In this document: positions 1 to 64,000 of the stretch, in pieces
How positions within the stretch are numbered: position 1 is the stretch's first letter
How the letters are laid out: every line of letters begins with the position of its first letter
From: an uncultured Candidatus Saccharibacteria bacterium
GTDB lineage: Bacteria; Patescibacteriota; Minisyncoccia; Phycocordibacterales; PALSA-1337
Assembly: GCA_964495685.1 (NCBI GenBank)
Contig: CAZBVQ010000001.1
Location: 373,568-437,567, forward strand
Length of the DNA stretch: 64,000 nucleotides
Reading direction: 5' to 3'
The notes under the pieces: model-generated
The model's database searches: none
The model's input: the letters and a program-made list of their open reading frames with translations, nothing else
What the model was told of the DNA's origin: nothing
Translations under genes and position numbers: made by a program

Positions 1-736
1 AGCTGATTGGTATGATGATGTGGTCAATGACAGCGACTCATACCAGAAGAATGTCCTCCTGCCCAACATGCTCCGCATCGTCGATCCCAAGAAAGGGCTG
101 ACCGTGCTCGATGTCGCCTGCGGCCAAGGATATTTCTCCCGTTTTTTCGCTGGTGCTGGCGCCAAGGTCATCGCTACTGATATTTCTATCGAACTCATCG
201 AGAAGGCGCAGGCGGGTCAGATCAAGGAGTCGCCGGTCGAATATTACGTCGCTCCTGCTGACGATCTCTCCATCATCGAACCATCCTCGATCGATGTGGC
301 TACTATTGTCCTCGCACTTCAGAATATCGAAAACCTTCAAGGCACTCTCTCCGAAATTGCACGTGTCCTCAAACCGGGTGGCCGACTGGTGTTCGTGCTC
401 AATCATCCAGCATTCCGCATACCACAACGCTCCGATTGGGGATGGGATGACAAAAATGCCACGCAATATCGTCGTATCGATTCGTATATATCAGATGATC
501 GGGTGAAGATCGACATGACACCAGGCGAGAAAGATGACAAGAAAAAGAAGTTCACGGTTTCATTCCACCGACCGCTGCAAGTATATTTCAAAGCCATGAA
601 CAAAGCAGGTCTCGCGGTGACGCGTCTCGAGGAATGGGTGTCACACAAGAAAAGCCAGGAAGGTCCGCGCGCGGCAGAAGAAGATCGTATGAGGAAAGAG
701 ATTCCGTTGTTTGTGTGTGTGGAGTGTAGGAAATAA
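1..736 (+). CDS. Class I SAM-dependent methyltransferase (5'-partial; frame is open from the window edge)
   Basis: SAM-binding motif VLDVACGQGYFS followed by an acidic loop (ATDIS). The reading frame is open upstream of the first in-frame GTG/ATG, so the gene probably starts before the window. Confidence 0.6.
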   Translation, partial: ADWYDDVVNDSDSYQKNVLLPNMLRIVDPKKGLTVLDVACGQGYFSRFFAGAGAKVIATDISIELIEKAQAGQIKESPVEYYVAPADDLSIIEPSSIDVATIVLALQNIENLQGTLSEIARVLKPGGRLVFVLNHPAFRIPQRSDWGWDDKNATQYRRIDSYISDDRVKIDMTPGEKDDKKKKFTVSFHRPLQVYFKAMNKAGLAVTRLEEWVSHKKSQEGPRAAEEDRMRKEIPLFVCVECRK

Positions 737-800
737 ATCTCATAAACGAAGGCCCGCCGACAGATTGCTCTGTGGCGGGTTGAAAGGGCTACAAACAGAT

Positions 801-2024
801 TCAGAACGTGAGGTGCTCGATTTCCAAACCCTCAATTCCATGGGTGATGTGGTAGCCGTACAATGAATACGGCGTGAGACCGTAAGCAATGCCGATCACC
901 TTTGCTGATCTGACCATCACTGGGCCATTGACCGCCTTGGTAATTGTTCCTGCCAGAGAAAACTGGCGTGAACTACCTGCGGGGACGACGAAGTATTCAA
1001 CAGTGTCCCCGGTGACAACTTCTGGCGCCGTTGACACCGATGTTAGGCCGAACATGGTATCCAGATCGGTGATTGCCTGAATAAGACTCTGTCCACTCGA
1101 ACCGACGATGGGGCCATTTCTACTCAGAAACAGCGTCTCATCTGCAGCCGTCAATGTGAAATCGAGCTGTACGGGGTAGCCTACGATCACCCCATTTGAT
1201 TCGATGGGTGTACCAAGTGTTATCTGTGTATCTGATACCAGCGCGCTGGCCGAAGAGAATGTCGTCGTAGCGCTCGTATTGGTGGACGCCGTCACCGGTA
1301 GGGTGTTGTACTGGCCGTCTTCAACCGTAGGGTTAGTACCAGTGACGTTATTGGTGCCGTAACATTCCAGTGTCACAGATGCTTGGACACCATCTAAGTG
1401 TCCACCAGTATTTACAACGACTCTGCCCAACACCTTGATAGGAACCCACGTGTTAATGGGCATAATGGCTACAAGGCTGAGGAAGGTTACTGTGGCTTGG
1501 TTGGTACTATTCACCACGATCGAGTCGGCTGAGTACGTCAGGCCATTCACCCATATTTTCAGATCGCTGAACACATCAACACATGAGGCGTTGCTTGTGT
1601 TGATTGTGAGTTTGAGCGAACGCAATGCTGCGTCCGTGGTGGCCTTCACATCATACACAGCGAGTACCACGTTCTCTGTATCAACACTCTCCGACACTTG
1701 AACTATCCGGTTCAGTGGCGAAGTGTCACTTATTTTCACCGACACCTGACCCAGCGCTCCCGGAGCCAACTGAATGGTCCGGTAGTAGAGTTGAGGGCCA
1801 GTGGGGAAGTTGGTGTAGCCATACACCCCCGACGCGTTCCCGTACACAATCGCCTTGTCCGTCCAATCGTTTAGATTGGTCGAAGTCTGCAATTTATAGT
1901 TCGTGAACGGCTGGCCGTTGAACGTGACCACGTCCGCGGGAACGCGATTCAAGGTCAGTGTCTGTGCCTGGGCCGTGATGGCCACCGAAACTACCACTAA
2001 CAGGGTAGCGATCGTGCTTTTCAT
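801..2024 (-). CDS. Secreted hypothetical protein with N-terminal signal peptide
   Basis: 407-aa ORF with an MKSTIATLLVVVSVAITAQA signal-peptide-like N-terminus and a Thr/Ser/Asn/Val-rich, probably beta-rich body. No recognisable catalytic motif. Confidence 0.5.
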   Translation of the reverse strand: MKSTIATLLVVVSVAITAQAQTLTLNRVPADVVTFNGQPFTNYKLQTSTNLNDWTDKAIVYGNASGVYGYTNFPTGPQLYYRTIQLAPGALGQVSVKISDTSPLNRIVQVSESVDTENVVLAVYDVKATTDAALRSLKLTINTSNASCVDVFSDLKIWVNGLTYSADSIVVNSTNQATVTFLSLVAIMPINTWVPIKVLGRVVVNTGGHLDGVQASVTLECYGTNNVTGTNPTVEDGQYNTLPVTASTNTSATTTFSSASALVSDTQITLGTPIESNGVIVGYPVQLDFTLTAADETLFLSRNGPIVGSSGQSLIQAITDLDTMFGLTSVSTAPEVVTGDTVEYFVVPAGSSRQFSLAGTITKAVNGPVMVRSAKVIGIAYGLTPYSLYGYHITHGIEGLEIEHLTF

Positions 2025-2163
2025 ACTGATTATTCCTTTTCTTTGTTGTTTTTCCGTTTGTTTATGTGGCTTTATAGAGCCAAAGTTTCAGGTACTATTA
2101 TATCACACTATATAGTAGTGTGTCAAATAGACCCAAGGGCCACAAAACCCCCTTGTTGAGCAC

Positions 2164-3330
2164 TTATTTCGTATCCCTGATCATTATCGCCGGTATGATA
2201 CCGACCAGTGAGATCATGCCTACCAATACGAACAAATATTCGTGAGTCATGAAGAGGAGTCCGAATCCAGTTATGATCGGTGCAATGAAATTTGAAACAG
2301 GACGAGTGATACGGAAGAGACCGAGGACGGCGCTGTCGCGAGGAGATACCGTTTTGAAGAAATAAGTCTCCATCATGATCTCCGCAGCTGCAGCGCCGAC
2401 ACGTGTCATGAAGAGGGCAATCGCCCAGATGGCCACATTGTGTGAAGTCAGGAATGAAAGTGCGATGGTGGCGACTCCGACGATTGCGAATCCGATAGCC
2501 ATGATTTCTTTCTCGCCATAACGCTGGTCAGCAAGTTTGCCCAGAGGGTATTGGACCACCACGAATGGTATGAGCATCACCGTCAGGATAATAGCAATCT
2601 GATCCCAACTGAATCCCATCGTCTTATTCAAGTAAATCGGACTATAGATCACCATCCAGGCATAGAATGTTTGCAGAATGATGTTGCCGAAAAAGAGCCA
2701 CGACCAATTCCTGTTCGATGAGACATGTTTGATGAGTTGCCAAGGAGATAGATGAATATAGTTGGGATCTTTGAATCGAGGGAAATTCTTGTGAATGAGA
2801 TAGAGGAGCGGGAAGAGCATGGCCAGGCCGGCGATGTAGGTGTTGCGATAGTTATTCATGCCATTGATGAGCATGCTGCCGATCATTGGACCGATCAGCC
2901 AGGAAGCATTGAGTGTCGTGGTGTAGAAGCCACGAATGGTCCCCGTGTGTTGTCCATCAGTGTATTTTTCGAGGAATATGTCGAGCGTGAGACCGATCAG
3001 TGAGACGATGGCAGATTGCAAAATGAAAAATACAGCAATCCATGTCGGCGACGTGGCCGTAACAAGACCATAGAACAGAATAATCTGGATACATACGAGA
3101 CCTATCGAGACTGCATAGTTGCCGAAGCGACGAATGATGGGAGATGCGAGCAGGAAGCCCAGGATGGAAACGGCCGCGCCGATCATATAAATAATACCGA
3201 CGGTACGTTCGTCTGCGTAGAGTGACAGGAAGCTGGAGTTCGAGTACATCGGCAGCACCATGTGCAGTGTGTAGATGAAGCCGATGACTGCGATGGTGTA
3301 GATGACGTGAGAACGGGGGATGGAGTTCAT
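2164..3330 (-). CDS. MFS-type transporter (multi-pass membrane protein)
   Basis: 388 aa with about 10-12 predicted hydrophobic helices and an MFS-like architecture. Confidence 0.55.
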   Translation of the reverse strand: MNSIPRSHVIYTIAVIGFIYTLHMVLPMYSNSSFLSLYADERTVGIIYMIGAAVSILGFLLASPIIRRFGNYAVSIGLVCIQIILFYGLVTATSPTWIAVFFILQSAIVSLIGLTLDIFLEKYTDGQHTGTIRGFYTTTLNASWLIGPMIGSMLINGMNNYRNTYIAGLAMLFPLLYLIHKNFPRFKDPNYIHLSPWQLIKHVSSNRNWSWLFFGNIILQTFYAWMVIYSPIYLNKTMGFSWDQIAIILTVMLIPFVVVQYPLGKLADQRYGEKEIMAIGFAIVGVATIALSFLTSHNVAIWAIALFMTRVGAAAAEIMMETYFFKTVSPRDSAVLGLFRITRPVSNFIAPIITGFGLLFMTHEYLFVLVGMISLVGIIPAIMIRDTK

Positions 3331-3413
3331 GGAGTTGGATATTATTATAGCAGGAATGGTTGGAATAGTATCGATACTTGCCTCACACTCGGTTTAATGC
3401 TAAAGTATCGCCT

Positions 3414-3674
3414 ATGAAAAAAGACATCCACCCAGCCAACTATCGTCCTGTAATCTTCGCTGACAACTCAAGCGGAGCCAAATTCCTCGTATCTTCTGCT
3501 ATCGCCACCAAGGAGACCGCCACGTGGACCGACGGTAAGGAATATCCAGTACACTACGTCGAAATTTCAAGTGCTTCTCATCCGTTCTACACCAACCAAG
3601 AGAAGACCATCGACACTGCTGGTCGCGTCGAGAAGTTCAAGAATCGTCAGGCCAAGGCAAAGACAAAGAAATAG
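3414..3674 (+). CDS. rpmE: 50S ribosomal protein L31 (type B, lacks the Zn-binding cysteines)
   Basis: MKKDIHPANYRPVIF...HPFYTNQ...GRVEKF matches L31. No CxxC pairs are present, which indicates the type-B form. The internal Met at 3414 was chosen as the start. Confidence 0.8.
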   Translation: MKKDIHPANYRPVIFADNSSGAKFLVSSAIATKETATWTDGKEYPVHYVEISSASHPFYTNQEKTIDTAGRVEKFKNRQAKAKTKK

Positions 3675-3791
3675 CGCACTACGAATCCACGAATACGCAC
3701 GAATGCCACGAATGACGAATTCAGGCCGTGCGTTTGTTCGTATATTTGCGACATTCGCATAGATTCGTCAATTCGTATTATAATCTCAGAT

Positions 3792-4769
3792 ATGGACCTC
3801 AACCCCTACAAATCCAATCCCAAAACCTCATTCATGGCAGGAATGTATGAGAAGCTCCTCAAGGACGAAGCTGAAGTGCGCGGTCTCATCGAAGCTGATC
3901 CTGGCATGAAAGAGATGGCCGAGCATGAGCTCGCGTCACTCATCGAACAGAAGAAGTCGCTGGAAACAGAGATGGCGGCTATTGTCGCTGCTGATGTAGT
4001 CGAAGAAGAGAAACCCAAAGAAATGATTCTCGAAGTTCGTGCCGGTGCGGGTGGTGACGAGGCAGCACTCTTCGCAGCTGAGCTTATGGATATGTACAAG
4101 CGCTATGGCGAGAGCAAAGGGTGGACGATGAAAATCATCGATGAATCAAAAAATGACCTGGGTGGATACAAAGAGGCGTCACTTGAATTCAAAGGTAAAG
4201 ATGCATTCGAGACTCTGCGCTGGGAGACAGGTGTGCATCGCGTGCAACGCGTCCCTGAGACCGAGAAGATGGGTCGTGTCCATACCTCGACCGTGACCGT
4301 TGCTATCATGCCCATCCGCAAGAAATCCAAATTCGTCATCAATCCTGCCGATTTGGAAATGGAATTTTCGCGTGCTGGTGGTAAGGGTGGCCAGAACGTC
4401 AACAAAGTCGAATCTGCTGTCCGCTTGATCCATAAGCCGACAGGTATCGACGTGCGTTCGACTGCTGAGCGTTCACAAGGTGCCAACAAGGAATTGGCTC
4501 TCCAGATTCTCACCGCCAAACTCGAAGCTCTCGAGGAGGAAAAAGCTGCTCAGAAGTTTGCTGCTGAACGCAAGGGTCAGATCGGTACGGGTAGTCGCTC
4601 AGAGAAGATTCGCACGTACAATTTCCCACAGGACCGTGTGACCGATCATCGTATCAAGGAGTCATGGCACAACCTGCCAGCAATTCTCGCTGGTAAGTTT
4701 GACCCGATTACTGAGGCGCTCAAGGAGTTTGAGAAGACGGGGAAAACGGGGAGTTCGGATGAAGAGTAA
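3792..4769 (+). CDS. prfA: Peptide chain release factor 1
   Basis: GGQ motif ([17 protein letters not shown]). RF1-type tripeptide region [17 protein letters not shown] (PxT-like, not SPF). [11 protein letters not shown] tail. Confidence 0.85.
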
Positions 4770-4834
4770 TATCGAAATACACAAGGAGTCTGGGATTTCT
4801 GTACCTCGTGTCCACTTTATGGGGTACAGATCAT

Positions 4835-4909
4835 TGGTGCCCTCGGTAGGAATCGAACCTACATCTATTCCTTAGGACGGAACTGTTCTATCCATTGAAC
4901 TACGAGGGC
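4835..4909 (-). tRNA. tRNA-Arg (anticodon CCU)
   Basis: Manual cloverleaf on the minus strand: acceptor GCCCTCG/CGAGGGC, D-arm GTTC-AATGGATA-GAAC, anticodon loop GTCCTAA (anticodon CCT), T-arm GTAGG-TTCGATT-CCTAC, CCA encoded. Confidence 0.8.
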
Positions 4910-4986
4910 AGGGGTGACTATAATAGCTGAACGAGAAAACTATAGCATATTTTGCGAACAATGATATTTTCTGTTATAGTGTTTTT

Positions 4987-5274
4987 ATGACTGATGAAGA
5001 GCGCTCCTTACTCGAGAGAACGTACAAGCTCGCCGAGGAGAACAATGGGATACTGCGTGCGATGCGCCGAGCCAATAGGTTTTCGACGGTTATGCGTGTA
5101 CTCTATTGGGCAGCTATCATTGGTCTCAGTTTCGGTGCCTATTATCTCATCCAACCGTATCTCAATGCGACCATGGATGCATATAGCAAACTCTCAGGAA
5201 GTATTCAGGGAGTCGAGAACAATATAAATAGTGCGCAAAATACGCTGGATACGTTGAAAGGGTATCTCAAATAA
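4987..5274 (+). CDS. Small membrane protein (hypothetical)
   Basis: 95-aa ORF with one hydrophobic helix (VLYWAAIIGLSFGAYYLI), lying between two tRNA genes. Confidence 0.35.
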   Translation: MTDEERSLLERTYKLAEENNGILRAMRRANRFSTVMRVLYWAAIIGLSFGAYYLIQPYLNATMDAYSKLSGSIQGVENNINSAQNTLDTLKGYLK

Positions 5275-5280
5275 CCTCAT

Positions 5281-5353
5281 GCCGAGGTAGCTCAGTTGGT
5301 AGAGCATTCCCCTGAAGAGGGAAGGGTCACCAGTTCGATCCTGGTCCTCGGCA
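5281..5353 (+). tRNA. tRNA-Phe (anticodon GAA)
   Basis: Manual cloverleaf: acceptor GCCGAGG/CCTCGGC, D-arm GCTC-AGTTGGTA-GAGC, anticodon stem TTCCC/GGGAA with loop CTGAAGA (anticodon GAA), T-arm ACCAG-TTCGATC-CTGGT, discriminator A. No encoded CCA. A long imperfect hairpin follows at 5355-5400. Confidence 0.85.
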
Positions 5354-5486
5354 CTACTTCGCAACCCCGCCCAAAAGGCGGGGTTGCTTCGTAGTGCGGG
5401 CACGGTAAGGTTCTAGGTCATATTTCATCCACAGGAGGCCTTGTCGAATAAGGCGATTTTGTTATGCTTACCGCTGGGTTCAGTAT

Positions 5487-6017
5487 ATGCAAAAGCCAAT
5501 CCTGGGTGCACTAATCGCACTCTTCGTTGCGGCGAACGCATCGCCGCGGGACATGACTCCAGGGGAGTCAGATAAGGGTCGGCCACCGACGCATGTGCAG
5601 TTGACCGACGAACAGTTGATGTACCTCAACAACTATTGTGGTAAACGTAGCTGGGCCATTTTTCTCTGCCGTGTACTTGGTTATTTTCACGGCAGGCATA
5701 ATGCCGACATCACGCTCGAGGATTTGCGTCCTCGTGCCGCGAAACACTGCGGACTACCTTCAGATGCGGTCTGGGAATCATTTCTTGGGGTCAAGAAATA
5801 CCAGAAGTATCTGACCGAAGTAAATCGCAAGAAAATCTCCAAGGTGCTCTTCGGGCATGAAGATGCCACCTGGGTGCAGCTGCTCAACAGGATTGAGTGG
5901 CTCCGCATCAAACGTGAACAGAACGAGATCTCGATGAGAGTGCAGGGCGACCAGGGAGGTCGCCTTTTTTGTTCTAGGCCCGGCCTAGAAATTCGGTTAT
6001 ACTACCGACATGAATAG
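5487..6017 (+). CDS. Hypothetical secreted protein
   Basis: Signal-peptide-like N-terminus (MQKPILGALIALFVAANA). The 3' end of the ORF runs through a terminator hairpin and the palindrome at 5972-5990, so the true C-terminus is uncertain. Confidence 0.35.
   Translation: MQKPILGALIALFVAANASPRDMTPGESDKGRPPTHVQLTDEQLMYLNNYCGKRSWAIFLCRVLGYFHGRHNADITLEDLRPRAAKHCGLPSDAVWESFLGVKKYQKYLTEVNRKKISKVLFGHEDATWVQLLNRIEWLRIKREQNEISMRVQGDQGGRLFCSRPGLEIRLYYRHE
5946..5970 (+). terminator. Rho-independent terminator (GGCGACC-AGGG-AGGTCGCC followed by T6)
   Basis: Perfect 7-bp GC-rich stem followed by TTTTTT, seen directly in the sequence. Confidence 0.55.
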
Positions 6018-7812
6018 AACCGTCGTCGAACAGATCAAGGAGCGCCTGCCGGTCAATGAGGTTATTGGTCAGTATTTGAAATTGGAAAAGTCAGGTAATG
6101 CCTACAAGGCCAAGTGCCCATTTCACAATGAGAAGTCACCCTCATTCTTCGTCTCACCAGATCGTGGGGGTTACTACTGTTTTGGCTGTAATGCCAAAGG
6201 AGACATTTTTACATTTGTGGAACAATTCGAAGGACTCGATTTCCGCGGCGCGCTCAAAGTCCTCGCCGAACGTGCGGGAGTGCAGCTCACCTTCGACAAG
6301 AAAGCAGATGGGGAACGAGATCGTTTGTTCGATATCATGGAGGCCGCTGCGTCCTATTTTGAAGCAGAATACATTCGAGCCAAAGACGTTCAAGACTATG
6401 TGAAGAAACGCGGTATCACCGACACAACTCGCGAAGAGTTCCGTATCGGCTGGGCGCCAGAGGGGTGGCAGTCGCTCATCGATCATCTTCGAGTCAAGAA
6501 GTTTTCTGATTCACTTATAGAGAAAGCGGGACTCGGCAAGAAGACTGACGAAGGTAAATTCTACGATCGTTTCCGTGGTCGTGTGATGTTTCCCATTTTT
6601 GACTCAAGTGGTCGGGTGATCGCTTTTTCGGGACGTATTCTCAAAGATGATGGCAAGTCTGCGAAATATTTGAATAGTCCAGATACACCACTCTATGACA
6701 AATCAATGGTGCTCTACGGTCTCGACAAGGCCAAGAGTGACATTCGTCGCATGAATTACACTATCATGGTCGAAGGACAGATGGACCTCGTCATGTCTCA
6801 TCAGGCAGGGATAAAAAATACAGTTGCATCTTCAGGTACGGCCCTTACCGATGAATCGTTTAGTGAATCTGGCGCAGTGAGTAATCTCGGGCTTGTCCGT
6901 CGCTTGTCGCCAAATGTTATTATCGCCTTCGATTCTGACAGTGCGGGAAGAAAGGCGGCCATGCGTGCCGCGGGCATTGCACTTTCTATGGGTATGGATG
7001 TGAAGATTGCGGACTTGGTCGGCGGCAAAGATCCGGCCGATCTTGTTCTCCACAATCCTGAAGACTGGAAGAACGCACTCCGCTCTGCCAAGCCCATCAT
7101 CGAATTCGAACTTGGCAATGTGATGCGTGATGTGCCAGATAGCAGGAAAGTGGGACGCGCTCTGCGTGAACGAGTTTTCCCATTCCTGGCACGTATCGAG
7201 AGTAGGATGGATCAGGCACATTTCGTGAAGATGATTTCGGACAAGACGAATATTCCAGAAACGGCGGTGTGGGATGATTTGAAGAACGTGAAGGTCGAAC
7301 AAGCGAAGGGGGGCAGCGCGTCTGAGGGACGTTTCGGAGGCCACGAAGGTGGCCGAGAACCAGCTGCGCCGTCAGCAGACGGCGACAGCGTGTCCCGAAG
7401 ACGCGGTGCCCCCGGAGCGGGCCTCGACCTCATCGAGCGTCGCCTCTTCGGTCTTCTTTCGCTCATTGAGAAAACTGAACCCAAAAAGGGTGCTGAGTAT
7501 CGTGCCGCTATCAAGAAAATCGCAGACGCTTCATACGATATGCGCTGGGCCCGTATCGAACCAATGCTCGGTGATGTCGCCTTCGAAGCAGAGGCATTCT
7601 TCGGCAGCGCTCTTGCGGAATGGGATCGTCACATGAAAGAACTCATCGCCAATTTCGAGCAAAATATGGTCAATGAGGAACTTCTCGCTACTATGAATGA
7701 GCTCCGTCAGGCAGAAAAGATCGGAGATACCGCCAAGGTCGCTGAGCTCGCCAAGAAATGTCAGGTCCTGAGTATCAGGAAAGGGGAGATCGGGAAAAGG
7801 ATGAGGGATTAA
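6010..7812 (+). CDS. dnaG: DNA primase
   Basis: CHC2 zinc finger (CPFHNEKSPSFFVSPDRGGYYCFGC), Toprim region (MVEGQMDLV ... DSDSAGRKAA), C-terminal helper domain. TATACT -10 element 8 nt upstream of the ATG. Confidence 0.9.
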   Translation: MNRTVVEQIKERLPVNEVIGQYLKLEKSGNAYKAKCPFHNEKSPSFFVSPDRGGYYCFGCNAKGDIFTFVEQFEGLDFRGALKVLAERAGVQLTFDKKADGERDRLFDIMEAAASYFEAEYIRAKDVQDYVKKRGITDTTREEFRIGWAPEGWQSLIDHLRVKKFSDSLIEKAGLGKKTDEGKFYDRFRGRVMFPIFDSSGRVIAFSGRILKDDGKSAKYLNSPDTPLYDKSMVLYGLDKAKSDIRRMNYTIMVEGQMDLVMSHQAGIKNTVASSGTALTDESFSESGAVSNLGLVRRLSPNVIIAFDSDSAGRKAAMRAAGIALSMGMDVKIADLVGGKDPADLVLHNPEDWKNALRSAKPIIEFELGNVMRDVPDSRKVGRALRERVFPFLARIESRMDQAHFVKMISDKTNIPETAVWDDLKNVKVEQAKGGSASEGRFGGHEGGREPAAPSADGDSVSRRRGAPGAGLDLIERRLFGLLSLIEKTEPKKGAEYRAAIKKIADASYDMRWARIEPMLGDVAFEAEAFFGSALAEWDRHMKELIANFEQNMVNEELLATMNELRQAEKIGDTAKVAELAKKCQVLSIRKGEIGKRMRD

Positions 7813-7842
7813 AAAACGAAGGGCTTCAGGGAGCCCTTCGTC
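7813..7842 (+). terminator. Terminator hairpin after dnaG (CGAAGGGCT-TCAGGG-AGCCCTTCG)
   Basis: 9-bp perfect stem immediately after the dnaG stop codon. dnaG and rpoD are therefore separated by a terminator and about 480 bp. Confidence 0.5.
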
Positions 7843-8292
7843 AAGGTGCGCTACTGTCTAGATGGAGAATGTTCCACTTGTGAAGATTGGAATGACTGTG
7901 GTTGTTCTCAGATCGTTTCTAAGTACCCTGACTTTCTTCAGAAGGTCGAGGATGATCCCGAATTGATTGCTCCTACGGCCTGGTACCAAGATCTCCAAAT
8001 ACTGACAAGCTTCCCCTTTCATATTCCAAATTCGGTTCACAACTGCTACTGATGTTCGCTGAGTCAACACCTTATCTGTGAGACCGGCCGCGGGAATAAG
8101 TTCTCGCAACTCTTGAACAATAGCATCTTCGGTGCAGCTATTGAATCCATGAAATCTGATAATGATCATAGTCGGTTCTTTCGTTGGTTTACCATTTTGA
8201 TACCACGCCACACATATAACGTCAATACTACTTGCGCTACCTACGAATACCATTTATAATCATGGTCTATTAAATAACCCCCTTCTTCCTTC

Positions 8293-9540
8293 ATGAAGAA
8301 ACAACATAAGCGTCCGCGTGCCGGCGGATCGAAGGCTCGAAAGAGCGTTCAGCGTCCGGTCAAGCGTTCAGCTGGCAGATCAAAGCCGGCTCTACGAAAA
8401 GCTGGTGTACCAAAATCACATGGTAAGGGCAAGCCCATGTCCAAGGCCGACAAAGCCAAGGATTTCGAGACGCGCGCAAACAAACTGATCGCCAAAGGTC
8501 GCGATCGTGGTTTCATTACGTATGATGAGATCATGAAGGAGTTTCCTCAGATCGAGAACGATATTATGTTTCTCGATGAGTTGTATACCAAATTCGGCGC
8601 AGCCAATGTCGACGTGCTCGAAGGTGGTGGATTGCTCGAGATCGAAGATCTCGCTCCCAAGAAGCCGCAACAGCAACACTATTCTCGTACGAGCTCATCT
8701 GATTCTGCCTATGACTCTATCCAGATGTACCTCAAAGAGATCGGGCAATACCCACTCATCACTGCTTCAGATGAGAAAGATCTCGCCAAGCGTATTCAGG
8801 CAGGTGACACTGAAGCAAAGAACCTGCTCGCAAAAGCAAACCTTCGCCTCGTCGTCTCTATTGCCAAGAAATATGTTGGCCGAAGTCCAGACCTCACGTT
8901 GCTCGATCTTATCCAAGAAGGTAACCTTGGTCTCTTCCGTGCCGTCGATAAGTTCGACTGGACCAAGGGATACAAATTCTCGACATATGCTACTTGGTGG
9001 ATTCGCCAAGCTATCACTCGCGCACTCGCTGATCAGTCACGCACTATCCGTGTGCCGGTACACATGGTGGAGACTATCGCCAAGTACAAGCAGGTAGTCC
9101 GTCGCCTCTCTCACGATCTCGGTCGCGAACCACTCCCCGATGAGATTGCCACTGAGATGGGTATGGATGTCGACAAGATCTACCAGATCGAGAAGATCGA
9201 ACAGGATGTCGTGTCACTCGAGCAGCCTGTCGGTGATGATAGCGATGATGGCAAGTCGACGTTGCAAGACTTCATTCCTGACGACAAGATCCTGTCTCCG
9301 GCTGATGAGTCATCTCGTCGTATTCTCCGTGACCAGGTCACGACTATCTTGAATGATCTCTCGGAAAAGGAACGCAAGATTCTTGAGATGCGTCATGGAC
9401 TCAATGATGGCATCACGCACACCCTCGAAGAAGTGGGTAAAGAGTTCGGAGTCACCCGTGAACGTATTCGTCAGATTGAGGCCAAGGCACATGAGAAGAT
9501 CAGACAACATGAGAAGATAAATAGGCTCAAGAATTACTAA
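8293..9540 (+). CDS. rpoD: RNA polymerase sigma factor RpoD (sigma-70)
   Basis: Region 2 ([40 protein letters not shown]), region 3 and a region 4 HTH ([23 protein letters not shown]). Lys/Arg-rich N-terminus. A TATAAT box sits about 30 nt upstream. Terminator CGCCTCTCCAGGCG plus T7 at 9563-9590. Confidence 0.9.
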
Positions 9541-9639
9541 CTAAAGCCCCAATAGAAGAAATCGCCTCTCCAGGCGGTTTTTTCTTGCCAAAATTAGCTT
9601 ATCGTGCTATATTTTTGCGCGTACCTGCGTCAGTGAGAC

Positions 9640-10386
9640 GTGGGATGTAACCAAAACCCGATAGTAGTTGAAAATCAAATGAAGACGAAGATGTTAGTCA
9701 TTGGCGCCTTGGCAGTTGCCTTGGCGGTAATTAACCCCATCACTATCCATGCAGTGCCCGTCACTCCTGATTATGACACGTTCGGTCCGCTTGCCGGCGC
9801 GACGTTTGGCGGAAGTGGTATTCCAAACCACTCAGTTGCGGTTAGCACGTCTGGTGGCGTGACTCTGGGTCTCGAAGCTCATCAGCGTTACGTCGGCCCG
9901 GATCTGGTGGACAATGGGGCGGGCACTTATTGGGCCAACCCTGGACCTGGCACGCCGGCCAACCTGAGCACCTGGAACTTCGCATTCTATGGTCTCGGCT
10001 CTGCTTCGGCACCTGGCGCAACGGCCCGTTTGTTCTATGACTTCGATCCGGCGATCGGCAATGACCAAAGCACACTGGGTTATGTCAATCTTGGTCTCTT
10101 GGGTTTGACCCCGGGGCAAGATTCTTGGAATCTCGGTTTTTCCTTTTTGGATACGGCCATTCCTGGTGTCGTGGTACCTCCTACCTACCCATCGTTCAAT
10201 CCGAATGCGGTTGGAGAATACAGCTTCGTCCTGGAAGCATACAACCGAGATGGGCAGACCATTGGCCGGTCAGCGATTAATGTGAACACCTCAGCTGTCC
10301 CCGACTCCGGTTCGACGTTTGCCTCCTTAGGCCTTGCCTCGCTCGGCCTTCTGGCATTTCGCAAATTCACGCTTGTGACGGCCTGA
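9640..10386 (+). CDS. Secreted protein with a C-terminal VPDSG/PEP-CTERM-like sorting signal
   Basis: N-terminal signal peptide (MKTKMLVIGALAVALAVINPITIHA). C-terminus is VPDSGSTFASLGLASLGLLAFRKF: a VP-D-S-G motif, a hydrophobic helix and a basic tail. Confidence 0.5.
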   Translation: MGCNQNPIVVENQMKTKMLVIGALAVALAVINPITIHAVPVTPDYDTFGPLAGATFGGSGIPNHSVAVSTSGGVTLGLEAHQRYVGPDLVDNGAGTYWANPGPGTPANLSTWNFAFYGLGSASAPGATARLFYDFDPAIGNDQSTLGYVNLGLLGLTPGQDSWNLGFSFLDTAIPGVVVPPTYPSFNPNAVGEYSFVLEAYNRDGQTIGRSAINVNTSAVPDSGSTFASLGLASLGLLAFRKFTLVTA

Positions 10387-10525
10387 TGTCACCGGGGCAG
10401 TGATGCGCCCTGTCTTTCAGTTTCAGCTCAACAATCGGGAAACCTCCTGGTCCGCAAGGATCGGGGGGATTTTTTATACAAAAAAGCGCACGGAGTGTTC
10501 TGTGCGCGGGCTGACTGATCTCGAG

Positions 10526-10951
10526 TTAGGTTTTCGGACGATGGATCGGCCGACACGTATTGGTGATGATGGCCAGGTCAATCTCTTGCTGCATTCGTCT
10601 CACGGTGCACACTTGGAACTGTGTTCCGTTTCGGACAATTCTCGATCCGGCCAAGAATCCGTTTGCGGCAGTAGTTAGTTCTACCAGGACAGATCGTTTG
10701 AGGTGTTCGCCGGGGAATTCCTTTCCTTGATCACAAACAATGAGTACATACGCACTACTGATGAGCATGGATCCTGCTTCGCAATCATGAGCTTCTGGAG
10801 AACTAGACTCAATACGGAAGCAGAGTCTGTTTCGGGCGAGAGTGAAGTGTTCTGTATCGGTCAGAGGATCTCTTCCTGCATCAATTTTTGCGCGAATGCG
10901 TCGAACTTCATTTTCGTATGCGCGACGATTGAATCGTTTCGGTAGCTTCAT
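10526..10951 (-). CDS. Hypothetical protein (second gene of a small minus-strand operon)
   Basis: 141-aa ORF whose start overlaps the stop of the upstream 81-aa ORF by 4 nt. Ends at a bidirectional terminator (GCGCACGGAGTGTTCTGTGCGC). No recognisable domain. Confidence 0.35.
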   Translation of the reverse strand: MKLPKRFNRRAYENEVRRIRAKIDAGRDPLTDTEHFTLARNRLCFRIESSSPEAHDCEAGSMLISSAYVLIVCDQGKEFPGEHLKRSVLVELTTAANGFLAGSRIVRNGTQFQVCTVRRMQQEIDLAIITNTCRPIHRPKT

Positions 10952-11193
10952 TTCGTCCTCCTGTTTCTCACTGCCTCATCCCATGGAGGCCCTACGTAGG
11001 TCTCAATGGACAGGCCAATGAAAAGAATTATTGTTGTGACAACATCGAGACCGATTGAGAAAATCGATATCAGTACCAATGTGGCCATGTTGAGCGTGCT
11101 GTCGAGGTACTCGCCGAATGCGATCCAGAGAAATACACATATCGCAATGGCAGTTCCTGCCATGAGTGCAAGTTTCAAGTTACTCAAGTGCAT
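10948..11193 (-). CDS. Small two-helix membrane protein (hypothetical)
   Basis: Two clear hydrophobic helices (LMAGTAIAICVFLWIAF; LVLISIFSIGLDVVTTIILFIGL). Translationally coupled to the downstream ORF. Confidence 0.4.
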   Translation of the reverse strand: MHLSNLKLALMAGTAIAICVFLWIAFGEYLDSTLNMATLVLISIFSIGLDVVTTIILFIGLSIETYVGPPWDEAVRNRRTK

Positions 11194-11237
11194 GATGTTT
11201 CCTGGGTTGGGGGTTCTGAATCAAATGCTAGCACAAG

Positions 11238-14207
11238 ATGAGGTATAATCAATCCATGTCCAACCAGGTATTCGATATCCAATACAAGCGCCTCAACAAG
11301 GCCCAAAAAGAGGCAGTGGATGCCATCGAGGGACCTGTCATGGTCATCGCCGGTCCTGGAACTGGTAAAACGACTATTCTAACGCTCCGAATAGCGAATA
11401 TCCTCAAACGTACTGATACGCCCGCCAACGGCATTCTTGCCATCACCTATACCGACGCGGGAGTCAAAGCGATGCGCCAAAAACTCCAAGGAATAATAGG
11501 TGACAGAGCTCATGATGTTCGCATTCACACTTTTCATGGATTTGCTTCTTCGGTCATCGCTGAATACCCAGATCATTTCCTGCATTTGTCAGACAAGAAA
11601 CAGATGACTGATATCGAGCAGGAGTCGCTCATTCGCGCAATCATTACTGACACCAAGTTTGCTGACGTACGTCCGGCAGGCAAACCAGACGCGTATATTT
11701 CAGGGATTATTCGCAGTATAGATGATGCCAAAAGGGAGGCACTTACCCCAGAAATGGTCCGCCAACATGCACGACAGGAGATCGGGCGTATCAAGAATGA
11801 CGAGGATTCTATTTCTTCACGTGGCGCCACCAAGGGCAAACTCAAAGCCGATGCACTCGAGCAGATCGCCAAATGTGAGCGTACCATTCTGTTCGGTGAT
11901 ATTTACGAACTCTATGAAGCCAAGAAAGAAGAGGTCAAGAAGATGGATTTCAACGACCTTATCATCGAGCTTCTCCTTGCGCTCAGGAATGATGAATTGC
12001 TGCTCCGCCTTCTTCAAGAACGCTATCTCTATCTTCATGTTGATGAACATCAAGACACCAACGACGCACAAAACTTCATCGTCGGCATGATTGCTGAGTT
12101 CTTCGAGACCCCGAATATTTTCATTGTCGGTGATGAGAAGCAGGCTATTTACCGTTTCCAGGGAGCATCGGTTGAGAATTTCTTGCTTCTCCAGAAGAAA
12201 TGGCCAGCCATGAAGCTCATTTCTCTCGATACCAACTATCGCTCACACCAAGATATTCTTGATGCCAGTTTCGGCATGATTGAGAAGAACTATGAAGAAG
12301 GTGAGCATGCTGATTTGCGCATCAAATTGAAAGGTGGTTCTAAACTAGACACTGAATCTGGGTCCACATCAGGTCTACAAATCGTCACGGGCGAGAATGT
12401 GGCAGCCATCGAAGCTCATATGGTCGGAGAATTGCATGCTCTCTACGAACGTGAGCCGAACGCAACTACTGCCATCATCGTCCGTCGCAATCGTGATCTT
12501 GATCGCGTCATCAGGTTGCTCGAGTCCAATGGTATCGCCGTAGCTTCTGAGCGTAGTATCGATATGTTCAGTCATCCCGTCGGGCGCCTATTCTTTGACC
12601 TTGTTGATTATCTCACTGATCTCTCCAAGACTGACGCATTGGCACGTACGATGGTGGCAGGAATGTGGGAACTGTCGCTGGAGCAGGCCATCGATCTGGT
12701 CAAGAATGTCAAAAGTGGCAAGCCATTCGAACTTCCTGCACTTCTCGGTATCCAACGTCAGATGCTCAATGACGGCGCTATCGGCTTCCTCATTCATGCC
12801 GCAGAACAATCGGGCTTCACCACACTGGTCACTCGTCATCCTTCATATATTCATGTTTGGCGTGGCATCATCACCTTGGCAGAATCACTGACGCGGGAAG
12901 GTGACATTCGTGATCCGGTCGAGCTCATTCGTGCTATGCTCGCCTATCGACTCTCAGCTGAGACCAAGACAGTCAAAGTATCAGTCGGTGCACCTGATCT
13001 ACCTATTCGTGCCATGACAGCTCACGGGAGTAAGGGGCTTGAATTTGATCATGTATTCATACCATATGTCACCGAAGAATCATGGGTGGGTCGTCCCAAG
13101 GGCGCCTCATTCGTGTTGCCCAAGAAACGTACGGCTGATAGCGATATTCGTGATGTGCGCCGTCTCTTCTATGTGGCACTGACTCGTGCACGTAAGCATG
13201 TCACAGTCCTGACTGCACGCGAAGAGTCTGACGGCAAAGCATTGGAGCCACTACGCTTCATCGATGAGCTCGAAGAGAAGTACGCATCGCGATTGTCATT
13301 GTCGCGTGTAGGTATCGAGGCGGTGCATGAAGGAGGATCTGAGAAGCGGCGAGCGCAGAGTAGTGAGCATGATACTATCGGCACCGAACTGGTCAGCATC
13401 GCCAAGCGCGTACTCACCGAAAAGGGTTTGTCAGTGACTGCACTCAATCATTTCTTGAAATGCCCGAATACATTTTTGTATCAGAGTATATTGAAACTTC
13501 CGCAGGCGCCGTCTGTTCCTGCAGAGAAGGGAAGCGCTATGCATTATGCATTCGATGCTGCATGGCAATCTACGGATCGTTCTAGGGCTGGTCTAGAATT
13601 GGTCATGAAAGAAAAGATCACTGAATATTTTGCCGACTCATTCCTGCCAAGTGTGGAGAAGACACCTGCCATGAAAGAATTGCTTGATGATGTGCCGGCT
13701 GTCGCAGCGGCACTGGAGTCTCATTTCGCACAGTCCGAACGTGCCACAGTCTATACCGAGACATGGGTGGAGCGAGAATTCACTGGTACGTACAATGGTC
13801 AGACCATTCACATCCCACTTCACGGCAAGATGGATGCTATCGTCGATACGAGTGACCTAGTCTACGTCTATGACTACAAGACACGCCAAGCCATGTCAGT
13901 GAATGCTATCAAGGGTGAGACCAAGAGTGATTCGAGTGGTGATTATTTCCGACAGCTGATTTTCTACAAACTACTTCTCAGTGCTGATCCGCGTTGGCGT
14001 ACCAAGAAGATTGAACCAGCTCTGGTATTCGTGTCGCCAGATGACAAGGGGAGGTGCCCGACTGTGACGGTGCCTATCGAGGCGACTGACAGTGAGCGGG
14101 TTAACAAAGAGATTCAACAACTGATCGACAGTGTCTGGAGTGGTGCTATCGCCACTGCTACCTGTGATGACAAGGATTGCGAATGGTGTGGTGTGAGGAG
14201 GGTATAA
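11238..14207 (+). CDS. ATP-dependent helicase-nuclease: UvrD/PcrA-type SF1 helicase fused to a C-terminal RecB/Cas4-like PD-(D/E)xK nuclease with a Cys cluster
   Basis: Walker A (GPGTGKTT) and UvrD-like motifs (TFHGFAS; VDEHQDTN; FIVGDEKQAIYRFQGA; RSHQDIL; YVALTRARKH). C-terminal YVYDYKTRQ ... YFRQLIFYKLLL nuclease motifs plus KCPNT and CDDKDCEWCG cysteines, AddB/Cas4-like. TATAAT about 12 nt upstream of the ATG. Confidence 0.8.
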   Translation: MRYNQSMSNQVFDIQYKRLNKAQKEAVDAIEGPVMVIAGPGTGKTTILTLRIANILKRTDTPANGILAITYTDAGVKAMRQKLQGIIGDRAHDVRIHTFHGFASSVIAEYPDHFLHLSDKKQMTDIEQESLIRAIITDTKFADVRPAGKPDAYISGIIRSIDDAKREALTPEMVRQHARQEIGRIKNDEDSISSRGATKGKLKADALEQIAKCERTILFGDIYELYEAKKEEVKKMDFNDLIIELLLALRNDELLLRLLQERYLYLHVDEHQDTNDAQNFIVGMIAEFFETPNIFIVGDEKQAIYRFQGASVENFLLLQKKWPAMKLISLDTNYRSHQDILDASFGMIEKNYEEGEHADLRIKLKGGSKLDTESGSTSGLQIVTGENVAAIEAHMVGELHALYEREPNATTAIIVRRNRDLDRVIRLLESNGIAVASERSIDMFSHPVGRLFFDLVDYLTDLSKTDALARTMVAGMWELSLEQAIDLVKNVKSGKPFELPALLGIQRQMLNDGAIGFLIHAAEQSGFTTLVTRHPSYIHVWRGIITLAESLTREGDIRDPVELIRAMLAYRLSAETKTVKVSVGAPDLPIRAMTAHGSKGLEFDHVFIPYVTEESWVGRPKGASFVLPKKRTADSDIRDVRRLFYVALTRARKHVTVLTAREESDGKALEPLRFIDELEEKYASRLSLSRVGIEAVHEGGSEKRRAQSSEHDTIGTELVSIAKRVLTEKGLSVTALNHFLKCPNTFLYQSILKLPQAPSVPAEKGSAMHYAFDAAWQSTDRSRAGLELVMKEKITEYFADSFLPSVEKTPAMKELLDDVPAVAAALESHFAQSERATVYTETWVEREFTGTYNGQTIHIPLHGKMDAIVDTSDLVYVYDYKTRQAMSVNAIKGETKSDSSGDYFRQLIFYKLLLSADPRWRTKKIEPALVFVSPDDKGRCPTVTVPIEATDSERVNKEIQQLIDSVWSGAIATATCDDKDCEWCGVRRV

Positions 14208-14253
14208 AAAATGTATGCAATTCAAAAAGCCCCTTCAGGAGGGGTTTTTGTGA
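14208..14253. terminator. Bidirectional terminator between convergent genes (AAAAAGCCCCTTCAGGAGGGGTTTTT)
   Basis: Perfect hairpin flanked by A-run and T-run. Confidence 0.55.
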
Positions 14254-15072
14254 TTATTTTGTGGCAAGCACCGCATCAATAATTGCCCTGATCGCCTCTT
14301 CTGGCAAAGCGCCACTCATGATGATGTGCATACGATCACTCGAAACGACAATTGGGGGTAAGCGTAGCTGCAATACCAAATTAGATATTACCGTATCAAC
14401 ATGTGCTGGCGCTGGTTTGGATAAGACGAAAATACTCGTCGGTGTACCAGAGATGCCCGCGTTCACACCATCAAGATACTGCTTCTCTACTTTGTCTTTG
14501 TTCTGACCACTCGAGAGACACTCGTTGAAGGCGACCACATCGAGCCCAGCGTATTTGGCGATCACAGGAAGCTGGGTCTGATCTAGTGACTTGCCCTGAT
14601 CAGAGGGAGTGATGTCGTAGAGTCGGTTGGTGAATTTCCAGAATGCATCATTGCCTCCGAGAGATGCCGCACATTCCATGGCCTGAGATTCATGGCCAGC
14701 GTTGGGGTGCAGTACACGTCCTTGTGCGTCAGGCTTGTCGAGTGGGAATGCACGGTAGACCCAAGCAACGTTGCCCGAAGGACCATAGGTCTCCATGATT
14801 TTCTTCATGGTCGGATGGAATATCTTACAAAATGGACATGAAGGGTCCGAGAATTCGATGATGCGTACGGCCGCGTTGGGATTGCCGAGGATGTGATCAT
14901 GTGAAGTGATTGGACTCACCGCTATCTCTATTTTCTGTACCTGTTGAGCTGCTGTGGTCGGTGTGGCTGCAGGAGTAGCTGGCTTGAATGCGTAAATAAG
15001 GGCGGCACCAATAATTGCGGCGGCAATGATGATGGCTCCGGGAACGGAGATGGGGTTTGATTGTTGGTTCAT
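14254..15072 (-). CDS. DsbA-family thiol:disulfide oxidoreductase (membrane-anchored thioredoxin fold)
   Basis: N-terminal hydrophobic anchor, CxxC active site (DPSCPFCKIF), thioredoxin-like length. Confidence 0.7.
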   Translation of the reverse strand: MNQQSNPISVPGAIIIAAAIIGAALIYAFKPATPAATPTTAAQQVQKIEIAVSPITSHDHILGNPNAAVRIIEFSDPSCPFCKIFHPTMKKIMETYGPSGNVAWVYRAFPLDKPDAQGRVLHPNAGHESQAMECAASLGGNDAFWKFTNRLYDITPSDQGKSLDQTQLPVIAKYAGLDVVAFNECLSSGQNKDKVEKQYLDGVNAGISGTPTSIFVLSKPAPAHVDTVISNLVLQLRLPPIVVSSDRMHIIMSGALPEEAIRAIIDAVLATK

Positions 15073-15088
15073 GGAGCTAAGTATATCA

Positions 15089-15664
15089 CTAAAACGGTAG
15101 TGTGAACGTCATGGCGTGTTCACTGCCAGTTTCCCAGGTGTCAGTTTTGAGTTTGACCTCTTTGACGGCACCCAATTCTTTGTATTTGAGGGATTTATTC
15201 TTGAGGGCATAGTCGTAGAGCTCACGCGTGAGACGTACGTCCTCAATGCAGTACTTGATGATCTTGTCGATTTCACCATTTTGCCACCACTCGATAGCGT
15301 CGAGGCCATGACCAGACTTATTCCTGCCGAGTGTCGCTTCGCCGACAGTGTCGAGTTTGAGACGGCGGCCGAGGACCTGCTGCACCTCTCTCATAAGATC
15401 AATGCTTTTGATCTTGGTGAGGTCACCGGGATAATATTTGTTGAGGAGGGGGATGTCGAAGTGATCACCATTCCAGGTCACGAATGCATCGGCTTGTTCG
15501 ATCATGGGCCATAGTTTGCCGAAGTCTTTCTCGAGGTAACTCGTGAATTCACCGGTAGCTGAATCGTGAATACAGAGGACTGATATGTCGAGTGCGGTAG
15601 GATCATTCGATCCGACATCCTGGAATGTGTTCTTGGTTTCGATATCGAACGTGATGACGTGCAT
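15089..15664 (-). CDS. DEDD-family 3'-5' exonuclease (RNase H-like fold)
   Basis: Exo motifs ITFDIETKN (Exo I), FVTWNGDHFDIPLL (Exo II), YCIEDVRLT (Exo III). Confidence 0.6.
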   Translation of the reverse strand: MHVITFDIETKNTFQDVGSNDPTALDISVLCIHDSATGEFTSYLEKDFGKLWPMIEQADAFVTWNGDHFDIPLLNKYYPGDLTKIKSIDLMREVQQVLGRRLKLDTVGEATLGRNKSGHGLDAIEWWQNGEIDKIIKYCIEDVRLTRELYDYALKNKSLKYKELGAVKEVKLKTDTWETGSEHAMTFTLPF

Positions 15665-16027
15665 AGGTCACTATTGTAGCAAGAAATATTTTTTGGGCAA
15701 AGAAAAAACGGTCGCCGAGGGAGCGACCGTTAAAGAGTGGCTAGTGACGTGATTCACCAAGACCGGAAAGAAGAACTGTTTGTCCGGAATACATGGTGGT
15801 GCCAGAGCCGATTGCTATTGCGCGATACCCGATTTGGTGAATACCGGTCGAGGGACGAATCCCGACGACTAGCGTTCGAATGGGCACAATCGCGTGATTT
15901 GCCTGTGCCCACTTTTGTGTGGAACAGACATCGACTTCTTGGTGGCAACGCACCTCACTAGCCAATGAGGATACTATACCAATCGGTAACCTCCGTCAAC
16001 TGCCTACTAGAGTCTGACTAATTCGAA

Positions 16028-17326
16028 TTAATGGCCCAAAAACGTCCTCGCAATCTCCTCCTCACTACCACTCAATTCTTCGCCGCTCGAGAGTATCTTC
16101 ATGCGCAGTTTGCCATTCTTGACTTCTTCATCACCAATACACATGATACGAGGAATGCCACGCTTATCCGCATTCTTGATCTGGTCACCGACTTTCTTGC
16201 CTGAGAGGTCCACGAAGACATTTATATTCTTGGCCCTGAATGATTGAGCGAGCTCCAGTGCATACGGAGTATTCTGGTCACCGACGACGCAGAGGGCCAC
16301 GTCCGCAGGAGACTCATTCTTGGGAAGTGTGCCGTAGGTCTCCATTAAGTCTCGTGCAATAACATCACCTGCGCCAAAACCGACGGCAGGAACTTTGTCA
16401 TTACCGAAAAGGGAAAGGAGGTCATCGTAGCGTCCACCACCGAAAACAGAACGACGATTGGCTGGATTGAGGTCATAGACTTCGAAAACTACTCCCGTGT
16501 AGTAGTCGAAGCCGCGCATCAGTGTCTGGTCGAAGCGGGCATTGGTGATACCGAGACGCTCCAGGCCAGCGATGACTTCACGTATTTCTTTGAGGCCGAC
16601 ATGCTCCTCGGTAGTTTGTGGTAGGTTCTTGGTGAATTCTTCGAAGTTTTTGGAATTGAGGAGTGTCATGAATTTCCTCGTGTTGTCACCGAGGACTTCC
16701 GTGGCAGCAGCTTCGAACCATTCTGGCTTGACCTTGTCCTTCTTGTCGATGAGTTTGGAAATCTTTTGGGCAGCTTCCTCATTCAAGCAGAAAACATCTC
16801 GTGTCACATAGTTCATGAGCTTGCGGTTGTTGATGCGGATTTCGAAGTCGGTATCCTTGAGGCCATAAGCACGTGTAATATCGTAGGCGATATTGATAGT
16901 CTCGATTTCCGCCGAAATAGACTCGACGCCGAATATGTCGACGTTGAGCTGCCAATGTTCACGGACACGACCGCGTTGAGGTTGTTCGTAACGGAATAGG
17001 TTGGGGATAGAATACCAGCGGACAGGGAAGGTAAGCTCACGCTTGCGGGCAGCGATCATGCGGGCGAGAGTAGGGGTCATCTCAGGACGGAGAGTCACTT
17101 CACGGTCGCCACGGTCAGTGAAGGTGTATGTTTGTTCGTTGATGATCTCTTCACCACTCTTGGCACGATACAAATCGGCGGGTTCCAGAACCGATGCACC
17201 GTATTCTTCATAGCCGTATGACTCGACTGCCTTGCGCCAGATATCGAAGATCTTCTTTTCAGTAGCCATATCGGCAGGGAAGAAATCTCGAACTCCTTTG
17301 TAGGAATCAGTTGAAAGCTTTTTCAT
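16028..17326 (-). CDS. hisS: Histidine--tRNA ligase
   Basis: Class II HisRS motifs (RPEMTP; FRYEQPQRGRVREHWQ; GGGRYD), C-terminal anticodon-binding domain. Confidence 0.9.
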   Translation of the reverse strand: MKKLSTDSYKGVRDFFPADMATEKKIFDIWRKAVESYGYEEYGASVLEPADLYRAKSGEEIINEQTYTFTDRGDREVTLRPEMTPTLARMIAARKRELTFPVRWYSIPNLFRYEQPQRGRVREHWQLNVDIFGVESISAEIETINIAYDITRAYGLKDTDFEIRINNRKLMNYVTRDVFCLNEEAAQKISKLIDKKDKVKPEWFEAAATEVLGDNTRKFMTLLNSKNFEEFTKNLPQTTEEHVGLKEIREVIAGLERLGITNARFDQTLMRGFDYYTGVVFEVYDLNPANRRSVFGGGRYDDLLSLFGNDKVPAVGFGAGDVIARDLMETYGTLPKNESPADVALCVVGDQNTPYALELAQSFRAKNINVFVDLSGKKVGDQIKNADKRGIPRIMCIGDEEVKNGKLRMKILSSGEELSGSEEEIARTFLGH

Positions 17327-17489
17327 GGGGGTATTGTAGCAGATTGTGCCATAAACGTAAGGGCTCTACTCATACCCCTTGACTTTTTCATTATTTCAGT
17401 ATACAATACTGGACGTTATCACTATAAAGAGCCGTACCCTGAATTATGGCCCCATTGAGCCATAAGACTAAGGATACGTTTATCACATT

Positions 17490-18758
17490 ATGAAAAACAT
17501 CATCCGCACAGCTTCATACGTCACCGTGGGCATCATGTCACTCGTGATCGCCTTCGGTATCGTCGTCTCTGCTCCGGCTCAGGCCCATGCAGATTATGGC
17601 TACTATGGTACACCGTCGTACAACTACGACTACTCGTACTATCGTCAGCAGCCTCGTAATGACTATGGTCCGTTGCAAGTATCGTGTTATCCGATGCCTC
17701 TTTCGGCTCGTACCGGTGATTCGGTGACGTGGGTTGCGAATGCGTATGGTGGCAACAACTCATACAACTACACCTGGAGTGGCACGGACGGCCTCAGTGG
17801 TTACGGCTCTTCTATAGTCAAGGCCTACTACTCCAATGGTTCCAAGACCGCCAGTGTGACTGTCACATCAGCTGGTCAGACTATCACCAAGATTTGTGAT
17901 GGCTCAGCAAGCATTTATGGTGACACGAACTATAATTACAACAACTACAATTATAGTTATCCGTATTACACCAGTTACCCGAATTACAACTACAATTCAT
18001 ACTACTCACCGTTGTATGTCACCTGTACGCCAAGTACTACCTATGTCAACAATGGCATGCAAGTAGTCTGGAATGCATATCCGTCAGGCGGCAATGGTTC
18101 ATATACGTATTCATGGACAGGCAGCGACAATCTGTACGGTTCAAGTCAGTCAGTGTATTACACGTATTCGAATCCTGGTGCCAAGACGGCCAATGTGACT
18201 GTCTACTCGACAAACGGTCAAACAGCTACTATCAATTGTGGCACTGTTAACGTCGCTGGTTACTATGGTGCGGTCCCTGTCGTCGTCGGTTCGACCAATG
18301 CTGGTCTCGATGTTGCTTGTTATTCTGATCCTTCGAATGTCCGCGTCAATCAGCCGGTCACTTGGAGGGCAGAAGTTACTGGTGGCGTCGCGCCGTATAC
18401 CTACACATGGACTGGTGCTGATGGCCTTTCAGGTTCTGAGAACACGGTACTCAAGTACTATGCTTCTACGGGAGACAAGAGTGCCATCATCTCGATCAAG
18501 TCCGCTGACGGCAAGACTGCTACTCGCGCATGTAGTACCAGTGTGACGGTTCGCTCTGCGTCTGCGACAGCTCCTGTCCAGCAGACTCAGCAGCCATCTT
18601 CGCAGGTCCAGCCGAATACCAATCAAAATTCAAATGGCCTCTCAGCTGCAGCATTGTTCTCACTCAAGAACGTGCCGTGGGGTTGGGTTGCTATCCTGAT
18701 TATCTTGGTACTCTTTGCGACGGTTGTGTATCTTATCTTCAATCGCCCGAAGATCTAA
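17490..18758 (+). CDS. Cell-surface repeat protein (Tyr/Asn-rich, C-terminal membrane anchor)
   Basis: Signal anchor at the N-terminus. Three repeated modules (YTWSGTDGLSGYGSS / YSWTGSDNLYGSSQS / YTWTGADGLSGSENT), each near Cys pairs. YNYNNYNYSYPYY low-complexity tracts. C-terminal TM plus basic tail (ILIILVLFATVVYLIFNRPKI). Promoter TTGACT-17-TACAAT at 17381-17409. Terminator ACCCCCTGAAATAGGGGGT plus T-run at 18822-18848. Confidence 0.55.
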   Translation: MKNIIRTASYVTVGIMSLVIAFGIVVSAPAQAHADYGYYGTPSYNYDYSYYRQQPRNDYGPLQVSCYPMPLSARTGDSVTWVANAYGGNNSYNYTWSGTDGLSGYGSSIVKAYYSNGSKTASVTVTSAGQTITKICDGSASIYGDTNYNYNNYNYSYPYYTSYPNYNYNSYYSPLYVTCTPSTTYVNNGMQVVWNAYPSGGNGSYTYSWTGSDNLYGSSQSVYYTYSNPGAKTANVTVYSTNGQTATINCGTVNVAGYYGAVPVVVGSTNAGLDVACYSDPSNVRVNQPVTWRAEVTGGVAPYTYTWTGADGLSGSENTVLKYYASTGDKSAIISIKSADGKTATRACSTSVTVRSASATAPVQQTQQPSSQVQPNTNQNSNGLSAAALFSLKNVPWGWVAILIILVLFATVVYLIFNRPKI

Positions 18759-18856
18759 TAGGGTAGAGTGGACTATACGTAGTCCGATGGCGACAATACG
18801 TGAGACTCCAAAATAAATGTTGAAAATACCCCCTGAAATAGGGGGTATTTTTGTGC

Positions 18857-18886
18857 TTGACAAATACATATTAAACATGGTATAAT
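18857..18886 (+). promoter_or_regulatory. Consensus sigma-70 promoter (TTGACA - 18 nt - TATAAT)
   Basis: Exact TTGACA at 18857-18862 and exact TATAAT at 18881-18886 with an 18-nt spacer, about 75 nt upstream of the 18965 ATG. Confidence 0.55.
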
Positions 18887-18964
18887 ATAAAAGTACTACA
18901 AAGAGGTAGTACGTATGTTTTGAAAATTTGGTCAACATGAAAATTTGATTCAGAAAGTCATTTT

Positions 18965-19330
18965 ATGACAAGTTCAGACTTCGTTGGAAATGACTTCGAA
19001 TATGCCTACGCGAAAGCGTTTGGCGGTGAAGTCAGTGGAGGTTTCGATGATGGTGGCAGAGATGTCATCATTCCGAAAATCGGCGGCGTACAGGTGAAAG
19101 CCAGTGCCGACGGAGCCAAGAGTTTCTTGGCTGTCTCCATCAAACGGAACCAATTTATTCCTCTGTGTGTCGGCGAACCCGGCGCACAGCAGGATATGAT
19201 TGAGTCTCTCAAGCGCTTCGGTGCTTGGGTCGGGAACGATATCCCGAATCGCGTGGCATTGCTCACGGGGATTGCCCAAGTGCGTGCCATGATCGAGCAG
19301 GCGAAAGGAGGTACTCGTGTCCGAGCGTAA
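18965..19330 (+). CDS. Small Mrr-cat-like PD-(D/E)xK nuclease domain protein
   Basis: GGFDDGGRDVIIPKIGGVQVKAS matches the restriction-endonuclease Mrr catalytic core pattern (DGG-D ... hydrophobic-Q-x-K). 121 aa. Confidence 0.4.
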   Translation: MTSSDFVGNDFEYAYAKAFGGEVSGGFDDGGRDVIIPKIGGVQVKASADGAKSFLAVSIKRNQFIPLCVGEPGAQQDMIESLKRFGAWVGNDIPNRVALLTGIAQVRAMIEQAKGGTRVRA

Positions 19331-19565
19331 TGGACGACACGAGTCCTTCCTTGATCAACTACTCACTAGTCTTCGTAAGAGGGATGGTGAAGAGGAGATC
19401 GGCAGGCTCAAAAAGGAACTTCAGGGGTTCACTCGGGAAGCGACTTGTCGCGAAGCAATCGTTCAGTTGATTGCCAAGCAGAAGTTGCGGTACCGGCTGG
19501 CGCTCCTCTTGTTGAAACCAACCCTCATCATTCCTTATTTGATACGCATCAAGCGAATCCGGTAG
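19317..19565 (+). CDS. Small helical protein with hydrophobic/basic C-terminal tail (partner of the nuclease gene)
   Basis: ATGA start/stop overlap with the upstream gene. Charged coiled-coil-like N-terminal half, then LALLLLKPTLIIPYLIRIKRIR. Followed by a 10-bp-stem terminator (CACCCCCATCC/GGATGGGGGT) at 19573-19603. Confidence 0.3.
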   Translation: MSERNGRHESFLDQLLTSLRKRDGEEEIGRLKKELQGFTREATCREAIVQLIAKQKLRYRLALLLLKPTLIIPYLIRIKRIR

Positions 19566-19632
19566 GGATCACCCCCATCCAACGAAAGAAGGATGGGGGT
19601 TAAAACATGGTCAATTTTATTTTCTTATTGAG

Positions 19633-21387
19633 CTATCTTCTCTCTCTGATTTCCTCTACCAATTTTTTCACCACCTCATCCACGCTCATCTGCCCGACCT
19701 GTCCCTTGTCTCTACTTTCCAGTGTCACCTTACCAGCCTGAATATCTTTGTCGCCAATGATGATTGTATAAGGCACACGTGCATTCTTGGCGGCGCGTAT
19801 TTTTTTGCCGAAATTGTCATTTGAGTCATAAAAGTCAGAACGAATCATGGCGGCACGGAGCGCCTCGTGGATTTTCTTGGCTTCGTCGGCATGCGCTTCA
19901 GCGACGGGAATAACGGCTACTTGTGTCGGTGCCAGCCAGAGAGGGAAGTTGCCACCGTAGTGTTCTATGAGGAAGCCAATGAAGCGTTCATGAGTACCGA
20001 GTGGTGCACGGTGAATACAAAGAGGTGTCTTGGCGACACCATCTTTGTCAGTATAGGTAAGACCGAATCGAGCTGGTACAGCGAAGTCGACCTGGTTGGT
20101 GGCAAGGGTAAATTCACGACCAATGGCACTCCAGACCTGCACATCAATTTTGGGACCATAGAAAGCGGCTTCGTTGGGAACTTCAATAAAAGGAATTTTT
20201 GAATCCACGAGCACTTTGCGGACCATGTCCTCGGTCTTCTTCCAGAGCGCTGGTTCGTTGACGAACTTCTGGCCCAATTTCCTGGGATCATGAGTCGAGA
20301 AACGCATGACGTACTTGTCGACACCGAAAATCTTGAAATACTGGAGATACATATCATTCACGGCCTTGAATTCATCGGCAAACTGTTCTTCTGTGCAGTA
20401 CATGTGCGCATCATTCATCTGGAGTGTGCGTACGCGCATGAGTCCGAAGAGCTCACCTGATTTCTCGTGACGATAACAGGTGCCGTATTCTGCCAAGCGA
20501 AGTGGTAGGTCGCGATAGCTCTTGGGACGAGCTCCGAAAATCTTGTGGTGATGCGGACAGTTCATGGCTTTCAGATAATATTTGCCGCCCTCGTATTCCA
20601 TCGGAGGATACATGGACTCTTCGTAGTAAGGCAGGTGACCACTCTTCAGGTACATTGATTCCTTGGCGATATGCGGTGTGCGTACACGAACATAGCCCAT
20701 TTTGAATTCAGTCTCTTTTGCCAATTTTTCTAGTTCCTCGACCAAGACTGCACCGTTCGGCAACCAGAGGGGGAGCCCTGGGCCGACATCATCATCAAAT
20801 TCGAAGAGGTCGAGCTCTTTGCCTAGCTTGCGGTGATCGCGCTTCTCAGCTTCTTTCATCATAGTTTCGTACTCGTCTAGGCCGGGCCTGGACTCGAACG
20901 CCAGGCCGTAGATACGCGTCAGTTGCGCGTTCTCCTCACTTCCACGCCAGTAGGCGCCAGCGAGTCGATTGAGCTTGAAACAATCAGATGGGATATCCTT
21001 TGCGGGATTTTCGATATGGCCACCACGGCAGAGGTCAGTAAATTTGCCCATAGTGTAGAAGGTAATTTTTTCACCCTTCTCAGCAATCTCATTGATGAGC
21101 TCTATCTTGTACGGATTGGTCTTGAAATGCTCCAGAGCTTCTTCTTTGCTGACTTCCTTGTGCTCGACTGATTTCCATGAAGGTAGAAGTTTGCGCATTT
21201 TCTTTTCGATATCCTTGAGGTCTTTCTCAACGATAGGAGTCTTGAATTCGAAGTCGTAATAAAAACCGTTATCGATGGCAGGACCGATGGTCGGCTTGGT
21301 GTCGGGATGTAGTTCAAGTACCGCCGCGGCCAAGAGGTGGGCGAGTGTGTGACGGAGATGGGGGAGGTGGTCGTTTGTTGGATTCAT
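19633..21387 (-). CDS. thrS: Threonine--tRNA ligase (short form lacking the N-terminal TGS domain)
   Basis: Class II core plus N2 editing-domain HxxxH region (LRHTLAHLLAAAV), motifs 2/3, C-terminal anticodon-binding domain. Confidence 0.9.
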   Translation of the reverse strand: MNPTNDHLPHLRHTLAHLLAAAVLELHPDTKPTIGPAIDNGFYYDFEFKTPIVEKDLKDIEKKMRKLLPSWKSVEHKEVSKEEALEHFKTNPYKIELINEIAEKGEKITFYTMGKFTDLCRGGHIENPAKDIPSDCFKLNRLAGAYWRGSEENAQLTRIYGLAFESRPGLDEYETMMKEAEKRDHRKLGKELDLFEFDDDVGPGLPLWLPNGAVLVEELEKLAKETEFKMGYVRVRTPHIAKESMYLKSGHLPYYEESMYPPMEYEGGKYYLKAMNCPHHHKIFGARPKSYRDLPLRLAEYGTCYRHEKSGELFGLMRVRTLQMNDAHMYCTEEQFADEFKAVNDMYLQYFKIFGVDKYVMRFSTHDPRKLGQKFVNEPALWKKTEDMVRKVLVDSKIPFIEVPNEAAFYGPKIDVQVWSAIGREFTLATNQVDFAVPARFGLTYTDKDGVAKTPLCIHRAPLGTHERFIGFLIEHYGGNFPLWLAPTQVAVIPVAEAHADEAKKIHEALRAAMIRSDFYDSNDNFGKKIRAAKNARVPYTIIIGDKDIQAGKVTLESRDKGQVGQMSVDEVVKKLVEEIRERR

Positions 21388-21690
21388 GTTGTGTGTTTGC
21401 GCAGGTCTACCCTGCGCATGTTATTGATAAATAAAACGCCCGAGTATATACGCGAAAATTCACGTACATACTCGGGCGGAGAACTAATGTTCTTCGTGGT
21501 TCCACCGAGTTTCCCTTCGACAAGCGTAGGGCACTCTTTGGTACAGATTGGTCTCGACTGTGAGATCGGATGGATCCGACTACGATTGGTGGCCGTAGCG
21601 ACTTCTGTGCAGGTAATTATATAATTTCTTTTATATTCAGTAAATAGGATGTGTAGTTGCGCATACATAAATATTATGGCACACTATTTT
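21388..21690 (-). promoter_or_regulatory. Putative T-box leader of thrS (minus strand)
   Basis: Minus-strand CUCGGUGGAACCACG at plus 21494-21512 resembles the T-box consensus AGGGUGGNACCGCG. Downstream terminator at 21437-21478 (CGCCCGAGUAU ... AUACUCGGGCG plus U-run), whose 3' arm is mimicked by the T-box CUCGG (antiterminator logic). An upstream hairpin loop GCCACCAAU contains the Thr codon ACC followed by A. Confidence 0.4.
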
Positions 21691-21709
21691 AGAACAAAGA
21701 GAGGATTCT

Positions 21710-22024
21710 ATGAGCGAAGAATATGATCCAGATACGTTACAACATGTCCAGAGTGGTGATTACATTGAATTTGTACCGTGGATTGTTGAGGAAAACGTCC
21801 AAGGGCACGAACGACTAGTTGCTTACTTTGGTGGTCATGGACCGTTCAAGGTTACCTCAATCGGCGGTGGAAAACATGGACTCTTCACCCTCTCGATTGA
21901 AGGAAAAGGAGCGCTTACAGGGGTTTATTCTAACAGCCTGTTCCGCAAAGTAGTTCCACGACACCCACCTCGTCCGACTTATACACTTGCTGAAATGGGT
22001 TTTGAATCTCCGCAGGAACGATAG
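21710..22024 (+). CDS. Hypothetical protein
   Basis: 104-aa ORF with no recognisable motif. Confidence 0.35.
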   Translation: MSEEYDPDTLQHVQSGDYIEFVPWIVEENVQGHERLVAYFGGHGPFKVTSIGGGKHGLFTLSIEGKGALTGVYSNSLFRKVVPRHPPRPTYTLAEMGFESPQER

Positions 22025-22066
22025 GCGAGGCAGAAAAGATGGGGCCAGGTATAGCCACCAGCACAG

Positions 22067-23224
22067 ATGGTCCACGCGCCGATGACTTCGGCGCTTTTTA
22101 AATATTCATTTTCCCCGTATACTTACCCCATGACCACCATCCTCATCATCCTTGTAATCGTCGCCATTCTGGCCAACATTTTCATGTTCGTGTTCTTCAT
22201 GCGCAAGAATCGTGTGGCTGAACAGCCAAAGGACGACACAGGACTGAAGCTTATTCTAGAACAAATCAACGAAATGTCGCGTACTGTAGATCGCAAGGTG
22301 GGAGATTTGACCAAAACTGTTGATCACAAAATCAACGAATCATCCCGCAACGTTCAAGATTCAATGCGCGCGCAACTTTCTGAGTCGTCGAAGCTCATTA
22401 AGGAGGTGACGCAGGGTCTTACCAAGCTTGATGAGACAAACAAGCAGGTGGTGTCATTTGCCGACCAGCTCCAGAACCTCCAAGACATTCTCAAAAATCC
22501 GAAACATCGCGGTATTCTCGGTGAATATTATCTCGAGACACTTCTCAAGAACGTCTTGGCTCCTGGGCAATATCAGATGCAATATCCTTTCAAGAATGGG
22601 GAAATCGTCGATGCGGCTGTTTTCGTCAAAGATAAGATTATTCCCGTCGACTCCAAGTTTTCGTTGGAAAACTACAACAAGTTAGTTGAAGAAAAGAATC
22701 CTGCAGAAAAAGAGAAGCTGGAAAAGGCTTTCGTAGGAGACCTGAAAATCCGTATTCAGGAAACCGCCAAGTATGTCAGGCCTGCAGAGAAGACTATGGA
22801 CTTTGCCTTCATGTTTATTCCGCACGAGGCTATTTATTATGATTTATTGGTCAATAAGATCGGCATGGCGGCTGATGAAACCGATAATTTGATCCAGCGT
22901 GCTGCGAGTAAATATAAGGTTATTATCGTCTCTCCGACATCATTTTTGGCCTATTTGCAAACGGTATTACAGGGCTTGAAGGCCATGCAGATCGAGGAAA
23001 CGGCCAAAGATATCATCAAGCATGTGGGGCAGTTGGGGACTCATCTCAAGAAGTATGAGGATTATCACAATAAGCTCGGAACTTCGCTTTCGACCGTGGT
23101 CAATCATTTCAACAATTCGGGCAAGGAGCTCAAGAAGGTAGATAAGGATGTTCTGCGTATTACAGGGGAGACTCCGGGGATTGATGTGGCACTGATAGAA
23201 AAGCCTGAAACTGAGGAGGAATAG
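22067..23224 (+). CDS. rmuC: DNA recombination protein RmuC
   Basis: N-terminal TM helix (TTILIILVIVAILANIFMFVFF), long coiled coil, C-terminal RmuC-like region. The true start is possibly the internal Met at 22130. Confidence 0.7.
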   Translation: MVHAPMTSALFKYSFSPYTYPMTTILIILVIVAILANIFMFVFFMRKNRVAEQPKDDTGLKLILEQINEMSRTVDRKVGDLTKTVDHKINESSRNVQDSMRAQLSESSKLIKEVTQGLTKLDETNKQVVSFADQLQNLQDILKNPKHRGILGEYYLETLLKNVLAPGQYQMQYPFKNGEIVDAAVFVKDKIIPVDSKFSLENYNKLVEEKNPAEKEKLEKAFVGDLKIRIQETAKYVRPAEKTMDFAFMFIPHEAIYYDLLVNKIGMAADETDNLIQRAASKYKVIIVSPTSFLAYLQTVLQGLKAMQIEETAKDIIKHVGQLGTHLKKYEDYHNKLGTSLSTVVNHFNNSGKELKKVDKDVLRITGETPGIDVALIEKPETEEE

Positions 23225-23329
23225 GGGAGAGGTATTTTCTAGGTGTCCGTTCATGTGCATGCAAGGAAGGATGGATCTGGTAGGCTGAAGTACTGGTATT
23301 TTTGGATAATATGGTGTTATAATTCACAC

Positions 23330-23845
23330 ATGACTAAACCATCATCTTTCCTTTTAATCAAGACCAACCTGAATTCTCTTAGGGTTGTAAGGTCTGTCAA
23401 AGAGAGTCCATTTGTGAAATGGGCAAGTGTCGTGTATGGACCGTATCAGATAGTGGCCTACGTCCAGACTGATACTGATACAGAAATGGCAAATTTTATT
23501 GAAGATTTGCGTTCACGAAGATTCATAACTGAGCTTGATGCTAGAATGGTAAAGGTCATTCCAGATGATGAGAAGCTTACTCTCCCCGAAGTAAAGGCAG
23601 AAAAAGTTGCTGTTCTACTTGTTAATGTTAATTATAAAGAAGAAAAAGAGAGAGTGGTCACTTACAATCTAAGGAAAGTCAAAGGTATAAAGCTGGCGAG
23701 AGCCATGTGGGGCCCCGCTGACATAATCGCGATTGTGGAAGCTGAGGACGCTGAAGCTATGAGAAATAAGATATGTGATGAAGTAAAAACAATGAAAGGT
23801 GTCATTTCGAACACCACATTATACTGTTATCCTAATTCTCTATGA
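23330..23845 (+). CDS. Tandem Lrp/AsnC C-terminal (RAM/ACT-like) ligand-binding domain protein without HTH
   Basis: Two repeats with the AsnC-C pattern (FLLIKTNLNSLRVV ... VYGPYQIVAYVQT ... ; VAVLLVNVNYKEE ... ADIIAIVEAED ...). Start choice (23330 vs 23243) is uncertain. Overlaps the downstream gene by 4 nt. Confidence 0.45.
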   Translation: MTKPSSFLLIKTNLNSLRVVRSVKESPFVKWASVVYGPYQIVAYVQTDTDTEMANFIEDLRSRRFITELDARMVKVIPDDEKLTLPEVKAEKVAVLLVNVNYKEEKERVVTYNLRKVKGIKLARAMWGPADIIAIVEAEDAEAMRNKICDEVKTMKGVISNTTLYCYPNSL

Positions 23846-24963
23846 AAAATAAACCTGTAGCTTTTGGTGCACTTATCTTGGTCATAGTCGCAATTGTATT
23901 GGCCGTTGTTTATTTGCCGACGCGACAGAAGGTGGCTATAGACCCTCTGAAGATCGGTGTAGATTTTCCACTGACAGGTAATCTTGCCAGATATGGCGAG
24001 TGGGGCAAAAGGGCCATTGAGATAGCTTCGGAAGAAACAAATGCCTCGGGAGGTGTTAATGGCTTACCAGTGCAAGTCTTTTTTGAGGACAACCAAGGTG
24101 AACCTTCGAAGGCGCTTTCTGCGTATCAAAAGATGAAAAGTCTAGATGGTATCGACGCAGTAATGACACTCGTAAGTTCTATTGCACTTATTGTCCAGAA
24201 GAGTGCTGAACAGGACAAGATCGTCCAAATGGACACATCTGCGTCGACCCCAGCATACAGTACTCCCAATGACTATTCCTTCAGGACAGGTGTAGTTGCT
24301 ACTCAGCTTGCAAAGGATGCGGCGCATATTCTCCAGGATAAGTTTAATGCCAAAAATATTGCAATTTTAAGTATTAATAACGATTTCGGTAAAGGGATGG
24401 TCGGTGTATTTAAGAGTTCATTCAAGGGTACTATCGTCGTGGAGCAGACATTTAATCAGGATGGGATAGATTTTAGAACTCAGCTTCTGAATTTAAAAAA
24501 ACAAAATGTTGATTTTATATTTTTGGTTGGGCACATAAAAGAGTCCGGTCTTCTTGTTAGACAAGCAAGAGAACTTGGCATCAAAACTCCCATCTTTAGT
24601 GACGTGTATTCGGTTGAGGGACCAGAATTTATCCAAAATGCAGGAGAGCTTGCTGATGGGATAGTGTATCTGGGCATACAATTTGATGCGGATAATAAAA
24701 GCCCTGAGGTTTCAAAATTTGTTACTGCATATCGAGCCAAATACGGCGAAGATCCTGGAGTGTATGCCGCACAAGCATACGACGGTATCATGGCCCTAAT
24801 CAAGGCCTACGATAAATGCCCAGACAATGAGTGCGCCAAGAGACAACTGTTTACGACAGATTTTCAAGGAGTTTCTGGTCGAATCAAATTTGATGAGAAT
24901 GGTGACGTGATAAAAGATGTTGTCCTAAAAACAATAAAAGACGGTAAGTTTGTAAACTATTAA
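23842..24963 (+). CDS. ABC-type branched-chain amino-acid-family substrate-binding protein (Peripla_BP_6-like), N-terminally membrane anchored; no cognate permease or ATPase in the window
   Basis: Signal-anchor (VAFGALILVIVAIVLAVVYL). Periplasmic binding protein type I fold motifs (IGVDFPLTGNLARYGEWGKRAIEIASEE; AILSINNDFGKG; FIFLVGH). Confidence 0.7.
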   Translation: MKNKPVAFGALILVIVAIVLAVVYLPTRQKVAIDPLKIGVDFPLTGNLARYGEWGKRAIEIASEETNASGGVNGLPVQVFFEDNQGEPSKALSAYQKMKSLDGIDAVMTLVSSIALIVQKSAEQDKIVQMDTSASTPAYSTPNDYSFRTGVVATQLAKDAAHILQDKFNAKNIAILSINNDFGKGMVGVFKSSFKGTIVVEQTFNQDGIDFRTQLLNLKKQNVDFIFLVGHIKESGLLVRQARELGIKTPIFSDVYSVEGPEFIQNAGELADGIVYLGIQFDADNKSPEVSKFVTAYRAKYGEDPGVYAAQAYDGIMALIKAYDKCPDNECAKRQLFTTDFQGVSGRIKFDENGDVIKDVVLKTIKDGKFVNY

Positions 24964-25056
24964 AAGAGCATTTACCGGGCTCTCTTTCAAAGAGAGGTCT
25001 TCGGGAAACATTGGTGCTATTCTATTGCTGAAACTGAGGAGGAATAGGGGTATTTT

Positions 25057-25094
25057 CCAGGCCCGGCCTAGAAAATATTCTAGGCCGGGCCTGG
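25057..25094. repeat. 38-nt perfect palindrome CCAGGCCCGGCCTAGAAAATATTCTAGGCCGGGCCTGG followed by a T-run
   Basis: Perfect dyad including the centre AATATT. Lies between the SBP gene stop and the rplU extended -10 element (TGTATAATG at about 25118-25126). Confidence 0.7.
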
Positions 25095-25116
25095 AATTTG
25101 CGTTTTTTGGGTCTTC

Positions 25117-25452
25117 ATGTATAATGTTCTGACTATGCAATTCGCAGTTATCGCAACCGGTGGCAAGCAGTACACAGTCTCAAAAGGGGATGTTATCTCC
25201 ATTGAGAAGATTACGGGTACCTACAAAGAGGGTGACAAGATCACTTTCGACAAGGTACTCCTCACTGATGACGGCAAAGATACTACGATCGGCACTCCCT
25301 ATATCCCCAAGGCCTCAGTCGTTGGTACTATTACACAGATTGGTCGCGCCCCGAAGATTATGGTTGTCCACTACAAGCAGAAGAGTCGTTACTACAAGAA
25401 AAACGGCCATCGCCAGCCTTTCTTCAAGGTCAAGATCGATAGTCTCAAATAA
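25117..25452 (+). CDS. rplU: 50S ribosomal protein L21
   Basis: MQFAVIATGGKQYTVSKGDVISIEKI ... is the L21 signature. Followed by terminator AAAAAACCGCTTGATGGCGGTTTTTTT at 25453-25480. No rpmA follows. Confidence 0.85.
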   Translation: MYNVLTMQFAVIATGGKQYTVSKGDVISIEKITGTYKEGDKITFDKVLLTDDGKDTTIGTPYIPKASVVGTITQIGRAPKIMVVHYKQKSRYYKKNGHRQPFFKVKIDSLK

Positions 25453-25492
25453 AAAAACCGCTTGATGGCGGTTTTTTTGTTGGTTTGATTGT

Positions 25493-26116
25493 TCAGTGCC
25501 TATTTTGCAAAGCGTTCTTTATGGTCTCACCATCAACATATTCGAGTTCGGCACCAGTGGAGAGTCCACGACCTAGTATGGTGATCTTCAAATTCGACTG
25601 ATTTTTGGTCACTTTCTGAATAGCTTCACGGACGATGGTGGCTGTATGTTCGCCATCGGGCGTTGCGTTCAGAGAGAGAATAACTTCTCGAAGCGGGGAC
25701 TTTTTTTGTGTGACATGCTCCAGTAATTTCTCTAGACGAATCCGCTTCTCTGGTTCTTTGTCCAAAATAGGGACGGTGCCGCCAAGGATGAAATACAGGC
25801 CTTTGTAGGCTCCACTCTTCTCAACTGTTTCGAAGTCAGAATCTCGAGCGACAATCATGAGGGTTTCTCCGTCACGTGAGGTATCCGAACAGATTGAACA
25901 GTGATGCGAGGCCTTGGTACCGGTATGAGCGGTAAAAAAACGGTAGCATTGTACGCATTGTGATGTAGAATGACGCACTTCTTCGATGAGTTGTGTGAGT
26001 TCTTTGATGGAAGAGGGTGATTTGTTGAGCAGATAATAGACAAATCGCTTGGCCTGACGCGGGCCGATGCCGGGGAATTTGGCGAAATGTTCTTCGAGTT
26101 TGCGTAGAGAATCCAT
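25493..26116 (-). CDS. recR: Recombination protein RecR
   Basis: HhH N-terminus (FPGIGPRQAKRFVYYLL), C4 zinc finger (CVQCYRF ... CSICSD), Toprim domain. Confidence 0.9.
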   Translation of the reverse strand: MDSLRKLEEHFAKFPGIGPRQAKRFVYYLLNKSPSSIKELTQLIEEVRHSTSQCVQCYRFFTAHTGTKASHHCSICSDTSRDGETLMIVARDSDFETVEKSGAYKGLYFILGGTVPILDKEPEKRIRLEKLLEHVTQKKSPLREVILSLNATPDGEHTATIVREAIQKVTKNQSNLKITILGRGLSTGAELEYVDGETIKNALQNRH

Positions 26117-26121
26117 AGTAA

Positions 26122-27501
26122 TTACATCTTCTCAAACCCTCCGAAATCCGCCTTATCCATACTAAGGAAGGTGGTTTTCTTGCTATCGAAGAAGAGCTTG
26201 GCGATACCGGTCGGACCATTGCGGTGCTTCTCGATAAGGATCTCCGCTTCTTCTTTGCGGCCACCTCCTTCCTGATCAGATTCACGGTGGATGAACATGA
26301 CCACGTCAGCATCTTGTTCGATAGAACCTGAGTCACGGAGGTCAGAAAGACGAGGTTTGCCGCCACGTTGCTCCACGGCACGAGAGAGCTGTGAGAGGGC
26401 GAGGACGGGTACCTCGAGTTCGCGAGCTAGATTCTTGAGAGAGCGGGAAATCTCAGTGACCTGCTGGACGAGGTTGTCAGTATTCCTCGTCTGCGTCGGC
26501 ACCATGAGCTGGAGATAGTCGACGATGATGAGACCGAGTCCCTTCTCATTCTTGAGACGACGAGCGGTGGCACGCATCTTGAGGATATTGTTGCCCGCTT
26601 GATCGTCAATGTAGATCGGAGCATCAGAGAGACGACCGATGGCATCACCGATGGCCTTGAAATCTTCTTGGACGGACAGATTGTGACCGGTACGGATCTT
26701 CCAGTTGTCGACTTGAGACTCAGCAGAGAGCATACGGTCGACCAGCTGCTGCGAACTCATTTCGAGAGAGAATATGGCCACAGGAACTTTGTGATTGATG
26801 GCAGATTTGCGGGCGATGTCGAGTGCGAGAGATGTCTTACCCATAGAAGGACGTGCGGCAAGAATAATGAGGTCTGATTTCTGGAAACCAGCTAGCTTGT
26901 TGTCGAGCTCGACGAAACCAGTCGGTACGCCGCGGAGCTCATCCTTGGTCTTGTGGAGATGGTCGAGACGTTCCCAGGCCTCAGAGAGAGTGTCTTTGAG
27001 GGCGATGAATTTGTGCGAACCGGTCTTGTTGGTGACAGCGTAGAGGGCTTTTTCGGCTTTCTCGAGGATGTCGTGGAGCTCGGCTTCTTCGTCGTACCCG
27101 AGTCCGGTGATGTGCTCGGCAGCACGGAGGAGCTCTCGCATGATGTGCTTCTTCTGGACGATTTCAGCGTAATGGGTGGCGTTGGTCGAAGAAGGGACTG
27201 CGTTGACGAGTTCGCTCAAGTAGGTGATTCCGCCATTCTGTTCGAGATGGCCTTTTTCTTTGAGACGTGCAGAGACTGAGAGCATGTCGATGGGAGTACC
27301 CTTGCTGTGAAGCTCGAACAAGGTAGCCCATATAGCTTTGTGCTGGTTTGAATAGAACGATGCTTCGCCGACGACGTCGACGATGTCATGCATGACTTCT
27401 CCTCGGATCATGATAGATCCGAGCAAGGCCTTTTCAGCCTCAATATTCTGAGGAGGTATCTTGAGATCTTTGGTCTTGAAATAGGGAGACGTCGTGCTCA
27501 T
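26122..27501 (-). CDS. dnaB: Replicative DNA helicase DnaB
   Basis: DnaB N-terminal domain, Walker A (ARPSMGKTSLAL), motifs H3/H4 (IIVDYLQLM; ALSQLSRAVE). Confidence 0.9.
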   Translation of the reverse strand: MSTTSPYFKTKDLKIPPQNIEAEKALLGSIMIRGEVMHDIVDVVGEASFYSNQHKAIWATLFELHSKGTPIDMLSVSARLKEKGHLEQNGGITYLSELVNAVPSSTNATHYAEIVQKKHIMRELLRAAEHITGLGYDEEAELHDILEKAEKALYAVTNKTGSHKFIALKDTLSEAWERLDHLHKTKDELRGVPTGFVELDNKLAGFQKSDLIILAARPSMGKTSLALDIARKSAINHKVPVAIFSLEMSSQQLVDRMLSAESQVDNWKIRTGHNLSVQEDFKAIGDAIGRLSDAPIYIDDQAGNNILKMRATARRLKNEKGLGLIIVDYLQLMVPTQTRNTDNLVQQVTEISRSLKNLARELEVPVLALSQLSRAVEQRGGKPRLSDLRDSGSIEQDADVVMFIHRESDQEGGGRKEEAEILIEKHRNGPTGIAKLFFDSKKTTFLSMDKADFGGFEKM

Positions 27502-27572
27502 GTGCTGATTGTATCACAGGGGCAGGAATGTGTCGGCGCGCACGTTATGAAATGGGTGGAAAAGGTGTGGAG

Positions 27573-27679
27573 ATCCCCGACAATGTATGCGCACAGGCCC
27601 CAGAAAGGAGAACTTCGTGGTATGCGGAGTGAGTGCCAAGATCTGTTTCTGGGGCCTGTGCGCATACATTGTTGGGGAT
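27573..27679 (+). ncRNA. Structured hairpin element, copy 1: 34-bp near-perfect stem enclosing a conserved ~33-nt core
   Basis: Left arm 27573-27606 pairs with right arm 27646-27679 (one G-T position, which is G-U on the plus transcript). Loop 27607-27645 contains CTTCGTGGTATGCGGAGTGAGTGCCAAGATC, nearly identical to the loop of copy 2. Confidence 0.45.
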
Positions 27680-27816
27680 TTTCATGGCGAATGTTGTTGT
27701 TTACTAGACCATATAAATAAATCTTCAGCGAATCTTCAGCGAATCTTCATTTTTTCTTCATGCACCATTGGTACTGTACATACATTATTAGCAACCCATA
27801 ATACACTTCCAATTTC

Positions 27817-28395
27817 ATGCACATCAACAAATATGGTTTCAAGAAACCAACGTATCCATTGCGTATTCGATCGGTCGATAAGTCTCATTACAAACGTATT
27901 CCACGTCATCTGCTCAAGGCCTACAAGCCGCGCACCTATGCTCGTGGCGGATTCACACTCATCGAAGTTTTGGTTGTTATCGGCATCATCGCTATACTTG
28001 CGGCAGTTGTCTTGGTGGCAGTCAATCCATCACGTCAGTTCAAGTTGGCTCGGGATTCGCAACGCACCAGCAATGTCAATGCAATCTTGAACGCTATTCA
28101 CCAGAATATGTCTGAGCATAAGGGTTCATTCGTATGTAACGGTGTAGCCAAGACAGTCCCAGTCACATTCACGCGTATCAAGAGTTCATCGTCACCGGCT
28201 GATCCAGGCGATATTGCCAGCTGTCTTGTCCCTGACTATTTGTCGGCGCTACCGTTCGATCCTAGTATTACGGACGGACATTTCGCTAGCACGACTGATT
28301 ATGATACTGGGTATGAATATGCTCGGGATACCAATGGGCGCATCACTGCCAGTTCGACAGGTGAGCTCACGACCACTATCTCGGTGACGCGATAG
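27817..28395 (+). CDS. Type IV pilin-like protein (prepilin-type N-terminal cleavage/methylation domain)
   Basis: G|FTLIEVLVVIGIIAILAAVVLVAV class III signal. The leader before the Gly is unusually long (44 aa from the first ATG), so the start is uncertain. Confidence 0.55.
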   Translation: MHINKYGFKKPTYPLRIRSVDKSHYKRIPRHLLKAYKPRTYARGGFTLIEVLVVIGIIAILAAVVLVAVNPSRQFKLARDSQRTSNVNAILNAIHQNMSEHKGSFVCNGVAKTVPVTFTRIKSSSSPADPGDIASCLVPDYLSALPFDPSITDGHFASTTDYDTGYEYARDTNGRITASSTGELTTTISVTR

Positions 28396-28419
28396 TGTGT
28401 CCATGGTACGATAGGTGGG

Positions 28420-29349
28420 ATGCATAGCAATCGTCGTCTCATACTGATCATGTGTCTGTGTCTTGTGGTTGTCGGCATATCAGCGGCGGCTCAGTTTGAT
28501 TATTACCAGAATCGTCCTCAGGATGCGACAGTTGCTACGGATATACCAACAAGCACCAGCATAGATAATTCATTCTATGACACGAGTGCAAATGCAAGTA
28601 CAAGTACTACGACTCGGCCACCTATTCCTGGACTGACGGCGCGGGCATTCCTGATCGGTAATATCCAGACAGGTAAGATATACAAAGAATACAATAGTAC
28701 ACGGCCACTCCCGGTGGCGTCTATGTCCAAGCTTGTGACCGCATTCGTAGCTACAGACATCATGAAGGGTGATGAAGTCGTTACGGTCACCGAAGAGGCG
28801 ACCAAGGCGCCACCAGATGGGAGTAATTTGCTTGCGGGTGAGAAGTTCCACTTGAGCGAAATACTAGTTCCGCTACTCTTGAATTCATCGAATGTTGCCG
28901 CCGAATCTATTGCTTCGACCAAAGACCGCACGCGATTCCTGGAATTGATGAGTAGTTATTCGTGGGAAATAGGCATGCCCAAGACATATTTCGCGGATCC
29001 ATCGGGAGTCAATCCTCACAATGCCGCATCGGGCAGAGACCTATTTGAACTCGCCAAATACCTAGTCAATTATCGCCCCGACATTCTAGCGGTGACTCGT
29101 ATTCCAGAAGCTGATACCGCGACGACCAGTGAGCATGGAGGGCATCATTTCTCGAGCACACATCCGTTCGTGCGAGATCCACGATTCATCGGCGGCAAGA
29201 CGGGGCGTACACCTGATGCAGGTGAGACGATGATGACGATATTGAATATTAATGATCAGCCAATCGTGTTCATCGTACTTCATTCGGAGTATGGGTACCG
29301 TGAAGCTGATACGCGCATATTACTTCGTGAATATGAGACTATTCAGTAG
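28420..29349 (+). CDS. D-alanyl-D-alanine carboxypeptidase (serine-type, PBP5/6-like)
   Basis: SxxK (ASMSKLVT), SxN (NSSNVAAE), KTG (GGKTGRT) motifs. N-terminal membrane anchor. Confidence 0.75.
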   Translation: MHSNRRLILIMCLCLVVVGISAAAQFDYYQNRPQDATVATDIPTSTSIDNSFYDTSANASTSTTTRPPIPGLTARAFLIGNIQTGKIYKEYNSTRPLPVASMSKLVTAFVATDIMKGDEVVTVTEEATKAPPDGSNLLAGEKFHLSEILVPLLLNSSNVAAESIASTKDRTRFLELMSSYSWEIGMPKTYFADPSGVNPHNAASGRDLFELAKYLVNYRPDILAVTRIPEADTATTSEHGGHHFSSTHPFVRDPRFIGGKTGRTPDAGETMMTILNINDQPIVFIVLHSEYGYREADTRILLREYETIQ

Positions 29350-29367
29350 CTTCTCTGTGTGAGGGAA

Positions 29368-30123
29368 TTACTCAGTATCCAACCAGCCGCTGATGAGCTT
29401 TTTGGTGTCCTCGGGATTTTTGACTGAAATGCAGTCGACACCTGTTGCTTTGGCTGGATAGTCATTCCCGCCAGGAAATAACGTATCACCAACAAACACG
29501 ATGTCATCGGGGCTGAGGTGCAGAAACTCCTCGATTTTGCGGATACCATAGGCCTTGTTGACCCCCTTCTTGGTGATATCAATAGAAGTACTGCCTCCAA
29601 TACGTACATCAAATTCAGGGATCTTTGGCTGTAGGAATGACACAATGGCTGTACGCTTTTCACGTGTTGGGTCCCACGTAGCTTTTTCTTCGACGGGCGC
29701 CTGTTGTCCGAGCGCAGAAAAAGTTATTTGTGATCCTCGATCCTCAATAATGTGTCCATAGACACGAGCTGGTTCTATGTGTCCGGCCTGCTTGAGTGCC
29801 GCATTGAGCGCCATCATTACCTTTTCTTTTTCGCGAGGTGATAGGTGCTCGGCGTATTGTTCATTCCAGGTGCCTCGCCATGAATAAAGGCGCGTGCCAG
29901 ACGTTGGTAACAAAAATAAATTAGTAAAATTTTCGTCGCTCGGAAATGCACGTAAGACTTGAGTTTGAAACTGCGGATAGCCACCACCGGAAATGATCGC
30001 AACTTTTTTTCTTGTTATAAGCTTCTGCAAAAGTTGTTCCATCTCAGGATCGAGAGGGCACTTACTCTTGCCGAGCGTGCCGTCAAGATCGAACATAATG
30101 AGTTTTTTTGAATAGGCCACCAT
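29368..30123 (-). CDS. HAD-superfamily (subfamily IIB, Cof-like) sugar-phosphate phosphatase
   Basis: DxD motif (LIMFDLDGTL), central cap, C-terminal GDTLFPGGNDYPAKA (motif IV GD-x-x-ND). Confidence 0.7.
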   Translation of the reverse strand: MVAYSKKLIMFDLDGTLGKSKCPLDPEMEQLLQKLITRKKVAIISGGGYPQFQTQVLRAFPSDENFTNLFLLPTSGTRLYSWRGTWNEQYAEHLSPREKEKVMMALNAALKQAGHIEPARVYGHIIEDRGSQITFSALGQQAPVEEKATWDPTREKRTAIVSFLQPKIPEFDVRIGGSTSIDITKKGVNKAYGIRKIEEFLHLSPDDIVFVGDTLFPGGNDYPAKATGVDCISVKNPEDTKKLISGWLDTE

Positions 30124-30124
30124 G

Positions 30125-32041
30125 TTATATCTTGAGCATATCGAGGAGCATGGCTACTTTGAGGGTTGCCACTCCTACGACCAAGTCAGCACCTCCATAA
30201 TATATATAGACAGTTCCATTTCTGATCACCATACCACAAGGGAATACGACATTGGAGACAATACCGCTCAATTCGTATGGTGCCTCTGGTTCAAAGAAGG
30301 GTATTGCAGTACGGGCAAGCACAATAGTCGGATCGGTAAGATCGAGAAGTACAGCGCCTACGCGATATACAGAGCTCCATGAGACGCCATGGTAGAGCAT
30401 GAGCCAGCCGTGGGCAGTCCGTACGGGCGGAGTAGAAATGCCTACCTTCATGCCGTCCCACATACCTCGACGTGGTGACATTATCTCGATACAACGGGTG
30501 ACTTTTTCTTTTGAAAAATCCAAAGAATTGACGAAATCGGCGCAGATGCTTTCGTGGACACGATGGAGGACCATGTATTTGCCATCGATAGCTTCGGGGA
30601 CGATGGCGGCATCTTTGTTGTCTATGTTCATCGGCGTAATAATCTCAGGCTTGGTCCACGCACTCCATGTGCGCTTCAAGAAATCGTCGGTGCCGATAGA
30701 GGTGACCGCCACTCGCGGTAATCCACCGTCGTATGCTGTATAGGTCATGTATACACGAGTACCAATTAGCATGATACGAGGATCCTCGCAGCCACGTGAC
30801 TCGAAGCTGATGCGGGGGCTGTATATAGGTTTGTCTGAACGTTCGTCTATGGTAAATCCGTCACTCGTAGTGGCATACCCAATAGTTGATATGTTGTCGG
30901 CAGAAACGGCGCGATAGAGGATGTGTGTCTTGTTGCCCAGATCTATGGCGGCAGGATTGAGTGTACCTCGAGCTTCCCAGAGAACCCCTGGACGTGGAGC
31001 AATGATAGGATTGCCGGCAAATCGCTTCAAGGCAGTTTTGCCTGATGATGGTGCGAGCGACTCGAGGAGTGGCTCCATTGGAATAGTTGCTACTGAACAA
31101 TGGGAATCGGCTGCGCCATAATAAATCTCCAAATGCTCGCCTCGAATCAGTGCACCTGAAGGGAAGATGGTATGGGGAACTTGCCCCACGTGTTCGTAGA
31201 AGAAATCGGGGACCATGAAAGGACCTTTGGTGCTACCGATGACGTTGAGTGGATTTTTCTCATCGAGTAGGAGCAGCTCTATGCCGAATACATGATCAGG
31301 TTTGTCGTAACGTTGGATGTGAGAATACACGATCAGCCACCCTTTGTCTGTTTTGACCGGGACAGCACCAAGCTCAACATGGTCATCGCCGCGTCGGCGA
31401 ATGTTCAGTTTGTGCGCGTCGAGATTCTTGTACCATTCGTTCCAATAATCTGCGGACCAGATATCCTCGGGTGTATTGAATTCGATGTAACAAATATCGG
31501 AAGGTTTGCGGTCAGTGTTCACGGTGACCAGCGCAGCCAACTTGCCGTTTATTTTCTCAGGGAAAAGAGCCATAGCTTTGGCGTTGAACGGTGTCACCAA
31601 GTGCTTCTCGGTGATAGTTTTGAGATCAGTACTCAGGGCTACACAGACCTTGATATTATTGGCAGAAAAGGGGAAGCCGCCGAGGCCGGTATAGAAAATA
31701 TAGTAGGTTTTGCCGATCTTGGTGACACGCGGATCTTCACAGCCATAGCGATCGAAGTCTGCATCAGGTGAAATGAGTACGGAACGGTTCTCATAATCTA
31801 TGCCATCCTTGGAATCGGCTCGGGCAATCACGGACATACGGATATGGGGCTCCTTGAGAAGGTCTGGCTCGGACATGGCACGATATACCAGAGTCGTCCT
31901 GCGCCCCTGAATAATGGGGGATCCATTGAATGCAGCAGCCGCTTCCCATGGATGTTCGCGGAACGGGGAGAGGATAGGGTTATGTGGAGAACGGGTGACA
32001 GTGAACATGGTGTTGATTATATCATGCAGGAATCTGCTCAC
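30125..32041 (-). CDS. Tandem two-domain GH130-family glycoside phosphorylase (beta-mannoside phosphorylase-like)
   Basis: Two repeats of the GH130 signature (YGCEDPRVTKIGKTYYIFYTG; RGCEDPRIMLIGTRVYMTYTAYDG) within 638 aa. Confidence 0.7.
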   Translation of the reverse strand: MSRFLHDIINTMFTVTRSPHNPILSPFREHPWEAAAAFNGSPIIQGRRTTLVYRAMSEPDLLKEPHIRMSVIARADSKDGIDYENRSVLISPDADFDRYGCEDPRVTKIGKTYYIFYTGLGGFPFSANNIKVCVALSTDLKTITEKHLVTPFNAKAMALFPEKINGKLAALVTVNTDRKPSDICYIEFNTPEDIWSADYWNEWYKNLDAHKLNIRRRGDDHVELGAVPVKTDKGWLIVYSHIQRYDKPDHVFGIELLLLDEKNPLNVIGSTKGPFMVPDFFYEHVGQVPHTIFPSGALIRGEHLEIYYGAADSHCSVATIPMEPLLESLAPSSGKTALKRFAGNPIIAPRPGVLWEARGTLNPAAIDLGNKTHILYRAVSADNISTIGYATTSDGFTIDERSDKPIYSPRISFESRGCEDPRIMLIGTRVYMTYTAYDGGLPRVAVTSIGTDDFLKRTWSAWTKPEIITPMNIDNKDAAIVPEAIDGKYMVLHRVHESICADFVNSLDFSKEKVTRCIEIMSPRRGMWDGMKVGISTPPVRTAHGWLMLYHGVSWSSVYRVGAVLLDLTDPTIVLARTAIPFFEPEAPYELSGIVSNVVFPCGMVIRNGTVYIYYGGADLVVGVATLKVAMLLDMLKI

Positions 32042-33170
32042 GTATGTTGCCGTAGGTGGTCATCCACGTGAGAAGGTCGTTGAGTGGCGTTTCGGCAATG
32101 CAGGTATGTCTGTCGCCTCCGCCATAGTAGATGACGAGTCGTCCGTCGCGTATCAGGGCGCCTGAGGCATAGACTATGCCTGGTTTGCCATCATTCTCGT
32201 AACACATATCAGGAGAGAGGATCGGTTCTGGTGAACGATACAGAATCACGCTCGGGTCATTCGTGTCGAGAATCATAGCGCCGAGTTTGTATTTGCTCCA
32301 GTCCTTCTTGTCTATGGCGTGATAGAGCAGAAGCCAACCGATAGGTGTCTTGATCGGTGGAGGTCCAGCTCCACGTAGGGTGTTGTCCCAGAATTGATCA
32401 CGCCCGGGCTGAGGCCCTTGTGGACGTTCGCTTTGTATGTGACCGTCAAAGTGCTCAATATCATCAACATAATCGATCAAGATACGCGGAGCGATGCCGT
32501 GTAAGATAGCATATTTACCTTTTATTTTTTCTGGGAAAAGAACCCAGTTTTTGTGGACCTGACCAGGTGGTGAAATGAGGCGAGGTTTTTTCCAATTCCA
32601 GCGCTCCTTCTTCAAATCCTTGAGTGCAATCGAGGTAAGGGCGATGCGCACGGAACTCCAACCCTGGAAAGCGGTATAGGTCATATAAACACGGTCACCA
32701 ATTTTCACGGCACGTGGATCCTCATGCCCACCCCATCCACCGCCAGATGTGTAGATGGCAGGATTGTATGTCTTGAGTCGGTCTGATGCGGATAGGACTT
32801 TCTCTTCCGTGTGCGGTCGATATACAGGGAATGATGAACGTCGGTCAAAATTCTTGCCATCTTTGCTTGATGCGTGACCAATAGTAGAAAGTCCATCACT
32901 GCCGATGGCGCGATAGAGGAGATGGACGCGACCTTCGTCGTCTTGCACTGCTGCTGGATTGAAGGTACCGTTGGCTTCCCATTCCTGATGAGGACGAGGG
33001 GACATGACTGGATTTGCTCCATGTCTCTCTACACGGTGGCTCCTAGATTTCTTTTTGCCACTACGTTGTGTATGTTCCGAAATGAGATGCCATACAATAC
33101 CGATTGCAATGGCGAGTGCCAGAGCAAAAAGTCCTATGACGAGTGTTGAATAATCTGCTGTAACGTTCAT
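32022..33170 (-). CDS. Membrane-anchored GH130-family glycoside phosphorylase
   Basis: N-terminal TM helix, then the GH130 signature GHEDPRAVKIGDRVYMTYTAFQG. Overlaps the downstream GH130 gene, consistent with an operon. Confidence 0.7.
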   Translation of the reverse strand: MNVTADYSTLVIGLFALALAIAIGIVWHLISEHTQRSGKKKSRSHRVERHGANPVMSPRPHQEWEANGTFNPAAVQDDEGRVHLLYRAIGSDGLSTIGHASSKDGKNFDRRSSFPVYRPHTEEKVLSASDRLKTYNPAIYTSGGGWGGHEDPRAVKIGDRVYMTYTAFQGWSSVRIALTSIALKDLKKERWNWKKPRLISPPGQVHKNWVLFPEKIKGKYAILHGIAPRILIDYVDDIEHFDGHIQSERPQGPQPGRDQFWDNTLRGAGPPPIKTPIGWLLLYHAIDKKDWSKYKLGAMILDTNDPSVILYRSPEPILSPDMCYENDGKPGIVYASGALIRDGRLVIYYGGGDRHTCIAETPLNDLLTWMTTYGNIREQIPA

Positions 33171-33200
33171 CGAAATGCCTCACACATGTGGGGCTATATA

Positions 33201-33554
33201 TTATGCGATTCTGCCGTACTTATCTTCAAGTCGTGTTATATCTTTTTCATCAAACTCTCCGAATGATATTTCAAGCACGACCACGCTTGAAACGCCGGCT
33301 TGTATCCGGTGTACGGTATTATGTGGAATAAAATGATTTTGGCCTGCTTGTATAGGGAATGAGTCTGTTCCGATCGTAATAGTTCCTTCGCCAGATATCA
33401 CACGCCAAAATTCGTCACGTTTGTTGTGGGTTTGAAGACTAAATGCCTCACCAGACTTCACGGTTATAATCTTGACGGTCGAGAGAGTGTTCTTGGTAAA
33501 CTCAACAAACTCCCCCCAAGGTCGCTCTTCACGATATGGTTTAGGGGCTTGCAT
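33201..33554 (-). CDS. Cupin-2 domain protein (mannose-6-phosphate isomerase type II C-terminal-like)
   Basis: Cupin motifs G-x5-H-x-H-x3-E (SLQTHNKRDEFW) and G-x5-P-x-G-x2-H (HFIPHNTVHR). First gene of the GH130/HAD minus-strand cluster. Confidence 0.55.
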   Translation of the reverse strand: MQAPKPYREERPWGEFVEFTKNTLSTVKIITVKSGEAFSLQTHNKRDEFWRVISGEGTITIGTDSFPIQAGQNHFIPHNTVHRIQAGVSSVVVLEISFGEFDEKDITRLEDKYGRIA

Positions 33555-33664
33555 ATATTGTATATGGACATTGTACTATATTTGAACCTGTCATATTTGA
33601 GTCACATCTGTGCATAACTTTGAATGTACGCTCCGTAACCATTCCAGTGTACAATAAGGGCACT

Positions 33665-33787
33665 ATGGATACAGTAATTATAGTAATCATTGTTCTTGCA
33701 CTTCTTTTCTACTCGACTCGTCCCAAGCCCAAGAAGAAGGATGATAAGAAGGAAGGTGGGGAAGATAGGGGTGGGGCCAGGAAATAA
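33665..33787 (+). CDS. Possible 40-aa membrane peptide with a lysine-rich tail (not in the ORF track)
   Basis: ATG at 33665. MDTVIIVIIVLALLFYSTRPKPKKKDDKKEGGEDRGGARK: one TM helix plus a charged tail. Located in the cupin/DUF1761 divergent spacer. Confidence 0.2.
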   Translation: MDTVIIVIIVLALLFYSTRPKPKKKDDKKEGGEDRGGARK

Positions 33788-33872
33788 CTTAGTAATAGGA
33801 GGATTCGCTTCTTATAAGCGACATCGACATGTTATACTCGGTGTACTTAGCCATAACTAATCATTTTAGATC

Positions 33873-34289
33873 ATGTTTTCAATAAGCATTCTCGGTGTCA
33901 TTGTCGCGGCAATCGCTTGTTTCGTTCTCGGTTTCCTTATTCATGGCCCCCTGTTCGGCAGATTGTGGATGAGACTTGCCGATATCCATCCGACAGGCAA
34001 CGAAAAATTCTCAGATATGTACGGTCAGATGTTCTGGAATTTCGTCAGTAACCTGATAAGTGCCTTGGTCCTCGCCGTCCTCGTCAATATTATCGCTGCA
34101 TCTACCGTGTTCTCGAGCAGTCTGACATGTGCAAGTCTCACGGGTGCGGTCATCTTGTGGTTGGTCATCACTTCAGGCTCATCTATGGAAGTCATTTGGA
34201 TGAAGAGGAAGATATCGCACTGGCTTTTCGAGGTGATTTCTTCGTTGGCCTGTTTCGTGGTCATGGGAATTATCATAGCGGCTATCTAA
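33873..34289 (+). CDS. DUF1761-like small membrane protein
   Basis: Four hydrophobic segments in 138 aa. LGFLIHGPLFGRLW motif typical of DUF1761-type proteins. Confidence 0.4.
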   Translation: MFSISILGVIVAAIACFVLGFLIHGPLFGRLWMRLADIHPTGNEKFSDMYGQMFWNFVSNLISALVLAVLVNIIAASTVFSSSLTCASLTGAVILWLVITSGSSMEVIWMKRKISHWLFEVISSLACFVVMGIIIAAI

Positions 34290-34304
34290 TCACTATCCAC
34301 TGAT

Positions 34305-34760
34305 ATGATTACGCAAAAAATAACTCCATTCTTGTGGTATCAAAAAGATGCGCTTGCTATCGGTCGCTACTATCAATCAGTATTTGGTTCCCAGAATGTA
34401 GAAATCGTTGGTGAAGATCAATTCAGTGATACGCCTTCTGGTACGGTGGAGGTCATGACACTCAAGATATTCGGTACGGAGTTTCGTATCATGACGGCGG
34501 GGGAGTACGAACCATTCAACGGCGCCATTTCATTCGAGGTGACCTGTGCTGATCAGAATGAAATCGATACGTATTGGAATGTGCTGACCAAAGAAGGTCG
34601 TGAGATGCAGTGCGGCTGGTGTGCAGACAAATATGGTGTGCGCTGGCAGATTGTGCCTGAGAATATGGGGCAGTATATTTCTACCAAGGCTGGCATGGAG
34701 GCCATGCTCACGATGAAGAAGCTGGTGATCAAGGACTTGAAAAAGGCGGCGGGGGTGTAG
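34305..34760 (+). CDS. VOC-family protein (PhnB / 3-demethylubiquinone-9 3-methyltransferase-like glyoxalase fold)
   Basis: ITPFLWY N-terminus, FGTEF ... and CGWCADKYGVRWQIVP C-terminal signature of PhnB-like proteins. Confidence 0.6.
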   Translation: MITQKITPFLWYQKDALAIGRYYQSVFGSQNVEIVGEDQFSDTPSGTVEVMTLKIFGTEFRIMTAGEYEPFNGAISFEVTCADQNEIDTYWNVLTKEGREMQCGWCADKYGVRWQIVPENMGQYISTKAGMEAMLTMKKLVIKDLKKAAGV

Positions 34761-34765
34761 AGAAC

Positions 34766-35392
34766 TTATTTCAGCCAGTCTAGTTTGATAACTGAAGCAT
34801 TGGGGTAGGGAGGTAAATCATAAAAAAGCTCGGGATCCGTACCTTTTTTGATTGTTTCAATAATCCTTCCTACGCCAGCGTGTGCAACCATCAAAATGTT
34901 ACCTTCATAGGCATTCCATTGTTTCAAAAATGAATTAACTCTTTCATTGAAATATTTCGGGTCCTCTGCATTTTGGGCTCGGACTAACATCTTTGAAGAT
35001 ATTTCAAATGTTGGAGTGCCTGTGAGTGTTCCCATATCATACTCCGTAATTCGAGGGTCAATCGCTATTTCTTTGTCATACCCGATTATCTCAGCCACAA
35101 TTTTTGCGGTATCCAAAGCCCTGATGAGTGGAGAGCTAATAACCATAGTTATGACGAGACCCATCTCTTTAATTTTAAGTCCTTCAGCCTTGGCTTGCTC
35201 AATCCCTCTTTGAGTTAATGGGGAATTATCTTTTTGGCCAGCAAAAACGTGCTTTAGATTGGATTCACTTTCTCCGTGTCGTATAAAATAAATCATGGGA
35301 TGAGTATAGCAAAAGTTCGATATGCGCGGTATGTGAGGTCGCTTCGCTCCTTGTCGTAGCAGCGACTTCGGTTCGAGACTTATCTCCCGCAC
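34766..35392 (-). CDS. Histidine phosphatase family protein (phosphoglycerate mutase-like)
   Basis: RHGESESN catalytic motif (IYFIRHGESESNLKH), C-terminal H of the histidine phosphatase fold (MVAHAGVGR). Confidence 0.7.
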   Translation of the reverse strand: MREISLEPKSLLRQGAKRPHIPRISNFCYTHPMIYFIRHGESESNLKHVFAGQKDNSPLTQRGIEQAKAEGLKIKEMGLVITMVISSPLIRALDTAKIVAEIIGYDKEIAIDPRITEYDMGTLTGTPTFEISSKMLVRAQNAEDPKYFNERVNSFLKQWNAYEGNILMVAHAGVGRIIETIKKGTDPELFYDLPPYPNASVIKLDWLK

Positions 35393-35422
35393 GAGAAATA
35401 AAAAGCGCCCAGAATTTGGGCG

Positions 35423-35455
35423 TTTTTTGTCTCGGCTCCGCGGCCAGGGATCGAA
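35423..35455 (-). repeat. Partial duplicate of the tRNA-Asn 3' end (acceptor 3' strand plus half T-arm plus flanking T-run)
   Basis: TTTTTGTCTCGGCTCCGCGGCCAGGGATCGAA at 35423-35455 against TTTTTGTCTTGGCTCCGCGGCCAGGGATCGAA at 35610-35642 (32/33 identical). Each copy is preceded by a different terminator hairpin. Confidence 0.6.
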
Positions 35456-35619
35456 GCTTACAGCTTCAGTACAGGCTTCGTGTCTCGCTTCGTCCTACAC
35501 TTCGTTTCGGACTCGCTGCGACATACTCAGCCTTTTCGATCCCTGGCTCGCAAAGCGTGCAGACGCTTTGCTCGCGTCGCCTCAACAAAAAATACTTCCC
35601 GAAAGAAGTATTTTTGTCT

Positions 35620-35984
35620 TGGCTCCGCGGCCAGGGATCGAACCTGGGACATCCTCGTTACGTTTGGTCTCCTATTACTAGGGGTACGGACTATATCATC
35701 TCCAATGAAACTCGTGTCAAAGCTTCATTACGGAGTAAGGCGCTTCCCAGAGCATATTGCTCCAGTACTCCCACAAGGGGATAGTCTCTGAACCTTTCCC
35801 TCACATGGATTCTTGCTATGTCATCGGTGTACATAACAAAGATTCATGTGAGGGACTTGGCTGCTGATTGCCCACATTTGCATGTTGGGGTTTCCGGCAA
35901 TTCACCTTATTTTTCAGCCTAAGTTTCCTTAGGAAGCTGCTATTCTCTAACAGCGAGGCGCTCTACCGGCTGAGCTACCGCGGA
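35620..35984 (-). tRNA. tRNA-Asn (anticodon GUU) interrupted by a 289-nt group I intron
   Basis: 5' exon at plus 35950-35984 gives TCCGCGG-TA-GCTC-AGCCGGTA-GAGC-G-CCTCG-CTGT. 3' exon at plus 35620-35660 gives TAA-CGAGG-ATGTC-CCAGG-TTCGATC-CCTGG-CCGCGGA-G-CCA. Spliced cloverleaf is canonical with anticodon loop CUGUUAA. Intron (plus 35661-35949) follows U35 and ends in G. P1 is GCTGT/GCAGC with U-G, P2 is CCTAAG-GAAA-CTTAGG. Core elements P AATTGCCGGAAA, Q AATCAGCAGC, R GTTCAGAGACTA and S GATATAGTCC are all present. Confidence 0.8.
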
Positions 35985-36089
35985 ATATGTTGTGTAAGAA
36001 CGTACGTAATTCCATGAAGAATTACGTCACAAAATGTATCATATCTCGCGCCGTAAATCAAAACCGAAGTGACAAATCTGTAGTATAGT

Positions 36090-36317
36090 ATGCTCATGCT
36101 TATAGGAATCCACATAACTCCAGACGCCAAAGAAGAAAGTATCGAGAAGGCGAGTGACACCAGGTATCTCATCTCTGTTCGCGAACCAGCCGAAGACAAT
36201 CGTGCCAACAAGCGTATGCTAGAAATTCTTGCAGAAATTTTCCCTGATAGCTACCCGCGCATCGTCAGTGGCCACCACGCGCCGAGCAAGATTATTTCCC
36301 TGGAAAAGAAAAGCTGA
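36090..36317 (+). CDS. DUF167 (YggU-like) family protein
   Basis: IHITPDAKEESIE ... LISVREPAEDNRANKRMLEILAEIF ... matches the YggU/DUF167 pattern (V-x-P-x-AK ... P-x-x-G-x-AN-x-x-L-x-x-LA). Confidence 0.55.
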   Translation: MLMLIGIHITPDAKEESIEKASDTRYLISVREPAEDNRANKRMLEILAEIFPDSYPRIVSGHHAPSKIISLEKKS

Positions 36318-36329
36318 TATACTATCTGC

Positions 36330-36710
36330 ATGAATATCAATATCAAAGCCACCAATTTCTCGCTCACTGACGCTATCAATGACTACGTCGGCAAACGTCT
36401 CGACAAGATCGCCAAGATGGTCCAGGATGACCCGTCCGCCAAGTGTGATATCGAGCTCGGTCGCACCACCGCCCACCACAACAAGGGTGACATCTTTCGC
36501 GCGGAGATACACATTGTCGGTGCCTCAGGGCTCAATACCTATGCCGCCATCGAACGTGAGGACCTCTATGCTGCTGTCGACGAAGTCCGTGACGCGATCG
36601 TCCGTGATCTGACCTCCACTCGCAAGAAGCAGACTTCGCGTATTCGTCGAGGTGGTGCACGTATCAAACAGATCATCAAAGGTCTTTGGCCGGGCAAGAA
36701 CAATTATTAA
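36330..36710 (+). CDS. hpf: Ribosome hibernation promoting factor (short HPF/RaiA, S30AE family)
   Basis: MNINIKATNFSLTDAINDYVGKRLDKI ... is the S30AE/sigma-54 modulation protein signature. 126 aa. Confidence 0.8.
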   Translation: MNINIKATNFSLTDAINDYVGKRLDKIAKMVQDDPSAKCDIELGRTTAHHNKGDIFRAEIHIVGASGLNTYAAIEREDLYAAVDEVRDAIVRDLTSTRKKQTSRIRRGGARIKQIIKGLWPGKNNY

Positions 36711-36729
36711 CGCATCAGTATATATTCGT

Positions 36730-36918
36730 ATGGCAAAAAAGAAACCATCATTTTTTAGTATTGCGGAGCTCAAACAGCCCGTCAATCAATGGATTTGTAT
36801 CGCTTTCGTAGGAGTTCTCTGTTTTTGGGTTGTTCTCTATTATTTCACCGAGAAAACAAAAATCATCGCTGAAGGATACAGTTTATCCTCTGCGGCTAGT
36901 ATAGTCTCTGAATACTAG
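36730..36918 (+). CDS. Small membrane protein (hypothetical)
   Basis: MAKKKPSFFSIAELKQPVNQWICIAFVGVLCFWVVLYYF: one TM helix. Internal Met of the listed 36652 ORF. Confidence 0.3.
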   Translation: MAKKKPSFFSIAELKQPVNQWICIAFVGVLCFWVVLYYFTEKTKIIAEGYSLSSAASIVSEY

Positions 36919-37766
36919 GATCTGGCGAGATAGCCACTCTGGAAATCAGCGTATGACATTTCTTTGCCACCTTCGGGGATGACCTTCTCGAGGGTGAGTT
37001 TGTCGTTCTTGAATGAGGCGGCAGTGACTTTGATTCGTAGAGGTGCGCCGTTCTTGCTGATCATGAAATACGCTTGTGGTCGTGTGTGGAAGGCCTGAAT
37101 CTTCCTGAAATTCGCATAGGCATCTCCAGTGAGGTCGATGAGGGCATCTTCTTTCTTGAATTTGGTGGTATAGGTTGCAACCGCATGATTCTGTTCCTCT
37201 GCAGTAATTGTGCCAGCCAACCATCCAGGGAGCACTGAAGCGGTCAATCGTGCACCTTCACGTGCCATGAATTCCTCGAAGTCGTCATAGGTGGGCCATT
37301 CATTCATGGTGATCTCTTTCTGGCCGACGATGGGACCATGATCCATCTCTTTGTCGATGCGCATGATGGAGACGCCGGTCTTTTTGTCATCATTGAGCAT
37401 GGCTGATTGGAGTGGGGAAGCGCCACGATATGTCGGGAGGAGTGAGGGGTGGATATTGAGTGTTTTGCCACGAGGAATTTCGATGAGCGACTCAGGCATG
37501 ATTTTGCCATACGAAGCGACGATGAATACGTCGGCGGGAACCTTCCTGATCTCTTCGATAGCAGCAGCATCGAGTTTGGCAGGACTGATGACAGGAATCT
37601 GGTGCGCGAGTGCCCAAGTCTTCACTACGTTGGGGGTGAGTACCAATTTCCTTCCTTGCGGCTTGTCGGGTGTCGTTACGATGAGGGCTGGAATGAGGCC
37701 GAGCTTCTCGAATTCATCGAGGACGACGGTAGACATGCGTGAGGAGCCGAAGAATGTGAAATTCAT
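36915..37766 (-). CDS. fmt: Methionyl-tRNA formyltransferase
   Basis: Formyl_trans_N motifs (NIHPSLLPTYRGASPLQSAML; GVSIMRIDKEMDHGPIV) and C-terminal domain. The start lies 1 nt after the def stop. Confidence 0.85.
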   Translation of the reverse strand: MNFTFFGSSRMSTVVLDEFEKLGLIPALIVTTPDKPQGRKLVLTPNVVKTWALAHQIPVISPAKLDAAAIEEIRKVPADVFIVASYGKIMPESLIEIPRGKTLNIHPSLLPTYRGASPLQSAMLNDDKKTGVSIMRIDKEMDHGPIVGQKEITMNEWPTYDDFEEFMAREGARLTASVLPGWLAGTITAEEQNHAVATYTTKFKKEDALIDLTGDAYANFRKIQAFHTRPQAYFMISKNGAPLRIKVTAASFKNDKLTLEKVIPEGGKEMSYADFQSGYLARS

Positions 37767-37767
37767 A

Positions 37768-38298
37768 CTACTTTTTTTGCAGCTCCTTAATCTCCTCCTC
37801 ACTCATCTCCCAGACGTGCTCTGCCTTGTCGATGAAGAGTGTGCCATCCAGATGATCGGTCTCGTGCTGGAATATTTGTGCCAAGAGGCCGCTCGCTCCG
37901 CGTTCTACTTTTTCACCTTTTTCGTTGTAGGCGCGAATGGTGGCGCGGGTCGAACGTCTGACCTTGCCATAGAGCCAGCGTACTGAGAGACACCCTTCCT
38001 CCATTTCTTTCTTGTCGCGTGAGAGTTTGAGGATTTCCGGGTTGATGAATACCAGATTGCCACCTTCACCAGTGTATGTCTTGTCAGCTTGCTTGAGGAG
38101 GTCACCAGATACGACGAATATGCGGAGTGATACACCGATCTGGGGTGCAGCAATAGCGATGCCGTCTTTCTGGTCGGCCATGGCGGTGGACATGTCAGAA
38201 ATAACTTTGCGGATGGTTGCAGATCCGATATCGGCTACAGGCACGGTCTTGGCCTTGTCACGCAGTATGGGGTTGTCTCGTTGGACGATGTCTTTCAT
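37768..38298 (-). CDS. def: Peptide deformylase
   Basis: Motifs GIAIAAPQIG, EGCLS, QHETDHLDG (HExxH). Confidence 0.9.
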   Translation of the reverse strand: MKDIVQRDNPILRDKAKTVPVADIGSATIRKVISDMSTAMADQKDGIAIAAPQIGVSLRIFVVSGDLLKQADKTYTGEGGNLVFINPEILKLSRDKKEMEEGCLSVRWLYGKVRRSTRATIRAYNEKGEKVERGASGLLAQIFQHETDHLDGTLFIDKAEHVWEMSEEEIKELQKK

Positions 38299-38459
38299 AG
38301 GGAAACTGTAACAGGGAAAGGGGAATTAGTAAAATGGTGTGTCACCGACTTCTTTACTTATATGTGTTTGTAGGATAAGGTTTTCTTCAGAAGTTGACTT
38401 GTTCAACTGGGCTACCACGTTGCCTCAAAACGTAATTATGGACTCTGACATACAATGCT

Positions 38460-39128
38460 ATGACACGAGATACAGATGGTTGGATAGGCCAATACAAACA
38501 AAAAGGTGCGCTTTGGATCCATGACGGAAACATGCGACGTCCTCACGCGCTTCTCACTTCAGGAAAACACTCAAGCGGCTTTTTTAATAGTCGCCTCGTG
38601 ATCCCCGACGAAGTCCTGCTGCGCGACGCCGCTGCTGACCTTCTCGCACTCTTTGCCCAACAAGGCGGTGATGTTTCGAAAGTTCAAGGTGTCGTCGGCC
38701 CGCAGACGGGAGCGACCAAACTCGCCGAACTGATCAGCGATCAGGTCATGGCTTTCAACAGAAGTGAATGCTTCTGGGCATCTCCTACCAAGAACGAACA
38801 GGAAGGTGCGAAGTCGATGGTTTTCAATGGTGAAGACCATTACCTTTTGAGGGGGAGTTATGTTCTTCTCTGCGAAGATGTCCTCACTACTGGCGGAAGT
38901 GTGGAACTCACAGCTGATGCTGTTGATTCTTGTGGTGGCGCTGCCATGCCGTTCATCCTCGTCCTCGTGAACCGCTCTGGTCTCACCGAAGCGGGCGGGA
39001 AGAAGATCGTCGCACTTATTGATCGTCCCATGCCAATGTGGACAGCCGAGGAATGCCCGCTCTGCAAAGAAGGCTCCGAAGCGATTCGTCCGAAAGATAA
39101 CTGGGCCGCACTGAACGCTGGTCAGTAG
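38460..39128 (+). CDS. pyrE: Orotate phosphoribosyltransferase-like type I PRTase
   Basis: LTSGKHSSGFFNSRLV resembles the OPRT N-terminal motif (LKSGRKSPYFFN). PRPP-binding motif VLLCEDVLTTGGS. Confidence 0.55.
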   Translation: MTRDTDGWIGQYKQKGALWIHDGNMRRPHALLTSGKHSSGFFNSRLVIPDEVLLRDAAADLLALFAQQGGDVSKVQGVVGPQTGATKLAELISDQVMAFNRSECFWASPTKNEQEGAKSMVFNGEDHYLLRGSYVLLCEDVLTTGGSVELTADAVDSCGGAAMPFILVLVNRSGLTEAGGKKIVALIDRPMPMWTAEECPLCKEGSEAIRPKDNWAALNAGQ

Positions 39129-39201
39129 TCCTCCACTTACTACTTGGTTTATTTTGAAAACAACGGCCCCGTACCAATTAAGTACGCGGGCTTTTTCTTT
39201 C

Positions 39202-41172
39202 CTACAACAAACTCTCTGGATCAACTTTCACCTTCACATTGGGTGGCAATGTGCGTAGTTTCTCTAACAGATCCGAGTTGGGCCAGCCACCTTCGGATAG
39301 CTTGATCAGTCCATGAATGATGGAATTGCCTCGGACGGCCGCGGTGAATGCGGGGAACACATCAATCTCACGGGGTGCCAGTAGCGCCTGGACTTCTGCC
39401 ATGGCTGCGGCGATCGACTCTTTCTTGCCCTCGATAGTGATCTTGATCAATGTCGAATAGGGCGGATACTGGAATTGTTTGCGCTCCGCCAGCGTGGCAC
39501 GATAGAAGTCACTGATATTACCTTTCATGCCAAATTCGAAGACATGTTCATCGGCCTTGCGCGTCTGGACCAGGAATGAGCGCGTAGCCGTACTACGGAG
39601 TCGAGTCAGCAGGTACATTATTTTTTCTTGAATACGGAAATCAGGAAGTGCCAGAAGTGAATCGAGCGAAGCGATGGCGACATGATCTATTTTTTCGCCG
39701 AGGTGGACCAGTGCCATTTCGGTGCCGAGTAGGATACTTCCTGGCTTGGCACGGAATGAGTCGAGTGTGGCATGAATCTGTGCATCAGTCTTGGTGGTGT
39801 CGGCGTCGATTTTGAACACCTCAATATCAGGAAACTCGGCGCGGAGTTCTTCGTAGACACGATCGATACCGATGCCGAGTGGTGTCAGACGCCAACTGTC
39901 ACAGGTGCGGCATTTCTCGTTGGCATCACGTCGTTCACCGCAATGATGACACATGAAGAAAGTGCGACCAGTCGTTTTGGACGAATGAAGAACTACAGGT
40001 GATGAGCAGGTCGAACAAGAAACAATGGTTTCGCAGTCGCCACATATGGTAATAGGCGACAATCCACGTCGCATGGTCAGGATGAATAGGTGGGTACTAC
40101 TTTCTTGATTGTAGGCGATGAGTTCTTTGAGTTCTTGAGAGAGGACTCGGAAAGGTATAGTGCCTACCTCGGTTTTTTGGTCGGATGATTCTGTTGGTGT
40201 AGCGGTGCGCAATAGGCCAGATTTCATATCTATCAACACATCCTGTGCATTCGATATTGATCGCCACTTGAAGGGAGAACCCTGGGCAATTTCGTGACTG
40301 TCTACTCGGTGTAGAGTTTCGGTACGTAGGACACTGTCAGCTCGATACACGGTCTGCTTCTGTCGACGAGCGATAGTTTCGAGTGCGTGACGAATATCGA
40401 GGTAGGGATGCTTGATACTCATCCAGCCACGACTATTTTCACGTTCAATGACAATACTATCTATATCAGCACGTGGAATGACTGTGAACGATCCGGTGGC
40501 CACCACGACGACTGGGTGTGCGGTCTCGGCGATATTCTTCCAGGTGTCGATTATTTCTTTCTTGGTGAGTTTGCCGTGGAGGGTGAAGATATACCCCTCG
40601 ATACCTTTGGTCAATGCCTCAGTCAGCCACCGAGCATCTTCAATAGTGGGGACATAGAGGGCGATAGAACGTTTGCGAGCGAATTCTTGCCTGATGAGTG
40701 AGCGCCACGAACCGATACGATCTTCATCGTCGCCTTGGATGGCGTAGGTCTCATCGATGCTACCGGCCTTGAGATCGTTGAAGAAAGGATTCTGTCGTAC
40801 GGGCATGGCGATCTTGTTCGCATTTTCGAGGAGGATGTCAGAGACGAGTGAGTCGATGATAGAGCCGACGCTGGCAGCATAGTAGTCTGCGAGCACAGTG
40901 CACGCTTCCATGAATGTGGCGGGGAAAAAGGCAGTTGATTTGATGCGCCCGAGTTTCTTCATCTGGAATGAGGCGCTGCGAATTTCGGCCTTCATGTCGA
41001 CGGCGGGACGAATACTGGTGACGATGGCGTATATGTTCTTGGAGCGAAGTGGTACAGACACGATGGCACCCAAGGTCACCTCCGCGCTGGTGAAATAGGA
41101 GAGTTCACCGGCGATTTTCGATCGAGTGAGTGGGATGACGGTGATGACATTGAGGATAGGGGAAGAGGTCAT
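39202..41172 (-). CDS. priA: Primosomal protein N' (PriA helicase)
   Basis: N-terminal 3'-DNA-binding domain, helicase lobes, Cys4-Cys4 zinc-binding insert (CGDCETIVSCSTCSSPVVLH ... CHHCGERRDANEKCRTCDS), C-terminal domain. Confidence 0.9.
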   Translation of the reverse strand: MTSSPILNVITVIPLTRSKIAGELSYFTSAEVTLGAIVSVPLRSKNIYAIVTSIRPAVDMKAEIRSASFQMKKLGRIKSTAFFPATFMEACTVLADYYAASVGSIIDSLVSDILLENANKIAMPVRQNPFFNDLKAGSIDETYAIQGDDEDRIGSWRSLIRQEFARKRSIALYVPTIEDARWLTEALTKGIEGYIFTLHGKLTKKEIIDTWKNIAETAHPVVVVATGSFTVIPRADIDSIVIERENSRGWMSIKHPYLDIRHALETIARRQKQTVYRADSVLRTETLHRVDSHEIAQGSPFKWRSISNAQDVLIDMKSGLLRTATPTESSDQKTEVGTIPFRVLSQELKELIAYNQESSTHLFILTMRRGLSPITICGDCETIVSCSTCSSPVVLHSSKTTGRTFFMCHHCGERRDANEKCRTCDSWRLTPLGIGIDRVYEELRAEFPDIEVFKIDADTTKTDAQIHATLDSFRAKPGSILLGTEMALVHLGEKIDHVAIASLDSLLALPDFRIQEKIMYLLTRLRSTATRSFLVQTRKADEHVFEFGMKGNISDFYRATLAERKQFQYPPYSTLIKITIEGKKESIAAAMAEVQALLAPREIDVFPAFTAAVRGNSIIHGLIKLSEGGWPNSDLLEKLRTLPPNVKVKVDPESLL

Positions 41173-41240
41173 TGGTGTATTTATACATAATTTGTTTCAT
41201 TTGTGAAATCGCCCAAAAAACGCTAGAATACCGCCTACGT

Positions 41241-41795
41241 ATGATAAAAGAATTTGACCGCTGGAATGGGACGAAGAAAAAAATGGACCTCAAGGTGCAG
41301 GCTGTTGACTTTCATGAACGTGAAATCTGGTGGTGTTCTATTGGGGTCAATATCGGATCAGAACAACATTCTCAATCTGTTGATTTCAGTAGGCCAGTTA
41401 TCATTGTCAAGAAATTCACAAACAGGATTTTTTTGGGGATACCACTTACAACAAAAAATAGAAAAGGTTTGTTCCGAATAAGTTTTCTGTTAGGGAGTGT
41501 TTTGAATGATATGTTAGTTTTACAGATGCGATCATTCGATAGGAAACGTCTGATTAACAAAATAGGCATGTTGCCACAAGCCGAATTTGACTCACTTAAT
41601 ACATTTATTGCGCAACTGTTTACCAAAAGTATGAAAACCCCGATTGACGGGGTTTCCGAGGCCGAAGCCAGTGTGTTTACGGAGTTTCATGTTGAAACCT
41701 CGTATACCAGAAGTATAGAAGAACATCGGCTTTTGTCAAGATTCTATGGTGAGTTGTATGCATATAGAATGTATCGTTCGGGGATATGTCTATAA
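41241..41795 (+). CDS. PemK/MazF-family endoribonuclease-like protein (solo; no adjacent antitoxin recognisable)
   Basis: REIWWCSIGVNIGSEQHSQSVDFSRPVIIV ... GIPLTTKNRKGLFRISF matches the MazF/PemK/EndoA core (EIWW ... G ... GSEQ ... RP-V-I-V ... P-L-T). It has an extra about 70-aa C-terminal extension. Confidence 0.5.
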   Translation: MIKEFDRWNGTKKKMDLKVQAVDFHEREIWWCSIGVNIGSEQHSQSVDFSRPVIIVKKFTNRIFLGIPLTTKNRKGLFRISFLLGSVLNDMLVLQMRSFDRKRLINKIGMLPQAEFDSLNTFIAQLFTKSMKTPIDGVSEAEASVFTEFHVETSYTRSIEEHRLLSRFYGELYAYRMYRSGICL

Positions 41796-43118
41796 TTGAA
41801 ATTCATGAATACCAAAGAAACATTCGTCATACAGGGATTGGCGGGAAAGCGGACACTCGAGGGCTCTGTGCGTATTGGTGGCGCCAAGAATAGTGCCCTC
41901 AAGGCCATGGCAGCTACTATCCTTTTCGATGGTCCAGTCACACTCGAGAATGTTCCCGACAACAGTGACATACGAACCCTCTCGACTATCCTGCAGAAAT
42001 TGGGGGCCAAGATTGAGCGTTCTCATGATATGCTCACTATCGATACCACAACCATCAACTCGACCGATATAGATCAGGATCTCGCCAAAGGCATGCGTGC
42101 GTCAGTGGTGCTCACTGGCCCGATGCTCGGTCGTTTCAAGAAAGTATTATTTCCTTCACCTGGTGGCTGTGTGATCGGCGCTCGACCTATCGACCTTTTC
42201 ATTTCCGGATATCAGAAGATGGGTGCAACTACTGCTGAGTCTGATTGCCTCTATTCTATGCAGGCGCCAGCTGATGGTCTCAAGGCGACAGATATATTTT
42301 TCAACAAAGTGACCGTTGGTGGTACTGAGACTCTCATGATGGCCGCAGTCCTGGCGCACGGCACAACTATTCTCAGGAATTGTGCTATGGAGCCAGAGAT
42401 CGGCAATGTCGCCGAGTGGCTCAATGCTTGCGGCGCAGATATTTCTGGTATTGGCAGTCCGACACTGACCATTCGTGGTAGGGGAGGCAAACTTCTTTCG
42501 CCCAAACAATCATTCGTGACTATTCCTGATCGCGTCACTGCCGGCAGCTTCCTCATTCTCGGTGCACTGACTGCCAAAGAATTGACTATCGAGAATTGTC
42601 GTCCTGATCACATGGAAGCGGTCACACAGCTTCTCATCGATCTTGGTGTGCGTATGGAGATTGGCGCGGATAAGATCACGGTGTATGGTGCCGAGGTGAC
42701 CAAGCCGTATGCTGCTATCTCGAGTTTGCGCACTCATGAATATCCTGGATTCCCGACCGATCTACAATCACCGATTGTGACATTGCTGACACAAAGTGCG
42801 GGCGAGAGTATCATTTTCGAAACTATTTTCGAGGGACGATTCAAGTACGTCGAAGATCTGACTGCTATGGGTGCAACTATTACTACTATGAATCCACGCG
42901 AGATCCTGATCAAAGGCCCGACTGTGCTCAGGCAGTTGGCTGACGATGAACAGGTCACTGCACACGATATTCGCGCAGGATTCGCCGTCGTCTTGGCGGC
43001 TCTGATTGGTACAGGTACATTCACGGTCTCGAATATTCATCTTATAGATCGTGGTTATGAGCGACTCGAGGAAGTGCTCACTGGATTGGGGGCGGATGTG
43101 AAGAGGGTTTCTTACTAG
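41796..43118 (+). CDS. murA: UDP-N-acetylglucosamine 1-carboxyvinyltransferase
   Basis: EPT-family double-domain. VRIGGAKNSALKAMAATIL N-terminal signature. Cys region (GGCVIGARPIDL). Confidence 0.9.
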   Translation: MKFMNTKETFVIQGLAGKRTLEGSVRIGGAKNSALKAMAATILFDGPVTLENVPDNSDIRTLSTILQKLGAKIERSHDMLTIDTTTINSTDIDQDLAKGMRASVVLTGPMLGRFKKVLFPSPGGCVIGARPIDLFISGYQKMGATTAESDCLYSMQAPADGLKATDIFFNKVTVGGTETLMMAAVLAHGTTILRNCAMEPEIGNVAEWLNACGADISGIGSPTLTIRGRGGKLLSPKQSFVTIPDRVTAGSFLILGALTAKELTIENCRPDHMEAVTQLLIDLGVRMEIGADKITVYGAEVTKPYAAISSLRTHEYPGFPTDLQSPIVTLLTQSAGESIIFETIFEGRFKYVEDLTAMGATITTMNPREILIKGPTVLRQLADDEQVTAHDIRAGFAVVLAALIGTGTFTVSNIHLIDRGYERLEEVLTGLGADVKRVSY

Positions 43119-43178
43119 GAGAGATCTGGGACGTTTAGCATTGAACACCTTCCTATATATGCTATAGTCAACCCACCT

Positions 43179-44192
43179 ATGGGTATCTTTTCCTCGAAAC
43201 TTGGCATCGATCTTGGTACAGCCAATACGCTGGTGTATATTCCCGGCAAGGGCATCGTGCTCAATGAACCCTCAGTCGTAGCTGTTTCTGAAGTAGACAA
43301 GAAAGTGTTGGCGGTCGGTAATGAAGCCAAAGAAATGGTCGGCCGTACGCCAGACAATATTGTGGCGTATCGTCCTATGCGTGATGGTGTCATCGCCGAC
43401 TATCGCGTGACCGAAGCGATGTTGCGTTACTTCATCGACAAAGCTCTCGGTCGTTTTTCATTTTTCAAGCCTGATGTCATGGTCTCTGTGCCGGCAGGAA
43501 TTACGTCGACCGAACGTCGCGCCGTCGTCGAAGCCGCCCTCCGTGCTGGTGCCAAGAATGCGTATGTGGTCAAAGAACCAATTCTTGCTGCTATCGGTGC
43601 TGGTATCCCGATCCAGGAGCCGCGCGGACATATGATTGTCGATATTGGTGGTGGTACTACGGACGTGGCAGTCATTTCGCTTGGTGGTATCGTCTCGTCG
43701 ACGTCGGTCAAGGTTGCAGGCAACAAAGTAGATGCCGCCATCGCTGATTATGTGAAGAAAACGTTTAACCTAGCTATCGGCGAGCACATGGCTGAAATCA
43801 TCAAGATTACTATTGGCTCCGCAATTCCGCTCGATCAAGAACTTGCCATGCAAGTCAAAGGTCGTGATTTTATTTCAGGCTTGCCTCGCTCTACCGAAAT
43901 CAAAACTAATGAGATTGTCAAAGCTATCGCTGCTCCTCTTCGCGATATGATCAAGGCGATCAAGGATGTGCTCCAAGAAACTCCTCCAGAATTGGCTGCT
44001 GATATTATCGATCAGGGTATTACGATGACTGGTGGTTCGTCCATGCTCCGCAATTTGCCCGAATTGGTATTCCGCCGCACTGGCGTGAAGGCACAGTTGG
44101 CTGATGAGCCACTTCTCTGTGTGGTGAAGGGGACAGGTATAGCGCTGGAGCATTTGAATGTGTATAAGAAGACGATGATGAGTAAACGCTAA
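43179..44192 (+). CDS. mreB: Rod-shape determining protein MreB (paralog 1)
   Basis: Actin-fold motifs (GIDLGTANTLVY; MIVDIGGGTTDVAVIS; MTGGSSML). Promoter TTGAAC-16-TATAGT at 43141-43168. Confidence 0.9.
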   Translation: MGIFSSKLGIDLGTANTLVYIPGKGIVLNEPSVVAVSEVDKKVLAVGNEAKEMVGRTPDNIVAYRPMRDGVIADYRVTEAMLRYFIDKALGRFSFFKPDVMVSVPAGITSTERRAVVEAALRAGAKNAYVVKEPILAAIGAGIPIQEPRGHMIVDIGGGTTDVAVISLGGIVSSTSVKVAGNKVDAAIADYVKKTFNLAIGEHMAEIIKITIGSAIPLDQELAMQVKGRDFISGLPRSTEIKTNEIVKAIAAPLRDMIKAIKDVLQETPPELAADIIDQGITMTGGSSMLRNLPELVFRRTGVKAQLADEPLLCVVKGTGIALEHLNVYKKTMMSKR

Positions 44193-44251
44193 TGGGCAAA
44201 TACTTGTGATTTGTAATTTATTTGGAAATTGTAATTTGTTATTTGGTGCTT

Positions 44252-44956
44252 ATGTCTAATTTTACCCACCACGCTTATTTCCTCACGGGTCCTACATCTC
44301 TGCGACCCACGCTTATTTCAATACTTGAGAAGGAGTACAAACTGACTGCGCGCGGCAATCCGGACTTCTTCGATCAATCATTCGACACCTTCACGATCGA
44401 CGATGCACGTGAACTCAAGCGACTGCACTCCATGCGTCCGATCGGACAAGGTGGCAAGAAAATATTCTTGGTGAGTATGAACGGCATCACTGTCGAGGCA
44501 CAGAACGCACTTCTCAAACTCTTCGAGGAGCCAGCTGAATACGCTCATTTTTTCATTGTTATTCCGAGTGCTCATATATTATTGCCGACGGTCAAGTCGA
44601 GGATGCAGGAATTCCAAGTAAGTAAGGAAGTGACGAAGCCAGGAAACAAAAAGGACGCGGGGAATCTTGCGGGTATTAATTCGGAGGTTTTGAAAACTGC
44701 CCAAAAATTGGTCACTTTGTCGAAAGCAAAAAGACTTGAGGAGGTGAAGAAGTTGGCTGATGAGATTTCCAAGGACAAGAAAACTAAACAAGATGCAATC
44801 GAGCTACTGAACGCTCTCCAGGCAATTATTTATGATGAACGAGGCGTCAAAGAAGGGAAGTCGGCACTTGAAGCCATAGAGTTTGCACGTAGCTATATGC
44901 ACGATCGTGCACCAAGTGTGAAGATGTTGCTGGAGTATGTGATGTTGAGTATGTAA
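44252..44956 (+). CDS. holB: DNA polymerase III delta-prime subunit
   Basis: AAA+ clamp-loader fold without an intact P-loop (HAYFLTGPT). Sensor/arginine-finger region (KLFEEPAEYAHFFIV ... LPTVKSRMQEF). Confidence 0.65.
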   Translation: MSNFTHHAYFLTGPTSLRPTLISILEKEYKLTARGNPDFFDQSFDTFTIDDARELKRLHSMRPIGQGGKKIFLVSMNGITVEAQNALLKLFEEPAEYAHFFIVIPSAHILLPTVKSRMQEFQVSKEVTKPGNKKDAGNLAGINSEVLKTAQKLVTLSKAKRLEEVKKLADEISKDKKTKQDAIELLNALQAIIYDERGVKEGKSALEAIEFARSYMHDRAPSVKMLLEYVMLSM

Positions 44957-44965
44957 CAGACGGAG

Positions 44966-45076
44966 CACCAGGCGAACATGTGAGTGAGGAAGCCTTGCGA
45001 GTGCGACTGGCACGAGCACGAGGAATTTTTCAGCAGAAAAATATCCGTGCTTCCGAAGTCACATGTTCGCCTGGTG
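44966..45076. repeat. Long inverted repeat (18-bp perfect arms CACCAGGCGAACATGTGA / TCACATGTTCGCCTGGTG plus extra GGAAG/CTTCC) enclosing about 75 nt, just upstream of the frr promoter
   Basis: Arms at 44966-44983 and 45059-45076. Followed by the extended -10 element TGCTATAAT at 45083-45091. Confidence 0.6.
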
Positions 45077-45122
45077 CGGTAGCTGTGCTATAATCGCTTC
45101 ATATAACCTAACCACTACCTTT

Positions 45123-45674
45123 ATGGCCTACGACCTCAATCCCTTCAAGAAACAGCTCGCCTCCACCGAAGAATGGCTCAAGAAAGAGCTCCAGCAGATC
45201 CGCACCGGCCAAGCATCACCGGCCGTGTTGGACGCAGTCAAAGTAGAGGTCTATGGAGCCCCTATGGCTCTCAAAGAAGTCGCCAGCGTCACTATCGAAG
45301 GTGCTCGCACTCTCCGCATTGCCCCGTGGGACAAGAGCCAGACCAAGGAGATCGAGAAGGCCATCACTGTTGCCAATCTAGGTCTTTCGGTCGTCGTCGA
45401 TGATCAAGGTCTTCGCGTCAATTTCCCTGAATTGACTGGTGAACGCCGTCAGCAGATCGCCAAAACAGCCAAGGAGAAGCTCGAAGAAGCCAAGAAACAG
45501 GTTCGTGGTCACCGAGATGTTATCGTCAAAGATCTGGCTACCAAGGAGAAAGACGGTGCAATGGGTAAGGATGATGCATTCCGTGCCAAGAATGACGCAC
45601 AGAAGCTTGTTGATGATATGAACAAAAAATTGGATGATGCCTATGGCAAGAAAGAGAGGGAGCTCATGGGCTAA
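45123..45674 (+). CDS. frr: Ribosome recycling factor
   Basis: RRF signature (EEWLKKELQQIRTGQASPAVLDAVKVEVYG ... RTLRIAPWDKS). Internal Met at 45123 chosen as the start. Confidence 0.9.
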   Translation: MAYDLNPFKKQLASTEEWLKKELQQIRTGQASPAVLDAVKVEVYGAPMALKEVASVTIEGARTLRIAPWDKSQTKEIEKAITVANLGLSVVVDDQGLRVNFPELTGERRQQIAKTAKEKLEEAKKQVRGHRDVIVKDLATKEKDGAMGKDDAFRAKNDAQKLVDDMNKKLDDAYGKKERELMG

Positions 45675-45680
45675 ATTTGC

Positions 45681-46835
45681 ATGATTACTGTCATTATCTT
45701 CCTGATCGTTCTAGCTGTCCTCATTTTCGTTCACGAATTGGGGCACTTTCTGGCTGCGCGATCGGCAGGAATCCGTGTCGATGCATTCAAGATAGGATTC
45801 GGTCCGCGCATCCTCTACTGGAAGCGTGGTGAGACTGAGTATGGCATCAATCTGATTCCGTTCGGTGGCTTCGTCAAAATTCATGGTGAGAATCCGAGTG
45901 AAGAGGCGGCCACAGGTCCTGATGCGGCACGTAGTTTCATCAATAAGTCACGATACAAACAGGTGATGGTCCTGGTGGCGGGCGTCTTTTTCAATTTCCT
46001 CTTCGCTTGGTTGCTCTATTCGATTGCATTCATGTCAGGTGTGACTGCTACTCATGAAGGTTTCGAGAAATACGCTGACAGATTCAGTGCTGATCGGGTG
46101 ATGATTACGTATGTAGAAAAAGATACCCCAGCTGATCGTGCAGGATTACAAGTTGGTGACGTCATTCTTCATCTGATACAGCCAGCGTCGGTCTCGAGTT
46201 CGGACGCATTCATATCGGCGACAACCACTTCGATCGGGTACGCTACGCCGATTATGGTTGCAGATATTCAGCGATTCATCGCCTCATCGAGTGGTCATGT
46301 ATTGAAATTCGATATCGAGCGTTCTGGTGCTACCAGTACAGTTGCCGTCAGTGCAGTCACAGGTCTGCATGACAGCCCTACCTACGCTATCGGCATCGCC
46401 ATGCAGGAGGTCGCCGATTTGCAGTTACCATTTTTCACTGCTATCGGGGAAGGTCTCCACTACATGTTGGTCATGATTCGTGAGACAGTCATCGGTCTCG
46501 CTAGCTTCATCGGTAATATATTCCAGGGTACTGCCAATTTCGCTGACGTCGCCGGTCCCGTGGGTATTGCTGGTATCGTTGGCGATGCGGCACAGCTCGG
46601 TTTCACGTATCTCATTATGATCACTGCGCTTATCTCTATCAATTTGGGCGTGATAAATCTTATTCCATTCCCAGCCCTTGATGGAGGACGCACACTCTTT
46701 GTTATTATCGAAGGCATCATTCGTCGACGTATCTCGATGAAGTTCACGAATGTCGTGAACATGATCGGATTTATCCTGCTCATGGCGCTCATGGTGGTGG
46801 TGACATTCAAGGATATTGTGAAGTTGTTCAGATAG
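45681..46835 (+). CDS. rseP: RIP metalloprotease RseP (site-2 protease, M50 family)
   Basis: HExxH in TM1 (FVHELGHFLAAR), PDZ domain (DRAGLQVGDVIL), LDGG motif (FPALDGGR). Confidence 0.85.
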   Translation: MITVIIFLIVLAVLIFVHELGHFLAARSAGIRVDAFKIGFGPRILYWKRGETEYGINLIPFGGFVKIHGENPSEEAATGPDAARSFINKSRYKQVMVLVAGVFFNFLFAWLLYSIAFMSGVTATHEGFEKYADRFSADRVMITYVEKDTPADRAGLQVGDVILHLIQPASVSSSDAFISATTTSIGYATPIMVADIQRFIASSSGHVLKFDIERSGATSTVAVSAVTGLHDSPTYAIGIAMQEVADLQLPFFTAIGEGLHYMLVMIRETVIGLASFIGNIFQGTANFADVAGPVGIAGIVGDAAQLGFTYLIMITALISINLGVINLIPFPALDGGRTLFVIIEGIIRRRISMKFTNVVNMIGFILLMALMVVVTFKDIVKLFR

Positions 46836-46878
46836 GGAAGCGTGGAATAATTCAGTACTTTCCCGTATAATTCAAGCC

Positions 46879-48114
46879 ATGAAACAATCCCACCTCTTCA
46901 CCAAGACACGTCGCGAAGCTCCCAAGGACGAAGTCGCCAAGAATGCACAGCTCCTTATTCGTGCTGGCTATATAAACAAAGAGATGGCGGGTGTCTACTC
47001 ATTTCTACCACTCGGACTCAGGGTTATGAATAAGATTGTCGGTGTCATTCGTGAAGAAATGAATGCTATCGGGGGTCAGGAGGTACACTTGAGCGCACTC
47101 CAAGATAAGAAGACCTGGGAAGCGACCAATCGCTGGGATGATGCAGTTGTCGACAACTGGTTCAAAACTACACTCAAGAATGGCAACGAAGTCGGTCTAG
47201 GCTTCACACACGAAGAGCCACTAACCAAGCTTATGAAGGATCACATACGCTCGTTCCGTGATCTGCCGATGGCTGTCTACCAATTCCAGACCAAATTCCG
47301 CAATGAAGAGCGTGCCAAGTCAGGTATCATGCGTGCGCGTGAATTCCTGATGAAGGATCTCTATTCGTTCAACGTCGATGATGTGGCGCATCAGGATTTC
47401 TACGAACAAGCCAAGAAGGCGTATGTACGCGTCTTCGATCGACTTGGTCTCGGTGGCGAGACATATGTGACATTTGCAGCAGGTGGTTCATTCTCGAAAT
47501 ATTCGCACGAATTCCAGACACTGACTGAAGCTGGTGAAGATGTCATCTATGTCCACGAAGGCAAGCGACTAGCTATCAACAAAGAAGTATTGAATGACGA
47601 AGTGCTCAAGGATTTGGGTATAGACAAGAAAGATCTAGTAGAAAAGAAAGCAGTCGAAGTCGGAAATATCTTCAGCCTCGGTACCAAATTCTCTGATGCA
47701 CTTGGCCTGAATTACAAAGACGCAGAAGGAAAGAATAAGCCAGTCATCATGGGCTCATATGGTATCGGTCCCGGCCGCGTGATGGGTACGATCGCCGAGC
47801 TGTGGTCTGATGACAAAGGATTGGTCTGGCCAGAATCAGTAGCCCCGTTCGCTGTGCATCTTATTGCCTTGAATGACGTGGAGGGTTCGGTCAAGAAAGT
47901 GGCCGATGATCTCTATGCTACGTTGACCAATAAGGGCATCGAAGTCCTCTATGATGATCGCGACGCATCAGCTGGTGAAAAGTTCGGTGACTCTGATCTT
48001 ATCGGTATTCCGAAACGCATTGTGCTTAGCGCGAAGACGCTCAAAGAAGATTCTGCTGAAGTGAAAGATAGAAGGACAGGGAAGGTAGAGATGGTGAAGA
48101 TAACAAATATCTAA
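46879..48114 (+). CDS. proS: Proline--tRNA ligase (short form without the INS editing domain)
   Basis: Class II motifs (FRNEERAKSGIMRAREFLMKDLYSF; GSYGIGPGRV), C-terminal anticodon-binding domain. Terminator GCGCGCTCCGAGTGGGCGCGC at 48122-48146. Confidence 0.9.
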   Translation: MKQSHLFTKTRREAPKDEVAKNAQLLIRAGYINKEMAGVYSFLPLGLRVMNKIVGVIREEMNAIGGQEVHLSALQDKKTWEATNRWDDAVVDNWFKTTLKNGNEVGLGFTHEEPLTKLMKDHIRSFRDLPMAVYQFQTKFRNEERAKSGIMRAREFLMKDLYSFNVDDVAHQDFYEQAKKAYVRVFDRLGLGGETYVTFAAGGSFSKYSHEFQTLTEAGEDVIYVHEGKRLAINKEVLNDEVLKDLGIDKKDLVEKKAVEVGNIFSLGTKFSDALGLNYKDAEGKNKPVIMGSYGIGPGRVMGTIAELWSDDKGLVWPESVAPFAVHLIALNDVEGSVKKVADDLYATLTNKGIEVLYDDRDASAGEKFGDSDLIGIPKRIVLSAKTLKEDSAEVKDRRTGKVEMVKITNI

Positions 48115-48179
48115 ATAAAAAAGCGCGCTCCGAGTGGGCGCGCTTTGGAGTCGGGCCTTTTGAGGCCGTCCGAGCTGAG

Positions 48180-48563
48180 TTACGAGGTAATTTCCGTCTT
48201 GCGTGGCCAAGCTGTACGTATGAGTCGGAGGCAATTACGGTAAAATACCACAACAAACAATGGCAAGCTACATAGATAGAGCAGAAACAGGGGCCAGTCC
48301 GTACCTTTCCCTGCAGCCATGGTGATTTTCAGAAAATCTGTACACAGATAGATTGTCAGAGAGAAGGCGATGAGGGCTCCAATCAGTCTGGCCCAGAAAT
48401 CAAGAGTCTTGCAACCCTTATCGCATTCGAACCCAAAAGAGTGTTGCTCAGTTGAGCTAGGCCACGGGCCAGCAAAAGTATGCCGAAGTTGATAATGAAT
48501 AAGGAGAGGTATTTGTTCTGGGCGTACCAATCCGCCGATGGGATTATCAGAGTCATAGTTCAA
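48180..48563 (-). CDS. Small membrane protein (hypothetical)
   Basis: Two hydrophobic helices (LIGALIAFSLTIYLCTDFL; WPLFLLYLCSLPLFVVVFY). No other support. Confidence 0.3.
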   Translation of the reverse strand: MNYDSDNPIGGLVRPEQIPLLIHYQLRHTFAGPWPSSTEQHSFGFECDKGCKTLDFWARLIGALIAFSLTIYLCTDFLKITMAAGKGTDWPLFLLYLCSLPLFVVVFYRNCLRLIRTAWPRKTEITS

Positions 48564-48654
48564 AGGGGTTGTCGTTGACCGTCTGGCACCATAATTTCAT
48601 GTTTATCGGCATCTGTCAATTACTGGATTTTCTGGTTTGTGATACGCTTCAGCT

Positions 48655-49722
48655 ATGACACTCAAGGAGCGCACAGAAAAAATACTCGGCCGTTTTTCGA
48701 ATGATATTGGTATCGATCTTGGCACAGCCAATACACTGGTCTATGTGCGCGGCAAAGGCATCGTCGTCAACGAACCATCAGTCGTCGCCGTCAACCAGAA
48801 GACGGGTCAGGTCGTCGCCGTAGGTCAGACTGCCAAGGATATGCTCGGACGCACACCTCAGCACATCACCGCAGTCCGTCCGTTGGTCGATGGAGTCATC
48901 TCTGATTTCGAGGTGACCGAAGAAATGCTCGCTTATCTGATGCGACGTGCCGGCGACTATATGCCCAAGAAATTCCTCGGCCCACGTGTGGTCGTCGGCG
49001 TACCTTCTGGGGTGACCAACGTCGAGGTACGTGCTGTCCGTGATGCTACAAAAAATGCTGGTGCCCGCGAAGTCTACATCGTCGAGCAGCCGATGGCGGG
49101 AGCCATCGGTATCCGCCTCCCAGTCCATGATCCGGTGGGCAGTATGATCATAGATATTGGTGGTGGTACGACTGATATCGCTGTTATTTCATTGGGCGGT
49201 ATTGTCCGTTCCAAGAATTTGAAAATAGCTGGTGACAAACTCAACAACGATATTATTTCCTACATTCGTAACGAATTCAAAATCCTGATTGGTGAGACTA
49301 CTGCAGAACAGGTCAAGAAAGACGTCGGCGCTGTCATTCCAGGCGAACCACTCGAGACGACTATCCGTGGTCGCGATCTCATCACGGGTTTGCCGCGCGA
49401 AGTGATCATTACCGACTCAGATATTCGAGAAGCTATCGGCCAATCCGTCGATACCTTGGTCGAAGCTACCAAAGAGGTACTCGAGACGACTCCGCCAGAA
49501 ATTCTTGCCGATGTGATGAAGCGAGGTATCCACTTGGTCGGTGGTGGTGCACTCATCAAAGGTCTCGATCAGCTTCTCATTGATACGCTCAATATTCCCG
49601 TCACCATTGCTGAAGATCCACTCACTGCTATTGCGCGTGGCGCGGGTGTGATCCTCGAAGATTTGGACAAGTTCCGTTCAGTACTTATTGAGAGTGAAGA
49701 TGACTTACCTTCAAACAAGTAG
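48655..49722 (+). CDS. mreB: Rod-shape determining protein MreB (paralog 2, in the mreBCD-mrdA operon)
   Basis: Same actin-fold motifs as paralog 1, about 65-70% identical over the core. Confidence 0.9.
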   Translation: MTLKERTEKILGRFSNDIGIDLGTANTLVYVRGKGIVVNEPSVVAVNQKTGQVVAVGQTAKDMLGRTPQHITAVRPLVDGVISDFEVTEEMLAYLMRRAGDYMPKKFLGPRVVVGVPSGVTNVEVRAVRDATKNAGAREVYIVEQPMAGAIGIRLPVHDPVGSMIIDIGGGTTDIAVISLGGIVRSKNLKIAGDKLNNDIISYIRNEFKILIGETTAEQVKKDVGAVIPGEPLETTIRGRDLITGLPREVIITDSDIREAIGQSVDTLVEATKEVLETTPPEILADVMKRGIHLVGGGALIKGLDQLLIDTLNIPVTIAEDPLTAIARGAGVILEDLDKFRSVLIESEDDLPSNK

Positions 49723-50524
49723 AAGGCCTTACCAACGACTCCGCCGCAGTGTCGGCTTGGTCGCCGTGGTCGTGCTCATTATAGTGGGTGGTATCCAACT
49801 CATTTCTCCGCATTTCTTCGCGGGGTTATTTACGGCTTTTGCTCGACCATTCTGGCGTGCGGAGGTGGGGGTCAAGAGTGGGGAACTCCTATCAGTCGAA
49901 ACATTGGTAGATGAGAAAGAGCAACTTGTTCGTCAGATTGCTGATATGCAGATGCGCATGCAGACAGTGACTGCGCTCGAGTCACAGAATGAGGAACTCA
50001 AAGCATTACTCGGACGTAGTACCGATCCTACAGCAACTACTACCAGCACAGCGCGCCGAATGAATGAACCAGGAACATTGGCTGCAGTATTACGTAGACC
50101 ACCATTTTCTGGGTATGACTATTTCATCATTGATATTGGAGCAGATTATGGCGTCTCCACGAGTAGTCTCGTCTATATCGCTGGAAATGTATTGGTCGGC
50201 CGCGTGGTCGACGTCCTCGAGACCACCTCCAAGGTCAAACTATTTTCATCATCAGGAGAAAGCTTCCCCGTACTCATCGGGTCGACACATATCGCCGCCA
50301 CAGCTAGTGGTCGAGGTGGGGGACAGTATGAGGCTCAAGTATCTCGTGATACCACTGTGGCCGAAGGGGATTTCGTGCTCGGATCTTCGTTTGCAGATCG
50401 CCCAATGGGACTTGTCTCTGCCATTCTGATTGATCCGACTCAACCATTCAAGACGGTGCTTTTTGCCCCACCAGTCAACCTATATCAGACGAGATGGGTC
50501 ACCGTGCAACATCATGGTCAATAA
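49688..50524 (+). CDS. mreC: Rod-shape determining protein MreC
   Basis: N-terminal TM, coiled coil (QLVRQIADMQMRMQTVTALESQNEELKALL), C-terminal beta domain. Position after mreB. Confidence 0.7.
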   Translation: MRVKMTYLQTSRRPYQRLRRSVGLVAVVVLIIVGGIQLISPHFFAGLFTAFARPFWRAEVGVKSGELLSVETLVDEKEQLVRQIADMQMRMQTVTALESQNEELKALLGRSTDPTATTTSTARRMNEPGTLAAVLRRPPFSGYDYFIIDIGADYGVSTSSLVYIAGNVLVGRVVDVLETTSKVKLFSSSGESFPVLIGSTHIAATASGRGGGQYEAQVSRDTTVAEGDFVLGSSFADRPMGLVSAILIDPTQPFKTVLFAPPVNLYQTRWVTVQHHGQ

Positions 50525-50780
50525 TCTTTCGGTGCGTATATGTACAGACATCGTGCTCACTATCTGCCTTATTCAGGGCTGGTGGCTGGTGTTATTTCTT
50601 GCAGCGATCATTCATGTCAGTTTATTCTCGTACCCGTTCGAGATCATTATCGCTGGCATTGTTTACGATTCCTTATTCGGCCTATTGCCAGGTACAGGGG
50701 TGCGTGGGTATGCAGGAACTATCGCCATGGTAGTGGTGTTCCTGATTGTCTACGGTATCAAGAAATTGGTGAGGAGGTAG
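50514..50780 (+). CDS. mreD: Rod-shape determining protein MreD (short)
   Basis: Three hydrophobic helices in about 88 aa. Start overlaps the mreC stop. Position between mreC and mrdA. Confidence 0.45.
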   Translation: MVNNLSVRICTDIVLTICLIQGWWLVLFLAAIIHVSLFSYPFEIIIAGIVYDSLFGLLPGTGVRGYAGTIAMVVVFLIVYGIKKLVRR

Positions 50781-50812
50781 GTTGCGTTCTTGAGTGGTCG
50801 ATATGGTAGTAT

Positions 50813-52540
50813 GTGCCCATGCCATTCTCCCTCCAACGACTGATGTTCTGGCGTCGACGTCGCCGACGAGTGACGGAGATCGCTCCGGATGAAGTCATGT
50901 TGGATTCCAGCAACTTGCCGGAATTCGATACATCTCAATTCGAAGGACGTCTGGAGAAACCAATATCCAAGGTCTCACTATTCATGGTGGTGATCATATT
51001 CGGCATCATCGCAGTCGTCTATATTATACAGACGGGTAACCTGCAGATCGCTCATGGTGATGAGTATCGTGGACGAAGTGAACGTAATCTTCTCCGCCCA
51101 GTACCCATCTTCGCTGGCCGCGGAGTTATCGAAGATCGCATCGGACACCTCTTGGCATGGAACGCACCATCTCAGACTGTATCAGCCACCGCCACCGACG
51201 AAGTCGTCGCTACACGGCAATATGCCACTACTACTGGCCTCTCGCACGTTCTGGGATATGTGAAATATCCTTCGAAAGACAAAAACGGATTCTACTATCA
51301 AGATGATTTCGAGGGTGTGGCAGGTGCCGAAAAATATTTCGACCCCAACCTTCAAGGCAGGAATGGTTCTCGGCTCATCGAAGTCGATGCACATGGCGAT
51401 ATTATTTCAGGGAATGTTGTTCGGCCTCCGGTACAAGGTGCTTCCGTCACGTTGTCGATCGATAGTCGAGTCCAGTCCTCATTGTATGATCACATCAAAG
51501 GCATTGCAGAAAGTGTCGGATTTGCCGGTGGTGCAGGTGTCATTATCGATGTGCGCACTGGCGAACTTATCGCACTCACCAGTTACCCAGAATATAGCTC
51601 TCAAGTCATGTCTGACAGGAATGACACGGCGCGTATCAAGTCGTTGTTGGCCAACAAAGATTTACCATTCCTCAATCGTGCTGTCGATGGTCTCTACACA
51701 CCGGGTTCGGTGGTCAAACCGTACGTGGCTTTGGCCGCATTGACTGAACATACGATTGATCCCAGCACAGTTATTGTTACTACGGGTTCAGTTTCTATTC
51801 CCAACCCGTATGATCCGACCAAGAGTACCGTTTTCAAAGATTGGAAGAATAATGGGTCACTTGATATGCGCCATGCTATTGCCGCATCATCTGACGCCTA
51901 TTTCTATATCATTGGCGGTGGCTACAAAGATCAGAAAGGTCTCGGTATAGCCAACATCGACAAATATCTACGCATGTTCGGCCTGGGTTCACAGATTCCA
52001 GACTCATTCGCCCAGGGCAAGATCGGTACTATCCCGACACCAGAATGGAAAAAGACGACATTCAACGAAGATTGGTATCTCGGAAATACGTATCATACCG
52101 CCATTGGGCAGTATGGTTTCCAGGTCACTCCTATCCAGATGGCACGTGCCGTAGCGGCGATGGCCAATAGTGGTATTCTACTCACGCCAACTATCATCAA
52201 AGATGATGGTCCTCACGTCGATCGTTTCATCGACGCCATTCCTGCCAAGAATTTCCAGATCGTCCGGGAAGGTATGCGTCTCAGTGTCACCGAAGGTACT
52301 AGCAAAGCGCTCAATGTGCCTTTCACGAATGTGGCAGGAAAGTCTGGTACTGCTGAGCTTGGTGTCAGCAAGGATAAGGTCAACTCCTGGATTACCGGTT
52401 TCTGGCCGTATGAGAATCCCAAATATGCATTCACAGTGATGCTCGAAAAAGGTTCAGTGCACAACCTCATTGGTGCTGCAGCAGCCATGCGTCAGCAGCT
52501 CGATTGGATGGGGGAGCATACACCTGAGTACTTCAAGTAA
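50813..52540 (+). CDS. mrdA: Penicillin-binding protein 2 (elongasome transpeptidase)
   Basis: N-terminal TM, dimerisation domain, transpeptidase motifs SxxK (GSVVKP), SxN (SSDAYF), KSG (GKSGTA). Confidence 0.85.
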   Translation: MPMPFSLQRLMFWRRRRRRVTEIAPDEVMLDSSNLPEFDTSQFEGRLEKPISKVSLFMVVIIFGIIAVVYIIQTGNLQIAHGDEYRGRSERNLLRPVPIFAGRGVIEDRIGHLLAWNAPSQTVSATATDEVVATRQYATTTGLSHVLGYVKYPSKDKNGFYYQDDFEGVAGAEKYFDPNLQGRNGSRLIEVDAHGDIISGNVVRPPVQGASVTLSIDSRVQSSLYDHIKGIAESVGFAGGAGVIIDVRTGELIALTSYPEYSSQVMSDRNDTARIKSLLANKDLPFLNRAVDGLYTPGSVVKPYVALAALTEHTIDPSTVIVTTGSVSIPNPYDPTKSTVFKDWKNNGSLDMRHAIAASSDAYFYIIGGGYKDQKGLGIANIDKYLRMFGLGSQIPDSFAQGKIGTIPTPEWKKTTFNEDWYLGNTYHTAIGQYGFQVTPIQMARAVAAMANSGILLTPTIIKDDGPHVDRFIDAIPAKNFQIVREGMRLSVTEGTSKALNVPFTNVAGKSGTAELGVSKDKVNSWITGFWPYENPKYAFTVMLEKGSVHNLIGAAAAMRQQLDWMGEHTPEYFK

Positions 52541-52551
52541 TCGCTCAATCA

Positions 52552-52659
52552 GGCCGGCAGGAATATGTGCACGTGATGCGAATGAAGGTTAATTCGTGGT
52601 ATGCGGAGTATGTTCCAAGATCGGTTCATTCGCATCACGTGCGCATATTCCTGCCGGCC
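52552..52659 (+). ncRNA. Structured hairpin element, copy 2: 35-bp near-perfect stem enclosing the conserved ~33-nt core
   Basis: Left arm 52552-52586 pairs with right arm 52625-52659 (one T-G position, which is U-G on the plus transcript). Loop 52587-52624 contains ATTCGTGGTATGCGGAGTATGTTCCAAGATC. Confidence 0.45.
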
Positions 52660-52750
52660 CCCTTTATACACTTTTCGTATTGTGGCATAAGGGTTTTGGT
52701 GCTAGAATAACGGTCTATTAACCTAGGAACTAAGGTCTCTTTTTATTGCC

Positions 52751-53218
52751 ATGTCTACCGAAGTACAGTATCTCACTAATGAAAAATTTGCGGAGCTTAC
52801 CAAAGAGCTCAAACATCTCAAGACCAATCGGCGCAAAGAAGTAGCGGATCAGCTCGAATATGCCAAGAAACTCGGCGATCTTTCTGAAAATGCTGAGTAT
52901 CATCAGGCTCGCGAAGAGCAGGCGGAAGTAGAGGATCGTATCGGTCGTCTCGAAAATCTCCTCAAGAATGCCACCATTATGAAATCGGGCGGCGGTGATG
53001 TGGTGTCAGTCGGTTCTACCGTACACCTCAAAAAAGCTGGTGAGAATCGCTCATATATTTATATTATCGTTGGTTCAGAAGAAGCTGATATGACACAGGG
53101 CAAGGTTTCCAACATGTCACCTCTCGGTGCAGCACTCCTCGGACACAAGGTTGCTGATACGATCAAGGTGAATACTCCCAAGGGCGTGGTCGCATATACC
53201 ATCGATCAGATCAAATAA
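52751..53218 (+). CDS. greA: Transcription elongation factor GreA
   Basis: N-terminal coiled-coil with acidic tip (GDLSENAEYHQAREEQ) and C-terminal FKBP-like domain. Confidence 0.9.
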   Translation: MSTEVQYLTNEKFAELTKELKHLKTNRRKEVADQLEYAKKLGDLSENAEYHQAREEQAEVEDRIGRLENLLKNATIMKSGGGDVVSVGSTVHLKKAGENRSYIYIIVGSEEADMTQGKVSNMSPLGAALLGHKVADTIKVNTPKGVVAYTIDQIK

Positions 53219-53222
53219 TCCC

Positions 53223-54683
53223 ATGGCATCCATCGACGAACTTCGTACAACTCGGCTGCAGAAATTGGAGCTTCTCAAGAAGGCTGGCATGGAAGCGTAT
53301 CCTGCCAAAGTCCCTCGGGATTTCTGTCTCGAAGACGCACGTGCTAATTTCGGTGAATATGAGAAATCACAGAAGCCAGTCTCGGTGGCTGGTCGCATTA
53401 TGGCGATTCGCGGCCAAGGCGCCATCCTCTTCGCGGTGCTCGATGATGGTAAAGCGACATTCCAGGCCGTGATCAAGAAAGATGTCCTTGACGTCAGACT
53501 GCTCGACCTTTTTACAGCTGCTGTAGATATTGGTGATATTATTTCCGTAACAGGAACGTGCTTCACTACTCAGCGAGGTGAGCAGAGTTTGTTGGTGACT
53601 TCGTGGACTATGGCTTCCAAGTCGTTACTTCCGTTACCAGAAAAATGGCACGGTATCACCGATCCTGATGAAAAGTTCAGGAAGAGGTATTTGGATTTTA
53701 TTATGACGCCAGAGCTCCGTGAAATGTTCCTCAAAAAAGCAAAGTTTTGGAATGTAACGAGGCAATTTTTGAGCAACAATGGATTTTTGGAAGTAGAGAC
53801 ACCAACATTAGAGACCACGACTGGTGGTGCAGAAGCAACTCCATTCAAGACACACCACAATGACTACGATCTTGATGTCTATTTGCGTATTTCCGTTGGA
53901 GAGTTGTGGCAGAAGAGGTTGATGGCCGGAGGTTTTCCAAAAACTTTCGAGATTGGTCGTGTGTATCGCAACGAAGGCACGAGTCCAGAACATGCGCAGG
54001 AATTCACCAACATGGAATTCTATTGGTCATATGCCGATTACAATGATGGCATGAAGTTGGTCCAAGAAATGTATCGGACGATTGCACAAGAAGTATTTGG
54101 AACAACCAAGTTCACCACTCGTGGTCACAGTTTCGATCTATCTGATGAGTGGGTGAAGATTGACTATGCAGAAGAAATTAAGAAACAGACCGGCATCGAC
54201 ATTATCTCTGCATCAGAAAAGGACATGATGGGTAAACTCGGTGAGCTCAAGGTTAAATATGATGGGACCAATCGTGAGCGACTTACCGATACATTGTGGA
54301 AATATTGCCGCAAAAATATTACCGGCCCCGCATTCCTGATCAATCATCCAGTCTTGGTCGCCCCACTTGCCAAAAGTGTACCTGGCAAGTCTGTAGTCCA
54401 AATGTTTCAACCAATTATTGCAGGAAGTGAACTCGGTCGTGGCTATTCTGAGCTCAATGATCCTATCGATCAAGCTAACCGATTTGCTGAACAACAGAAA
54501 CTCATTGAGAAGGGAGATACTGAGGCCATGATGGCTGATCATGAATTCGTCGAGATGCTGGAGCACGGCATGCCACCAACGTGTGGATTTGGTTTCGGTG
54601 AACGACTATTTGCATTCTTGATAGACAAGCCGCTCCGTGAGACGCAGTTGTTTCCACTTATGAAGCCGAAAGGAGACAAATAA
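53223..54683 (+). CDS. lysS: Lysine--tRNA ligase (class II)
   Basis: N-terminal OB anticodon-binding domain, class II motifs (FEIGRVYRNEG; GGAEATPF; GFGFGERL). Confidence 0.9.
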   Translation: MASIDELRTTRLQKLELLKKAGMEAYPAKVPRDFCLEDARANFGEYEKSQKPVSVAGRIMAIRGQGAILFAVLDDGKATFQAVIKKDVLDVRLLDLFTAAVDIGDIISVTGTCFTTQRGEQSLLVTSWTMASKSLLPLPEKWHGITDPDEKFRKRYLDFIMTPELREMFLKKAKFWNVTRQFLSNNGFLEVETPTLETTTGGAEATPFKTHHNDYDLDVYLRISVGELWQKRLMAGGFPKTFEIGRVYRNEGTSPEHAQEFTNMEFYWSYADYNDGMKLVQEMYRTIAQEVFGTTKFTTRGHSFDLSDEWVKIDYAEEIKKQTGIDIISASEKDMMGKLGELKVKYDGTNRERLTDTLWKYCRKNITGPAFLINHPVLVAPLAKSVPGKSVVQMFQPIIAGSELGRGYSELNDPIDQANRFAEQQKLIEKGDTEAMMADHEFVEMLEHGMPPTCGFGFGERLFAFLIDKPLRETQLFPLMKPKGDK

Positions 54684-54698
54684 AATCTATCATTTCAC

Positions 54699-54923
54699 AT
54701 GCTCAATTTTTTCACCAAAGCACTCATAAAAAGACAGATGAAGGGGGTTCCTGAAGCAGAAATTAATAAAATTTTTGAAATGATCGAGAAGAATCCAGAC
54801 TATTTCAAGCAGATGGCCGAACAGATTCAAGCGAAGATGAAACAGGGGATGAGTCAGGAGGAGGCTGCCAAGGCAGTTATGGTGACGGATAAGAATAAAA
54901 TACAGGAGATGTTTGGGAAATAA
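54699..54923 (+). CDS. Small helical hypothetical protein
   Basis: 74-aa charged helical ORF. Confidence 0.3.
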   Translation: MLNFFTKALIKRQMKGVPEAEINKIFEMIEKNPDYFKQMAEQIQAKMKQGMSQEEAAKAVMVTDKNKIQEMFGK

Positions 54924-55605
54924 AATAGGCCCCGACAACTTCGTTAGTCTGCGCTTACGCGCTGCGACTGTAGGCTGTCGGGACCGTGTATGGAAGAGTC
55001 CTCGTGCTTTCTTGAATAGCGATTGATGCGGCTTTTGGAGGGCCACATCGTTCAAGTAGTGATTGTCCGAGGGTGCTTGCTTTTTAGGGCAATTGCATCT
55101 GGGGTGATTGACTATCACTTTGATGCTGCACGTTTAGTGTTGACTGACCCCCGGGTCAGTCTTCCTGAATTCTCGCTTCCACGCCTGGAAGCAATAGCTC
55201 AGAATCATAGGTGCTGACGCAAAGGCCTTTAGCGACTCGTCTTTCGACTCATCGTCTTGGTCGTTGCTTTTCAGCTATCCGGGTTTGTCTGGCCAGATAG
55301 TGCCTAGGGGAGACTTCTCTCCACAATGGCGCGGGAACACTCAGGCGCCAAGGTTTTTCGATGGTTCTCATGACAACATTCCAATCTTGCGACTAGTTCG
55401 TTGCCCTCATTCCGTTGAGTACCATCATGGTTTCTGCCAGAGTGTCTGGCTCTCACCGAAATTCAATGTGCTGCGTATTACGAGCGTGAAGTGAAAGATA
55501 CACCCTTAAACACGATTCGTCAATAATGTTAAAATACAAAACTGAAAATATAGCCTTGTCAAATATTAGTTGCAATTTCGCGATTTCAAACGTACACTAG
55601 CTTCT

Positions 55606-56703
55606 ATGTCACTCTCCATCGGCATCGTGGGACTTCCCAACGTCGGTAAATCGACGCTTTTTAATGCACTTACTAGGAAGAGCGTCCTTGTGGCCAACTA
55701 TCCATTCGCGACCATTGACCCATCAGTGGGCGTGGTTGCGGTACCTGATGAACGACTCCATAAGCTAGCTGAATTTTCAAAGACGCAGAAAACAGTTCCG
55801 GCAGTCGTCGAATTTGTAGATATTGCAGGGCTCGTCAAAGGTGCCTCAGCTGGCGAAGGTCTCGGCAACCAATTCCTGACCAATATTCGTGAGACTGATG
55901 CTATCGCCGAGGTGGTCCGCATATTTGAGGATGACAATATCATTCATGTCGATGGCAAAATCAATCCACTCAAAGATATCGAGGTCATCAACCTCGAACT
56001 CATTCTGGCTGATATCCAGACCGTGACCAAGCGTCATGGCAATTTGGGCAAAGAAGCACGATCGGGCAAGAAGGAGGCCTTGATTGAGCTTGGTCTCGTG
56101 GAGAAGATTAAGAAGGCTCTGGAGGCGGGCAAACTGGCATCCTCGGTTATTCCTGATGAATTCGAGGCACCTTATATGAAGTCTCTACACCTCCTCACAT
56201 CGAAGCCATTCATGTACGTGCTCAACAAGAAGTCAGGTGGCAAGAATTTGGATGAGACCAATGATGAACGTTATCAAGCCTTGATGAAATTCTTTGCTGA
56301 CAATAAGGCTTCATGGGTTATCGTCGATGCCGGAGTGGAACATGAGCTCAAAGATCTAGAAGGGGATGAGAAGAAAGAATTTCGTGAAAGCTTGGGCGCG
56401 CACGACGATGGCATTAACGACCTAATCAAGAAAGGCTATGAGCTTCTGAATTTGATCACCTACTTCACTACTGGTGAAAAAGAAACTCGCGCATGGACTA
56501 TTCATCGTGGTTGGACAGCACCTGAAGCAGGAACTGCAATCCATGGTGATTTCAAAGACAAATTTATTCGTGCAGAAGTGATCGAGTGGGATAAATTGCT
56601 CGAAGCAGGTTCGTTCGGTGTTGCTCGCGAGAAGGGGTGGCTTCGAACAGAAGGGAAGGAATATGTGGTTAAGGATGGGGATGTGATGGAGTTTAAGGTG
56701 TAG
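55606..56703 (+). CDS. ychF: Ribosome-binding ATPase YchF (Obg-family GTPase)
   Basis: G1 (GIVGLPNVGKST), G3, coiled-coil insert and C-terminal TGS domain (EYVVKDGDVMEFKV). Internal Met at 55606 chosen as the start. Confidence 0.9.
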   Translation: MSLSIGIVGLPNVGKSTLFNALTRKSVLVANYPFATIDPSVGVVAVPDERLHKLAEFSKTQKTVPAVVEFVDIAGLVKGASAGEGLGNQFLTNIRETDAIAEVVRIFEDDNIIHVDGKINPLKDIEVINLELILADIQTVTKRHGNLGKEARSGKKEALIELGLVEKIKKALEAGKLASSVIPDEFEAPYMKSLHLLTSKPFMYVLNKKSGGKNLDETNDERYQALMKFFADNKASWVIVDAGVEHELKDLEGDEKKEFRESLGAHDDGINDLIKKGYELLNLITYFTTGEKETRAWTIHRGWTAPEAGTAIHGDFKDKFIRAEVIEWDKLLEAGSFGVAREKGWLRTEGKEYVVKDGDVMEFKV

Positions 56704-56774
56704 GCAAAAAATCACCCGCTTCGACCTGAGCCGTGGCGGGATGAAATTTAAAATTTATTAGATAATTAACACAC

Positions 56775-57419
56775 ATGAAAAACTCACAAAAAGGTTCGGT
56801 GGCAGTAATTTTATTAGTAATTATTATTGTAGTTTTGGTAGGGGTAATTGGTTGGATTTATTTCAAACAGTCAGCTCAGGTGAGTCAAGTTTCTGATTCA
56901 ACATTGACCGTAGACACCCAATCAGTAACCTCAAATCCCAATAATACGATTCAACCTAAAAAGGGTATTGTTCCAAGTAATCAGAACTCGTCACTTAAAA
57001 CTTACAGGAATACGCAGTACAGTTTTTCATTCCAATATCCTCAAGGATATTCTATAACTGATGGGAAACCAAACAGTCAAACGGTTGGCGTATGGTTTGT
57101 TTGGCTATCAGACGCTAGCCAAGATACAGTGACAGGAATTAACGTATATCAATCAGATTTAACACTCGATCAATTTGTTGCAAACGAAAAACAAATCTTA
57201 TCTAGTTCTCCAGGCACAATTTCTTTCACTGAGGCTGGTCGGGTATCACTTGGGGGAAATACTGCAACCAAAGTGAACTATTCATTCTCGGGTAGGAATA
57301 GTGGCACGTCTGAAATTTACTATTTCAAGAAAAATGATTTCGTCTATAGAATTCAGCTTAATCAAACGATTGATTCTCAGGTTAAACAAGATATTCTTTC
57401 AACATTCAACGTAAAGTAA
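56775..57419 (+). CDS. Membrane-anchored hypothetical protein encoded in an AT-rich cassette
   Basis: N-terminal TM (VAVILLVIIIVVLVGVIGWIYF). Compositionally distinct (clearly lower GC than its surroundings). Flanked by direct repeats of the ychF 3' end. Confidence 0.45.
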   Translation: MKNSQKGSVAVILLVIIIVVLVGVIGWIYFKQSAQVSQVSDSTLTVDTQSVTSNPNNTIQPKKGIVPSNQNSSLKTYRNTQYSFSFQYPQGYSITDGKPNSQTVGVWFVWLSDASQDTVTGINVYQSDLTLDQFVANEKQILSSSPGTISFTEAGRVSLGGNTATKVNYSFSGRNSGTSEIYYFKKNDFVYRIQLNQTIDSQVKQDILSTFNVK

Positions 57420-57460
57420 AGACGTAAATAGTTTTATCAGGCTCAAGTCGCACCCCTAAA

Positions 57461-57506
57461 GGAGTATGTGGTCAAGGATGGGGATGTCATAGAGTTTAAG
57501 GTCTAA
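57461..57506 (+). repeat. Diverged direct repeat of the last 46 nt of ychF (40/46 identical to 56658-56703)
   Basis: GGAGTATGTGGTCAAGGATGGGGATGTCATAGAGTTTAAGGTCTAA against GGAATATGTGGTTAAGGATGGGGATGTGATGGAGTTTAAGGTGTAG. Encodes EYVVKDGDVIEFKV*. Confidence 0.7.
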
Positions 57507-57647
57507 CCCCCCTTGCTTTATTTTCAGTTATGTGTTTATATGCACCACTGAATTGCATGCAATGGTCCATGTACTCGCTGACCTAGACGGTTGGGAGTTT
57601 GAAACATGATCGGGAAGCATGCAGAATAATGAAAGGTTAGGGATAAC

Positions 57648-58124
57648 ATGAAACTGGTAAATCGTCTGGTGTCCACGATGGTCGTGGCGCTCGTGGCAAT
57701 CATCGGCACATCGTCGGCAGTGGCGACTGTAGGAGGGAGTGAAGACGTCAAGGTGGAAATACTCTCGGTCCACACAAGCGTCGGGCTGGTCTGCACCAAT
57801 AGCGTCGAGCACGGGATGTCTCACCACACACTGGGTGTGTGGGACCCCGGTTGATGGGAGATCTCGTCGTTCTGCAACGGTGACCAAGTGACGGTCACGA
57901 ACACTGACTGCGCGACCTCGACGGTCACGGTGAACGGAACCTTGCTCGGCGCGTCGGACACGGCGTCCGCGTCTTCATCTGCCAAAGTTACTGTCTATAC
58001 CCTGAGCCATAGCCAGTACATTACGTGGGACCCGCTGGCGGAAACATATGTCGGTCATGTTGACGTCGGTGTCTCGAAGACCTACGAGGAGTTTTGTCTG
58101 CAGCCGATTGAGCCGGAGGATTGA
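57648..58124 (+). pseudogene. GC-rich secreted-protein ORF interrupted by an in-frame TGA (57852-57854); possibly a pseudogene or two short ORFs
   Basis: ORFs 57648-57854 and 57888-58124 are in the same frame and contiguous through a single TGA. Signal peptide at the N-terminus. Local GC is clearly higher than the window average. Confidence 0.3.
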
Positions 58125-58911
58125 TCCCCTCGAGCTCTTGTTCAAGTCTTACACCCGCTGGGAACACCGGCGGGCTTTTTGTACATGACGTCTTCCATTA
58201 AGTCCCTAAATATGGTATAAACTCTCCCGGAATGTACGTTGTCGTAGGGCGTGTATTCCATAGGTTCTTCAACTAAACTGTCGGTTAACCCTTGGAGGAT
58301 TCGCATGAATAATGTCGGTGCTCTGTCACTGTTCGGGCTCAAAGCTGGGTTAGGCTGCTTTTTCTTGTTCGCCTGCCTAACTGGCGCAATCATGTTCGCA
58401 TTTTTGCTACCCTTGTTGCCGAATGATTCGGCGGACTCATCACGAAGGAGCGTTTGATATGGAAAAAATTATTTTACATCCCGTCCTGGATGCACCACCA
58501 CCTTCTCCGTTGATTCCGATTGGTACACTGTCGAAACACATGCTGGTTGCGGCTCTGAGTTGTATTTTGGTTGCTGCTGGACTCTGTGTTGTGTGGTACA
58601 TCTACTACCACTGAAAGGAGATTATGTCAGTGCGCAGATCTATGTTATCGTCATCTCGAGGGCGTGAGCGACCTTGGGGATTCAGTCGGGAACCGATACA
58701 CGTACCCCCTTGCTTCATGAGTGAACCGTCACGTGAAAATCGTATCACGTTCACTCCTTTGTTCGATTGGCTTGACAGTTGTGTACGTTGGATTCGTGCC
58801 AAGTTCAGCAACCGCCCTCGCTGAACTGATTGTGTTCAGTTTTTCTTCACGCCGCTCATCGTTGGGCGGCGTTTTTTGTAAAATAGGTCTATTTGAGCTA
58901 TGATATGAGCC

Positions 58912-61818
58912 ATGAAGAAGTCCATCTCCAAGCCCACGGGGTTGTCCGTATATGACCACAAGGCTATCGAATCCAAGTGGCAGAAAGTGTGGGAGAAGAA
59001 AAAGTCGTATCAAGTAAAGGAGGATTTAAATAAAAAGAAGTTTTACGGTCTCATCGAATTTCCATATCCATCCGGAGATGGTCTCCATGTCGGTCACATC
59101 CGCAGCAACACGGCAATGGACGTCATTGCCCGCAAGCGCCGCGCTGAAGGGTTCAATGTGCTGTATCCGATTGGTTGGGACGCTTTTGGCCTACCGACAG
59201 AGAACTATGCCATCAAGACAGGTATCCAGCCAGCTATTGTTACAAAAAAGAATACGGACACATTCCGCCGTCAACTCAAGGCACTTGGCTTCTCATTTGA
59301 TTGGTCACGTGAAATAGACACTACTGATCCTGCGTATTACAAATGGACGCAGTGGATATTCCTGCAATTCTTCAAGAAGGGATTGGCGTACAAAAAGAAG
59401 ATGACCATCAATTGGTGTCCGAAGGATTTGATCGGTCTAGCCAATGAAGAAGTCGTGGATGGAAAATGTGAGCGTTGTGGTACAGCTGTAGAAAAGCGCG
59501 AGAAAGAACAGTGGATGTTGGCGATTACGAAGTATGCGGAGAGGTTGGATAAGGATCTAGATAAGACGCAATTTCTAGAGAAGATCAAAATTCAGCAGAG
59601 GAATTGGATAGGGAAGAGTGAGGGGGCGGAGATTGATTTTGAAATACGAAATGAAAAAATAACAGTCTTTACGACACGACCGGATACTCTTTTCGGGGTG
59701 ACATACATCGTCTTGGCACCTGAGCACGTATTGATACAGCAACTACTTTCTGTAGTCGAAAACAAAAAGGATATCGAGGAATATATTTCAAAGGCAAAGA
59801 AGGAGTCAGAGATGGAGCGCACTGATGCTTCCAAAGAAAAAACAGGTGTTGAGCTGAAGGGTATCAAAGCCATCAATCCTGCCAATAATGAAGAGGTGCC
59901 GGTGTGGATCGCGGACTATGTCCTGGCCGACTATGGTACGGGTGCGGTCATGGCGGTGCCTGCGCATGATGAGCGAGATTACGCATTTGCCAAGAAATAT
60001 GGATTGCCAATAAGGGACGTCGTCATGCCTATAAGAGTCGATGCTTCAAATCCACATGTTCATGGTAAGAAGGTTGTGGAGCGTAAGGCCGTACAAGCAA
60101 TTATTGTGGATCCGAAAACAAAGAAGATTCTTTGCCTCAAATGGAAAAAGCAACCGTGGACAACGTTTGTTGTTGGGGGTGTTGAGGGTAACGAAGATAG
60201 TGTCGAGGCGGCGCGTAGAGAAATTGCTGAAGAGACTGGATACACAGATCTCAAACTCGTACGTGTCCTCGGGGGGCCAGTACGAAGTGAATTTTTTGCC
60301 GCACACAAAGATGTCAATCGTATCGCGTATTTCAATGCAATTCATTTTGAGCTTGCGAGCGACAAACGGACACCGTTGACTGATGAGGAGCAAGAGAAGC
60401 ATGAAGTAATCTGGATGGATGCTGATGCTATCGGACCTGGTGTTATGCAATGTGGAGAGCTTGATATTTGGATGAACCGATTCAAGACGGGCAACGATGT
60501 TGTTCTTGAAGATGGCGAGCTCATCAATTCAGGATCCTTCAACGGTAAGGAGTCATTATTAGTTAAAAAAGAAATTACTGAATCTGTCGGTGGGAAGTGG
60601 ATCACCACCTTCAAACTCCGCGACTGGATCTTCTCCCGCCAGCGCTACTGGGGTGAGCCGATTCCCGTCATCAACTGTGAAAAATGTGGCCTTGTCCCTG
60701 TCCCAGAAAAAGATTTGCCCGTGAAGTTGCCAGCGGTAAAGAATTACAAGCCCACTGAAACAGGCGAGTCACCATTGGCTGCAATTACGAAGTGGGTCAA
60801 CACCAAGTGTCCGCAATGCAAAGGTAAAGCCACCCGCGAAACTGACACCATGCCAAATTGGGCGGGTTCAAGTTGGTACTATTTGCGCTATGCTGATGCA
60901 CATAATAAGAAAGAATTCGCCTCAAAAAAGAGTCTGGACTATTGGACACCAGTCGATTGGTACAATGGTGGTATGGAACACACCACGCTCCACTTACTCT
61001 ATTCTCGTTTCTGGCACAAATTCCTCTTTGATCTTGGATTGGTACCGACTGATGAACCATATACCAAACGTACCTCCCATGGCCTCATTTTGGCCGAAGG
61101 TGGGGTCAAAATGTCGAAGTCAAAGGGCAACGTCATCAACCCTGATAGTATTGTCGAAACAGTCGGCGCTGACAGTTTGCGCCTCTATGAGATGTTCATG
61201 GGACCATTCGACCAGCCGATTTCGTGGGATACCAATAATATTGCTGGGGTCAGACGTTTCTTGGAACGAGTCTGGAAGTTGAGAGAGAAAGTAGTAAACT
61301 CTAAACTCGAAACTCTGAATTCTAAACAAATTCAAAATTCGAAATTTGAAATTCAAAACGCAGCAGACAAAATCATCCACAAAACTATCAAGAAAGTCAG
61401 TGACGATATCGAAGCGATGCGCTTCAATACGGCCGTGAGTGCACTCATGATCGCCCTCAACGAACTGGAGAAGATAGAAACTATCGGTACACAGCAGTAC
61501 GCATCATTCCTGCAGCTTCTGGCACCCTTCGCGCCTCATATTGTCGAAGAATTGTGGGCATCACTCGGAAATAAGACGTCTGTCCATCTCGCTCCGTGGC
61601 CGACGTATGATGCGTCGTTGGCTGTGGATAATGAGGTGACTATCATGGTGCAAATCAATGGCAAAGTGCGGGGCTCATTCATGGTGCCTGTGGATTCTAG
61701 TAGGGAAGAGCTCGAATCCCGTGCCAAAGCTCTTCCCGAAGCGGCCAAGTGGATCGCTGGTGGTCAGATCAAGAAAGTTATCGTGGTACTCAACAAATTG
61801 GTCAATATTGTTGTCTAG
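58912..61818 (+). CDS. leuS: Leucine--tRNA ligase with a NUDIX hydrolase domain inserted between the CP1/editing region and the leucyl-specific domain
   Basis: HIGH (HVGH), editing-domain T-rich region (TTRPDTLFGV), KMSKS, anticodon-binding C-terminus. Perfect Nudix box GGVEGNEDSVEAARREIAEETGY in an insert of about 140 aa at roughly nt 60040-60490. Two tandem terminators at 58820-58880 upstream. Confidence 0.9.
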   Translation: MKKSISKPTGLSVYDHKAIESKWQKVWEKKKSYQVKEDLNKKKFYGLIEFPYPSGDGLHVGHIRSNTAMDVIARKRRAEGFNVLYPIGWDAFGLPTENYAIKTGIQPAIVTKKNTDTFRRQLKALGFSFDWSREIDTTDPAYYKWTQWIFLQFFKKGLAYKKKMTINWCPKDLIGLANEEVVDGKCERCGTAVEKREKEQWMLAITKYAERLDKDLDKTQFLEKIKIQQRNWIGKSEGAEIDFEIRNEKITVFTTRPDTLFGVTYIVLAPEHVLIQQLLSVVENKKDIEEYISKAKKESEMERTDASKEKTGVELKGIKAINPANNEEVPVWIADYVLADYGTGAVMAVPAHDERDYAFAKKYGLPIRDVVMPIRVDASNPHVHGKKVVERKAVQAIIVDPKTKKILCLKWKKQPWTTFVVGGVEGNEDSVEAARREIAEETGYTDLKLVRVLGGPVRSEFFAAHKDVNRIAYFNAIHFELASDKRTPLTDEEQEKHEVIWMDADAIGPGVMQCGELDIWMNRFKTGNDVVLEDGELINSGSFNGKESLLVKKEITESVGGKWITTFKLRDWIFSRQRYWGEPIPVINCEKCGLVPVPEKDLPVKLPAVKNYKPTETGESPLAAITKWVNTKCPQCKGKATRETDTMPNWAGSSWYYLRYADAHNKKEFASKKSLDYWTPVDWYNGGMEHTTLHLLYSRFWHKFLFDLGLVPTDEPYTKRTSHGLILAEGGVKMSKSKGNVINPDSIVETVGADSLRLYEMFMGPFDQPISWDTNNIAGVRRFLERVWKLREKVVNSKLETLNSKQIQNSKFEIQNAADKIIHKTIKKVSDDIEAMRFNTAVSALMIALNELEKIETIGTQQYASFLQLLAPFAPHIVEELWASLGNKTSVHLAPWPTYDASLAVDNEVTIMVQINGKVRGSFMVPVDSSREELESRAKALPEAAKWIAGGQIKKVIVVLNKLVNIVV

Positions 61819-61972
61819 GCCGGGTCTAGACATGTTCCAATTTGACAATAAGGTGTGGATAAGGTAGTGTATACACATCAAGCCTGGGTGTGTCCGGACG
61901 ATATGTCCCCACAAGATTGACTTTATTACAAGCGAGTGATACAAATGTATCAATTATTTATTATTATTTTCC

Positions 61973-63013
61973 ATGGCCACCACACCCATCTCGTTCAAAC
62001 CAAAGCAGATCGTCAAGCGTCTCCTCTCTTCGCTTCCAGACCGTGCTCGTGATGTCGTCATCTATCGTTACGGTCTCGGATCAGACACTCGTCGCATGAC
62101 TCTTGATGCCATCGGCAAGAAATATGGTATCACTCGTGAGCGTGTTCGTCAGATTGAGAATTATGCCCTCGGCATGGTTCGTAAGTCAGATGAATACAAG
62201 ATCGAGAAGGCCGTCTTCGCCGAACTCGAGACCCTGCTCCACGCACTCGGCGGCATCGTTGTCGAGGAAGATTTCCTCGGTCAAGTCTCCAAGGACAAGG
62301 GTCTCCAGAACCACATCCACTTCCTCCTCGTCATCGGTGAGCCGTTCAAGAAGCGCAAGGAAGATGATGATTTCAATCATCGCTGGCACGTCAACGAAGA
62401 GCTTGCTTCCCAAGTAGAGATTGCTCTCCGCAAATTGTATACCAACCTCAATACACAGGATCTTCTTCCAGAATCAGAAATGATCAACAAGTTCTTGCAG
62501 CACCTCGAAGGAGTCTCGGAGCGTTATAAGAATCAAGAGATCATGAAGCGTTGGCTCAAGCTTTCCAAGGCGATCGGCGTCAATGCGCTCGGTGATTGGG
62601 GTGCTTCACACTCATCCAATATCAAGACCAAGGGTATGCGTGATTACGCATTCCTCGTCATTAGAAAGCATGGATCCCCGATCCACTTCCGTGATGTTGC
62701 CAAGCAGATTATGGTTATGTTCAAGAAGAAGGCTCATGTCGCTACGACACATAATGAGCTCATCAAAGACCCTCGTTTCGTCCTCGTCGGTCGTGGTCTC
62801 TACGCTCTTGCAGAATGGGGATATGCACCAGGTATTGTTCGTGACGTTATCCGCCAAGTTATCGAGAAGAATGGCGCCATGACCAAAGAAGAGATTGTCG
62901 CCAAGGTTATGAAGGAGCGTTACGTCAAGGAGAACACGATCGCTGTCAATCTTCAGAATCCCAAATATTTCAAGAAAGATAAGGATGGCAAATACTCAGT
63001 AGTTGCCGCATAG
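61973..63013 (+). CDS. Sigma-70 region-4-like HTH protein with a C-terminal HARE-HTH-like domain
   Basis: N-terminal LPDRARDVVIYRYGL ... TLDAIGKKYGITRERVRQIENYALGMVRK (sigma r4 HTH). C-terminal FLVIRKHGSPIHFRDVAKQI ... DPRFVLVGRGLYALAEWGY resembles the HARE-HTH domain of the RNAP delta subunit. Confidence 0.5.
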   Translation: MATTPISFKPKQIVKRLLSSLPDRARDVVIYRYGLGSDTRRMTLDAIGKKYGITRERVRQIENYALGMVRKSDEYKIEKAVFAELETLLHALGGIVVEEDFLGQVSKDKGLQNHIHFLLVIGEPFKKRKEDDDFNHRWHVNEELASQVEIALRKLYTNLNTQDLLPESEMINKFLQHLEGVSERYKNQEIMKRWLKLSKAIGVNALGDWGASHSSNIKTKGMRDYAFLVIRKHGSPIHFRDVAKQIMVMFKKKAHVATTHNELIKDPRFVLVGRGLYALAEWGYAPGIVRDVIRQVIEKNGAMTKEEIVAKVMKERYVKENTIAVNLQNPKYFKKDKDGKYSVVAA

Positions 63014-63073
63014 GTGACTCATCCACCACAAGGCCGCATTCACTGCGGCCTTTTGGTTTGCTATACTTATACC

Positions 63074-64000
63074 ATGCCCATTGAACAGATATTTCCGTCA
63101 TTGGTAGTTGATTTCAAATCGACCATATTTCCTCAGGCGATACAGTATGCCATCTTCATCTCGCCTGTAGTACTGACGGTACTTCTCGCCATGATATTCT
63201 GGCCGTTGTGGTTGCGTTATGTGCGCGCCAAGTTTTTCCTCTCTCTCAAATATACTGTTCTCGAACTCAAGTTGCCCAAAGAGACAACCAAATCACCTTT
63301 GGCGATGGAAGTGTTCTTGCAATCACTTCACAACACAGCAGACGGAAGTGCCTTCGCTCAGTACTGGAAGGGCGAAGTCCGCCCGTGGTATGCTCTCGAG
63401 CTTGTTTCCATCGAAGGCAAGGTTAAATTTTTCATTTGGACAGAGGACCGACGCAAGGGTGGTGTTATTTCTGCACTGTACTCACAATTTCCTGGTATAG
63501 AAGTCCATGAGAATGGTGATTATGCTCAATCGGTTCATTTTGATCCCAAGACGATGAAGCTTCATGGTGTGGAATTTAAGTTTACCCAGAAGGACCCATA
63601 TCCTATCAAGACATACGTCGACTATGGTCTCGACAAAGATCCCAAAGAAGAATTCAAAGTCGATCCACTCACGCCAATGCTTGAATTCCTCGGCAGTCTT
63701 GGTCCTAATCAACAAGTGTGGCTTCAATTTTTGGTTCGTGCCCACAAAGATGACCAAGCAAAACCAGGTCATTGGTTCAAAACCGCCGATCTCTGGAAAG
63801 ATGGTGCCAAGAAATTGGTCAATGAACTTATGATTCGAGATGCCAAGACGAAGGGTGTCAAAGAAGAGAACAAAAAGGAGGGACAGATGTATTTGGATCT
63901 CCCGAGACTTTCAAAAGGCGAACAGGATATTATCGAAGCCATTGAACGCTCAGTTACCAAGCCACCTTTCGATGTTGGTGTTCGGGCCTTATATATTGCC
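63074..64000 (+). CDS. Hypothetical membrane-anchored protein (3'-partial; open to the window end; not in the ORF track)
   Basis: Manual translation from ATG 63074 gives an uninterrupted frame of more than 300 codons with an N-terminal TM helix (IQYAIFISPVVLTVLLAMIFWPLWL). The short fragments in the ORF track are other frames. Confidence 0.4.
   Translation, partial: MPIEQIFPSLVVDFKSTIFPQAIQYAIFISPVVLTVLLAMIFWPLWLRYVRAKFFLSLKYTVLELKLPKETTKSPLAMEVFLQSLHNTADGSAFAQYWKGEVRPWYALELVSIEGKVKFFIWTEDRRKGGVISALYSQFPGIEVHENGDYAQSVHFDPKTMKLHGVEFKFTQKDPYPIKTYVDYGLDKDPKEEFKVDPLTPMLEFLGSLGPNQQVWLQFLVRAHKDDQAKPGHWFKTADLWKDGAKKLVNELMIRDAKTKGVKEENKKEGQMYLDLPRLSKGEQDIIEAIERSVTKPPFDVGVRALYIA

Follow-up and report, generated by a model that had tools for sequence, protein, structure and literature searches.

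What are the GC-rich, CTAG-flanked palindromes that stand just upstream of the promoters of dnaG, rplU, and a sigma-r4/HARE-HTH gene in the 64-kb stretch of DNA analyzed here (hereafter the window), and what holds them there? The initial annotation had read three such dyads, at the -35 side of these promoters, as operators of a global dimeric regulator or, alternatively, as a family of REP-like structural elements. Taking together the number of these palindromes, their placement, their pairing, and their fate in related genomes, we argue that they probably constitute a small, lineage-specific family of REP-like hairpin repeats in a Patescibacteria MAG of the Parcubacteria (Paceibacterota-like), and that they are probably not the binding sites of a global promoter regulator.

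A palindrome family in the window

A degenerate pattern search of the window recovered six 19-nt units, each centered on GGCCCGGCC, at five loci. All three of the loci that had been listed originally are present, although the family is larger than that list, with additional members at 13580 and 20875. The members, together with one weak candidate, are as follows:

5972..5990, unstranded: unit 1, TTCTAGGCCCGGCCTAGAA, a perfect palindrome, 1 nt downstream of the T-run that closes the terminator of the preceding gene and 7 nt upstream of the dnaG -10 box
13580..13598, unstranded: unit 2, TTCTAGGGCTGGTCTAGAA, inside an AddA-like UvrD/PD-(D/E)XK gene (11238-14207, + strand), where it is read SRAGLE
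20875..20893, unstranded: unit 3, GTCTAGGCCGGGCCTGGAC as written on the + strand, inside thrS (19633-21387, - strand), where it is read SRPGLD
25055..25096, + strand: inverted doublet of unit 4 (25055-25073) and unit 5 (25078-25096)
61812..61832, unstranded: unit 6, a palindrome of 21 nt (T-GTCTAGGCCGGGTCTAGAC-A) that includes one G.T pair and has its 19-nt core at 61813-61831
10639..10657, unstranded: TTCTCGATCCGGCCAAGAA, a weak candidate for a decayed copy, matching 14 of 18 consensus positions

These units are far too numerous and too similar to one another for chance. The degenerate search returned 12 strand-matches against 0.49 expected, a number that none of 100 shuffles reached; no 10-mer of the entire window is more over-represented than CTAGGCCGGG (5 observed versus 0.01 expected); and six window sites match at least 15 of the 18 consensus positions, where 0.05 would be expected. 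Depending on the test, the expected number for the window's six units is about 0.05 to 0.5. The density amounts to ~1 unit per 11 kb, and four of the five loci fall inside 19 kb. Save for the weak candidate at 10639, a scan of the window found no clearly decayed copies. Rfam contains no family matching any of the palindromes, and a search of the literature on the palindrome sequences, on repeats of Patescibacteria, and on LexA motifs found nothing relevant.

Each unit spans ~17 to 21 nt and consists of a GC-rich stem of 8 to 9 bp, a loop of 3 nt, and the core AGGSC-N-GGSCT with CTAG on both flanks; single units have a predicted folding energy of -10 to -11 kcal/mol. With all 9 of its pairs formed, unit 1 is indeed the perfect 19-nt palindrome that had been described. 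At the outermost stem position, four units have T-A and the other two have G-C, so this pair is compensated; G.T pairs occur in units 2 and 6. Units 3, 4, and 5 have an asymmetric 17-mer, TCCAGGCCCGGCCTAGA, in common. An unpaired tetranucleotide common to the flanks of all six units was not found, CTAG being paired in both arms. A Dcm/Vsr-type deamination of CCAGG to CTAGG as the source of the C/T variants was considered and set aside as speculation only, CCWGG not being depleted in the window.

Gene ends and promoter boxes

Three of the five loci, a small sample, lie 0 to 7 nt after a stop codon or terminator, and the remaining two lie inside genes. Unit 1 begins 1 nt past a terminator T-run, the doublet begins 7 nt past the rmuC stop, and unit 6 overlaps the leuS stop. 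By our own rough estimate, ~65 gene ends with a 30-nt zone each cover ~3% of the window, and the probability that at least three of five random sites fall there is ~3e-4. The claim that the three promoter-side copies occupy equivalent promoter positions holds insofar as the boxes of dnaG, rplU, and the sigma-like gene are conserved in relatives. It does not hold for the spacing, which is 7 nt to a -10 box at dnaG, 23 nt to a -10 box at rplU, and 10 nt to a -35 box at the sigma-like gene. These copies are better placed by the upstream gene end than by the -10 or -35 boxes. The layout stop, hairpin, (TG)TATAAT, 6 to 9 nt, ATG recurs at several junctions of this genome, and the palindromes probably stand beside promoters because that layout sets the stop and hairpin directly against the next -10 box, rather than because they control promoters. 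The elements that define the three junctions are as follows:

5944..5970, + strand: canonical terminator hairpin of the gene upstream of dnaG (GGCGACC-AGGGA-GGTCGCC followed by T6), kept in the relative L114; unit 1 comes after it
5998..6003, + strand: dnaG -10 box TATACT, separated by 6 nt from the ATG at 6010, kept in L114 and present as TATAAT at the same place in L113
25097..25109, + strand: T-rich tract TTTGCGTTTTTTG, directly 3' of the doublet stem, a predicted terminator tail
25118..25125, + strand: rplU extended -10 box, TGTATAAT, kept in L008 and L020, with rplU translation likely to start at the ATG at 25135
61842..61870, + strand: promoter of the sigma-r4/HARE-HTH gene, TTGACA-N17-TAGTGT, with TTGACA at 61842-61847, kept in relatives that have no palindrome

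At the dnaG junction, an open reading frame of 176 aa (5487-6017) passes through unit 1, which is read SRPGLE in its tail, and overlaps the dnaG start. A homologue search with its protein matched only itself, and a direct comparison revealed that it is homologous to the syntenic 146-aa reading frame of L114 (E = 2e-14, residues 1 to 143 of each). The L114 gene stops ahead of its terminator hairpin (GCGGCC...GGTCGCC followed by T5), and that same hairpin (5944-5966 followed by T6) lies inside the window's reading frame, so its last ~30 codons are evidently a read-through of its own terminator and of unit 1. Immediately downstream, TATACT-N6-ATG precedes dnaG in L114 and TATAAT-N6-ATG precedes it in L113; this conservation supports the -10 box that had been proposed for dnaG and suggests a layout of the leaderless type. 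No such conservation extends to the stretch between terminator and -10 box, where L114 has 45 AT-rich nt with a -35-like TTCATA hexamer, whereas in the window unit 1 takes the place of the -35 box and spacer and no -35-like hexamer is found. The dnaG promoter is thus kept without the palindrome in both L114 and L113.

At the leuS junction, the dyad that had been placed at 61815-61833 is slightly offset, its true position being 61813-61831, though it does overlap the leuS stop (TAG, 61816-61818) and precede the TTGACA box as claimed. TTGACA-N17-TAGTGT and the leader after it are conserved in L013, L015, L108, L109, and L111, and the palindrome is found in none of them; the sigma-r4/HARE-HTH gene itself is likewise kept in relatives that lack it. 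In L108 and L109, nothing separates leuS from the -35 box, the TGA stop of L108 falling within TTGACA, and the window has ~25 extra nt at this point, namely the palindrome, which supplies the leuS stop. Judged by this comparison, unit 6 is a lineage-specific insertion between the leuS end and a pre-existing -35 box. Other inserts occupy the same junction elsewhere, L111 having an unrelated one and L013 and L015 having a ~120-nt element with 30-nt inverted arms; the junction, it follows, accepts different insertions.

The copy before rplU is not the perfect 38-nt palindrome at 25057-25094 that had been described. Rather, it is a pair of inverted units, 25055-25073 and 25078-25096, whose 19-nt arms are 100% complementary and are separated by 4 nt (AATA), making a perfect 19-bp stem with a 4-nt loop. 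Pairing is perfect between the two units, while each unit alone has a mismatch. No other site of its region is as terminator-like as the doublet, which has 19 pairs, a T-run, a folding energy of -45.5 kcal/mol, and a z-score of -7.5. The rmuC stop, 7 nt ahead of the doublet, is a real stop in the relative L008 and a remnant in the window. In L008 (~95% DNA identity), the doublet is followed by TTTGCGTTTTTTG and then by the conserved TGTATAATG; in L020, whose ThrRS is 79% identical, the same TGTATAATG promoter is present, but a different small hairpin, TGAAGGCCTGACCTTCA, occupies the corresponding place after rmuC. The doublet and its U-tract most likely terminate transcription of the upstream gene, to judge from their anatomy.

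The window also contains, between rmuC and the doublet, a two-gene segment of 1.8 kb (23228-25027) that is absent from L008, and a duplication in the window comprises ~40 nt from the end of rmuC plus the initial 7 nt of a unit. Two candidate roles for the doublet were rejected: an integron attC-like role, as no integrase was found and there is one such junction only, and binding by the Lrp/AsnC-domain protein encoded beside the doublet, as its gene belongs to the insertion and is absent from L008, which keeps the doublet.

How do these junctions bear on the proposal that a dimeric transcription factor uses the palindromes as operators to control dnaG, rplU, and the sigma-r4/HARE-HTH gene? A 19-bp dyad would suit a dimer, unit 1 stands in the -35 and spacer region of dnaG, where L114 has its TTCATA, and each of the three intergenic copies precedes a promoter with boxes that are kept in relatives. 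Against this, beyond the unequal gaps noted above, two copies lie hundreds of codons within genes, the dyad is absent at the orthologous promoters of L013, L015, L020, L108, L109, L111, L113, and L114, and 80 thrS-centered loci of relatives (~1.1 Mb, ThrRS identity 55 to 79%) hold no copy within 3 mismatches. The pairing evidence points the same way: compensated outer stem pairs fit base pairing rather than the recognition of half-sites, as does a doublet that is perfect between its units and mismatched within each of them. We consider operators very unlikely. The annotation's preferred reading falters, in sum, on the intragenic copies, the unequal box distances, the promoters kept without a palindrome, and the leuS insertion.

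A second proposal is that these are ordinary intrinsic terminators that resemble one another by accident and belong to no repeat family with dynamics of its own. Here, the annotation's dismissal of random terminators was too strong, given that all three intergenic copies come after a gene end, in the place of an upstream terminator hairpin, and that the doublet has a complete terminator anatomy; relatives, moreover, have unrelated hairpins at the same junctions as the intergenic window copies. Similarity by accident, however, would have to account for near-identity over 17 to 19 nt at five loci, which is far past chance, in a window whose other terminators are unrelated in sequence, and also for the two intragenic copies. 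Neither unit 1 nor unit 6 is followed by a T-run, so these two are at most putative terminators, and unit 1 comes after a separate and complete terminator. We give accidental similarity among terminators little credence, about as little as we give operators, and return to a repeat family as the more probable reading.

Copies inside genes and sister families in relatives

The two intragenic copies lie deep within their genes, unit 2 at codon 782 of 989 in the AddA-like gene and unit 3 at codon 166 of 584 in thrS. On either strand, the two CTAGs place a TAG in two of the three frames, which leaves the unit with a single open frame; it reads S-R-(P/A)-G-L-(E/D), and every coding copy uses it. The shared SRxGL frame is accordingly a constraint of the sequence and no coincidence. 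Both intragenic units sit in poorly conserved stretches of protein, and in both cases the protein has the same length as its homologues. In the ThrRS alignment, AFESRPGLDEYE stands opposite AFATKAELDAYE and similar sequences, in a variable linker with no indel at unit 3; in the AddA-like alignment, RSRAGLEL stands opposite RTQNDIER, with no change in length relative to the L114 orthologue. Such length-neutral copies are unlike the products of simple insertion, and patch conversion or selection for the motif fits them better. They are probably neutral.

Beyond the window, a search of 185,579 species-representative genomes for the exact 19-mer returned two matches only, in a Polyangia MAG and a Solirubrobacterales MAG, which is the level expected by chance, and a pattern of 15 specified bases returned three chance-level matches among viral contigs, giving no link to phage. 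A search with the core alone (AGG[CT]C-N-G[AG]CCT), on the other hand, uncovered a sister family in the closest relatives, from Hainich groundwater. Variable in sequence from copy to copy and lying outside the search pattern, the flanks of the sister copies form pairs at 35 of the 52 positions (p = 1.7e-10). AGGTC is also the commonest inner 5-mer among the 150 odd-centered perfect palindromes in 1.16 Mb of relatives.

A sister copy at 4371 of L013 has the TGA stop of a gene at its center. An inverted doublet in L015, A7-stem...stem-T7, immediately follows the stop codon of the sigma-like gene. L013 and L015 share an in-frame 12-nt sister-family insertion in ychF (at 5915), and thrS of L020 contains an in-frame doublet insertion of 51 nt that adds 17 residues. 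L019 has GTCGAGGCCTGACCTCGAC at the exact thrS codons of window unit 3, with a T-A (or C.A) pair changed to G-C. Compensated versions of the palindrome occur at orthologous positions both in thrS and between rmuC and rplU.

The length-neutral copies raise a third proposal, namely, that these are genome-wide sites of some DNA process unrelated to promoters (sites of a nucleoid, partition, or occlusion protein of the parS, NBS, or matS kind, or signals resembling those of DNA uptake), made in place by selection or biased conversion. The thrS and AddA-like copies replace sequence without an indel, as though built in place; the copies are uniformly well preserved and form no clear decay series; and their consensus is lineage specific, in the manner of the dialects of uptake sequences, inverted pairs of which are known at gene ends. 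Uptake signals, however, occur at roughly 1 per kb, and ~1 copy per 11 kb is too sparse by that measure. The covarying flank pairs, in copies of differing sequence, favor a hairpin over a bound site, the relatives have true doublet insertions in thrS, in ychF, and at gene ends, and no ParB- or Noc-like gene was found in the region read. We regard this third proposal as unlikely, if somewhat less so than operators or accidental terminators. A parS-like cluster at a replication origin was tried separately and rejected, as GC skew has no origin-like switch in the window and the region contains no ParB gene.

What speaks for a REP-like hairpin family, to which we now return, is the combination of a shared asymmetric 17-mer, compensated outer pairs, doublet pairing between units, and presence or absence among close relatives; together, these indicate a copying family that is constrained by base pairing and not by half-sites. 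The annotation's alternative reading as REP-like elements is supported by the size of the units, inverted doublets, compensated stems, placement at 3' ends, the donation of TAG, intragenic copies, and rapid turnover. Under such a reading, units would be made or overwritten from other copies, and these would persist only where they are harmless in a very compact genome: in the short gap that separates a stop or terminator from the -10 box of the following gene, or in variable protein loops, where the unit's single stop-free frame would be the one used. Copies transcribed at the 3' end of an upstream gene could form RNA hairpins; single units would act, if at all, most likely as 3'-end stem-loops, with one giving leuS its stop codon. 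We infer both the copy-and-paste spread of the units and any terminator or 3'-end role from the arrangement of the sequences.

One could go further and envision a hairpin-directed copying mechanism that operates without a classical RAYT in reduced Parcubacteria genomes, whether by gene conversion of patches or through an unrecognized enzyme of the HUH or another type. Such a mechanism would overwrite or insert palindromic patches of 17 to 57 nt, including length-neutral ones, in essential genes (thrS, the AddA-like gene, and ychF), with a consensus that drifts by compensated changes between sister lineages. We advance this as a long shot, on a par with the proposal of sites for a DNA process unrelated to promoters.

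If the REP-like reading is correct, hairpin repeats of this kind reach into a lineage of the candidate phyla radiation with a genome of ~0.7 Mb, in which one would not expect selfish or structural repeats to be tolerated, and they can sit in frame inside the essential genes of such a lineage. The family is not a new kind of system, and it touches no long-standing open question unless its mechanism of spread proves to be new. It does carry a caution for the prediction of regulons in uncultured bacteria: dyads beside -10 boxes in compact genomes are easily misread as operators, and here the upstream terminator and the next promoter nearly touch and the genes look leaderless.

Comparison with known systems

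A first comparison is with Rho-independent terminators. The doublet at 25055-25096 resembles one, its GC-rich stem of 19 bp coming right behind a stop codon and leading into a T-run. The family departs from this model in that its sequence recurs within genes and after a complete terminator, and in that its singlets have no T-runs.

The DUS of Neisseria, the USS of Pasteurellaceae, and the HIP1 palindrome of cyanobacteria are likewise lineage-specific, over-represented motifs. They are found in restricted frames of coding sequence and, as inverted pairs, at the ends of genes, and they are built in place without indels. These motifs are 8 to 12 nt long and roughly ten times denser than the window family; the units of DUS and USS are themselves not palindromic, nor are they characterized by compensated stem changes. 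The window unit, in contrast, is palindromic and occurs about once per 11 kb; the full sites account for all the over-representation of its short core.

The RPE-1 elements of Rickettsia, which are ~100 to 150 bp long, offer a precedent for palindromic insertions in frame at tolerant surface sites of essential proteins. Here, the parallel is found in relatives, in the thrS of L020 (+51 nt) and the ychF of L013 and L015 (+12 nt). The units described here are only 15 to 57 nt long, belong to an unrelated lineage, and leave protein length unchanged in the window's intragenic copies, and we do not count them as RPEs.

The SMAGs of Stenotrophomonas number from hundreds to more than 1,000 per genome and are linked to RAYT/TIRYT genes. 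Like the window family, they are small GC-rich palindromes, found singly or as head-to-head dimers and for the most part downstream of genes, and they presumably act as RNA hairpins. They differ in bearing a GTAG tag (GTAG families 6 to 9 in Di Nocera et al., PMC3733652).

REPs provide the closest match. As described in the same source (PMC3733652), they have stems of 6 to 13 bp, loops of 2 to 3 nt, and a species-specific consensus; they form sub-families distinguished by complementary stem changes, with G-T pairs common; their dimers are separated by 1 to 5 bp; between co-directional genes they lie near the 3' end of the upstream ORF, at a variable distance from the downstream ORF; their termini donate TAG stops; and intragenic copies are known in genes of the UvrD/RecBCD type and in tRNA-synthetase genes. 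The inverted doublets known as REPINs form hairpins and are linked to RAYT transposases (Bertels and Rainey, PMC3116915). The window family shares the stem-loop (8 to 9 bp, 3 nt, -10 to -11 kcal/mol), is repeated and over-represented in one genome (6 units in 64 kb), comprises singlets and an inverted doublet 4 nt apart, with doublets also in L015 and L020, and displays compensated stem changes both in the window and in relatives, with G-T pairs in window units 2 and 6. As among REPs, three of its five loci lie near the 3' end of the upstream ORF, at a variable distance from the next, one copy donates the TAG stop of leuS, and two are found in an AddA-like gene and in thrS.

There are also differences. 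The window units have no unpaired GTAG or CGTC tag of the kind that defines REPs (PMC3733652), CTAG sitting in both stem arms; at 17 to 21 nt they are at the short end of the range, and ~1 per 11 kb is low for classical REPs; and the intragenic copies of the window swap sequence without adding residues. No RAYT/Y1 or any other transposase was found among the called genes and Pfam hits in ~78 kb of the genome, and the accessible part of PMC3733652 does not name Patescibacteria among the phyla that host REPs. With no GTAG or CGTC tag, no RAYT in 78 kb, and length-neutral intragenic copies, we do not file the family in the GTAG or CGTC super-families and describe it instead as REP-like in its behavior.

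Possible recombination at a palindrome unit near rmuC

Relative to L008, a locus from a related genome, positions 23228-25027 constitute a 1.8-kb insertion that lies between rmuC and its terminator doublet, the two inversely oriented copies of the palindrome unit upstream of rplU. This segment encodes two genes, one for an Lrp/AsnC-domain protein and one for a periplasmic binding protein, and it is bordered by a duplication of ~40 nt from the 3' end of rmuC together with GTATTTTCTAGG, which corresponds to the first 7 nt of the palindrome unit. These borders suggest recombination at a palindrome unit.

Promoter spacing and reading frames

Several genes carry a (TG)TATAAT/TATACT box just 6 to 9 nt upstream of their ATG and lack a Shine-Dalgarno sequence, and this short layout is retained in relatives:

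Window 5998-6012, box-to-ATG layout
Window 25118-25137, box-to-ATG layout
Related loci L013, L015, L108 and L109, about 11100-11190, box-to-ATG layout

The conservation of so short a spacing, coupled with the missing Shine-Dalgarno sequence, suggests that transcripts of these genes are leaderless. For rplU, the ATG at 25135 is a likelier start codon than that at 25117. Upstream of dnaG, an ORF at 5487-6017 encodes a small, secreted-looking protein that has lost the stop present in its L114 orthologue; its reading frame continues for ~30 codons across the gene's own terminator hairpin and then the palindrome, and ends inside dnaG.

Variable modules in leuS and inverted-arm elements

At the junction between leuS and the downstream sigma-like gene, the window bears the palindrome, whereas L013 and L015 bear a ~120-nt element (9745-9865) with 30-nt inverted arms (AAGAAAACAGTATGCGCATTTTATCTCAAG). 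The leuS product, LeuRS, was compared across the following genes:

Window 58912-61818, leuS
L013/L015 6777-9728, leuS
L108 6418-9873, leuS
L111 1466-5527, leuS

In the window a NUDIX domain is inserted after the editing domain; relatives carry other modules, which may be a serine-hydrolase, a pair of NUDIX domains, or a NUDIX domain together with HAD. LeuRS length ranges from 968 to 1353 aa.

Two elements of ~115 nt with long inverted arms also occur in the window:

27568-27684, inverted-arm element
52552-52659, inverted-arm element

One lies 5' of dnaB and the second 3' of a PBP-transpeptidase gene. Their arms (39 and 35 nt) differ in sequence, and both share the loop TTCGTGGTATGCGGAGT-N5-CCAAGATC; a GGCAGGAATG motif is also in excess in the window. 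Neither element matched Rfam, and they may represent a MITE-like or small-RNA family.

Threonine tRNA and synthetase genes

The anticodon loop of one tRNA gene, seen by ARAGORN with its intron option on, is split by a 289-nt group I intron (Rfam RF00028, 81 bits):

35620-35984, minus strand, tRNA-Thr(GGU) gene with group I intron

Insertions in ThrRS, the thrS product, fall in a loop between ...YT.G and FTDLCRGGH. In L020 a 17-aa insertion there is a palindromic doublet (10346-10402), and the same loop of L019 (about 683-730) holds an unrelated, A-rich insertion of 15 aa. In the thrS leader, ~50 nt before the start of the gene, lies a hairpin of 19 bp with a T-run after it (21437-21478, minus strand); a T-box was not found there at the Rfam gathering score, and the arrangement looks like an attenuator.

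Follow-up and report, generated by a model that had tools for sequence, protein, structure and literature searches.

A two-gene operon beside thrS

Two small genes, ORF1 and ORF2, form a genuine operon, transcribed as one unit, within the window (the whole 64-kb stretch of DNA analysed here). As the initial annotation had described, they are wedged between a gene for a PKD-like surface protein and thrS (Table 1). Neither is a chance reading frame, because both have conserved homologues and a near-consensus promoter recurs at most of the orthologous loci. The core sequence previously quoted for ORF1, GGFDDGGRDVIIPKIGGVQVKAS, is found exactly in this gene, and ORF2 has the length and the two-part composition that had been ascribed to it, a charged N-terminal half followed by a hydrophobic, Arg-rich tail.

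Table 1. Features of the ORF1–ORF2 locus (positions in the window)
Feature	Position	Strand	Detail
PKD-like protein (5' flank)	17490..18758	+	422 aa; signal peptide and C-terminal membrane anchor
Intrinsic terminator of the PKD-like surface-protein gene	18830..18855	+	Stem-loop CCCCTGAAATAGGGGG, then TATTTTTGTG
Sigma-70 promoter	18857..18886	+	TTGACA-18 nt-TATAAT; 12/12 consensus match, TG extended -10
7-bp stem-loop, at or near predicted transcript 5' end	18893..18912	+	Sequence fold
ORF1	18965..19330	+	121 aa; ORF reading, conserved family
Shine–Dalgarno sequence of ORF2, within ORF1 3' end	19304..19311	+	AAAGGAGG, 5 nt before GTG start; sequence reading
ORF2	19317..19565	+	82 aa; GTG start at 19317; ORF reading, conserved family
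G+C-rich hairpin between convergent ORF2 and thrS	19571..19600	unstranded	9–10-bp stem, 10-nt loop; sequence reading
thrS (3' flank)	19633..21387	-	Convergent to ORF2

The promoter, which had been called textbook, fully merits that description. Even with up to one mismatch allowed at the same 18-nt spacing, TTGACA/TATAAT sites occur twice in the whole 64 kb, against 0.39 expected by chance; the second drives the gene for a secreted 407-aa protein. Terminator hairpins had been proposed on both sides of the module, and the two sides fared differently. The upstream terminator is canonical in form according to a terminator scan, with its stem at 18830-18845 followed by TATTTTTGTG, and it insulates the module at the 5' side. 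The downstream hairpin, by contrast, has no T-tract on either strand and was not called by the scan; it is a possible shared terminator of ORF2 and thrS.

The stem-loop downstream of the promoter may stabilize the 5' end of the mRNA. Hairpins of differing sequence were seen by eye at the same position in four relatives (L009, L011, L012 and L013). Folding of the leader as a whole is not unusual (z = -1.3), with nothing significant beyond the 5' hairpin, and an Rfam search of the leader returned no element. A conserved leader box, TTTGA(A/C)AA, was considered as an operator and dropped, as it is not enriched in the window (7 found, 3.5 expected).

The ATGA overlap originally assigned to the two genes is wrong. 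ORF2 starts at a GTG and overlaps ORF1 by 14 nt, whereas the ATG of the ‘TAATG’ at 19330 lies in a third reading frame. The 14-nt overlap makes translational coupling likely. Orthologous pairs have the same 14-nt overlap or one of 8 nt, with ATG starts, and a remnant of the Shine–Dalgarno sequence, GAAAGGAGGTAC, is still found 3' of ORF1 in L001, where ORF2 is absent.

Mrr-type motifs of ORF1

The signature of the Mrr family consists of three motifs: a conserved Glu on helix 1, D-x-G-x-D and Q-x-K. The last of these is motif III of all Mrr- and LlaGI-like enzymes, and motif II has a second Asp that is fully (100%) conserved across the Mrr family but not seen in the superfamily's other subgroups (PMC2790908). 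Judged by its residues, ORF1 carries this Mrr-type active-site signature at all three motifs, with E12 as motif I, D29-G-G-R-D33 as motif II (at a spacing identical to that of D199-G-G-I-D203 in Mrr) and Q43-V-K45 as motif III. E12 sits on helix 4-19 of the AF2 model, and Q43 and K45 on strand 40-45. Across 56 aligned relatives, G31, D33, Q43 and K45 are each invariant (56/56), and D29 and E12 are kept in 53 and 48 sequences, respectively. The family also has features of its own: Lys or Arg usually stands just ahead of the catalytic Asp, where Mrr has a hydrophobic residue, and two strongly conserved motifs, FIPxxVGEPG and GAWVG, have no Mrr counterpart.

Clustering at 50% identity gives a family of about 60 clusters (60 representatives), the named members of which are all Parcubacteria, a group of ultra-small CPR bacteria. 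All but one of the representatives are short, stand-alone proteins (63-220 aa). The exception, P0062 (733 aa), comes from a 61.8-kb JGI contig and has the ORF1 domain fused at its C terminus, and Pfam identified no domain in its N-terminal region. A locus that appeared to join ORF1 to ORF2 (L056) was rejected as ‘Rosetta-stone’ evidence for interaction: the fusion results from the in-frame loss of ORF1's last strand and helix, and the locus probably represents a degenerate copy or an artefact of assembly. Comparison of close strains is uninformative about dN/dS in ORF1, which shows one difference.

Profile comparison with hhalign points to the same family. The ORF1-family alignment matched a 10-sequence alignment of Mrr catalytic domains with 71.9% probability (P = 3.4e-5, score 34) over about 28 core columns, and a relaxed alignment of the two was collinear across 113 columns. 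The controls scored far lower, at 0.3% for the reversed Mrr alignment and at most 5% for 40 column shuffles of it. Other families, represented by templates of 1-2 sequences, reached 0.8% (YraN), 0.6% (RmuC) and 0.2% (UvrD-PDDEXK_1 helicase). Against E. coli Mrr as a single sequence, the probability was 11.5%. The initial reading, that ORF1 matches the Mrr catalytic core, is thus supported in part, by motifs and by the hhalign comparison, but not by library or fold searches: Pfam Mrr_cat (PF04471) matched 0 of 56 family members at E values up to 1, and Foldseek of the ORF1 model against the PDB returned no significant fold (best E = 0.26, TM < 0.3). The first AF2 model has the order alpha-beta-beta-beta-alpha-beta-alpha-beta-alpha; a model from a deeper alignment (pLDDT 84.7) leaves the first strand unresolved. 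PDB sequence searches with ORF1 profiles returned only isoflavone reductase (E ~0.2) and 2OST, the PD-(D/E)xK homing endonuclease I-Ssp6803I, which aligns to ORF1 on D...VQVKSS at a non-significant E value of 0.99.

ORF2, gene order and exchange of the partner

ORF2 is a small protein, predicted to be helical, that belongs to a real family of about 80-aa members with the conserved motifs RDG, RE..(C/V)Q and, at the C terminus, YP.LI.PYL.RI(K/R). Pfam searches with 28 relatives gave no consistent or DNA-binding family, the matches being isolated and weak, such as AbiEi_4 in 1 of 28 (E = 0.077). Designed helical-repeat proteins (5h7c and others) that matched the ORF2 profile in the PDB were rejected as a compositional likeness of repeated charged helices, and ORF2 as a detached N-terminal domain of Mrr was likewise discarded (hhalign 0.3%). 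ORF2 diverges faster than ORF1, with about 41% identity against 66-68% in the same genome pairs. Its N-terminal half contains an allelic hot spot, and a recombination-like patch dominates its dN/dS when close strains are compared.

The two genes are consistently linked, as had been proposed: of 48 distinct loci, 38 have a relative of ORF2 adjoining a relative of ORF1, and both gene orders occur, which supports a functional pair. ORF1 precedes ORF2 in most loci, with overlaps of 8-14 nt at junctions where the starts were read directly in close relatives. About eight clusters (L031, L035, L041, L049, L052/53, L061/65, L066 and L068) have ORF2 first, at junctions that vary between an overlap of 4 nt and a gap of 51 nt. 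A third small gene, ORF3 (about 50 aa and unrelated to ORF2), is the sole partner in four loci and stands beside ORF2 in two. ORF1 genes with intact motifs also occur without ORF2, in the L001 group, L040, L047/48 and L004, the last being a complete locus with neither ORF2 nor ORF3. This retention of catalytic residues in several lineages without ORF2, and in L004 without any partner, argues against a simple toxin with an essential antitoxin and makes an indispensable antitoxin unlikely.

The initial annotation held that the domain pair had not previously been described, and searches of Pfam, NCBIfam, PADLOC and PHROGs with ORF1 and ORF2 of the window agree, returning no match for either. The 56 ORF1 relatives had no consistent match in Pfam, NCBIfam or PADLOC (two stray PADLOC hits at E = 0.04). 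A literature search combining Mrr with CPR gave nothing relevant among the top results. The ORF1–ORF2 pair is described in no database; the Mrr active-site type is already known. Both families, currently invisible to Pfam and to catalogues of defence and toxin–antitoxin systems, are candidates for inclusion there.

Genomic context and inheritance

The gene thrS remains the neighbour of the pair even where thrS identity has fallen to 48-54% (L021, L027, L029, L033 and L055), and adjacency kept across such deep divergence indicates vertical inheritance. A second conserved context lies beside the gene for HU (L065 and L068). Across loci, the neighbours include thrS, hisS, RmuC, HU, RNase Y, ClpP, trigger factor, EF-G and ribosomal proteins. 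No integrase, transposase, defence gene or defence island was seen among neighbours with Pfam annotation, and scans of viral contigs found no relatives. The suggestion that the pair is a toxin–antitoxin, abortive-infection or defence module thus gained no positive evidence, as PADLOC gave no match, relatives were absent from the viral contigs and the neighbours are housekeeping genes. Fixed position, a single copy in the window and such neighbours are atypical for toxin–antitoxin or defence modules.

Genomes of CPR bacteria (Patescibacteria) are tiny and rich in unannotated genes. A conserved, strongly promoted pair kept beside thrS through deep divergence is probably useful to these cells.

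The window also contains a group I intron, 16 kb away from the pair, with no ORF of at least 90 aa inside it to encode a homing endonuclease.

A candidate partner-controlled nuclease and its alternatives

We tentatively favour, at a little under an even chance, a vertically inherited minimal nuclease of the Mrr type under the control of a small exchangeable partner. On this hypothesis, the near-consensus promoter would drive one transcription unit encoding two translationally coupled small proteins. ORF1 would be a minimal (110-130 aa), stand-alone, phosphodiester-cutting enzyme of the PD-(D/E)xK fold, with an Mrr-type active site to which helix 1 contributes the Glu, strand 2 D-x-G-x-D and strand 3 Q-x-K. 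Its substrate would probably be DNA, with a requirement for Mg2+. The helical ORF2 (about 80 aa) would bind and control ORF1; a cognate inhibitor or regulator like those of toxin–antitoxin and toxin–immunity pairs is most likely, a targeting adaptor less so. The partner would be exchangeable, the unrelated 50-aa ORF3 replacing or joining ORF2 in some lineages, and the module would not move between genomes but would pass down vertically within Parcubacteria, its chromosomal sites staying fixed. The nuclease activity of ORF1, its physical contact with ORF2 and the direction of control are all inferred. Should ORF1 prove to be an active nuclease, it would set a lower size limit for the Mrr-type active site and provide a compact, easily tested, partner-regulated enzyme, in which the exchange of ORF2 and ORF3 would be a natural experiment in the control of a nuclease by small proteins.

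The same features could also denote a broader novelty, which is possible but on the doubtful side: a previously undescribed, Parcubacteria-restricted class of nuclease module, in which the Mrr-type endonuclease, at about 110-120 aa, would be the smallest known and would have interchangeable mini-partners (ORF2, about 80 aa; ORF3, about 50 aa), the module being strongly expressed from fixed, conserved chromosomal sites. Such a class might be a toxin–antitoxin or immunity-like system that has been domesticated, or else a genome-maintenance enzyme specific to the lineage; if it is real, continuing co-evolution of the interface between the partners would be reflected in the allelic hot spot of ORF2.

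The context of the pair lends itself to a different reading, in which ORF1 and ORF2 are the two subunits of a housekeeping nuclease, a lineage-specific enzyme that maintains the genome or processes nucleic acids (candidates could include a resolvase analogue, a structure-specific endonuclease and an RNA-processing enzyme), with constitutively high expression in Parcubacteria, ORF2 being a structural or substrate-binding subunit and not an inhibitor. The deep retention of thrS, the HU context, the neighbouring ribosomal, RNase Y, ClpP and trigger-factor genes, the near-consensus promoter at most loci, the 5' hairpin found both in the window and in a number of close relatives, the lack of integrases and transposases among Pfam-annotated neighbours and the single copy in the window would all suit such an enzyme. 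However, genomes of about 1 Mb give almost every gene housekeeping neighbours, so that context says little, and a small family (about 60 clusters) with named members only in Parcubacteria does not represent a core function of the CPR. ORF2 evolves much faster than ORF1 and is lost or swapped for ORF3 while ORF1 stays, which would be unusual for an obligate subunit. We regard this reading as unlikely.

Exchange of the partner is equally what a split type IV (Mrr-like) restriction system, or another anti-phage module, might show, with ORF1 as the cleaving subunit and ORF2 or ORF3 as a separate subunit for DNA recognition or sensing, ORF2 replacing the N-terminal winged-helix domain of classical Mrr. 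The catalytic motifs agree with this, the ORF2–ORF1 order at several loci mirrors the order of binding domain and nuclease in Mrr, and an exchangeable partner with an allelic hot spot fits diversifying target recognition; judging from paper titles and term counts, Mrr-like nuclease domains are also reported as effectors in prokaryotic Argonaute-associated defence systems. Yet ORF2 resembles neither the N-terminal region of Mrr nor any DNA-binding Pfam family, PADLOC recognized neither gene of the window and gave only the two stray hits among the 56 ORF1 relatives, the annotated neighbours include no defence genes, relatives are absent from the viral contigs, and in L004 ORF1 stands without any partner. 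Defence of this kind seems quite improbable. So does the proposal that ORF1 is not a nuclease, its D-x-G-x-D and Q-x-K having arisen by convergence and the pair being a lineage-specific complex of unrelated function, such as one that binds nucleotides or ligands through an alpha/beta fold of Rossmann or flavodoxin type. The lack of any significant match to folds or HMM libraries would be expected in that case, as would conserved motifs foreign to Mrr, but convergence would have to account for five or six residues that match the Mrr signature in order, in spacing and in their expected secondary-structure elements, for an hhalign score that greatly exceeds those of the controls (shuffled, reversed or from other families), and for 2OST, a proven PD-(D/E)xK endonuclease that aligns on this same motif.

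Comparison with known systems

In its catalytic core, ORF1 most resembles the Mrr family (EcoKMrr; LlaGI-type Type ISP enzymes; PF04471), with which it shares the motif I Glu, D-G-G-x-D with the extra Asp, Q-x-K and a collinear order of secondary structure. It differs in its small size (about 110-130 aa), without the N-terminal winged-helix DNA-binding domain or a translocase, in the replacement of the Mrr ‘TTS.FT’ segment by FIPxxVGEPG, in its usual association with a separate small partner gene and in the confinement of its named members to Parcubacteria. I-Ssp6803I (2OST) is likewise a small, stand-alone PD-(D/E)xK protein with an alignable D...VQVKSS core, but its gene lies inside a group I intron, whereas that of ORF1 is free-standing and has a partner.

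Type II toxin–antitoxin systems share the organization of the locus: small, overlapping, co-transcribed genes with a strong promoter, consistent linkage in both orders, a faster-evolving, exchangeable partner and occasional ‘orphan’ components. However, no known domain of toxins or antitoxins occurs in ORF1 or ORF2, a DNA-binding antitoxin is not recognizable, their chromosomal position is fixed and their inheritance vertical, and the putative toxin, ORF1, persists without a partner. Known anti-phage systems differ from the pair, which has no PADLOC model match and no location in defence islands, mobile elements or phages. Among the closest known systems are polymorphic toxins of the restriction-endonuclease fold with their immunity genes (CdiA-CT/CdiI of E. 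coli EC869 and Burkholderia pseudomallei), in which a small gene lies directly downstream, as ORF2 does in most loci. The reversed order in about eight clusters is not typical for immunity genes, and ORF1 of the window stands alone instead of forming the C terminus of a large delivered protein; in P0062, the ORF1 domain does occupy the C-terminal position at which toxin domains are found.

The minimal PD-(D/E)xK nucleases of the YraN/UPF0102 and Hjc types resemble ORF1 in being stand-alone cores of about 120-130 aa with D...(E/Q)VK, but lack both the combination of D-x-G-x-D with Q-x-K and a conserved small partner. YraN aligns with ORF1 on the same two motifs, yet reaches just the 0.8% noted above, and in L065 and L068, two contigs with the pair, it is encoded by a gene of its own.

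An overlapping gene pair behind a consensus promoter

ORF1, a candidate minimal Mrr-type nuclease, and ORF2, its helical partner gene, follow a sigma-70 promoter that matches the consensus perfectly and lie between a surface-protein gene and thrS, both as the initial annotation described. We found two promoters with at most one mismatch at 18-nt spacing, against 0.39 expected per 64 kb. The second is also perfect, with a similar spacer and TATATAGTGTG ahead of the −10 box, and drives a secreted protein, so this promoter class seems to be reserved for a few strongly expressed genes; the two together suggest a strong-promoter architecture common to both in this organism. The terminator proposed upstream is canonical, whereas the downstream hairpin lacks a T-tract and was not called by the terminator scan. 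The reported ATGA overlap was not borne out: the GTG start of ORF2 lies 5 nt downstream of AAAGGAGG, giving a 14-nt overlap, and the ORF1 stop codon's 'TAATG' belongs to a third frame. In close relatives, directly read starts overlap ORF1 by 8–14 nt.

Features of the module, its relatives and the interrupted tRNA
Feature	Sequence	Position	Strand	Remark
Secreted 407-aa protein	Window	801-2024	-	
Second TTGACA-18-TATAAT promoter	Window	2097-2126	-	Perfect
PKD-like surface protein gene	Window	17490-18758	+	Upstream flank
Terminator of upstream gene	Window	ends ~18855	+	Canonical; terminator scan
Sigma-70 promoter, TTGACA-18 nt-TATAAT	Window	18857-18886	+	12/12 match; TG extended -10
7-bp hairpin	Window	18893-18912	+	Expected transcript 5' end
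TTTGA(A/C)AA box	Window	18919-18926		
ORF1, 121 aa	Window	18965-19330	+	
ORF2, 82 aa	Window	19317-19565	+	GTG start at 19317
Hairpin downstream of ORF2	Window	19571-19600		No T-tract
thrS	Window	19633-21387	-	Downstream flank, convergent
tRNA flank	Window	~35620-35667		
Group I intron	Window	35668-35959	-	RF00028, 81 bits
tRNA flank	Window	~35960-35995		
ORF3	L001	4812-4970		
ORF3	L009	1884-2054		
ORF3	L013	4761-4925		
ORF3	L040	3672-3821		
ORF3	L047	3772-3933		
Extra orphan genes	L013	4957-5472, 5453-5683		
Extra orphan gene	L009	2200-2400		
ORF1–ORF2 chimera, 179 aa	L056	1808-2347		
ORF2 homologue and unrelated ORF	L067	5986-6580		

Enough upstream sequence for a scan was available at 42 distinct loci; 28 of these carry, ahead of the pair, a sigma-70 promoter with 10 or more of 12 positions matched (11 or more in 24 of the 28), often only 6–25 nt from the estimated start. 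A TTTGA(A/C)AA box occurs 20–60 nt 3' of the −10 element in the window, in L004, L011, L013, L043 and L045 and at ORF3 promoters, and immediately 5' of the start codon at some loci; exact copies of the octamer show no significant enrichment in the window (7 observed, 3.5 expected).

Two protein families absent from libraries

Pfam, PADLOC, NCBIfam and PHROGs returned no matches for either protein of the window. A word-indexed search of 5.8 billion proteins recovered only 7 clusters for ORF1; an exhaustive profile search recovered 60 representatives (50% identity level), of which 45 reached E ≤1e-10. Named members come from Candidatus Taylorbacteria and Parcubacteria-group assemblies, every one labelled hypothetical. 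For ORF2, a first search gave matches only at 100% and 89% identity, which made it look like an orphan. ORFs of 84–85 aa, ~41% identical and with the same overlap mode, were read from DNA 3' of ORF1 orthologues, and a profile built from them found 22 unannotated clusters, all of 72–118 aa, with conserved RDG, RE..(C/V)Q and C-terminal YP.LI.PYL.RI(K/R) features. ORF1 and ORF2 are real genes, and neither family is described in the libraries or papers examined, in agreement with the original remark that the domain pair was not recognised as a described one.

ORF1 representatives span 63–220 aa, with the sole exception of P0062, a 733-aa protein (JGI/Logan, 61.8-kb contig). Its ORF1-type domain is C-terminal (residues 596–696), a layout reminiscent of polymorphic toxins; the N-terminal region is Ala/Gly-rich, apparently membrane-spanning and free of Pfam domains.

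ORF1 resembles Mrr-type nucleases

Three motifs define the Mrr-family nuclease: a glutamate (E172; motif I), the catalytic D203 with a second, Gly-linked aspartate four residues upstream (D199; motif II), and Q-x-K (Q219, K221; motif III), in which glutamine takes the place of the usual acidic residue (Smith et al., PMC2790908). Across 56 aligned ORF1 family members, E12 (E. coli Mrr E172) is conserved in 48 and D29 (D199) in 53, while G31 (G201), D33 (D203), Q43 (Q219) and K45 (K221) are invariant (56/56). The spacing of D29-G-G-R-D33 and Q43-V-K45 equals that of Mrr motifs II and III.

When profiles were compared by hhalign with an alignment of ten Mrr catalytic domains (from E. coli mrr and nine plasmid genes), the ORF1 family reached a probability of 71.9% (P = 3.4e-5, score 34), as opposed to 0.3% for the reversed Mrr alignment, ≤5% for 40 column shuffles and 0.1% for the ORF2 family. 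YraN, RmuC and the UvrD-PDDEXK_1 helicase yielded 0.8%, 0.6% and 0.2%; because these templates hold 1–2 sequences, the fairest Mrr comparator is the 11.5% obtained with single-sequence E. coli Mrr. A relaxed ORF1–Mrr alignment was collinear across 113 columns, and the sole PDB sequence match was the PD-(D/E)xK homing endonuclease I-Ssp6803I (D...VQVKSS aligned, E = 0.99).

An AF2 model on the 56-sequence alignment reached a pLDDT of 84.7 (all five models 80–85). In this deeper model E12 falls on the first helix, D33 at a strand start and QVK on the following strand, with the first strand unresolved; a shallower first model has the complete alpha-beta-beta-beta-alpha-beta-alpha-beta-alpha order. 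The Mrr pattern first proposed for ORF1 is supported by motifs and hhalign but not by Pfam Mrr_cat (0/56 family members) or Foldseek (no matches). ORF1 is probably a very divergent, minimal Mrr-type nuclease, and formally only a candidate member of PF04471.

Pairing and partner exchange

With an ORF1 sub-alignment we gathered 48 metagenome loci, and analysed all loci by local HMMs. Merging at 90% identity gave 48 distinct ORF1 clusters: ORF2 alone adjoins ORF1 in 36, ORF2 and ORF3 (an unrelated family of 49–56-aa ORFs) in 2, ORF3 alone in 4 and neither, with complete flanks, in 1 (L004/L015), contig ends hiding the status of 5. In all, ORF2-like genes accompany ORF1 homologues in 38 of the 48 clusters. 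The usual order is ORF1–ORF2, and ORF2 precedes ORF1 in L031, L035, L041, L049, L052/53, L061/65, L066 and L068, where the junctions range between an overlap of 4 nt and a gap of 51 nt. This adjacency outlasts gene-order inversion, which is good evidence that the two genes are functionally linked.

ORF3 (consensus ..LARIxIHxLA..SWxRAxAGIxREL) sits between promoter and ORF1 at loci without ORF2; in L009 and L013 it lies 3' of ORF2, behind a near-identical duplicate of the module promoter and leader. The L067 contig carries an ORF2 homologue whose downstream neighbour is not ORF1 but an unrelated 99–111-aa ORF; PP2C phosphatase, AAA ATPase and radical-SAM genes surround them. An apparent fusion in L056 was discounted as linkage evidence: ORF1 residue ~103 (..LKTY) runs into ORF2 residue 3 through an in-frame deletion, probably because the copy is degenerate or the assembly faulty (contig coverage 5x).

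Genomic context and evolution

In a Taylorbacteria-like clade the order is surface protein, ORF1(–ORF2), convergent thrS. A thrS neighbour is kept even at 48–54% thrS identity (L021, L027, L029, L033, L055). The pair adjoins an HU gene in the L065, L068 subgroup, and at other loci the nearby genes are S12/S7/EF-G or those for RNase Y, ClpP and trigger factor. The slot before thrS is variable, with extra 171-, 76- and 66-aa orphan genes, none matched by Pfam, in some relatives. An early suggestion of a defence module found no backing here: Pfam-annotated neighbours included no integrase, transposase or defence genes, and viral-contig scans returned no relatives.

ORF2 evolves faster than ORF1 (~41% against 66–68% identity in the same genomes). 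Relative to the near-identical strain L005 (Logan DRR274959), the window has 15 substitutions (8 nonsynonymous, 6 synonymous) within 135 nt (19313–19447, the first 44 ORF2 codons) and is identical over 16894–19312 (2.4 kb upstream) and 19448–19799 (350 nt downstream); thrS past 19800 is strongly diverged (dS 0.61). We read this as a patchwork left by recombination, in which ORF2 has a hot spot in its N-terminal half.

Possible function

In the best-supported model, the pair would be a strongly transcribed, translationally coupled unit in which ORF2 binds and controls the minimal Mrr-type nuclease ORF1, with ORF3 as an alternative partner; we infer the nuclease activity, the interaction and the direction of control alike. 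An inhibitor-like partner is favoured by the exchange of partners, by ORF2 evolving faster than ORF1 and by the polymorphic-toxin-like domain position in P0062, whereas the persistence of intact, partnerless ORF1 in L004 and the vertical, fixed-position inheritance speak against one. Because the points fall on both sides, we retain three rivals beside control by ORF2: a housekeeping two-subunit nuclease, which we consider unlikely, and a split type IV restriction enzyme or a non-nuclease complex, each more doubtful still.

The predicted catalytic signature of ORF1 is already known from Mrr-family PD-(D/E)xK nucleases. What is new is that ORF1 stands alone in minimal form, is accompanied by one or more small partners, has named members only in Parcubacteria and keeps a fixed place on the chromosome. 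The module is clean, testable and undescribed, yet it is one among many unannotated CPR gene pairs, and its function is putative.

A group I intron in a tRNA gene

Elsewhere in the window, a full-length group I intron interrupts a tRNA anticodon loop and contains no ORF of at least 90 aa able to encode a homing endonuclease. The ARAGORN call varies with the exact splice junction; manual splicing yields the loop CTGTTAA, and the tRNA is therefore most likely tRNA-Asn(GUU).

Follow-up and report, generated by a model that had tools for sequence, protein, structure and literature searches.

A probable T-box riboswitch with a minimal, non-canonical decoding domain in the thrS leader of a CPR-like genome

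Transcriptional T-boxes generally need a long Stem I with an elbow-binding IDTM (PMC7583486), and the DNA upstream of thrS in the window (the whole stretch of 64,000 nucleotides that was analysed) raises the question of whether a leader without this platform, which that review calls essential for transcriptional T-boxes, is nevertheless a T-box riboswitch and, if so, of which kind. The leader (21608-21427, minus strand) is recognised by its T-box sequence CUCGG-UGGAACC-ACG, a terminator and an upstream codon hairpin. It lies in the 322-nt intergenic gap (21388-21709, reverse strand) between a divergent ORF of 104 residues and thrS (19633-21387, minus strand), the presumed regulated gene, whose product is a threonine--tRNA ligase of 584 residues scoring 641.7 bits against TIGR00418 (cut-off 383.65). 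A consensus scan places a sigma-70-type promoter in this gap (21616-21644, minus strand), with the -35 box TTTACT (21644-21639), a 17-nt spacer and the -10 box TATAAT (21621-21616). The -10 box ends 7-8 nt ahead of the helix that is here called P1, and the transcription start predicted by the promoter scan, at about 21609-21608, is the first base of this helix. Of 16 homologous leaders, 14 have a -10-like hexamer whose end lies 6-9 nt ahead of a 6-nt window with the 5' strand of P1, and the sequence similarity between loci also begins at P1. Since the position of the -10 box is kept relative to P1, the RNA would start with P1, which leaves no space for a long Stem I. The minimum free energy (MFE) of the full leader is -70.7 kcal/mol, which is lower than in all of 200 shuffled sequences (z = -6.6).

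The 3' half of the leader has the features of a T-box discriminator. The T-box sequence itself, CUCGGUGGAACCACG, is read directly on the thrS strand at 21509-21495, with the UGGN bulge that the preliminary description had pointed out, and the sequence GGTGGAACC is found again 88-215 nt upstream of thrS in many related loci. According to the alignment with the T-box family RF00230, the antiterminator (21470-21510, minus strand) consists of helix A1, formed by ACUCGG (21510-21505) and CCGAGU (21475-21470), the bulge UGGAACC (21504-21498) and the A2 region (21497-21476). Upstream of it (21511-21542, minus strand) are an A-rich linker, the purine string GAGUG (21536-21532), Stem III (CCCU...AGGG, 21531-21513) and AA(A). 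The conserved discriminator motif of T-boxes is 5'-RRRxG-Stem III-AA-3' (PMC7583486), and GAGUG-Stem III-AAA at 21536-21511 fits this motif. In the 16 leaders, four of the six A1 pairs are changed on both sides, with 94.8% of the cells paired, and the bulge is UGGAACC in 15; the exception is L011, where it is degenerate (UUGGAAAA). Stem III is present in 13 leaders and missing from L028, L093 and L095. As far as its sequence tells, this half of the leader is canonical.

The discriminator is followed by an intrinsic terminator (21427-21478, minus strand), identified by a terminator scan and by folding, with a 19-bp stem (21478-21437; 10 GC pairs) and the U tract UUUUAUUUAU (21436-21427). The segment CCGAGU (21475-21470) belongs to the 5' arm of the terminator and has two alternative partners, ACUCGG of the T-box and the 3' arm of the terminator, UACUCGGGCG, so that the alternative pairing claimed beforehand is indeed present. 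The 5' arm overlaps the 3' strands of A2 and A1, making the two structures mutually exclusive, and this sharing of CCGAGU reads as the classical competition between T-box antiterminator and terminator. In constrained folds the terminator hairpin alone has an energy of -33.4 kcal/mol and the antiterminator alone -11.2 kcal/mol; the calculated gap is the usual imbalance that tRNA binding would have to overcome. Each of the 16 leaders has a terminator-like hairpin that overlaps the 3' strand of A1 in the same way and runs into a T-rich tract, at least 40 nt upstream of the start codon; this tract is less U-rich in L013, L028 and L093.

The search with RF00230, which had been proposed as the check on the T-box reading, does not find the leader at the family's threshold: there is no match at the gathering score anywhere in the window. 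The leader obtains 24.6 bits, where the gathering score is 93, with E = 0.0016 in a search of 501 nt and E = 0.21 in the whole window. The alignment spans model positions 1-219, with a good fit over Stem III, the purine linker and the antiterminator; where the model has 88 positions of Stem I, the leader has 20 nt. At the gathering score none of 11 related CPR-type loci passes, and two canonical thrS T-boxes from other lineages do. In Rfam E-value mode no other family accounts for the leader, the miRNA matches covering the terminator hairpin only. Taken by itself, Rfam would lead to rejection of the T-box reading. This sub-threshold result is, however, outweighed by the comparison of homologous thrS leaders.

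A homologous leader is present upstream of thrS in 20 of the fetched loci; two of these are duplicates, and 18 distinct sequences are obtained when the window is included. The other 17 come from metagenome-assembled genomes (MAGs) that are mostly labelled Patescibacteria, and homology among the leaders is visible all the way from promoter to terminator. Three loci with the leader (L052, L055 and L062) are labelled Gammaproteobacteria in TPA records. Sixteen leaders have been aligned (window, L005, L006, L007, L010, L011, L013, L015, L016, L018, L028, L052, L086, L093, L095 and L099). In alignment A2, as also in A3, the register is fixed by offsets from invariant motifs; the MAFFT alignment of untrimmed leaders (alignment A1) misregisters P1. 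For the antiterminator state in alignment A2, 90.8% of the cells are paired and 15 of 19 pairs show changes on both sides. The covariation score is 0.647, compared with 0.273 for shuffled alignments (none of 500 reaches the observed value) and 0.07-0.13 for slid controls. The pairing of the terminator state gives a similar covariation picture in these leaders, with a bias for the terminator helix because the best complement was taken as its 3' arm. The specifier hairpin, P1, helix A1 and the terminator each contain pairs with double compensatory changes.

The order of elements is shared. From 5' to 3' it is the 5' strand of P1 (CAGA-like), RRUY, G, the hairpin P2, the hairpins P3/P4, C, YAA, the 3' strand of P1 and an A-rich linker with RRRxG, followed by Stem III, AA(A), the 5' strand of helix A1, UGGAACC, A2, the 3' strand of helix A1 (which is also the 5' arm of the terminator), the 3' arm of the terminator and the U tract. 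A covariance model built from the homologous leaders (R1; 136 positions, 21 pairs) has a sole match in the window, at 21469-21609, with 102.5 bits (E about 4e-25 to 1e-24), and with filters off the next best match in the window has 13.8 bits. Over the window and 160 loci (about 1.06-1.1 Mb), matches of R1 are located just upstream of thrS, on the thrS strand, and nowhere else; two of them are outside the seed, L055 with 68 bits and the divergent L062 with 38.9 bits. Canonical thrS T-boxes of other lineages (L144, L148, L150, L153, L157, L159 and L163) obtain 20-29 bits from R1, for the discriminator part only.

The 5' half of these leaders differs from known T-boxes. It is closed by P1, in which ACAGA (21604-21608, minus strand) pairs with UCUGU (21547-21543) in the MFE fold of the leader, closing the junction of the aptamer. 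Four core pairs of P1 are formed in 15-16 of the 16 leaders, and three of these show double changes, the pair types being C-G/A-U/U-A/G-U, A-U/G-C/C-G and A-U/U-G. Inside P1 the alignment defines an internal loop. Its 5' half is AGUC (consensus RRUY), followed by G21599 (together 21599-21603, minus strand), which pairs with C21551 (G-C in 15 of 16 leaders and G-U in one). Its 3' half is CAA (consensus YAA), which lies between C21551 and the 3' strand of P1 (together 21543-21551, minus strand). The U and the AA are invariant in the 16 leaders, and the RR positions are always purines. The two pyrimidines covary with no Watson-Crick option, being C:C in six leaders and U:U in ten, and never mixed (Fisher p = 1.2e-4, uncorrected for phylogeny); the divergent L062, with U/C, is an exception. 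In 12 of the 16 leaders a purine run of at least 5 ends in this loop. The S-turn (loop E) has the consensus AGUA/GAA and is located above the specifier in canonical Stem I, and by this resemblance the RRUY/YAA loop appears to be S-turn-like. A K-turn is ruled out for it by the lack of a tandem G.A on either strand. A pairing of GAUUG with UAAUC can likewise be dismissed: it would compete with P1, and it lacks conservation, the window having AGUCG.

The upstream hairpin with a threonine codon and a purine in its loop is confirmed as P2 (21580-21598, minus strand), a 6-bp stem formed by CUACGG and UCGUAG with the 7-nt apical loop CCACCAA, in which the codon ACC occupies 21590-21588 and the purine A follows at 21587. 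The codon is thus displayed in an apical loop instead of the Stem I internal loop in which the preliminary description had looked for it, and the AGAGA/GA (K-turn) motifs that it had mentioned are absent. In all 16 leaders ACC-A is identical; all six P2 pairs are changed on both sides, with 95.8% of the cells paired, and the common plan is a 6-bp stem with a 7-nt (rarely 8-nt) loop YN-ACC-A-N. P2 is followed by two variable hairpins that complete a four-way junction in the predicted folds (21552-21578, minus strand), P3 (CGGA-UCCA-UCCG, 21578-21567) and P4 (UCUC-ACAGUC-GAGA, 21565-21552). The homologues mostly place hairpins at these sites, with unrelated sequences and with one to three short hairpins (a single one in L013), and a comparison of the homologous leaders reveals no conserved loop motif, F-box or pseudoknot in this region. 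A pseudoknot like IIA/B between ACAG of the P4 loop and CUGU can be drawn in the window only and is absent in the relatives. The decoding domain measures about 66 nt in the window and about 60-95 nt across the leaders. The MFE folds of single sequences, which are independent of the alignment, recover P1 in 13 and P2 in 15 of the 16 leaders, mostly as a four-way junction. Complexes between two 7-nt loops of the anticodon type have an unusual stability for three base pairs, and this may help a bare apical loop to catch the tRNA. The loop ACCA has also been considered as a cis mimic of the tRNA 3' end; it would form three pairs only, and such pairing is inherent to any ACC-A specifier.

As the leader is restricted to thrS, the reading of ACC as the specifier rests on its invariance, on its match to the gene and on the purine next to it. 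The UGGA of the bulge predicts U73 in tRNA-Thr. ARAGORN finds no tRNA-Thr gene in the window, in more than 100 (up to 168) loci or in a 20-kb extension of the contig; a truncated tRNA at the end of locus L016 is a tRNA-Phe.

The best explanation, to which a probability of roughly 85% is assigned, is that the thrS leader is a true T-box riboswitch of a new architectural variety, with a minimal, non-canonical decoding domain; tRNA binding and the regulatory outcome are inferred. Transcription would begin at about 21609, and the first 66 nt or so would fold into a four-way junction closed by P1. In this fold P2 would present ACC and the purine in an apical loop resembling an anticodon loop, which could pair with the GGU anticodon of tRNA-Thr, and the UGGA of the bulge would pair with the free 3'-NCCA end of the uncharged tRNA. 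Uncharged tRNA-Thr is then expected to stabilise the weak antiterminator (-11 kcal/mol) against the terminator (-33 kcal/mol), allowing the polymerase to read into thrS. Charged tRNA-Thr would be unable to do so, and transcription would stop at the U tract.

The resemblance to T-boxes does not arise by chance. A fortuitous likeness to the consensus that happens to adjoin an ordinary terminator or hairpin might be suspected from the RF00230 score, far under threshold and with an E-value of 0.21 for the whole window, but this explanation is considered to be refuted already by the 17 other distinct leaders, all upstream of thrS, with compensatory changes in four helices, and by the E-value of about 1e-24 obtained with R1 in the window. 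It is also very unlikely that the leader is a tRNA-independent attenuator or an operator bound by ThrRS, in which the T-box-like sequence is incidental or vestigial. The E. coli thrS gene is autoregulated, ThrRS repressing its own mRNA by binding anticodon-arm mimics, and the leader described here precedes the same gene and has a hairpin shaped like an anticodon arm (a 6-7 bp stem and a 7-nt loop C-U-N-N-N-A-A); such an operator would be in agreement with the many close relatives that do without the leader. However, the loop shows the codon ACC and not a threonine anticodon (GGU, UGU or CGU), so that it is the complement of a mimic. Moreover, where the E. coli operator displays an anticodon and binds a protein, the leader has the T-box bulge and a terminator. 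Conservation of UGGAACC, of A1/A2 and of the flanking purine motif is at the level expected of a working discriminator, and the antiterminator/terminator overlap covaries. Slightly less credible still is an ordinary T-box of class I with a long Stem I that has escaped recognition, either by lying farther upstream or by being masked by divergence. RF00230 aligns end to end, although with most of Stem I deleted, and in L048 (labelled Peregrinibacteria) and L062 the 5' part is longer and resembles Stem I more. Against this, the gap contains the promoter directly before P1, with the -10 position kept and conservation beginning at P1 as described above, 20 nt stand in the place of 88 Stem I positions, and no sequences of the AG bulge, the distal loop or the K-turn are seen in the leaders. 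The two findings that the preliminary description had named as counting against a T-box, the missing RF00230 hit and a codon outside a Stem I internal loop, are both made here, yet they are too narrow, since they concern membership of the canonical class only.

Four classes of T-boxes have been distinguished: class I with a long Stem I carrying the IDTM, an internal-loop specifier and Stem II; class II (glyQS) with no Stem II; class III with a short Stem I, an apical-loop specifier and a required Stem II; and class IV with an intermediate Stem I (PMC10482949). With class I (for example B. subtilis tyrS/thrS) the thrS leader shares RRRxG, Stem III, the A1-UGGNACC-A2 antiterminator, a terminator that shares the 3' strand of A1, a specifier that matches the regulated synthetase and is followed by a purine, and an S-turn-like motif near the decoding site. 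It differs in that a long Stem I, the K-turn, the platform of AG bulge and distal loop (IDTM), Stem II and the IIA/B pseudoknot with its F-box are all missing, in that the codon is in an apical instead of an internal loop, and in that the decoding domain is a four-way junction of about 66 nt which the 5' end of the RNA closes. Class II glyQS, which is also transcriptional and has no Stem II domain, illustrates that a T-box can be pared down; unlike the thrS leader, it keeps the long Stem I, the elbow platform and the internal-loop specifier and is specific for glycine, and its minimal form has been explained by strong GGC:GCC pairing (PMC7583486). A further likeness to be weighed is that with class III, the actinobacterial ileS type. 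It could be that the leader is such a short-Stem-I T-box in which the Shine-Dalgarno sequestrator has been swapped for a terminator, with no architecture of its own. This is unlikely, but of the alternatives it deserves the most attention. As in the ileS structures from N. farcinica and from M. tuberculosis, a short hairpin presents the specifier in its apical loop, an elbow platform is lacking and the discriminator has the canonical form (PMC10482949, PMC7583486), and in both an S-turn-type motif is probably used beside the codon-anticodon duplex. Class III, however, needs a long Stem II hairpin with an S-turn, a IIA/B pseudoknot with F-box and a K-turn, in a Stem II domain of about 70 nt, whereas the hairpins after P2 in the thrS leader are short (4-6 bp) and unconserved in sequence; between P2 and the 3' strand of P1, Stem II and the IIA/B pseudoknot with F-box (CCGUYA) of classes I and III are absent from the homologous leaders. 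The S-turn-like loop of the leader is in the closing helix P1, and no covarying helix closing 5' to 3' like P1 has been found in the descriptions of classes I-IV, with which the comparison was made. The specifier loop has 7 nt, compared with 5-6 nt in class III, the 19-bp terminator with its U tract contrasts with Shine-Dalgarno sequestration, and thrS in MAGs labelled Patescibacteria contrasts with ileS in Actinobacteria. With slightly better than even odds, the leaders represent a further class, which would be transcriptional, with a usually four-way junction of about 60-95 nt that the 5' end of the RNA closes, with an apical-loop codon beside an S-turn-like motif, and with no elbow contact, Stem II or pseudoknot. 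The S-turn-like loop in P1 may then substitute for the Stem II S-turn or for the elbow contact.

Apical-loop specifiers as such are already known from class III ileS T-boxes (PMC10482949; PMC7583486), and most translational T-boxes have an intermediate or ultrashort Stem I (PMC7583486). In the literature found, apical-loop specifiers are confined to the ileS T-boxes of Actinobacteria, and forms with a short Stem I are called translational; a literature search of incomplete coverage returned no description of the small build of the thrS leader and nothing that links a T-box to CPR, Patescibacteria, Parcubacteria or Saccharibacteria. The T-box database TBDB has gathered class I through RF00230 and class II (translational) in Actinobacteria only (PMC7778990), and a leader of the thrS type is invisible to databases built on RF00230 and an Actinobacteria-only model. 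If the leaders do form a further class, co-transcriptional sensing of tRNA would be possible in the absence of the Stem I platform, and T-box regulation, regarded as a Gram-positive hallmark, would reach the Patescibacteria (CPR), where it is apparently restricted to thrS. A working T-box in these ultra-small genomes would indicate that direct monitoring of tRNA charging is kept despite reduction. A terminator-coupled T-box with an apical codon would challenge the accepted rule that transcriptional T-boxes depend on a long Stem I for rapid capture of the tRNA elbow, or would imply a compensating contact not known so far, for example by the S-turn-like loop of P1. With about 140 nt from P1 to the 3' strand of A1, the sensor would be among the smallest complete T-boxes, a size that recommends it for structural studies and for use as an engineered tRNA sensor.

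The distribution of the leader is narrow with respect to genes and patchy with respect to genomes. Six aminoacyl-tRNA synthetase genes are located on the stretch of contig examined (hisS, thrS, a Pro/Gly-like class II gene, a Lys/Asn-like gene, leuS and, just past the window, alaS), and a check of the other synthetase leaders, as had been recommended, finds no such leader before any of the remaining five (R1 with filters off, Rfam in E-value mode, two contig extensions). The nearest thrS loci belong to MAGs labelled Patescibacteria, Parcubacteria, Paceibacterota, Nomurabacteria, Taylorbacteria or, as a TPA label, Saccharibacteria, in agreement with the earlier guess of a CPR-like genome, and the T-box assignment made for thrS is borne out by the comparative and covariation evidence from the homologous leaders. 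About a quarter of the thrS loci labelled Patescibacteria carry the leader; the two closest ThrRS relatives, L004 and L008 (84-85% identity), do not, and this patchy presence implies frequent gain and loss. A ThrRS protein identical to that of the window is found on an ENA metagenome contig of 521,699 bp.

It is possible that two intermediate-looking thrS leaders from other genomes, at L048 (positions 3782-3937 of a Peregrinibacteria-labelled locus) and at L062 (positions 3721-3893 of that locus), provide a view of how the compact form of the T-box may have originated from a canonical Stem I. In the L048 leader, the helix UUCAAG/CUUGAG is found together with an ACU-A sequence, located on the 3' side of an internal loop, and with an upper stem that is short. 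In the L062 leader, the 5'-terminal closing helix P1 and the GAUUG and CAA motifs are retained, and an insert of 73 nt is present where the specifier hairpin P2 is expected.

L062 is also one of three loci with a CPR-type thrS T-box that come from TPA MAG records labelled 'uncultured Gammaproteobacteria' (L052, L055 and L062, being the records CAZQHN010000001.1, CAZFYY010000029.1 and CAYQCH010000007.1, respectively). Either these labels are wrong, or the leader is also present outside Patescibacteria.

In the window, an ORF of 94 aa (21384-21668, minus strand), lying wholly within the T-box leader, is a gene call in both the ENA and the Logan annotations, having no Pfam matches. No conserved open frame is found across the 16 homologous leaders, and the gene call is most probably spurious. 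An extra, GC-rich hairpin of 8 bp (GCGCAGG-GUAGA-CCUGCGC, 21398-21418, both strands) lies downstream of the T-box terminator and ahead of the start codon of thrS, and is flagged by the scan as terminator-like on the plus strand. Related leaders, for example that of the thrS locus L005, do not have this hairpin.

The density of aminoacyl-tRNA synthetase genes is unusually high in the stretch formed by window positions 1-64000 and the extension along the contig beyond the window's right end (L165). Five of these genes lie in the 64 kb window: hisS, thrS, a Pro/Gly-like class II gene, a Lys/Asn-like gene and leuS. The sixth gene, alaS, begins about 9 kb beyond the window's right end. The leucyl-tRNA synthetase (968 aa, 58912-61818, plus strand) has an inserted NUDIX hydrolase domain (PF00293, residues 391-507), directly after the editing domain, and the domain order, including this insert, is identical in the public gene calls for the contig.

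A tRNA-Asn(GUU) gene (35620-35984, minus strand) is interrupted by a group I intron of about 289 nt (RF00028, 81.3 bits; about 35949-35661, minus strand), whose insertion point in the anticodon loop is flanked by U35 and U36 (CUGU|UAA). This gene is not detected by ARAGORN on the unspliced window; in-silico splicing generates a tRNA-Asn with a clean ARAGORN call and an encoded 3' CCA. Two neighbouring GH130 genes (beta-1,4-mannooligosaccharide phosphorylase family) are located at 30125-33170 on the minus strand, the first of which encodes 638 aa, with the GH130 domain confined to the C-terminal half.

Follow-up and report, generated by a model that had tools for sequence, protein, structure and literature searches.

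Tyrosine recombinases act on att sites that are direct repeats of 8-60 bp, one of which includes the 3' end of a gene, either a housekeeping gene or one for a tRNA, and that gene stays intact (PMC5704250). Islands and IMEs that use these enzymes are found at the 3' ends of genes, such as SGI1 at trmE and other elements at guaA, rplL and rpsI, and decayed ICEs or IMEs that have kept attL and attR but lost the genes for integration and transfer are referred to as CIMEs (PMC5704250). Another route, homology-facilitated illegitimate recombination, is established in transformable bacteria (PMC3240628). Competence has been proposed for the Patescibacteria, for which exchange with DPANN archaea has been reported only statistically (PMC12455944). 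Here, we describe a 1.8-kb segment of two genes between rmuC and rplU in an ultra-small, uncultured patescibacterium with kinship to Candidatus Taylorbacteria, flanked by a direct repeat of the rmuC 3' end. It is a familiar scar of DNA integrated at a gene end, unusual only in that there is no integrase and in that the scar recurs in the same genome. No report of rmuC as an integration target was found in the literature searched.

The locus lies in a 64-kb stretch of DNA that was analysed as a whole and is called the window below; all features are located on the forward strand. As an earlier note on this DNA had claimed, the 3' end of rmuC including its stop codon is repeated exactly: the 23-nt sequence CTGAAACTGAGGAGGAATAGGGG occurs at 23205-23227 and 25028-25050, with no further matches in the window when up to 3 mismatches were allowed and with none of 100 dinucleotide-preserving shuffles yielding a match. 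The first, attL-like copy consists of the final 17 bases of the rmuC coding sequence, its TAG stop codon (23222-23224) and GGG, and has a tail (23228-23243) of AGAGG followed by TATTTTCTAGG. The second, attR-like copy (25028-25061) is an orphan rmuC end that continues directly into TATTTTCCAGG (25051-25061). These tails, of the form TATTTTC(T/C)AGG, agree at 10 of 11 positions (23233-23243 in copy 1) and resume the repeat after a 5-nt indel, the AGAGG at 23228-23232 being extra in copy 1, so that the whole repeat measures 39 nt in copy 1 and 34 nt in copy 2. The figure of 11/12 given previously for the tail was thus slightly off, and the indel had gone unmentioned. The tail of copy 1 is also the exact reverse complement of 25067-25077. 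That the second copy still reads A-E-T-E-E-E-stop in frame is true but a trivial consequence of the sequence identity; the open frame around this copy is just 27 codons long.

The repeat-cassette structure is not an assembly artefact, because the region is 100% identical in five contigs from different ENA and Logan accessions; at 23 nt, the repeat is also below the k-mer length of the assembly, which is k141 to judge from the contig names. Reading of the sequence together with the repeat listing yielded no convincing inverted-repeat core sites flanking the 23-mer, and no motif common to both cassette flanks rose above chance. A pair of 7-mers, TAGAAAA and TTTTCTA, was spotted by eye as a possible candidate. 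Two other repeats in the window, 30738/32674 and 43201/48707, were considered as remnants and rejected as paralogous genes (GH130 and MreB).

The rmuC gene (22130-23224; 364 aa) matches Pfam RmuC over profile positions 4-271 of 291 (E = 2.6e-51), and its product is identical to that of the 364-aa gene called in public assemblies. The protein aligns end to end with those of relatives, which indicates that the target gene remained intact after the insertion. The gene is followed, beyond the tail of copy 1, by the left non-coding flank of the cassette (23244-23329) with a predicted extended -10 box TGTTATAAT (23315-23323) located 6 nt before the start codon of the first cassette gene. This promoter is read from the sequence and is missing from the output of the consensus scan, for which a -35 hexamer is needed; its position suggests that the mRNA may be leaderless.

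The earlier note had described the two cassette genes as a protein with two RAM domains but no HTH and a Leu/Ile/Val-type substrate-binding protein (SBP) without a permease or ATPase neighbour, and profile and structure matches bear this out. The tandem RAM-domain protein (23330-23845; 171 aa) matches Pfam AsnC_trans_reg at residues 99-163 (E = 1.3e-9), while residues 6-75 match the solved 75-aa stand-alone AsnC-type proteins 2cvi and 2e1a, and the domain search found no HTH domain. The SBP gene (23842-24963; 373 aa) starts in overlap with the RAM stop codon (ATGA). Its product carries an N-terminal hydrophobic anchor, covers positions 1-342 of 343 of the Peripla_BP_6 profile (E = 7e-50) and has the branched-chain amino-acid binding protein 4gnr as its best solved match (E = 2e-43); no permease or ATPase gene is located beside it. 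The right non-coding flank (24964-25027; 64 nt) contains no T-run terminator.

Downstream of copy 2 is the original rmuC terminator (25055-25106), made of two 19-nt palindromic units (TTCYAGGCCSGGCCTRGAA), which serve as the 19-nt arms of a perfect hairpin (25055-25096), and then a T-run. The repeat's right edge falls 7 nt inside this 19-nt palindrome, which belongs to a family with 6 matches in the window against 0.04 expected. It is followed by rplU (25135-25452; Pfam Ribosomal_L21p, E = 7e-33) and its -10 box TATAAT (25120-25125), the two together spanning 25120-25452. As noted before, this palindrome and the rplU promoter are seen only 3' of the second copy.

The inserted segment is compositionally foreign. 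At 41.2%, its GC content is the lowest of any 1.8-kb stretch of the window, for which the mean is 48.3%; GC3 values are 0.37 for the 200-aa ORF containing the RAM gene (23243-23845) and 0.38 for the SBP gene, compared with about 0.5-0.6 in most other ORFs. The question raised previously, whether the pair is shared with other taxa, was answered by a bacterial contig, L087, in which both genes are present at an unrelated locus with 77% (RAM) and 68% (SBP) amino-acid identity. There too, the pair forms a low-GC patch (40.8% against 50-53% in the flanks) between unrelated genes. Nucleotide similarity to the window is limited to the coding region, and the L087 pair has no flanking repeats, just an imperfect 34-nt inverted repeat upstream. 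After L087, the next-nearest homologues of both proteins are from DPANN archaea. Our best reading is that the two-gene module, in which translation of the SBP is coupled to that of the RAM protein, was horizontally acquired and sits at the ancestral rmuC-rplU junction.

We compared this junction in 80 species-level relatives, 53 of which have rplU downstream of rmuC. In 33 of these 53, rmuC is directly followed by rplU at a distance of 12-238 nt, and the junction is tight in 10 of the 13 informative closest relatives. Neither the RAM nor the SBP gene is present in any of the 80. The proposal that rmuC-rplU is the ancestral junction was thereby upheld, and far from all relatives carrying the cassette, 33 have an empty site. 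The 33 empty junctions and the absence of both genes from 80 relatives identify the 1.8-kb segment as a lineage-specific insertion, and the rplU promoter region can be aligned to the spacers found between rmuC and rplU in relatives. In another 20 relatives other genes are located between rmuC and rplU; judging from ORF translations rather than a profile library, these are ordinary genes, such as glmS-like, typA-like and dinB-like. No repeat-flanked insert at the rmuC end was seen in any relative, these 20 included, and the C-terminal tail of rmuC differs between species. Within the species, exact-protein look-ups with rmuC, SBP and rplU retrieved no empty site, all five contigs carrying the identical cassette.

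Neither the insert nor the window ORFs scanned yielded an integrase, a transposase or any other element gene, the earlier note having likewise seen no integrase; the insert holds the RAM and SBP genes only, with no genes for integration or transfer. Scans of JGI metagenomes and IMG/VR recovered no attP form, empty site or related element, the JGI negatives having little weight as the species itself is absent from that set. The 23-mer had no match in IMG/VR and a single one in the JGI metagenomes, at the 3' end of a Prim-Pol/AAA_25 gene on a contig of 57% GC (L091) that has 24 nt in common with the window and nothing else. We rejected it as a related element and consider the match to be probably due to chance, with the caveat that a uniform model expects only about 0.03 such matches. 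Single-protein patterns, which are of limited sensitivity, detected neither RAM nor SBP on viral contigs in IMG/VR. Nor was a donor with rmuC adjoining the RAM-SBP pair found among the 80 relatives. Sliding-window identity of rmuC to 19 relatives revealed no breakpoint, a comparison with no resolving power since these relatives are just ~80% identical, and GC3 is flat along rmuC with no fall at its 3' end.

Other kinds of elements were considered and rejected. On a reading of the sequence, an integron cassette does not fit, as the one palindrome in the 64-nt 3' flank is of just 8 bp, TATTG|CTGAAAC is read at the boundary and no integrase was found. A XerCD/dif-type reading was ruled out from reading the sequence. 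A transposon or insertion sequence was discounted because no inverted repeat pairs the cassette ends, there is no transposase and the 23-34-nt repeat is much longer than typical duplications.

A search for other duplicated gene 3' ends, suggested in the earlier note, uncovered two more in the window, at ychF and tRNA-Asn, and further cases in relatives. The two ychF copies differ at 6 sites, all of them third codon positions (chance (1/3)^6, about 0.0014), which implies that one copy evolved as a working gene end elsewhere; GC3 falls to 0.30 over the last ~250 nt of the gene. The orphan tRNA-Asn copy begins exactly at the T-loop, a classical att position. When 986 kb were surveyed for repeats, the orphan gene-end copies that could be identified were all 3' ends and no clear orphan 5'-end copy was observed, a polarity that is typical of integrases and is counted for a role of such an enzyme. 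The repeats are 23 to 85 nt long, the target genes are diverse, and the similarity of the copies stops at the stop codon or within about 14 nt of it in six cases. At a histidine-kinase gene in the relative L011, the copies differ just at third-codon or synonymous positions, and L077 has two copies of a gene end whose tails have diverged. L077 also contains a perfect 55-nt duplication of a hairpin-containing intergenic sequence around a single gene just upstream of rmuC. Repeats in L011 flank the core gene recR, and in the archaeon L088, which has stacked SBP genes, an SBP gene is flanked by a 52/52-nt duplication of a permease gene end.

We tentatively favor, at somewhat less than an even chance for the reading as a whole, an attL/attR-type scar left by a CIME-like integrated element that lacks an integrase. 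The incoming DNA would have brought along a copy of the final 23-34 nt of rmuC, and a single reciprocal crossover inside this sequence would have integrated it, leaving an attL-like left side, where an intact rmuC runs into the insert, and an attR-like right side, where an orphan rmuC end precedes the original terminator and the rplU promoter. The agent would most likely have been a site-specific (tyrosine-type) recombinase, encoded elsewhere or since lost, and the remnant a miniature CIME-type element without an integrase; the enzyme and the circular intermediate are parts of the scheme that we infer. The predicted empty-site junction would read ...GAAAAGC-CTGAAACTGAGGAGGAATAGGGG-TATTTTCCAGGCCCGG... 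and the predicted circle junction ...GGTGCTATTCTATTG-CTGAAACTGAGGAGGAATAGGGG-AGAGGTATTTTCTAGGTG.... The RAM and SBP genes, which no terminator separates from rmuC, are probably transcribed both by read-through from rmuC and from their own extended -10 promoter, with the old rmuC terminator as the predicted end of either transcript. We count for the CIME-like reading the repeat, the empty sites, the composition, the L087 pair, the att-site geometry, the tRNA-Asn and ychF cases and the 3' bias. Against it count the lack of element genes, of reuse of the rmuC end, of an attP form or related element and of core inverted repeats. In addition, the variation of the rmuC tail between species means that an element would need an attP tailored to one lineage, and the repeats in L011 (recR), L056 and L088 flank core or tandem SBP genes and look like products of general recombination rather than of an element. 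The previous claim of site-specific recombination was not established, as no related element, attP form or same-species empty site came to light. No relative shows reuse of the rmuC end between repeats, and a homology-driven route fits almost as well.

Such homology-driven integration, without an integrase and with DNA from a close relative that already had the module 3' of rmuC, for example by natural transformation, is a close rival, if in our view a rather unlikely one. The DNA would have recombined by way of the short homology at the rmuC end, either in a single crossover that RecA mediated, the fragment having been circularised, or by homology-facilitated illegitimate recombination, with a homologous crossover in rmuC and the fragment's other end in an illegitimate joint in the last 20 nt of the recipient rmuC, which would leave the native rmuC end as the orphan. 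Element genes are not needed, and none were found; similarity ending near the stop codon in six cases, the range of repeat lengths and the diverse targets are also in its favor. A diverged-relative donor is expected to yield the synonymous-only differences at ychF and at the L011 histidine kinase as well as the diverged tails in L077. Copy 1 runs on into a homeologous form of the native spacer that differs by one indel and one mismatch. The repeats around a core gene (recR) and around stacked archaeal SBP genes point the same way. However, rmuC and the RAM-SBP pair are neighbours in none of the 80 relatives, and a close donor should favor two-sided homologous recombination, which leaves no duplication. 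The expected mosaic in rmuC was not detected, although the relatives are too distant to resolve it, and GC3 is steady at the rmuC 3' end. Moreover, the process is expected to be symmetrical, yet there is no clear orphan 5'-end copy, and an orphan tRNA that starts exactly at the T-loop would be rare for a random joint.

Quite improbable, by comparison, is a target-site duplication in place, in which a staggered break, for instance in the palindromic terminator, caught foreign DNA and fill-in or template switching in replication duplicated 34 nt of the target. The 23-nt core is perfect, and one 34-nt duplication and two later mutations would suffice for the whole, both mutations falling in the last 11 nt (probability roughly 0.1); the position of the repeat's right edge within the palindrome marks a plausible break site, and the perfect hairpin-containing duplication in L077 is a similar case. 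There is, however, no transposase and there are no terminal inverted repeats, and known transposition duplications are far shorter than the 23-55 nt of these repeats. The 6/6 third-position differences in ychF (about 0.0014) are unexpected for neutral decay of an orphan, and duplication in place gives no reason why most cases end at the stop codon. That there was no insertion at all, the pair being ancestral and lost in relatives or the repeat being due to chance or assembly, we regard as hardly credible. In its favor, all five contigs of the species carry the cassette and no within-species empty site is on record, but 80 of 80 relatives lack both genes, 33 with a tight junction, and the segment is foreign in composition. 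The shuffles, the relatives and the identical assemblies from separate accessions, with a repeat shorter than k141, effectively refute this reading.

The locus provides a clean, base-resolved example of a streamlined uncultured bacterium gaining a sensing/uptake module whose nearest relatives are in DPANN archaea. As the same footprint is seen at ychF, tRNA-Asn and in several relatives, transfers in metagenome-assembled genomes could be located and polarised by means of orphan gene ends. A broader proposal, which we consider unlikely, is that Patescibacteria and perhaps also DPANN archaea routinely gain and reshuffle modules of 1-2 genes without an integrase, anchored on the conserved 3' ends of genes; a homologous gene-end hook would arrive with the DNA, and the native end that it displaces would stay behind as an orphan. 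If so, orphan 3' ends would be a readable, datable record of transfers, including those across domains, in organisms that cannot be cultured. Should no integrase prove to be needed, naturally competent, reduced genomes would have a way of gaining genes that has been under-appreciated. If integrase-dependent, the segment would be an ordinary decayed island.

Among known systems, integron gene cassettes resemble the insert in being small, promoter-poor units of 1-2 genes at different loci in different genomes, but they do not duplicate the target gene's end as happened here, and the boundary of the insert lacks an attC-like site with the GTTRRRY core, just as intI and attI are lacking. The SBP is 54-56% identical to those of DPANN Liv-type (HAAT) ABC transporter loci with SBP arrays (L088, L099, L100), whereas in the window and in L087 it is coupled to a RAM-domain protein and has neither a permease nor an ATPase as a neighbour. 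With homology-facilitated illegitimate recombination the insert has in common one-ended homology, short foreign DNA and the absence of mobile-element genes (PMC3240628). Such a process would also account for gene-end copies that differ just at synonymous positions. To our knowledge, however, its classical products replace or delete recipient DNA and have no recognised orphan gene end, and no donor is known here. As in islands and IMEs at gene 3' ends, the 3' end of a conserved gene was targeted and duplicated and the original terminator pushed downstream, but those elements carry an integrase next to one att site and the rmuC insert does not. CIMEs have been described in Firmicutes, whereas the present host belongs to the Patescibacteria; the insert also departs from them in being just 1.8 kb, with non-coding flanks of about 100 nt and 64 nt, and in showing no trace of a parent ICE, IME or prophage and no known cognate integrase or conjugation genes. 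Like CIMEs, it has no integrase inside, contains only cargo and is bounded by repeats within the 8-60 bp range, one of which includes the 3' end of a housekeeping gene.

The exact 23-mer CTGAAACTGAGGAGGAATAGGGG occurs at 23205-23227 and at 25028-25050, with no further site in the window when 3 mismatches were allowed, and 0 of 100 dinucleotide-preserving shuffles gave a match. The repeated rmuC end that the earlier note had described around a two-gene cassette is real. Copy 1 covers the 3'-terminal coding bases of rmuC (22130-23224) together with the TAG stop, and has 5 extra bases (AGAGG) after the 23-mer; both copies then run on as TATTTTC(T/C)AGG, so that the duplicated block measures 39 nt (copy 1) or 34 nt (copy 2). 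The tail is present as described, but 10/11 of its positions agree, after the 5 extra bases, and not 11/12. Copy 2, unlike copy 1, has at its 3' side a perfect hairpin (arms of 19 nt), a T-run and the promoter of rplU. The region is 100% identical in five contigs with different ENA and Logan accessions, so the structure is no assembly artefact.

The first gene between the copies (23330-23845) encodes a 171-aa protein that lacks an HTH and has two tandem RAM domains (Lrp/AsnC ligand-binding), and overlaps by ATGA with the start of the second, for a membrane-anchored Leu/Ile/Val-type binding protein (SBP; 23842-24963), in agreement with the earlier description of both. No terminator was found between rmuC and the pair, which is ended by the old rmuC terminator. 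From the sequence we read an extended -10 box, TGTTATAAT, 6 nt upstream of the RAM start codon, and infer that it is the promoter of this gene. Start codons 6-9 nt past a TATAAT-like -10 box, often TG-extended and in genes without a Shine-Dalgarno sequence, were seen at 23315-23332, 25117-25137, 56760-56777 and 5990-6012. This arrangement suggests leaderless mRNAs for the RAM gene, rplU, a PsbP-like gene and a dnaG-like gene, the last so labelled from its N-terminal sequence only.

The host is a Patescibacteria bacterium, whose relatives carry the labels Candidatus Taylorbacteria, Parcubacteria or Paceibacterota. Using RmuC, we fetched 80 relatives at the species level, 53 of which have a same-strand rplU downstream of rmuC, and the earlier reading of rmuC-rplU as the ancestral junction held up: the gap is 12-238 nt in 33 of these and 0.4-4.4 kb with unrelated genes in the other 20, while neither a RAM nor an SBP gene was present within 6 kb in any of the 80. 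The junction is tight in 10/13 informative closest relatives, and the spacers of those with a tight junction align to the sequence 3' of copy 2. In no other 1.8-kb stretch of the window is GC as low as in the insert (41.2%; mean 48.3%, standard deviation 2.1%), and the insert has GC3 values of 0.37-0.38 as compared to about 0.5-0.6 in most other ORFs. The RAM-SBP segment is soundly identified as an insertion between rmuC and rplU, and a history with no insertion at all is very improbable. Directly upstream of rmuC, a 104-aa low-GC3 ORF (21710-22024) is missing from the loci of the relatives.

The best homologues of both proteins outside the species (RAM 77%, SBP 68% identical) are adjacent genes on a bacterial contig, L087; the earlier note had proposed to test whether the pair is shared with distant taxa. 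In L087 the pair forms a low-GC patch (40.8% versus 50-53% in the flanks), with a dCMP deaminase gene on one side and HIT/thyA genes on the other; no flanking repeat surrounds it, and only its coding region resembles the window at the nucleotide level. Beyond L087, the next homologues of the two genes sit at separate places. Those of the SBP (54-56% identity) belong to ABC loci of the Liv type, which contain permeases, TrmB regulators and several SBPs; one such locus is labelled Aenigmarchaeota. Those of the RAM protein (62-68% identity) are located on archaeal contigs, with two listed homologues labelled Pacearchaeota, and the sole context inspected (L089) contains proteasome and SBDS genes. 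Gene exchange between Patescibacteria and DPANN has been reported, and included an ABC-transporter gene (PMC12455944).

Further duplications of gene 3' ends, which the earlier note had proposed to look for, were found at two places in the window and in a repeat survey for orphan gene ends covering 986 kb of fetched DNA. The last 47 nt (56656-56702) of ychF (55606-56703) recur 803 nt downstream, at 57459-57505, with 42/47 identical. With the stop codon included there are six differing sites, 6/6 at third codon positions, for which the probability is (1/3)^6, about 0.0014. Between the copies lies a low-GC PsbP_2-like gene (56775-57419; GC3 0.30) that is missing from relatives sharing the greA...ychF...leuS order; the GC3 of ychF itself drops to 0.30 in its final ~250 nt. 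The ~1.4 kb from the ychF remnant to leuS (57507-58911) has no convincing ORF, Rfam match or similarity to relatives. On the minus strand, a group I intron (about 35661-35949) splits the anticodon loop of tRNA-Asn(GTT) (35620-35984), which ARAGORN detects only after in silico splicing. The tRNA 3' end and trailer recur as an orphan copy, 31/32 nt alike, 187 nt downstream (whole locus 35424-35984); this copy begins exactly at the T-loop and adjoins a low-GC histidine-phosphatase gene (34766-35392). A low-GC PemK/MazF-like toxin gene (41172-41795) lies between genes assigned to priA and murA, the latter from a Pfam EPSP_synthase-family match. Like the 104-aa ORF upstream of rmuC and the ~1.4 kb before leuS, it is an oddity of this lineage.

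In the fetched DNA, a histidine-kinase gene end, identified from its translation, is duplicated around a PemK toxin gene (contig L011), and a Na/Pi transporter gene lies between two copies of a gene end (L061). A Candidatus Nomurabacteria contig (L077, 4140-5959) has two neighbouring repeat-flanked inserts just upstream of rmuC: a small-ORF pair, resembling a putative toxin-antitoxin pair, that has a gene end plus terminator on one side and, on the other, an orphan copy of this end that has diverged (CDYCAYR...*), and a 201-aa gene with a perfect 55-nt duplication of hairpin-containing intergenic sequence at both sides. On an Aenigmarchaeota contig (L088, 1887-3115), a Liv-type permease 3' end is duplicated (52/52 nt) around an SBP gene; the copies include the Shine-Dalgarno sequence and each precedes a different tandem SBP gene. 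With 3-5 consecutive SBP genes in L100, SBP genes appear to be stacked cassette-fashion in archaeal Liv-type loci. In relatives, direct repeats also surround recR in L011 (7555-7578 and 8287-8310, 24/24 nt; this recR is unusually divergent, 60% identity) and the entire rmuC-rplU-recR-dnaB block in L056 (139 nt; 5838-5976 and 10124-10262) and L012 (about 44 nt; 959-1002 and 6268-6311), which hints that events of the same kind rearranged core genes.

A 19-nt palindrome family, TTCYAGGCCSGGCCTRGAA, has 6 matches in the window versus 0.04 expected (5972, 25055, 25078 and 61813, plus coding look-alikes at 13580 and 20875), and the rmuC repeat ends on its right side 7 nt inside one of the units. Intergenic copies are located at the stop codon of leuS or just upstream of promoters (dnaG-like gene, rplU, sigma-like gene), and may represent an operator or a REP-like element. 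The sole metagenome match to the 23-mer (JGI contig Ga0307989_1007287, L091, 3099-3122; 24 nt identical to copy 2) makes up the 3' end of a gene for a Prim-Pol/AAA_25 replicase, whose product ends in ...TETEEE*, on a contig of 57% GC, and is followed by a GAGCAAG-repeat-rich region. No other resemblance to the window was found, and the match is probably due to chance, although a uniform model expects just about 0.03 such matches.

Two known kinds of process compete to explain the repeats. We tentatively regard them as an integrase-type scar, with somewhat less than even confidence. Counted for a site-specific origin are the 3' bias of the orphan gene ends, the start of the tRNA-Asn orphan copy at the T-loop and the restriction of the ychF differences to third codon positions. 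Integration driven by homology, through a RecA single crossover or homology-facilitated illegitimate recombination (PMC3240628), is a less probable source, which would leave the same footprint and also explain the variety of targets. It has no donor, however, and predicts 5'/3' symmetry, while no clear orphan 5' end was seen in the survey. Since it likewise expects third-position-only differences, the ychF pattern mainly weighs against in-place duplication of the target, which is possible for rmuC alone, contradicted at the parallel ychF case, and improbable overall.

Against a site-specific origin, the parent element was not found, the rmuC tail is species-specific, no relative examined has repeat-flanked reuse of the rmuC end, and other genomes have comparable repeats around core genes or around stacked SBP genes. 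In line with the earlier note, no integrase was found in the cassette or the scanned ORFs of the window, and no transposase either. Points of interest are the lineage of the host, the DPANN-like cargo and a pattern that recurs without an integrase. As a small genomic island bounded by two copies of a gene end, the insert belongs to a kind already known. Tyrosine-recombinase att sites are located at 3' ends of tRNA and housekeeping genes (PMC5704250), and the geometry of the rmuC insert fits this description as well as the definition of cis-mobilizable elements, decayed ICEs or IMEs that retain attL and attR without genes for integration or transfer (PMC5704250).
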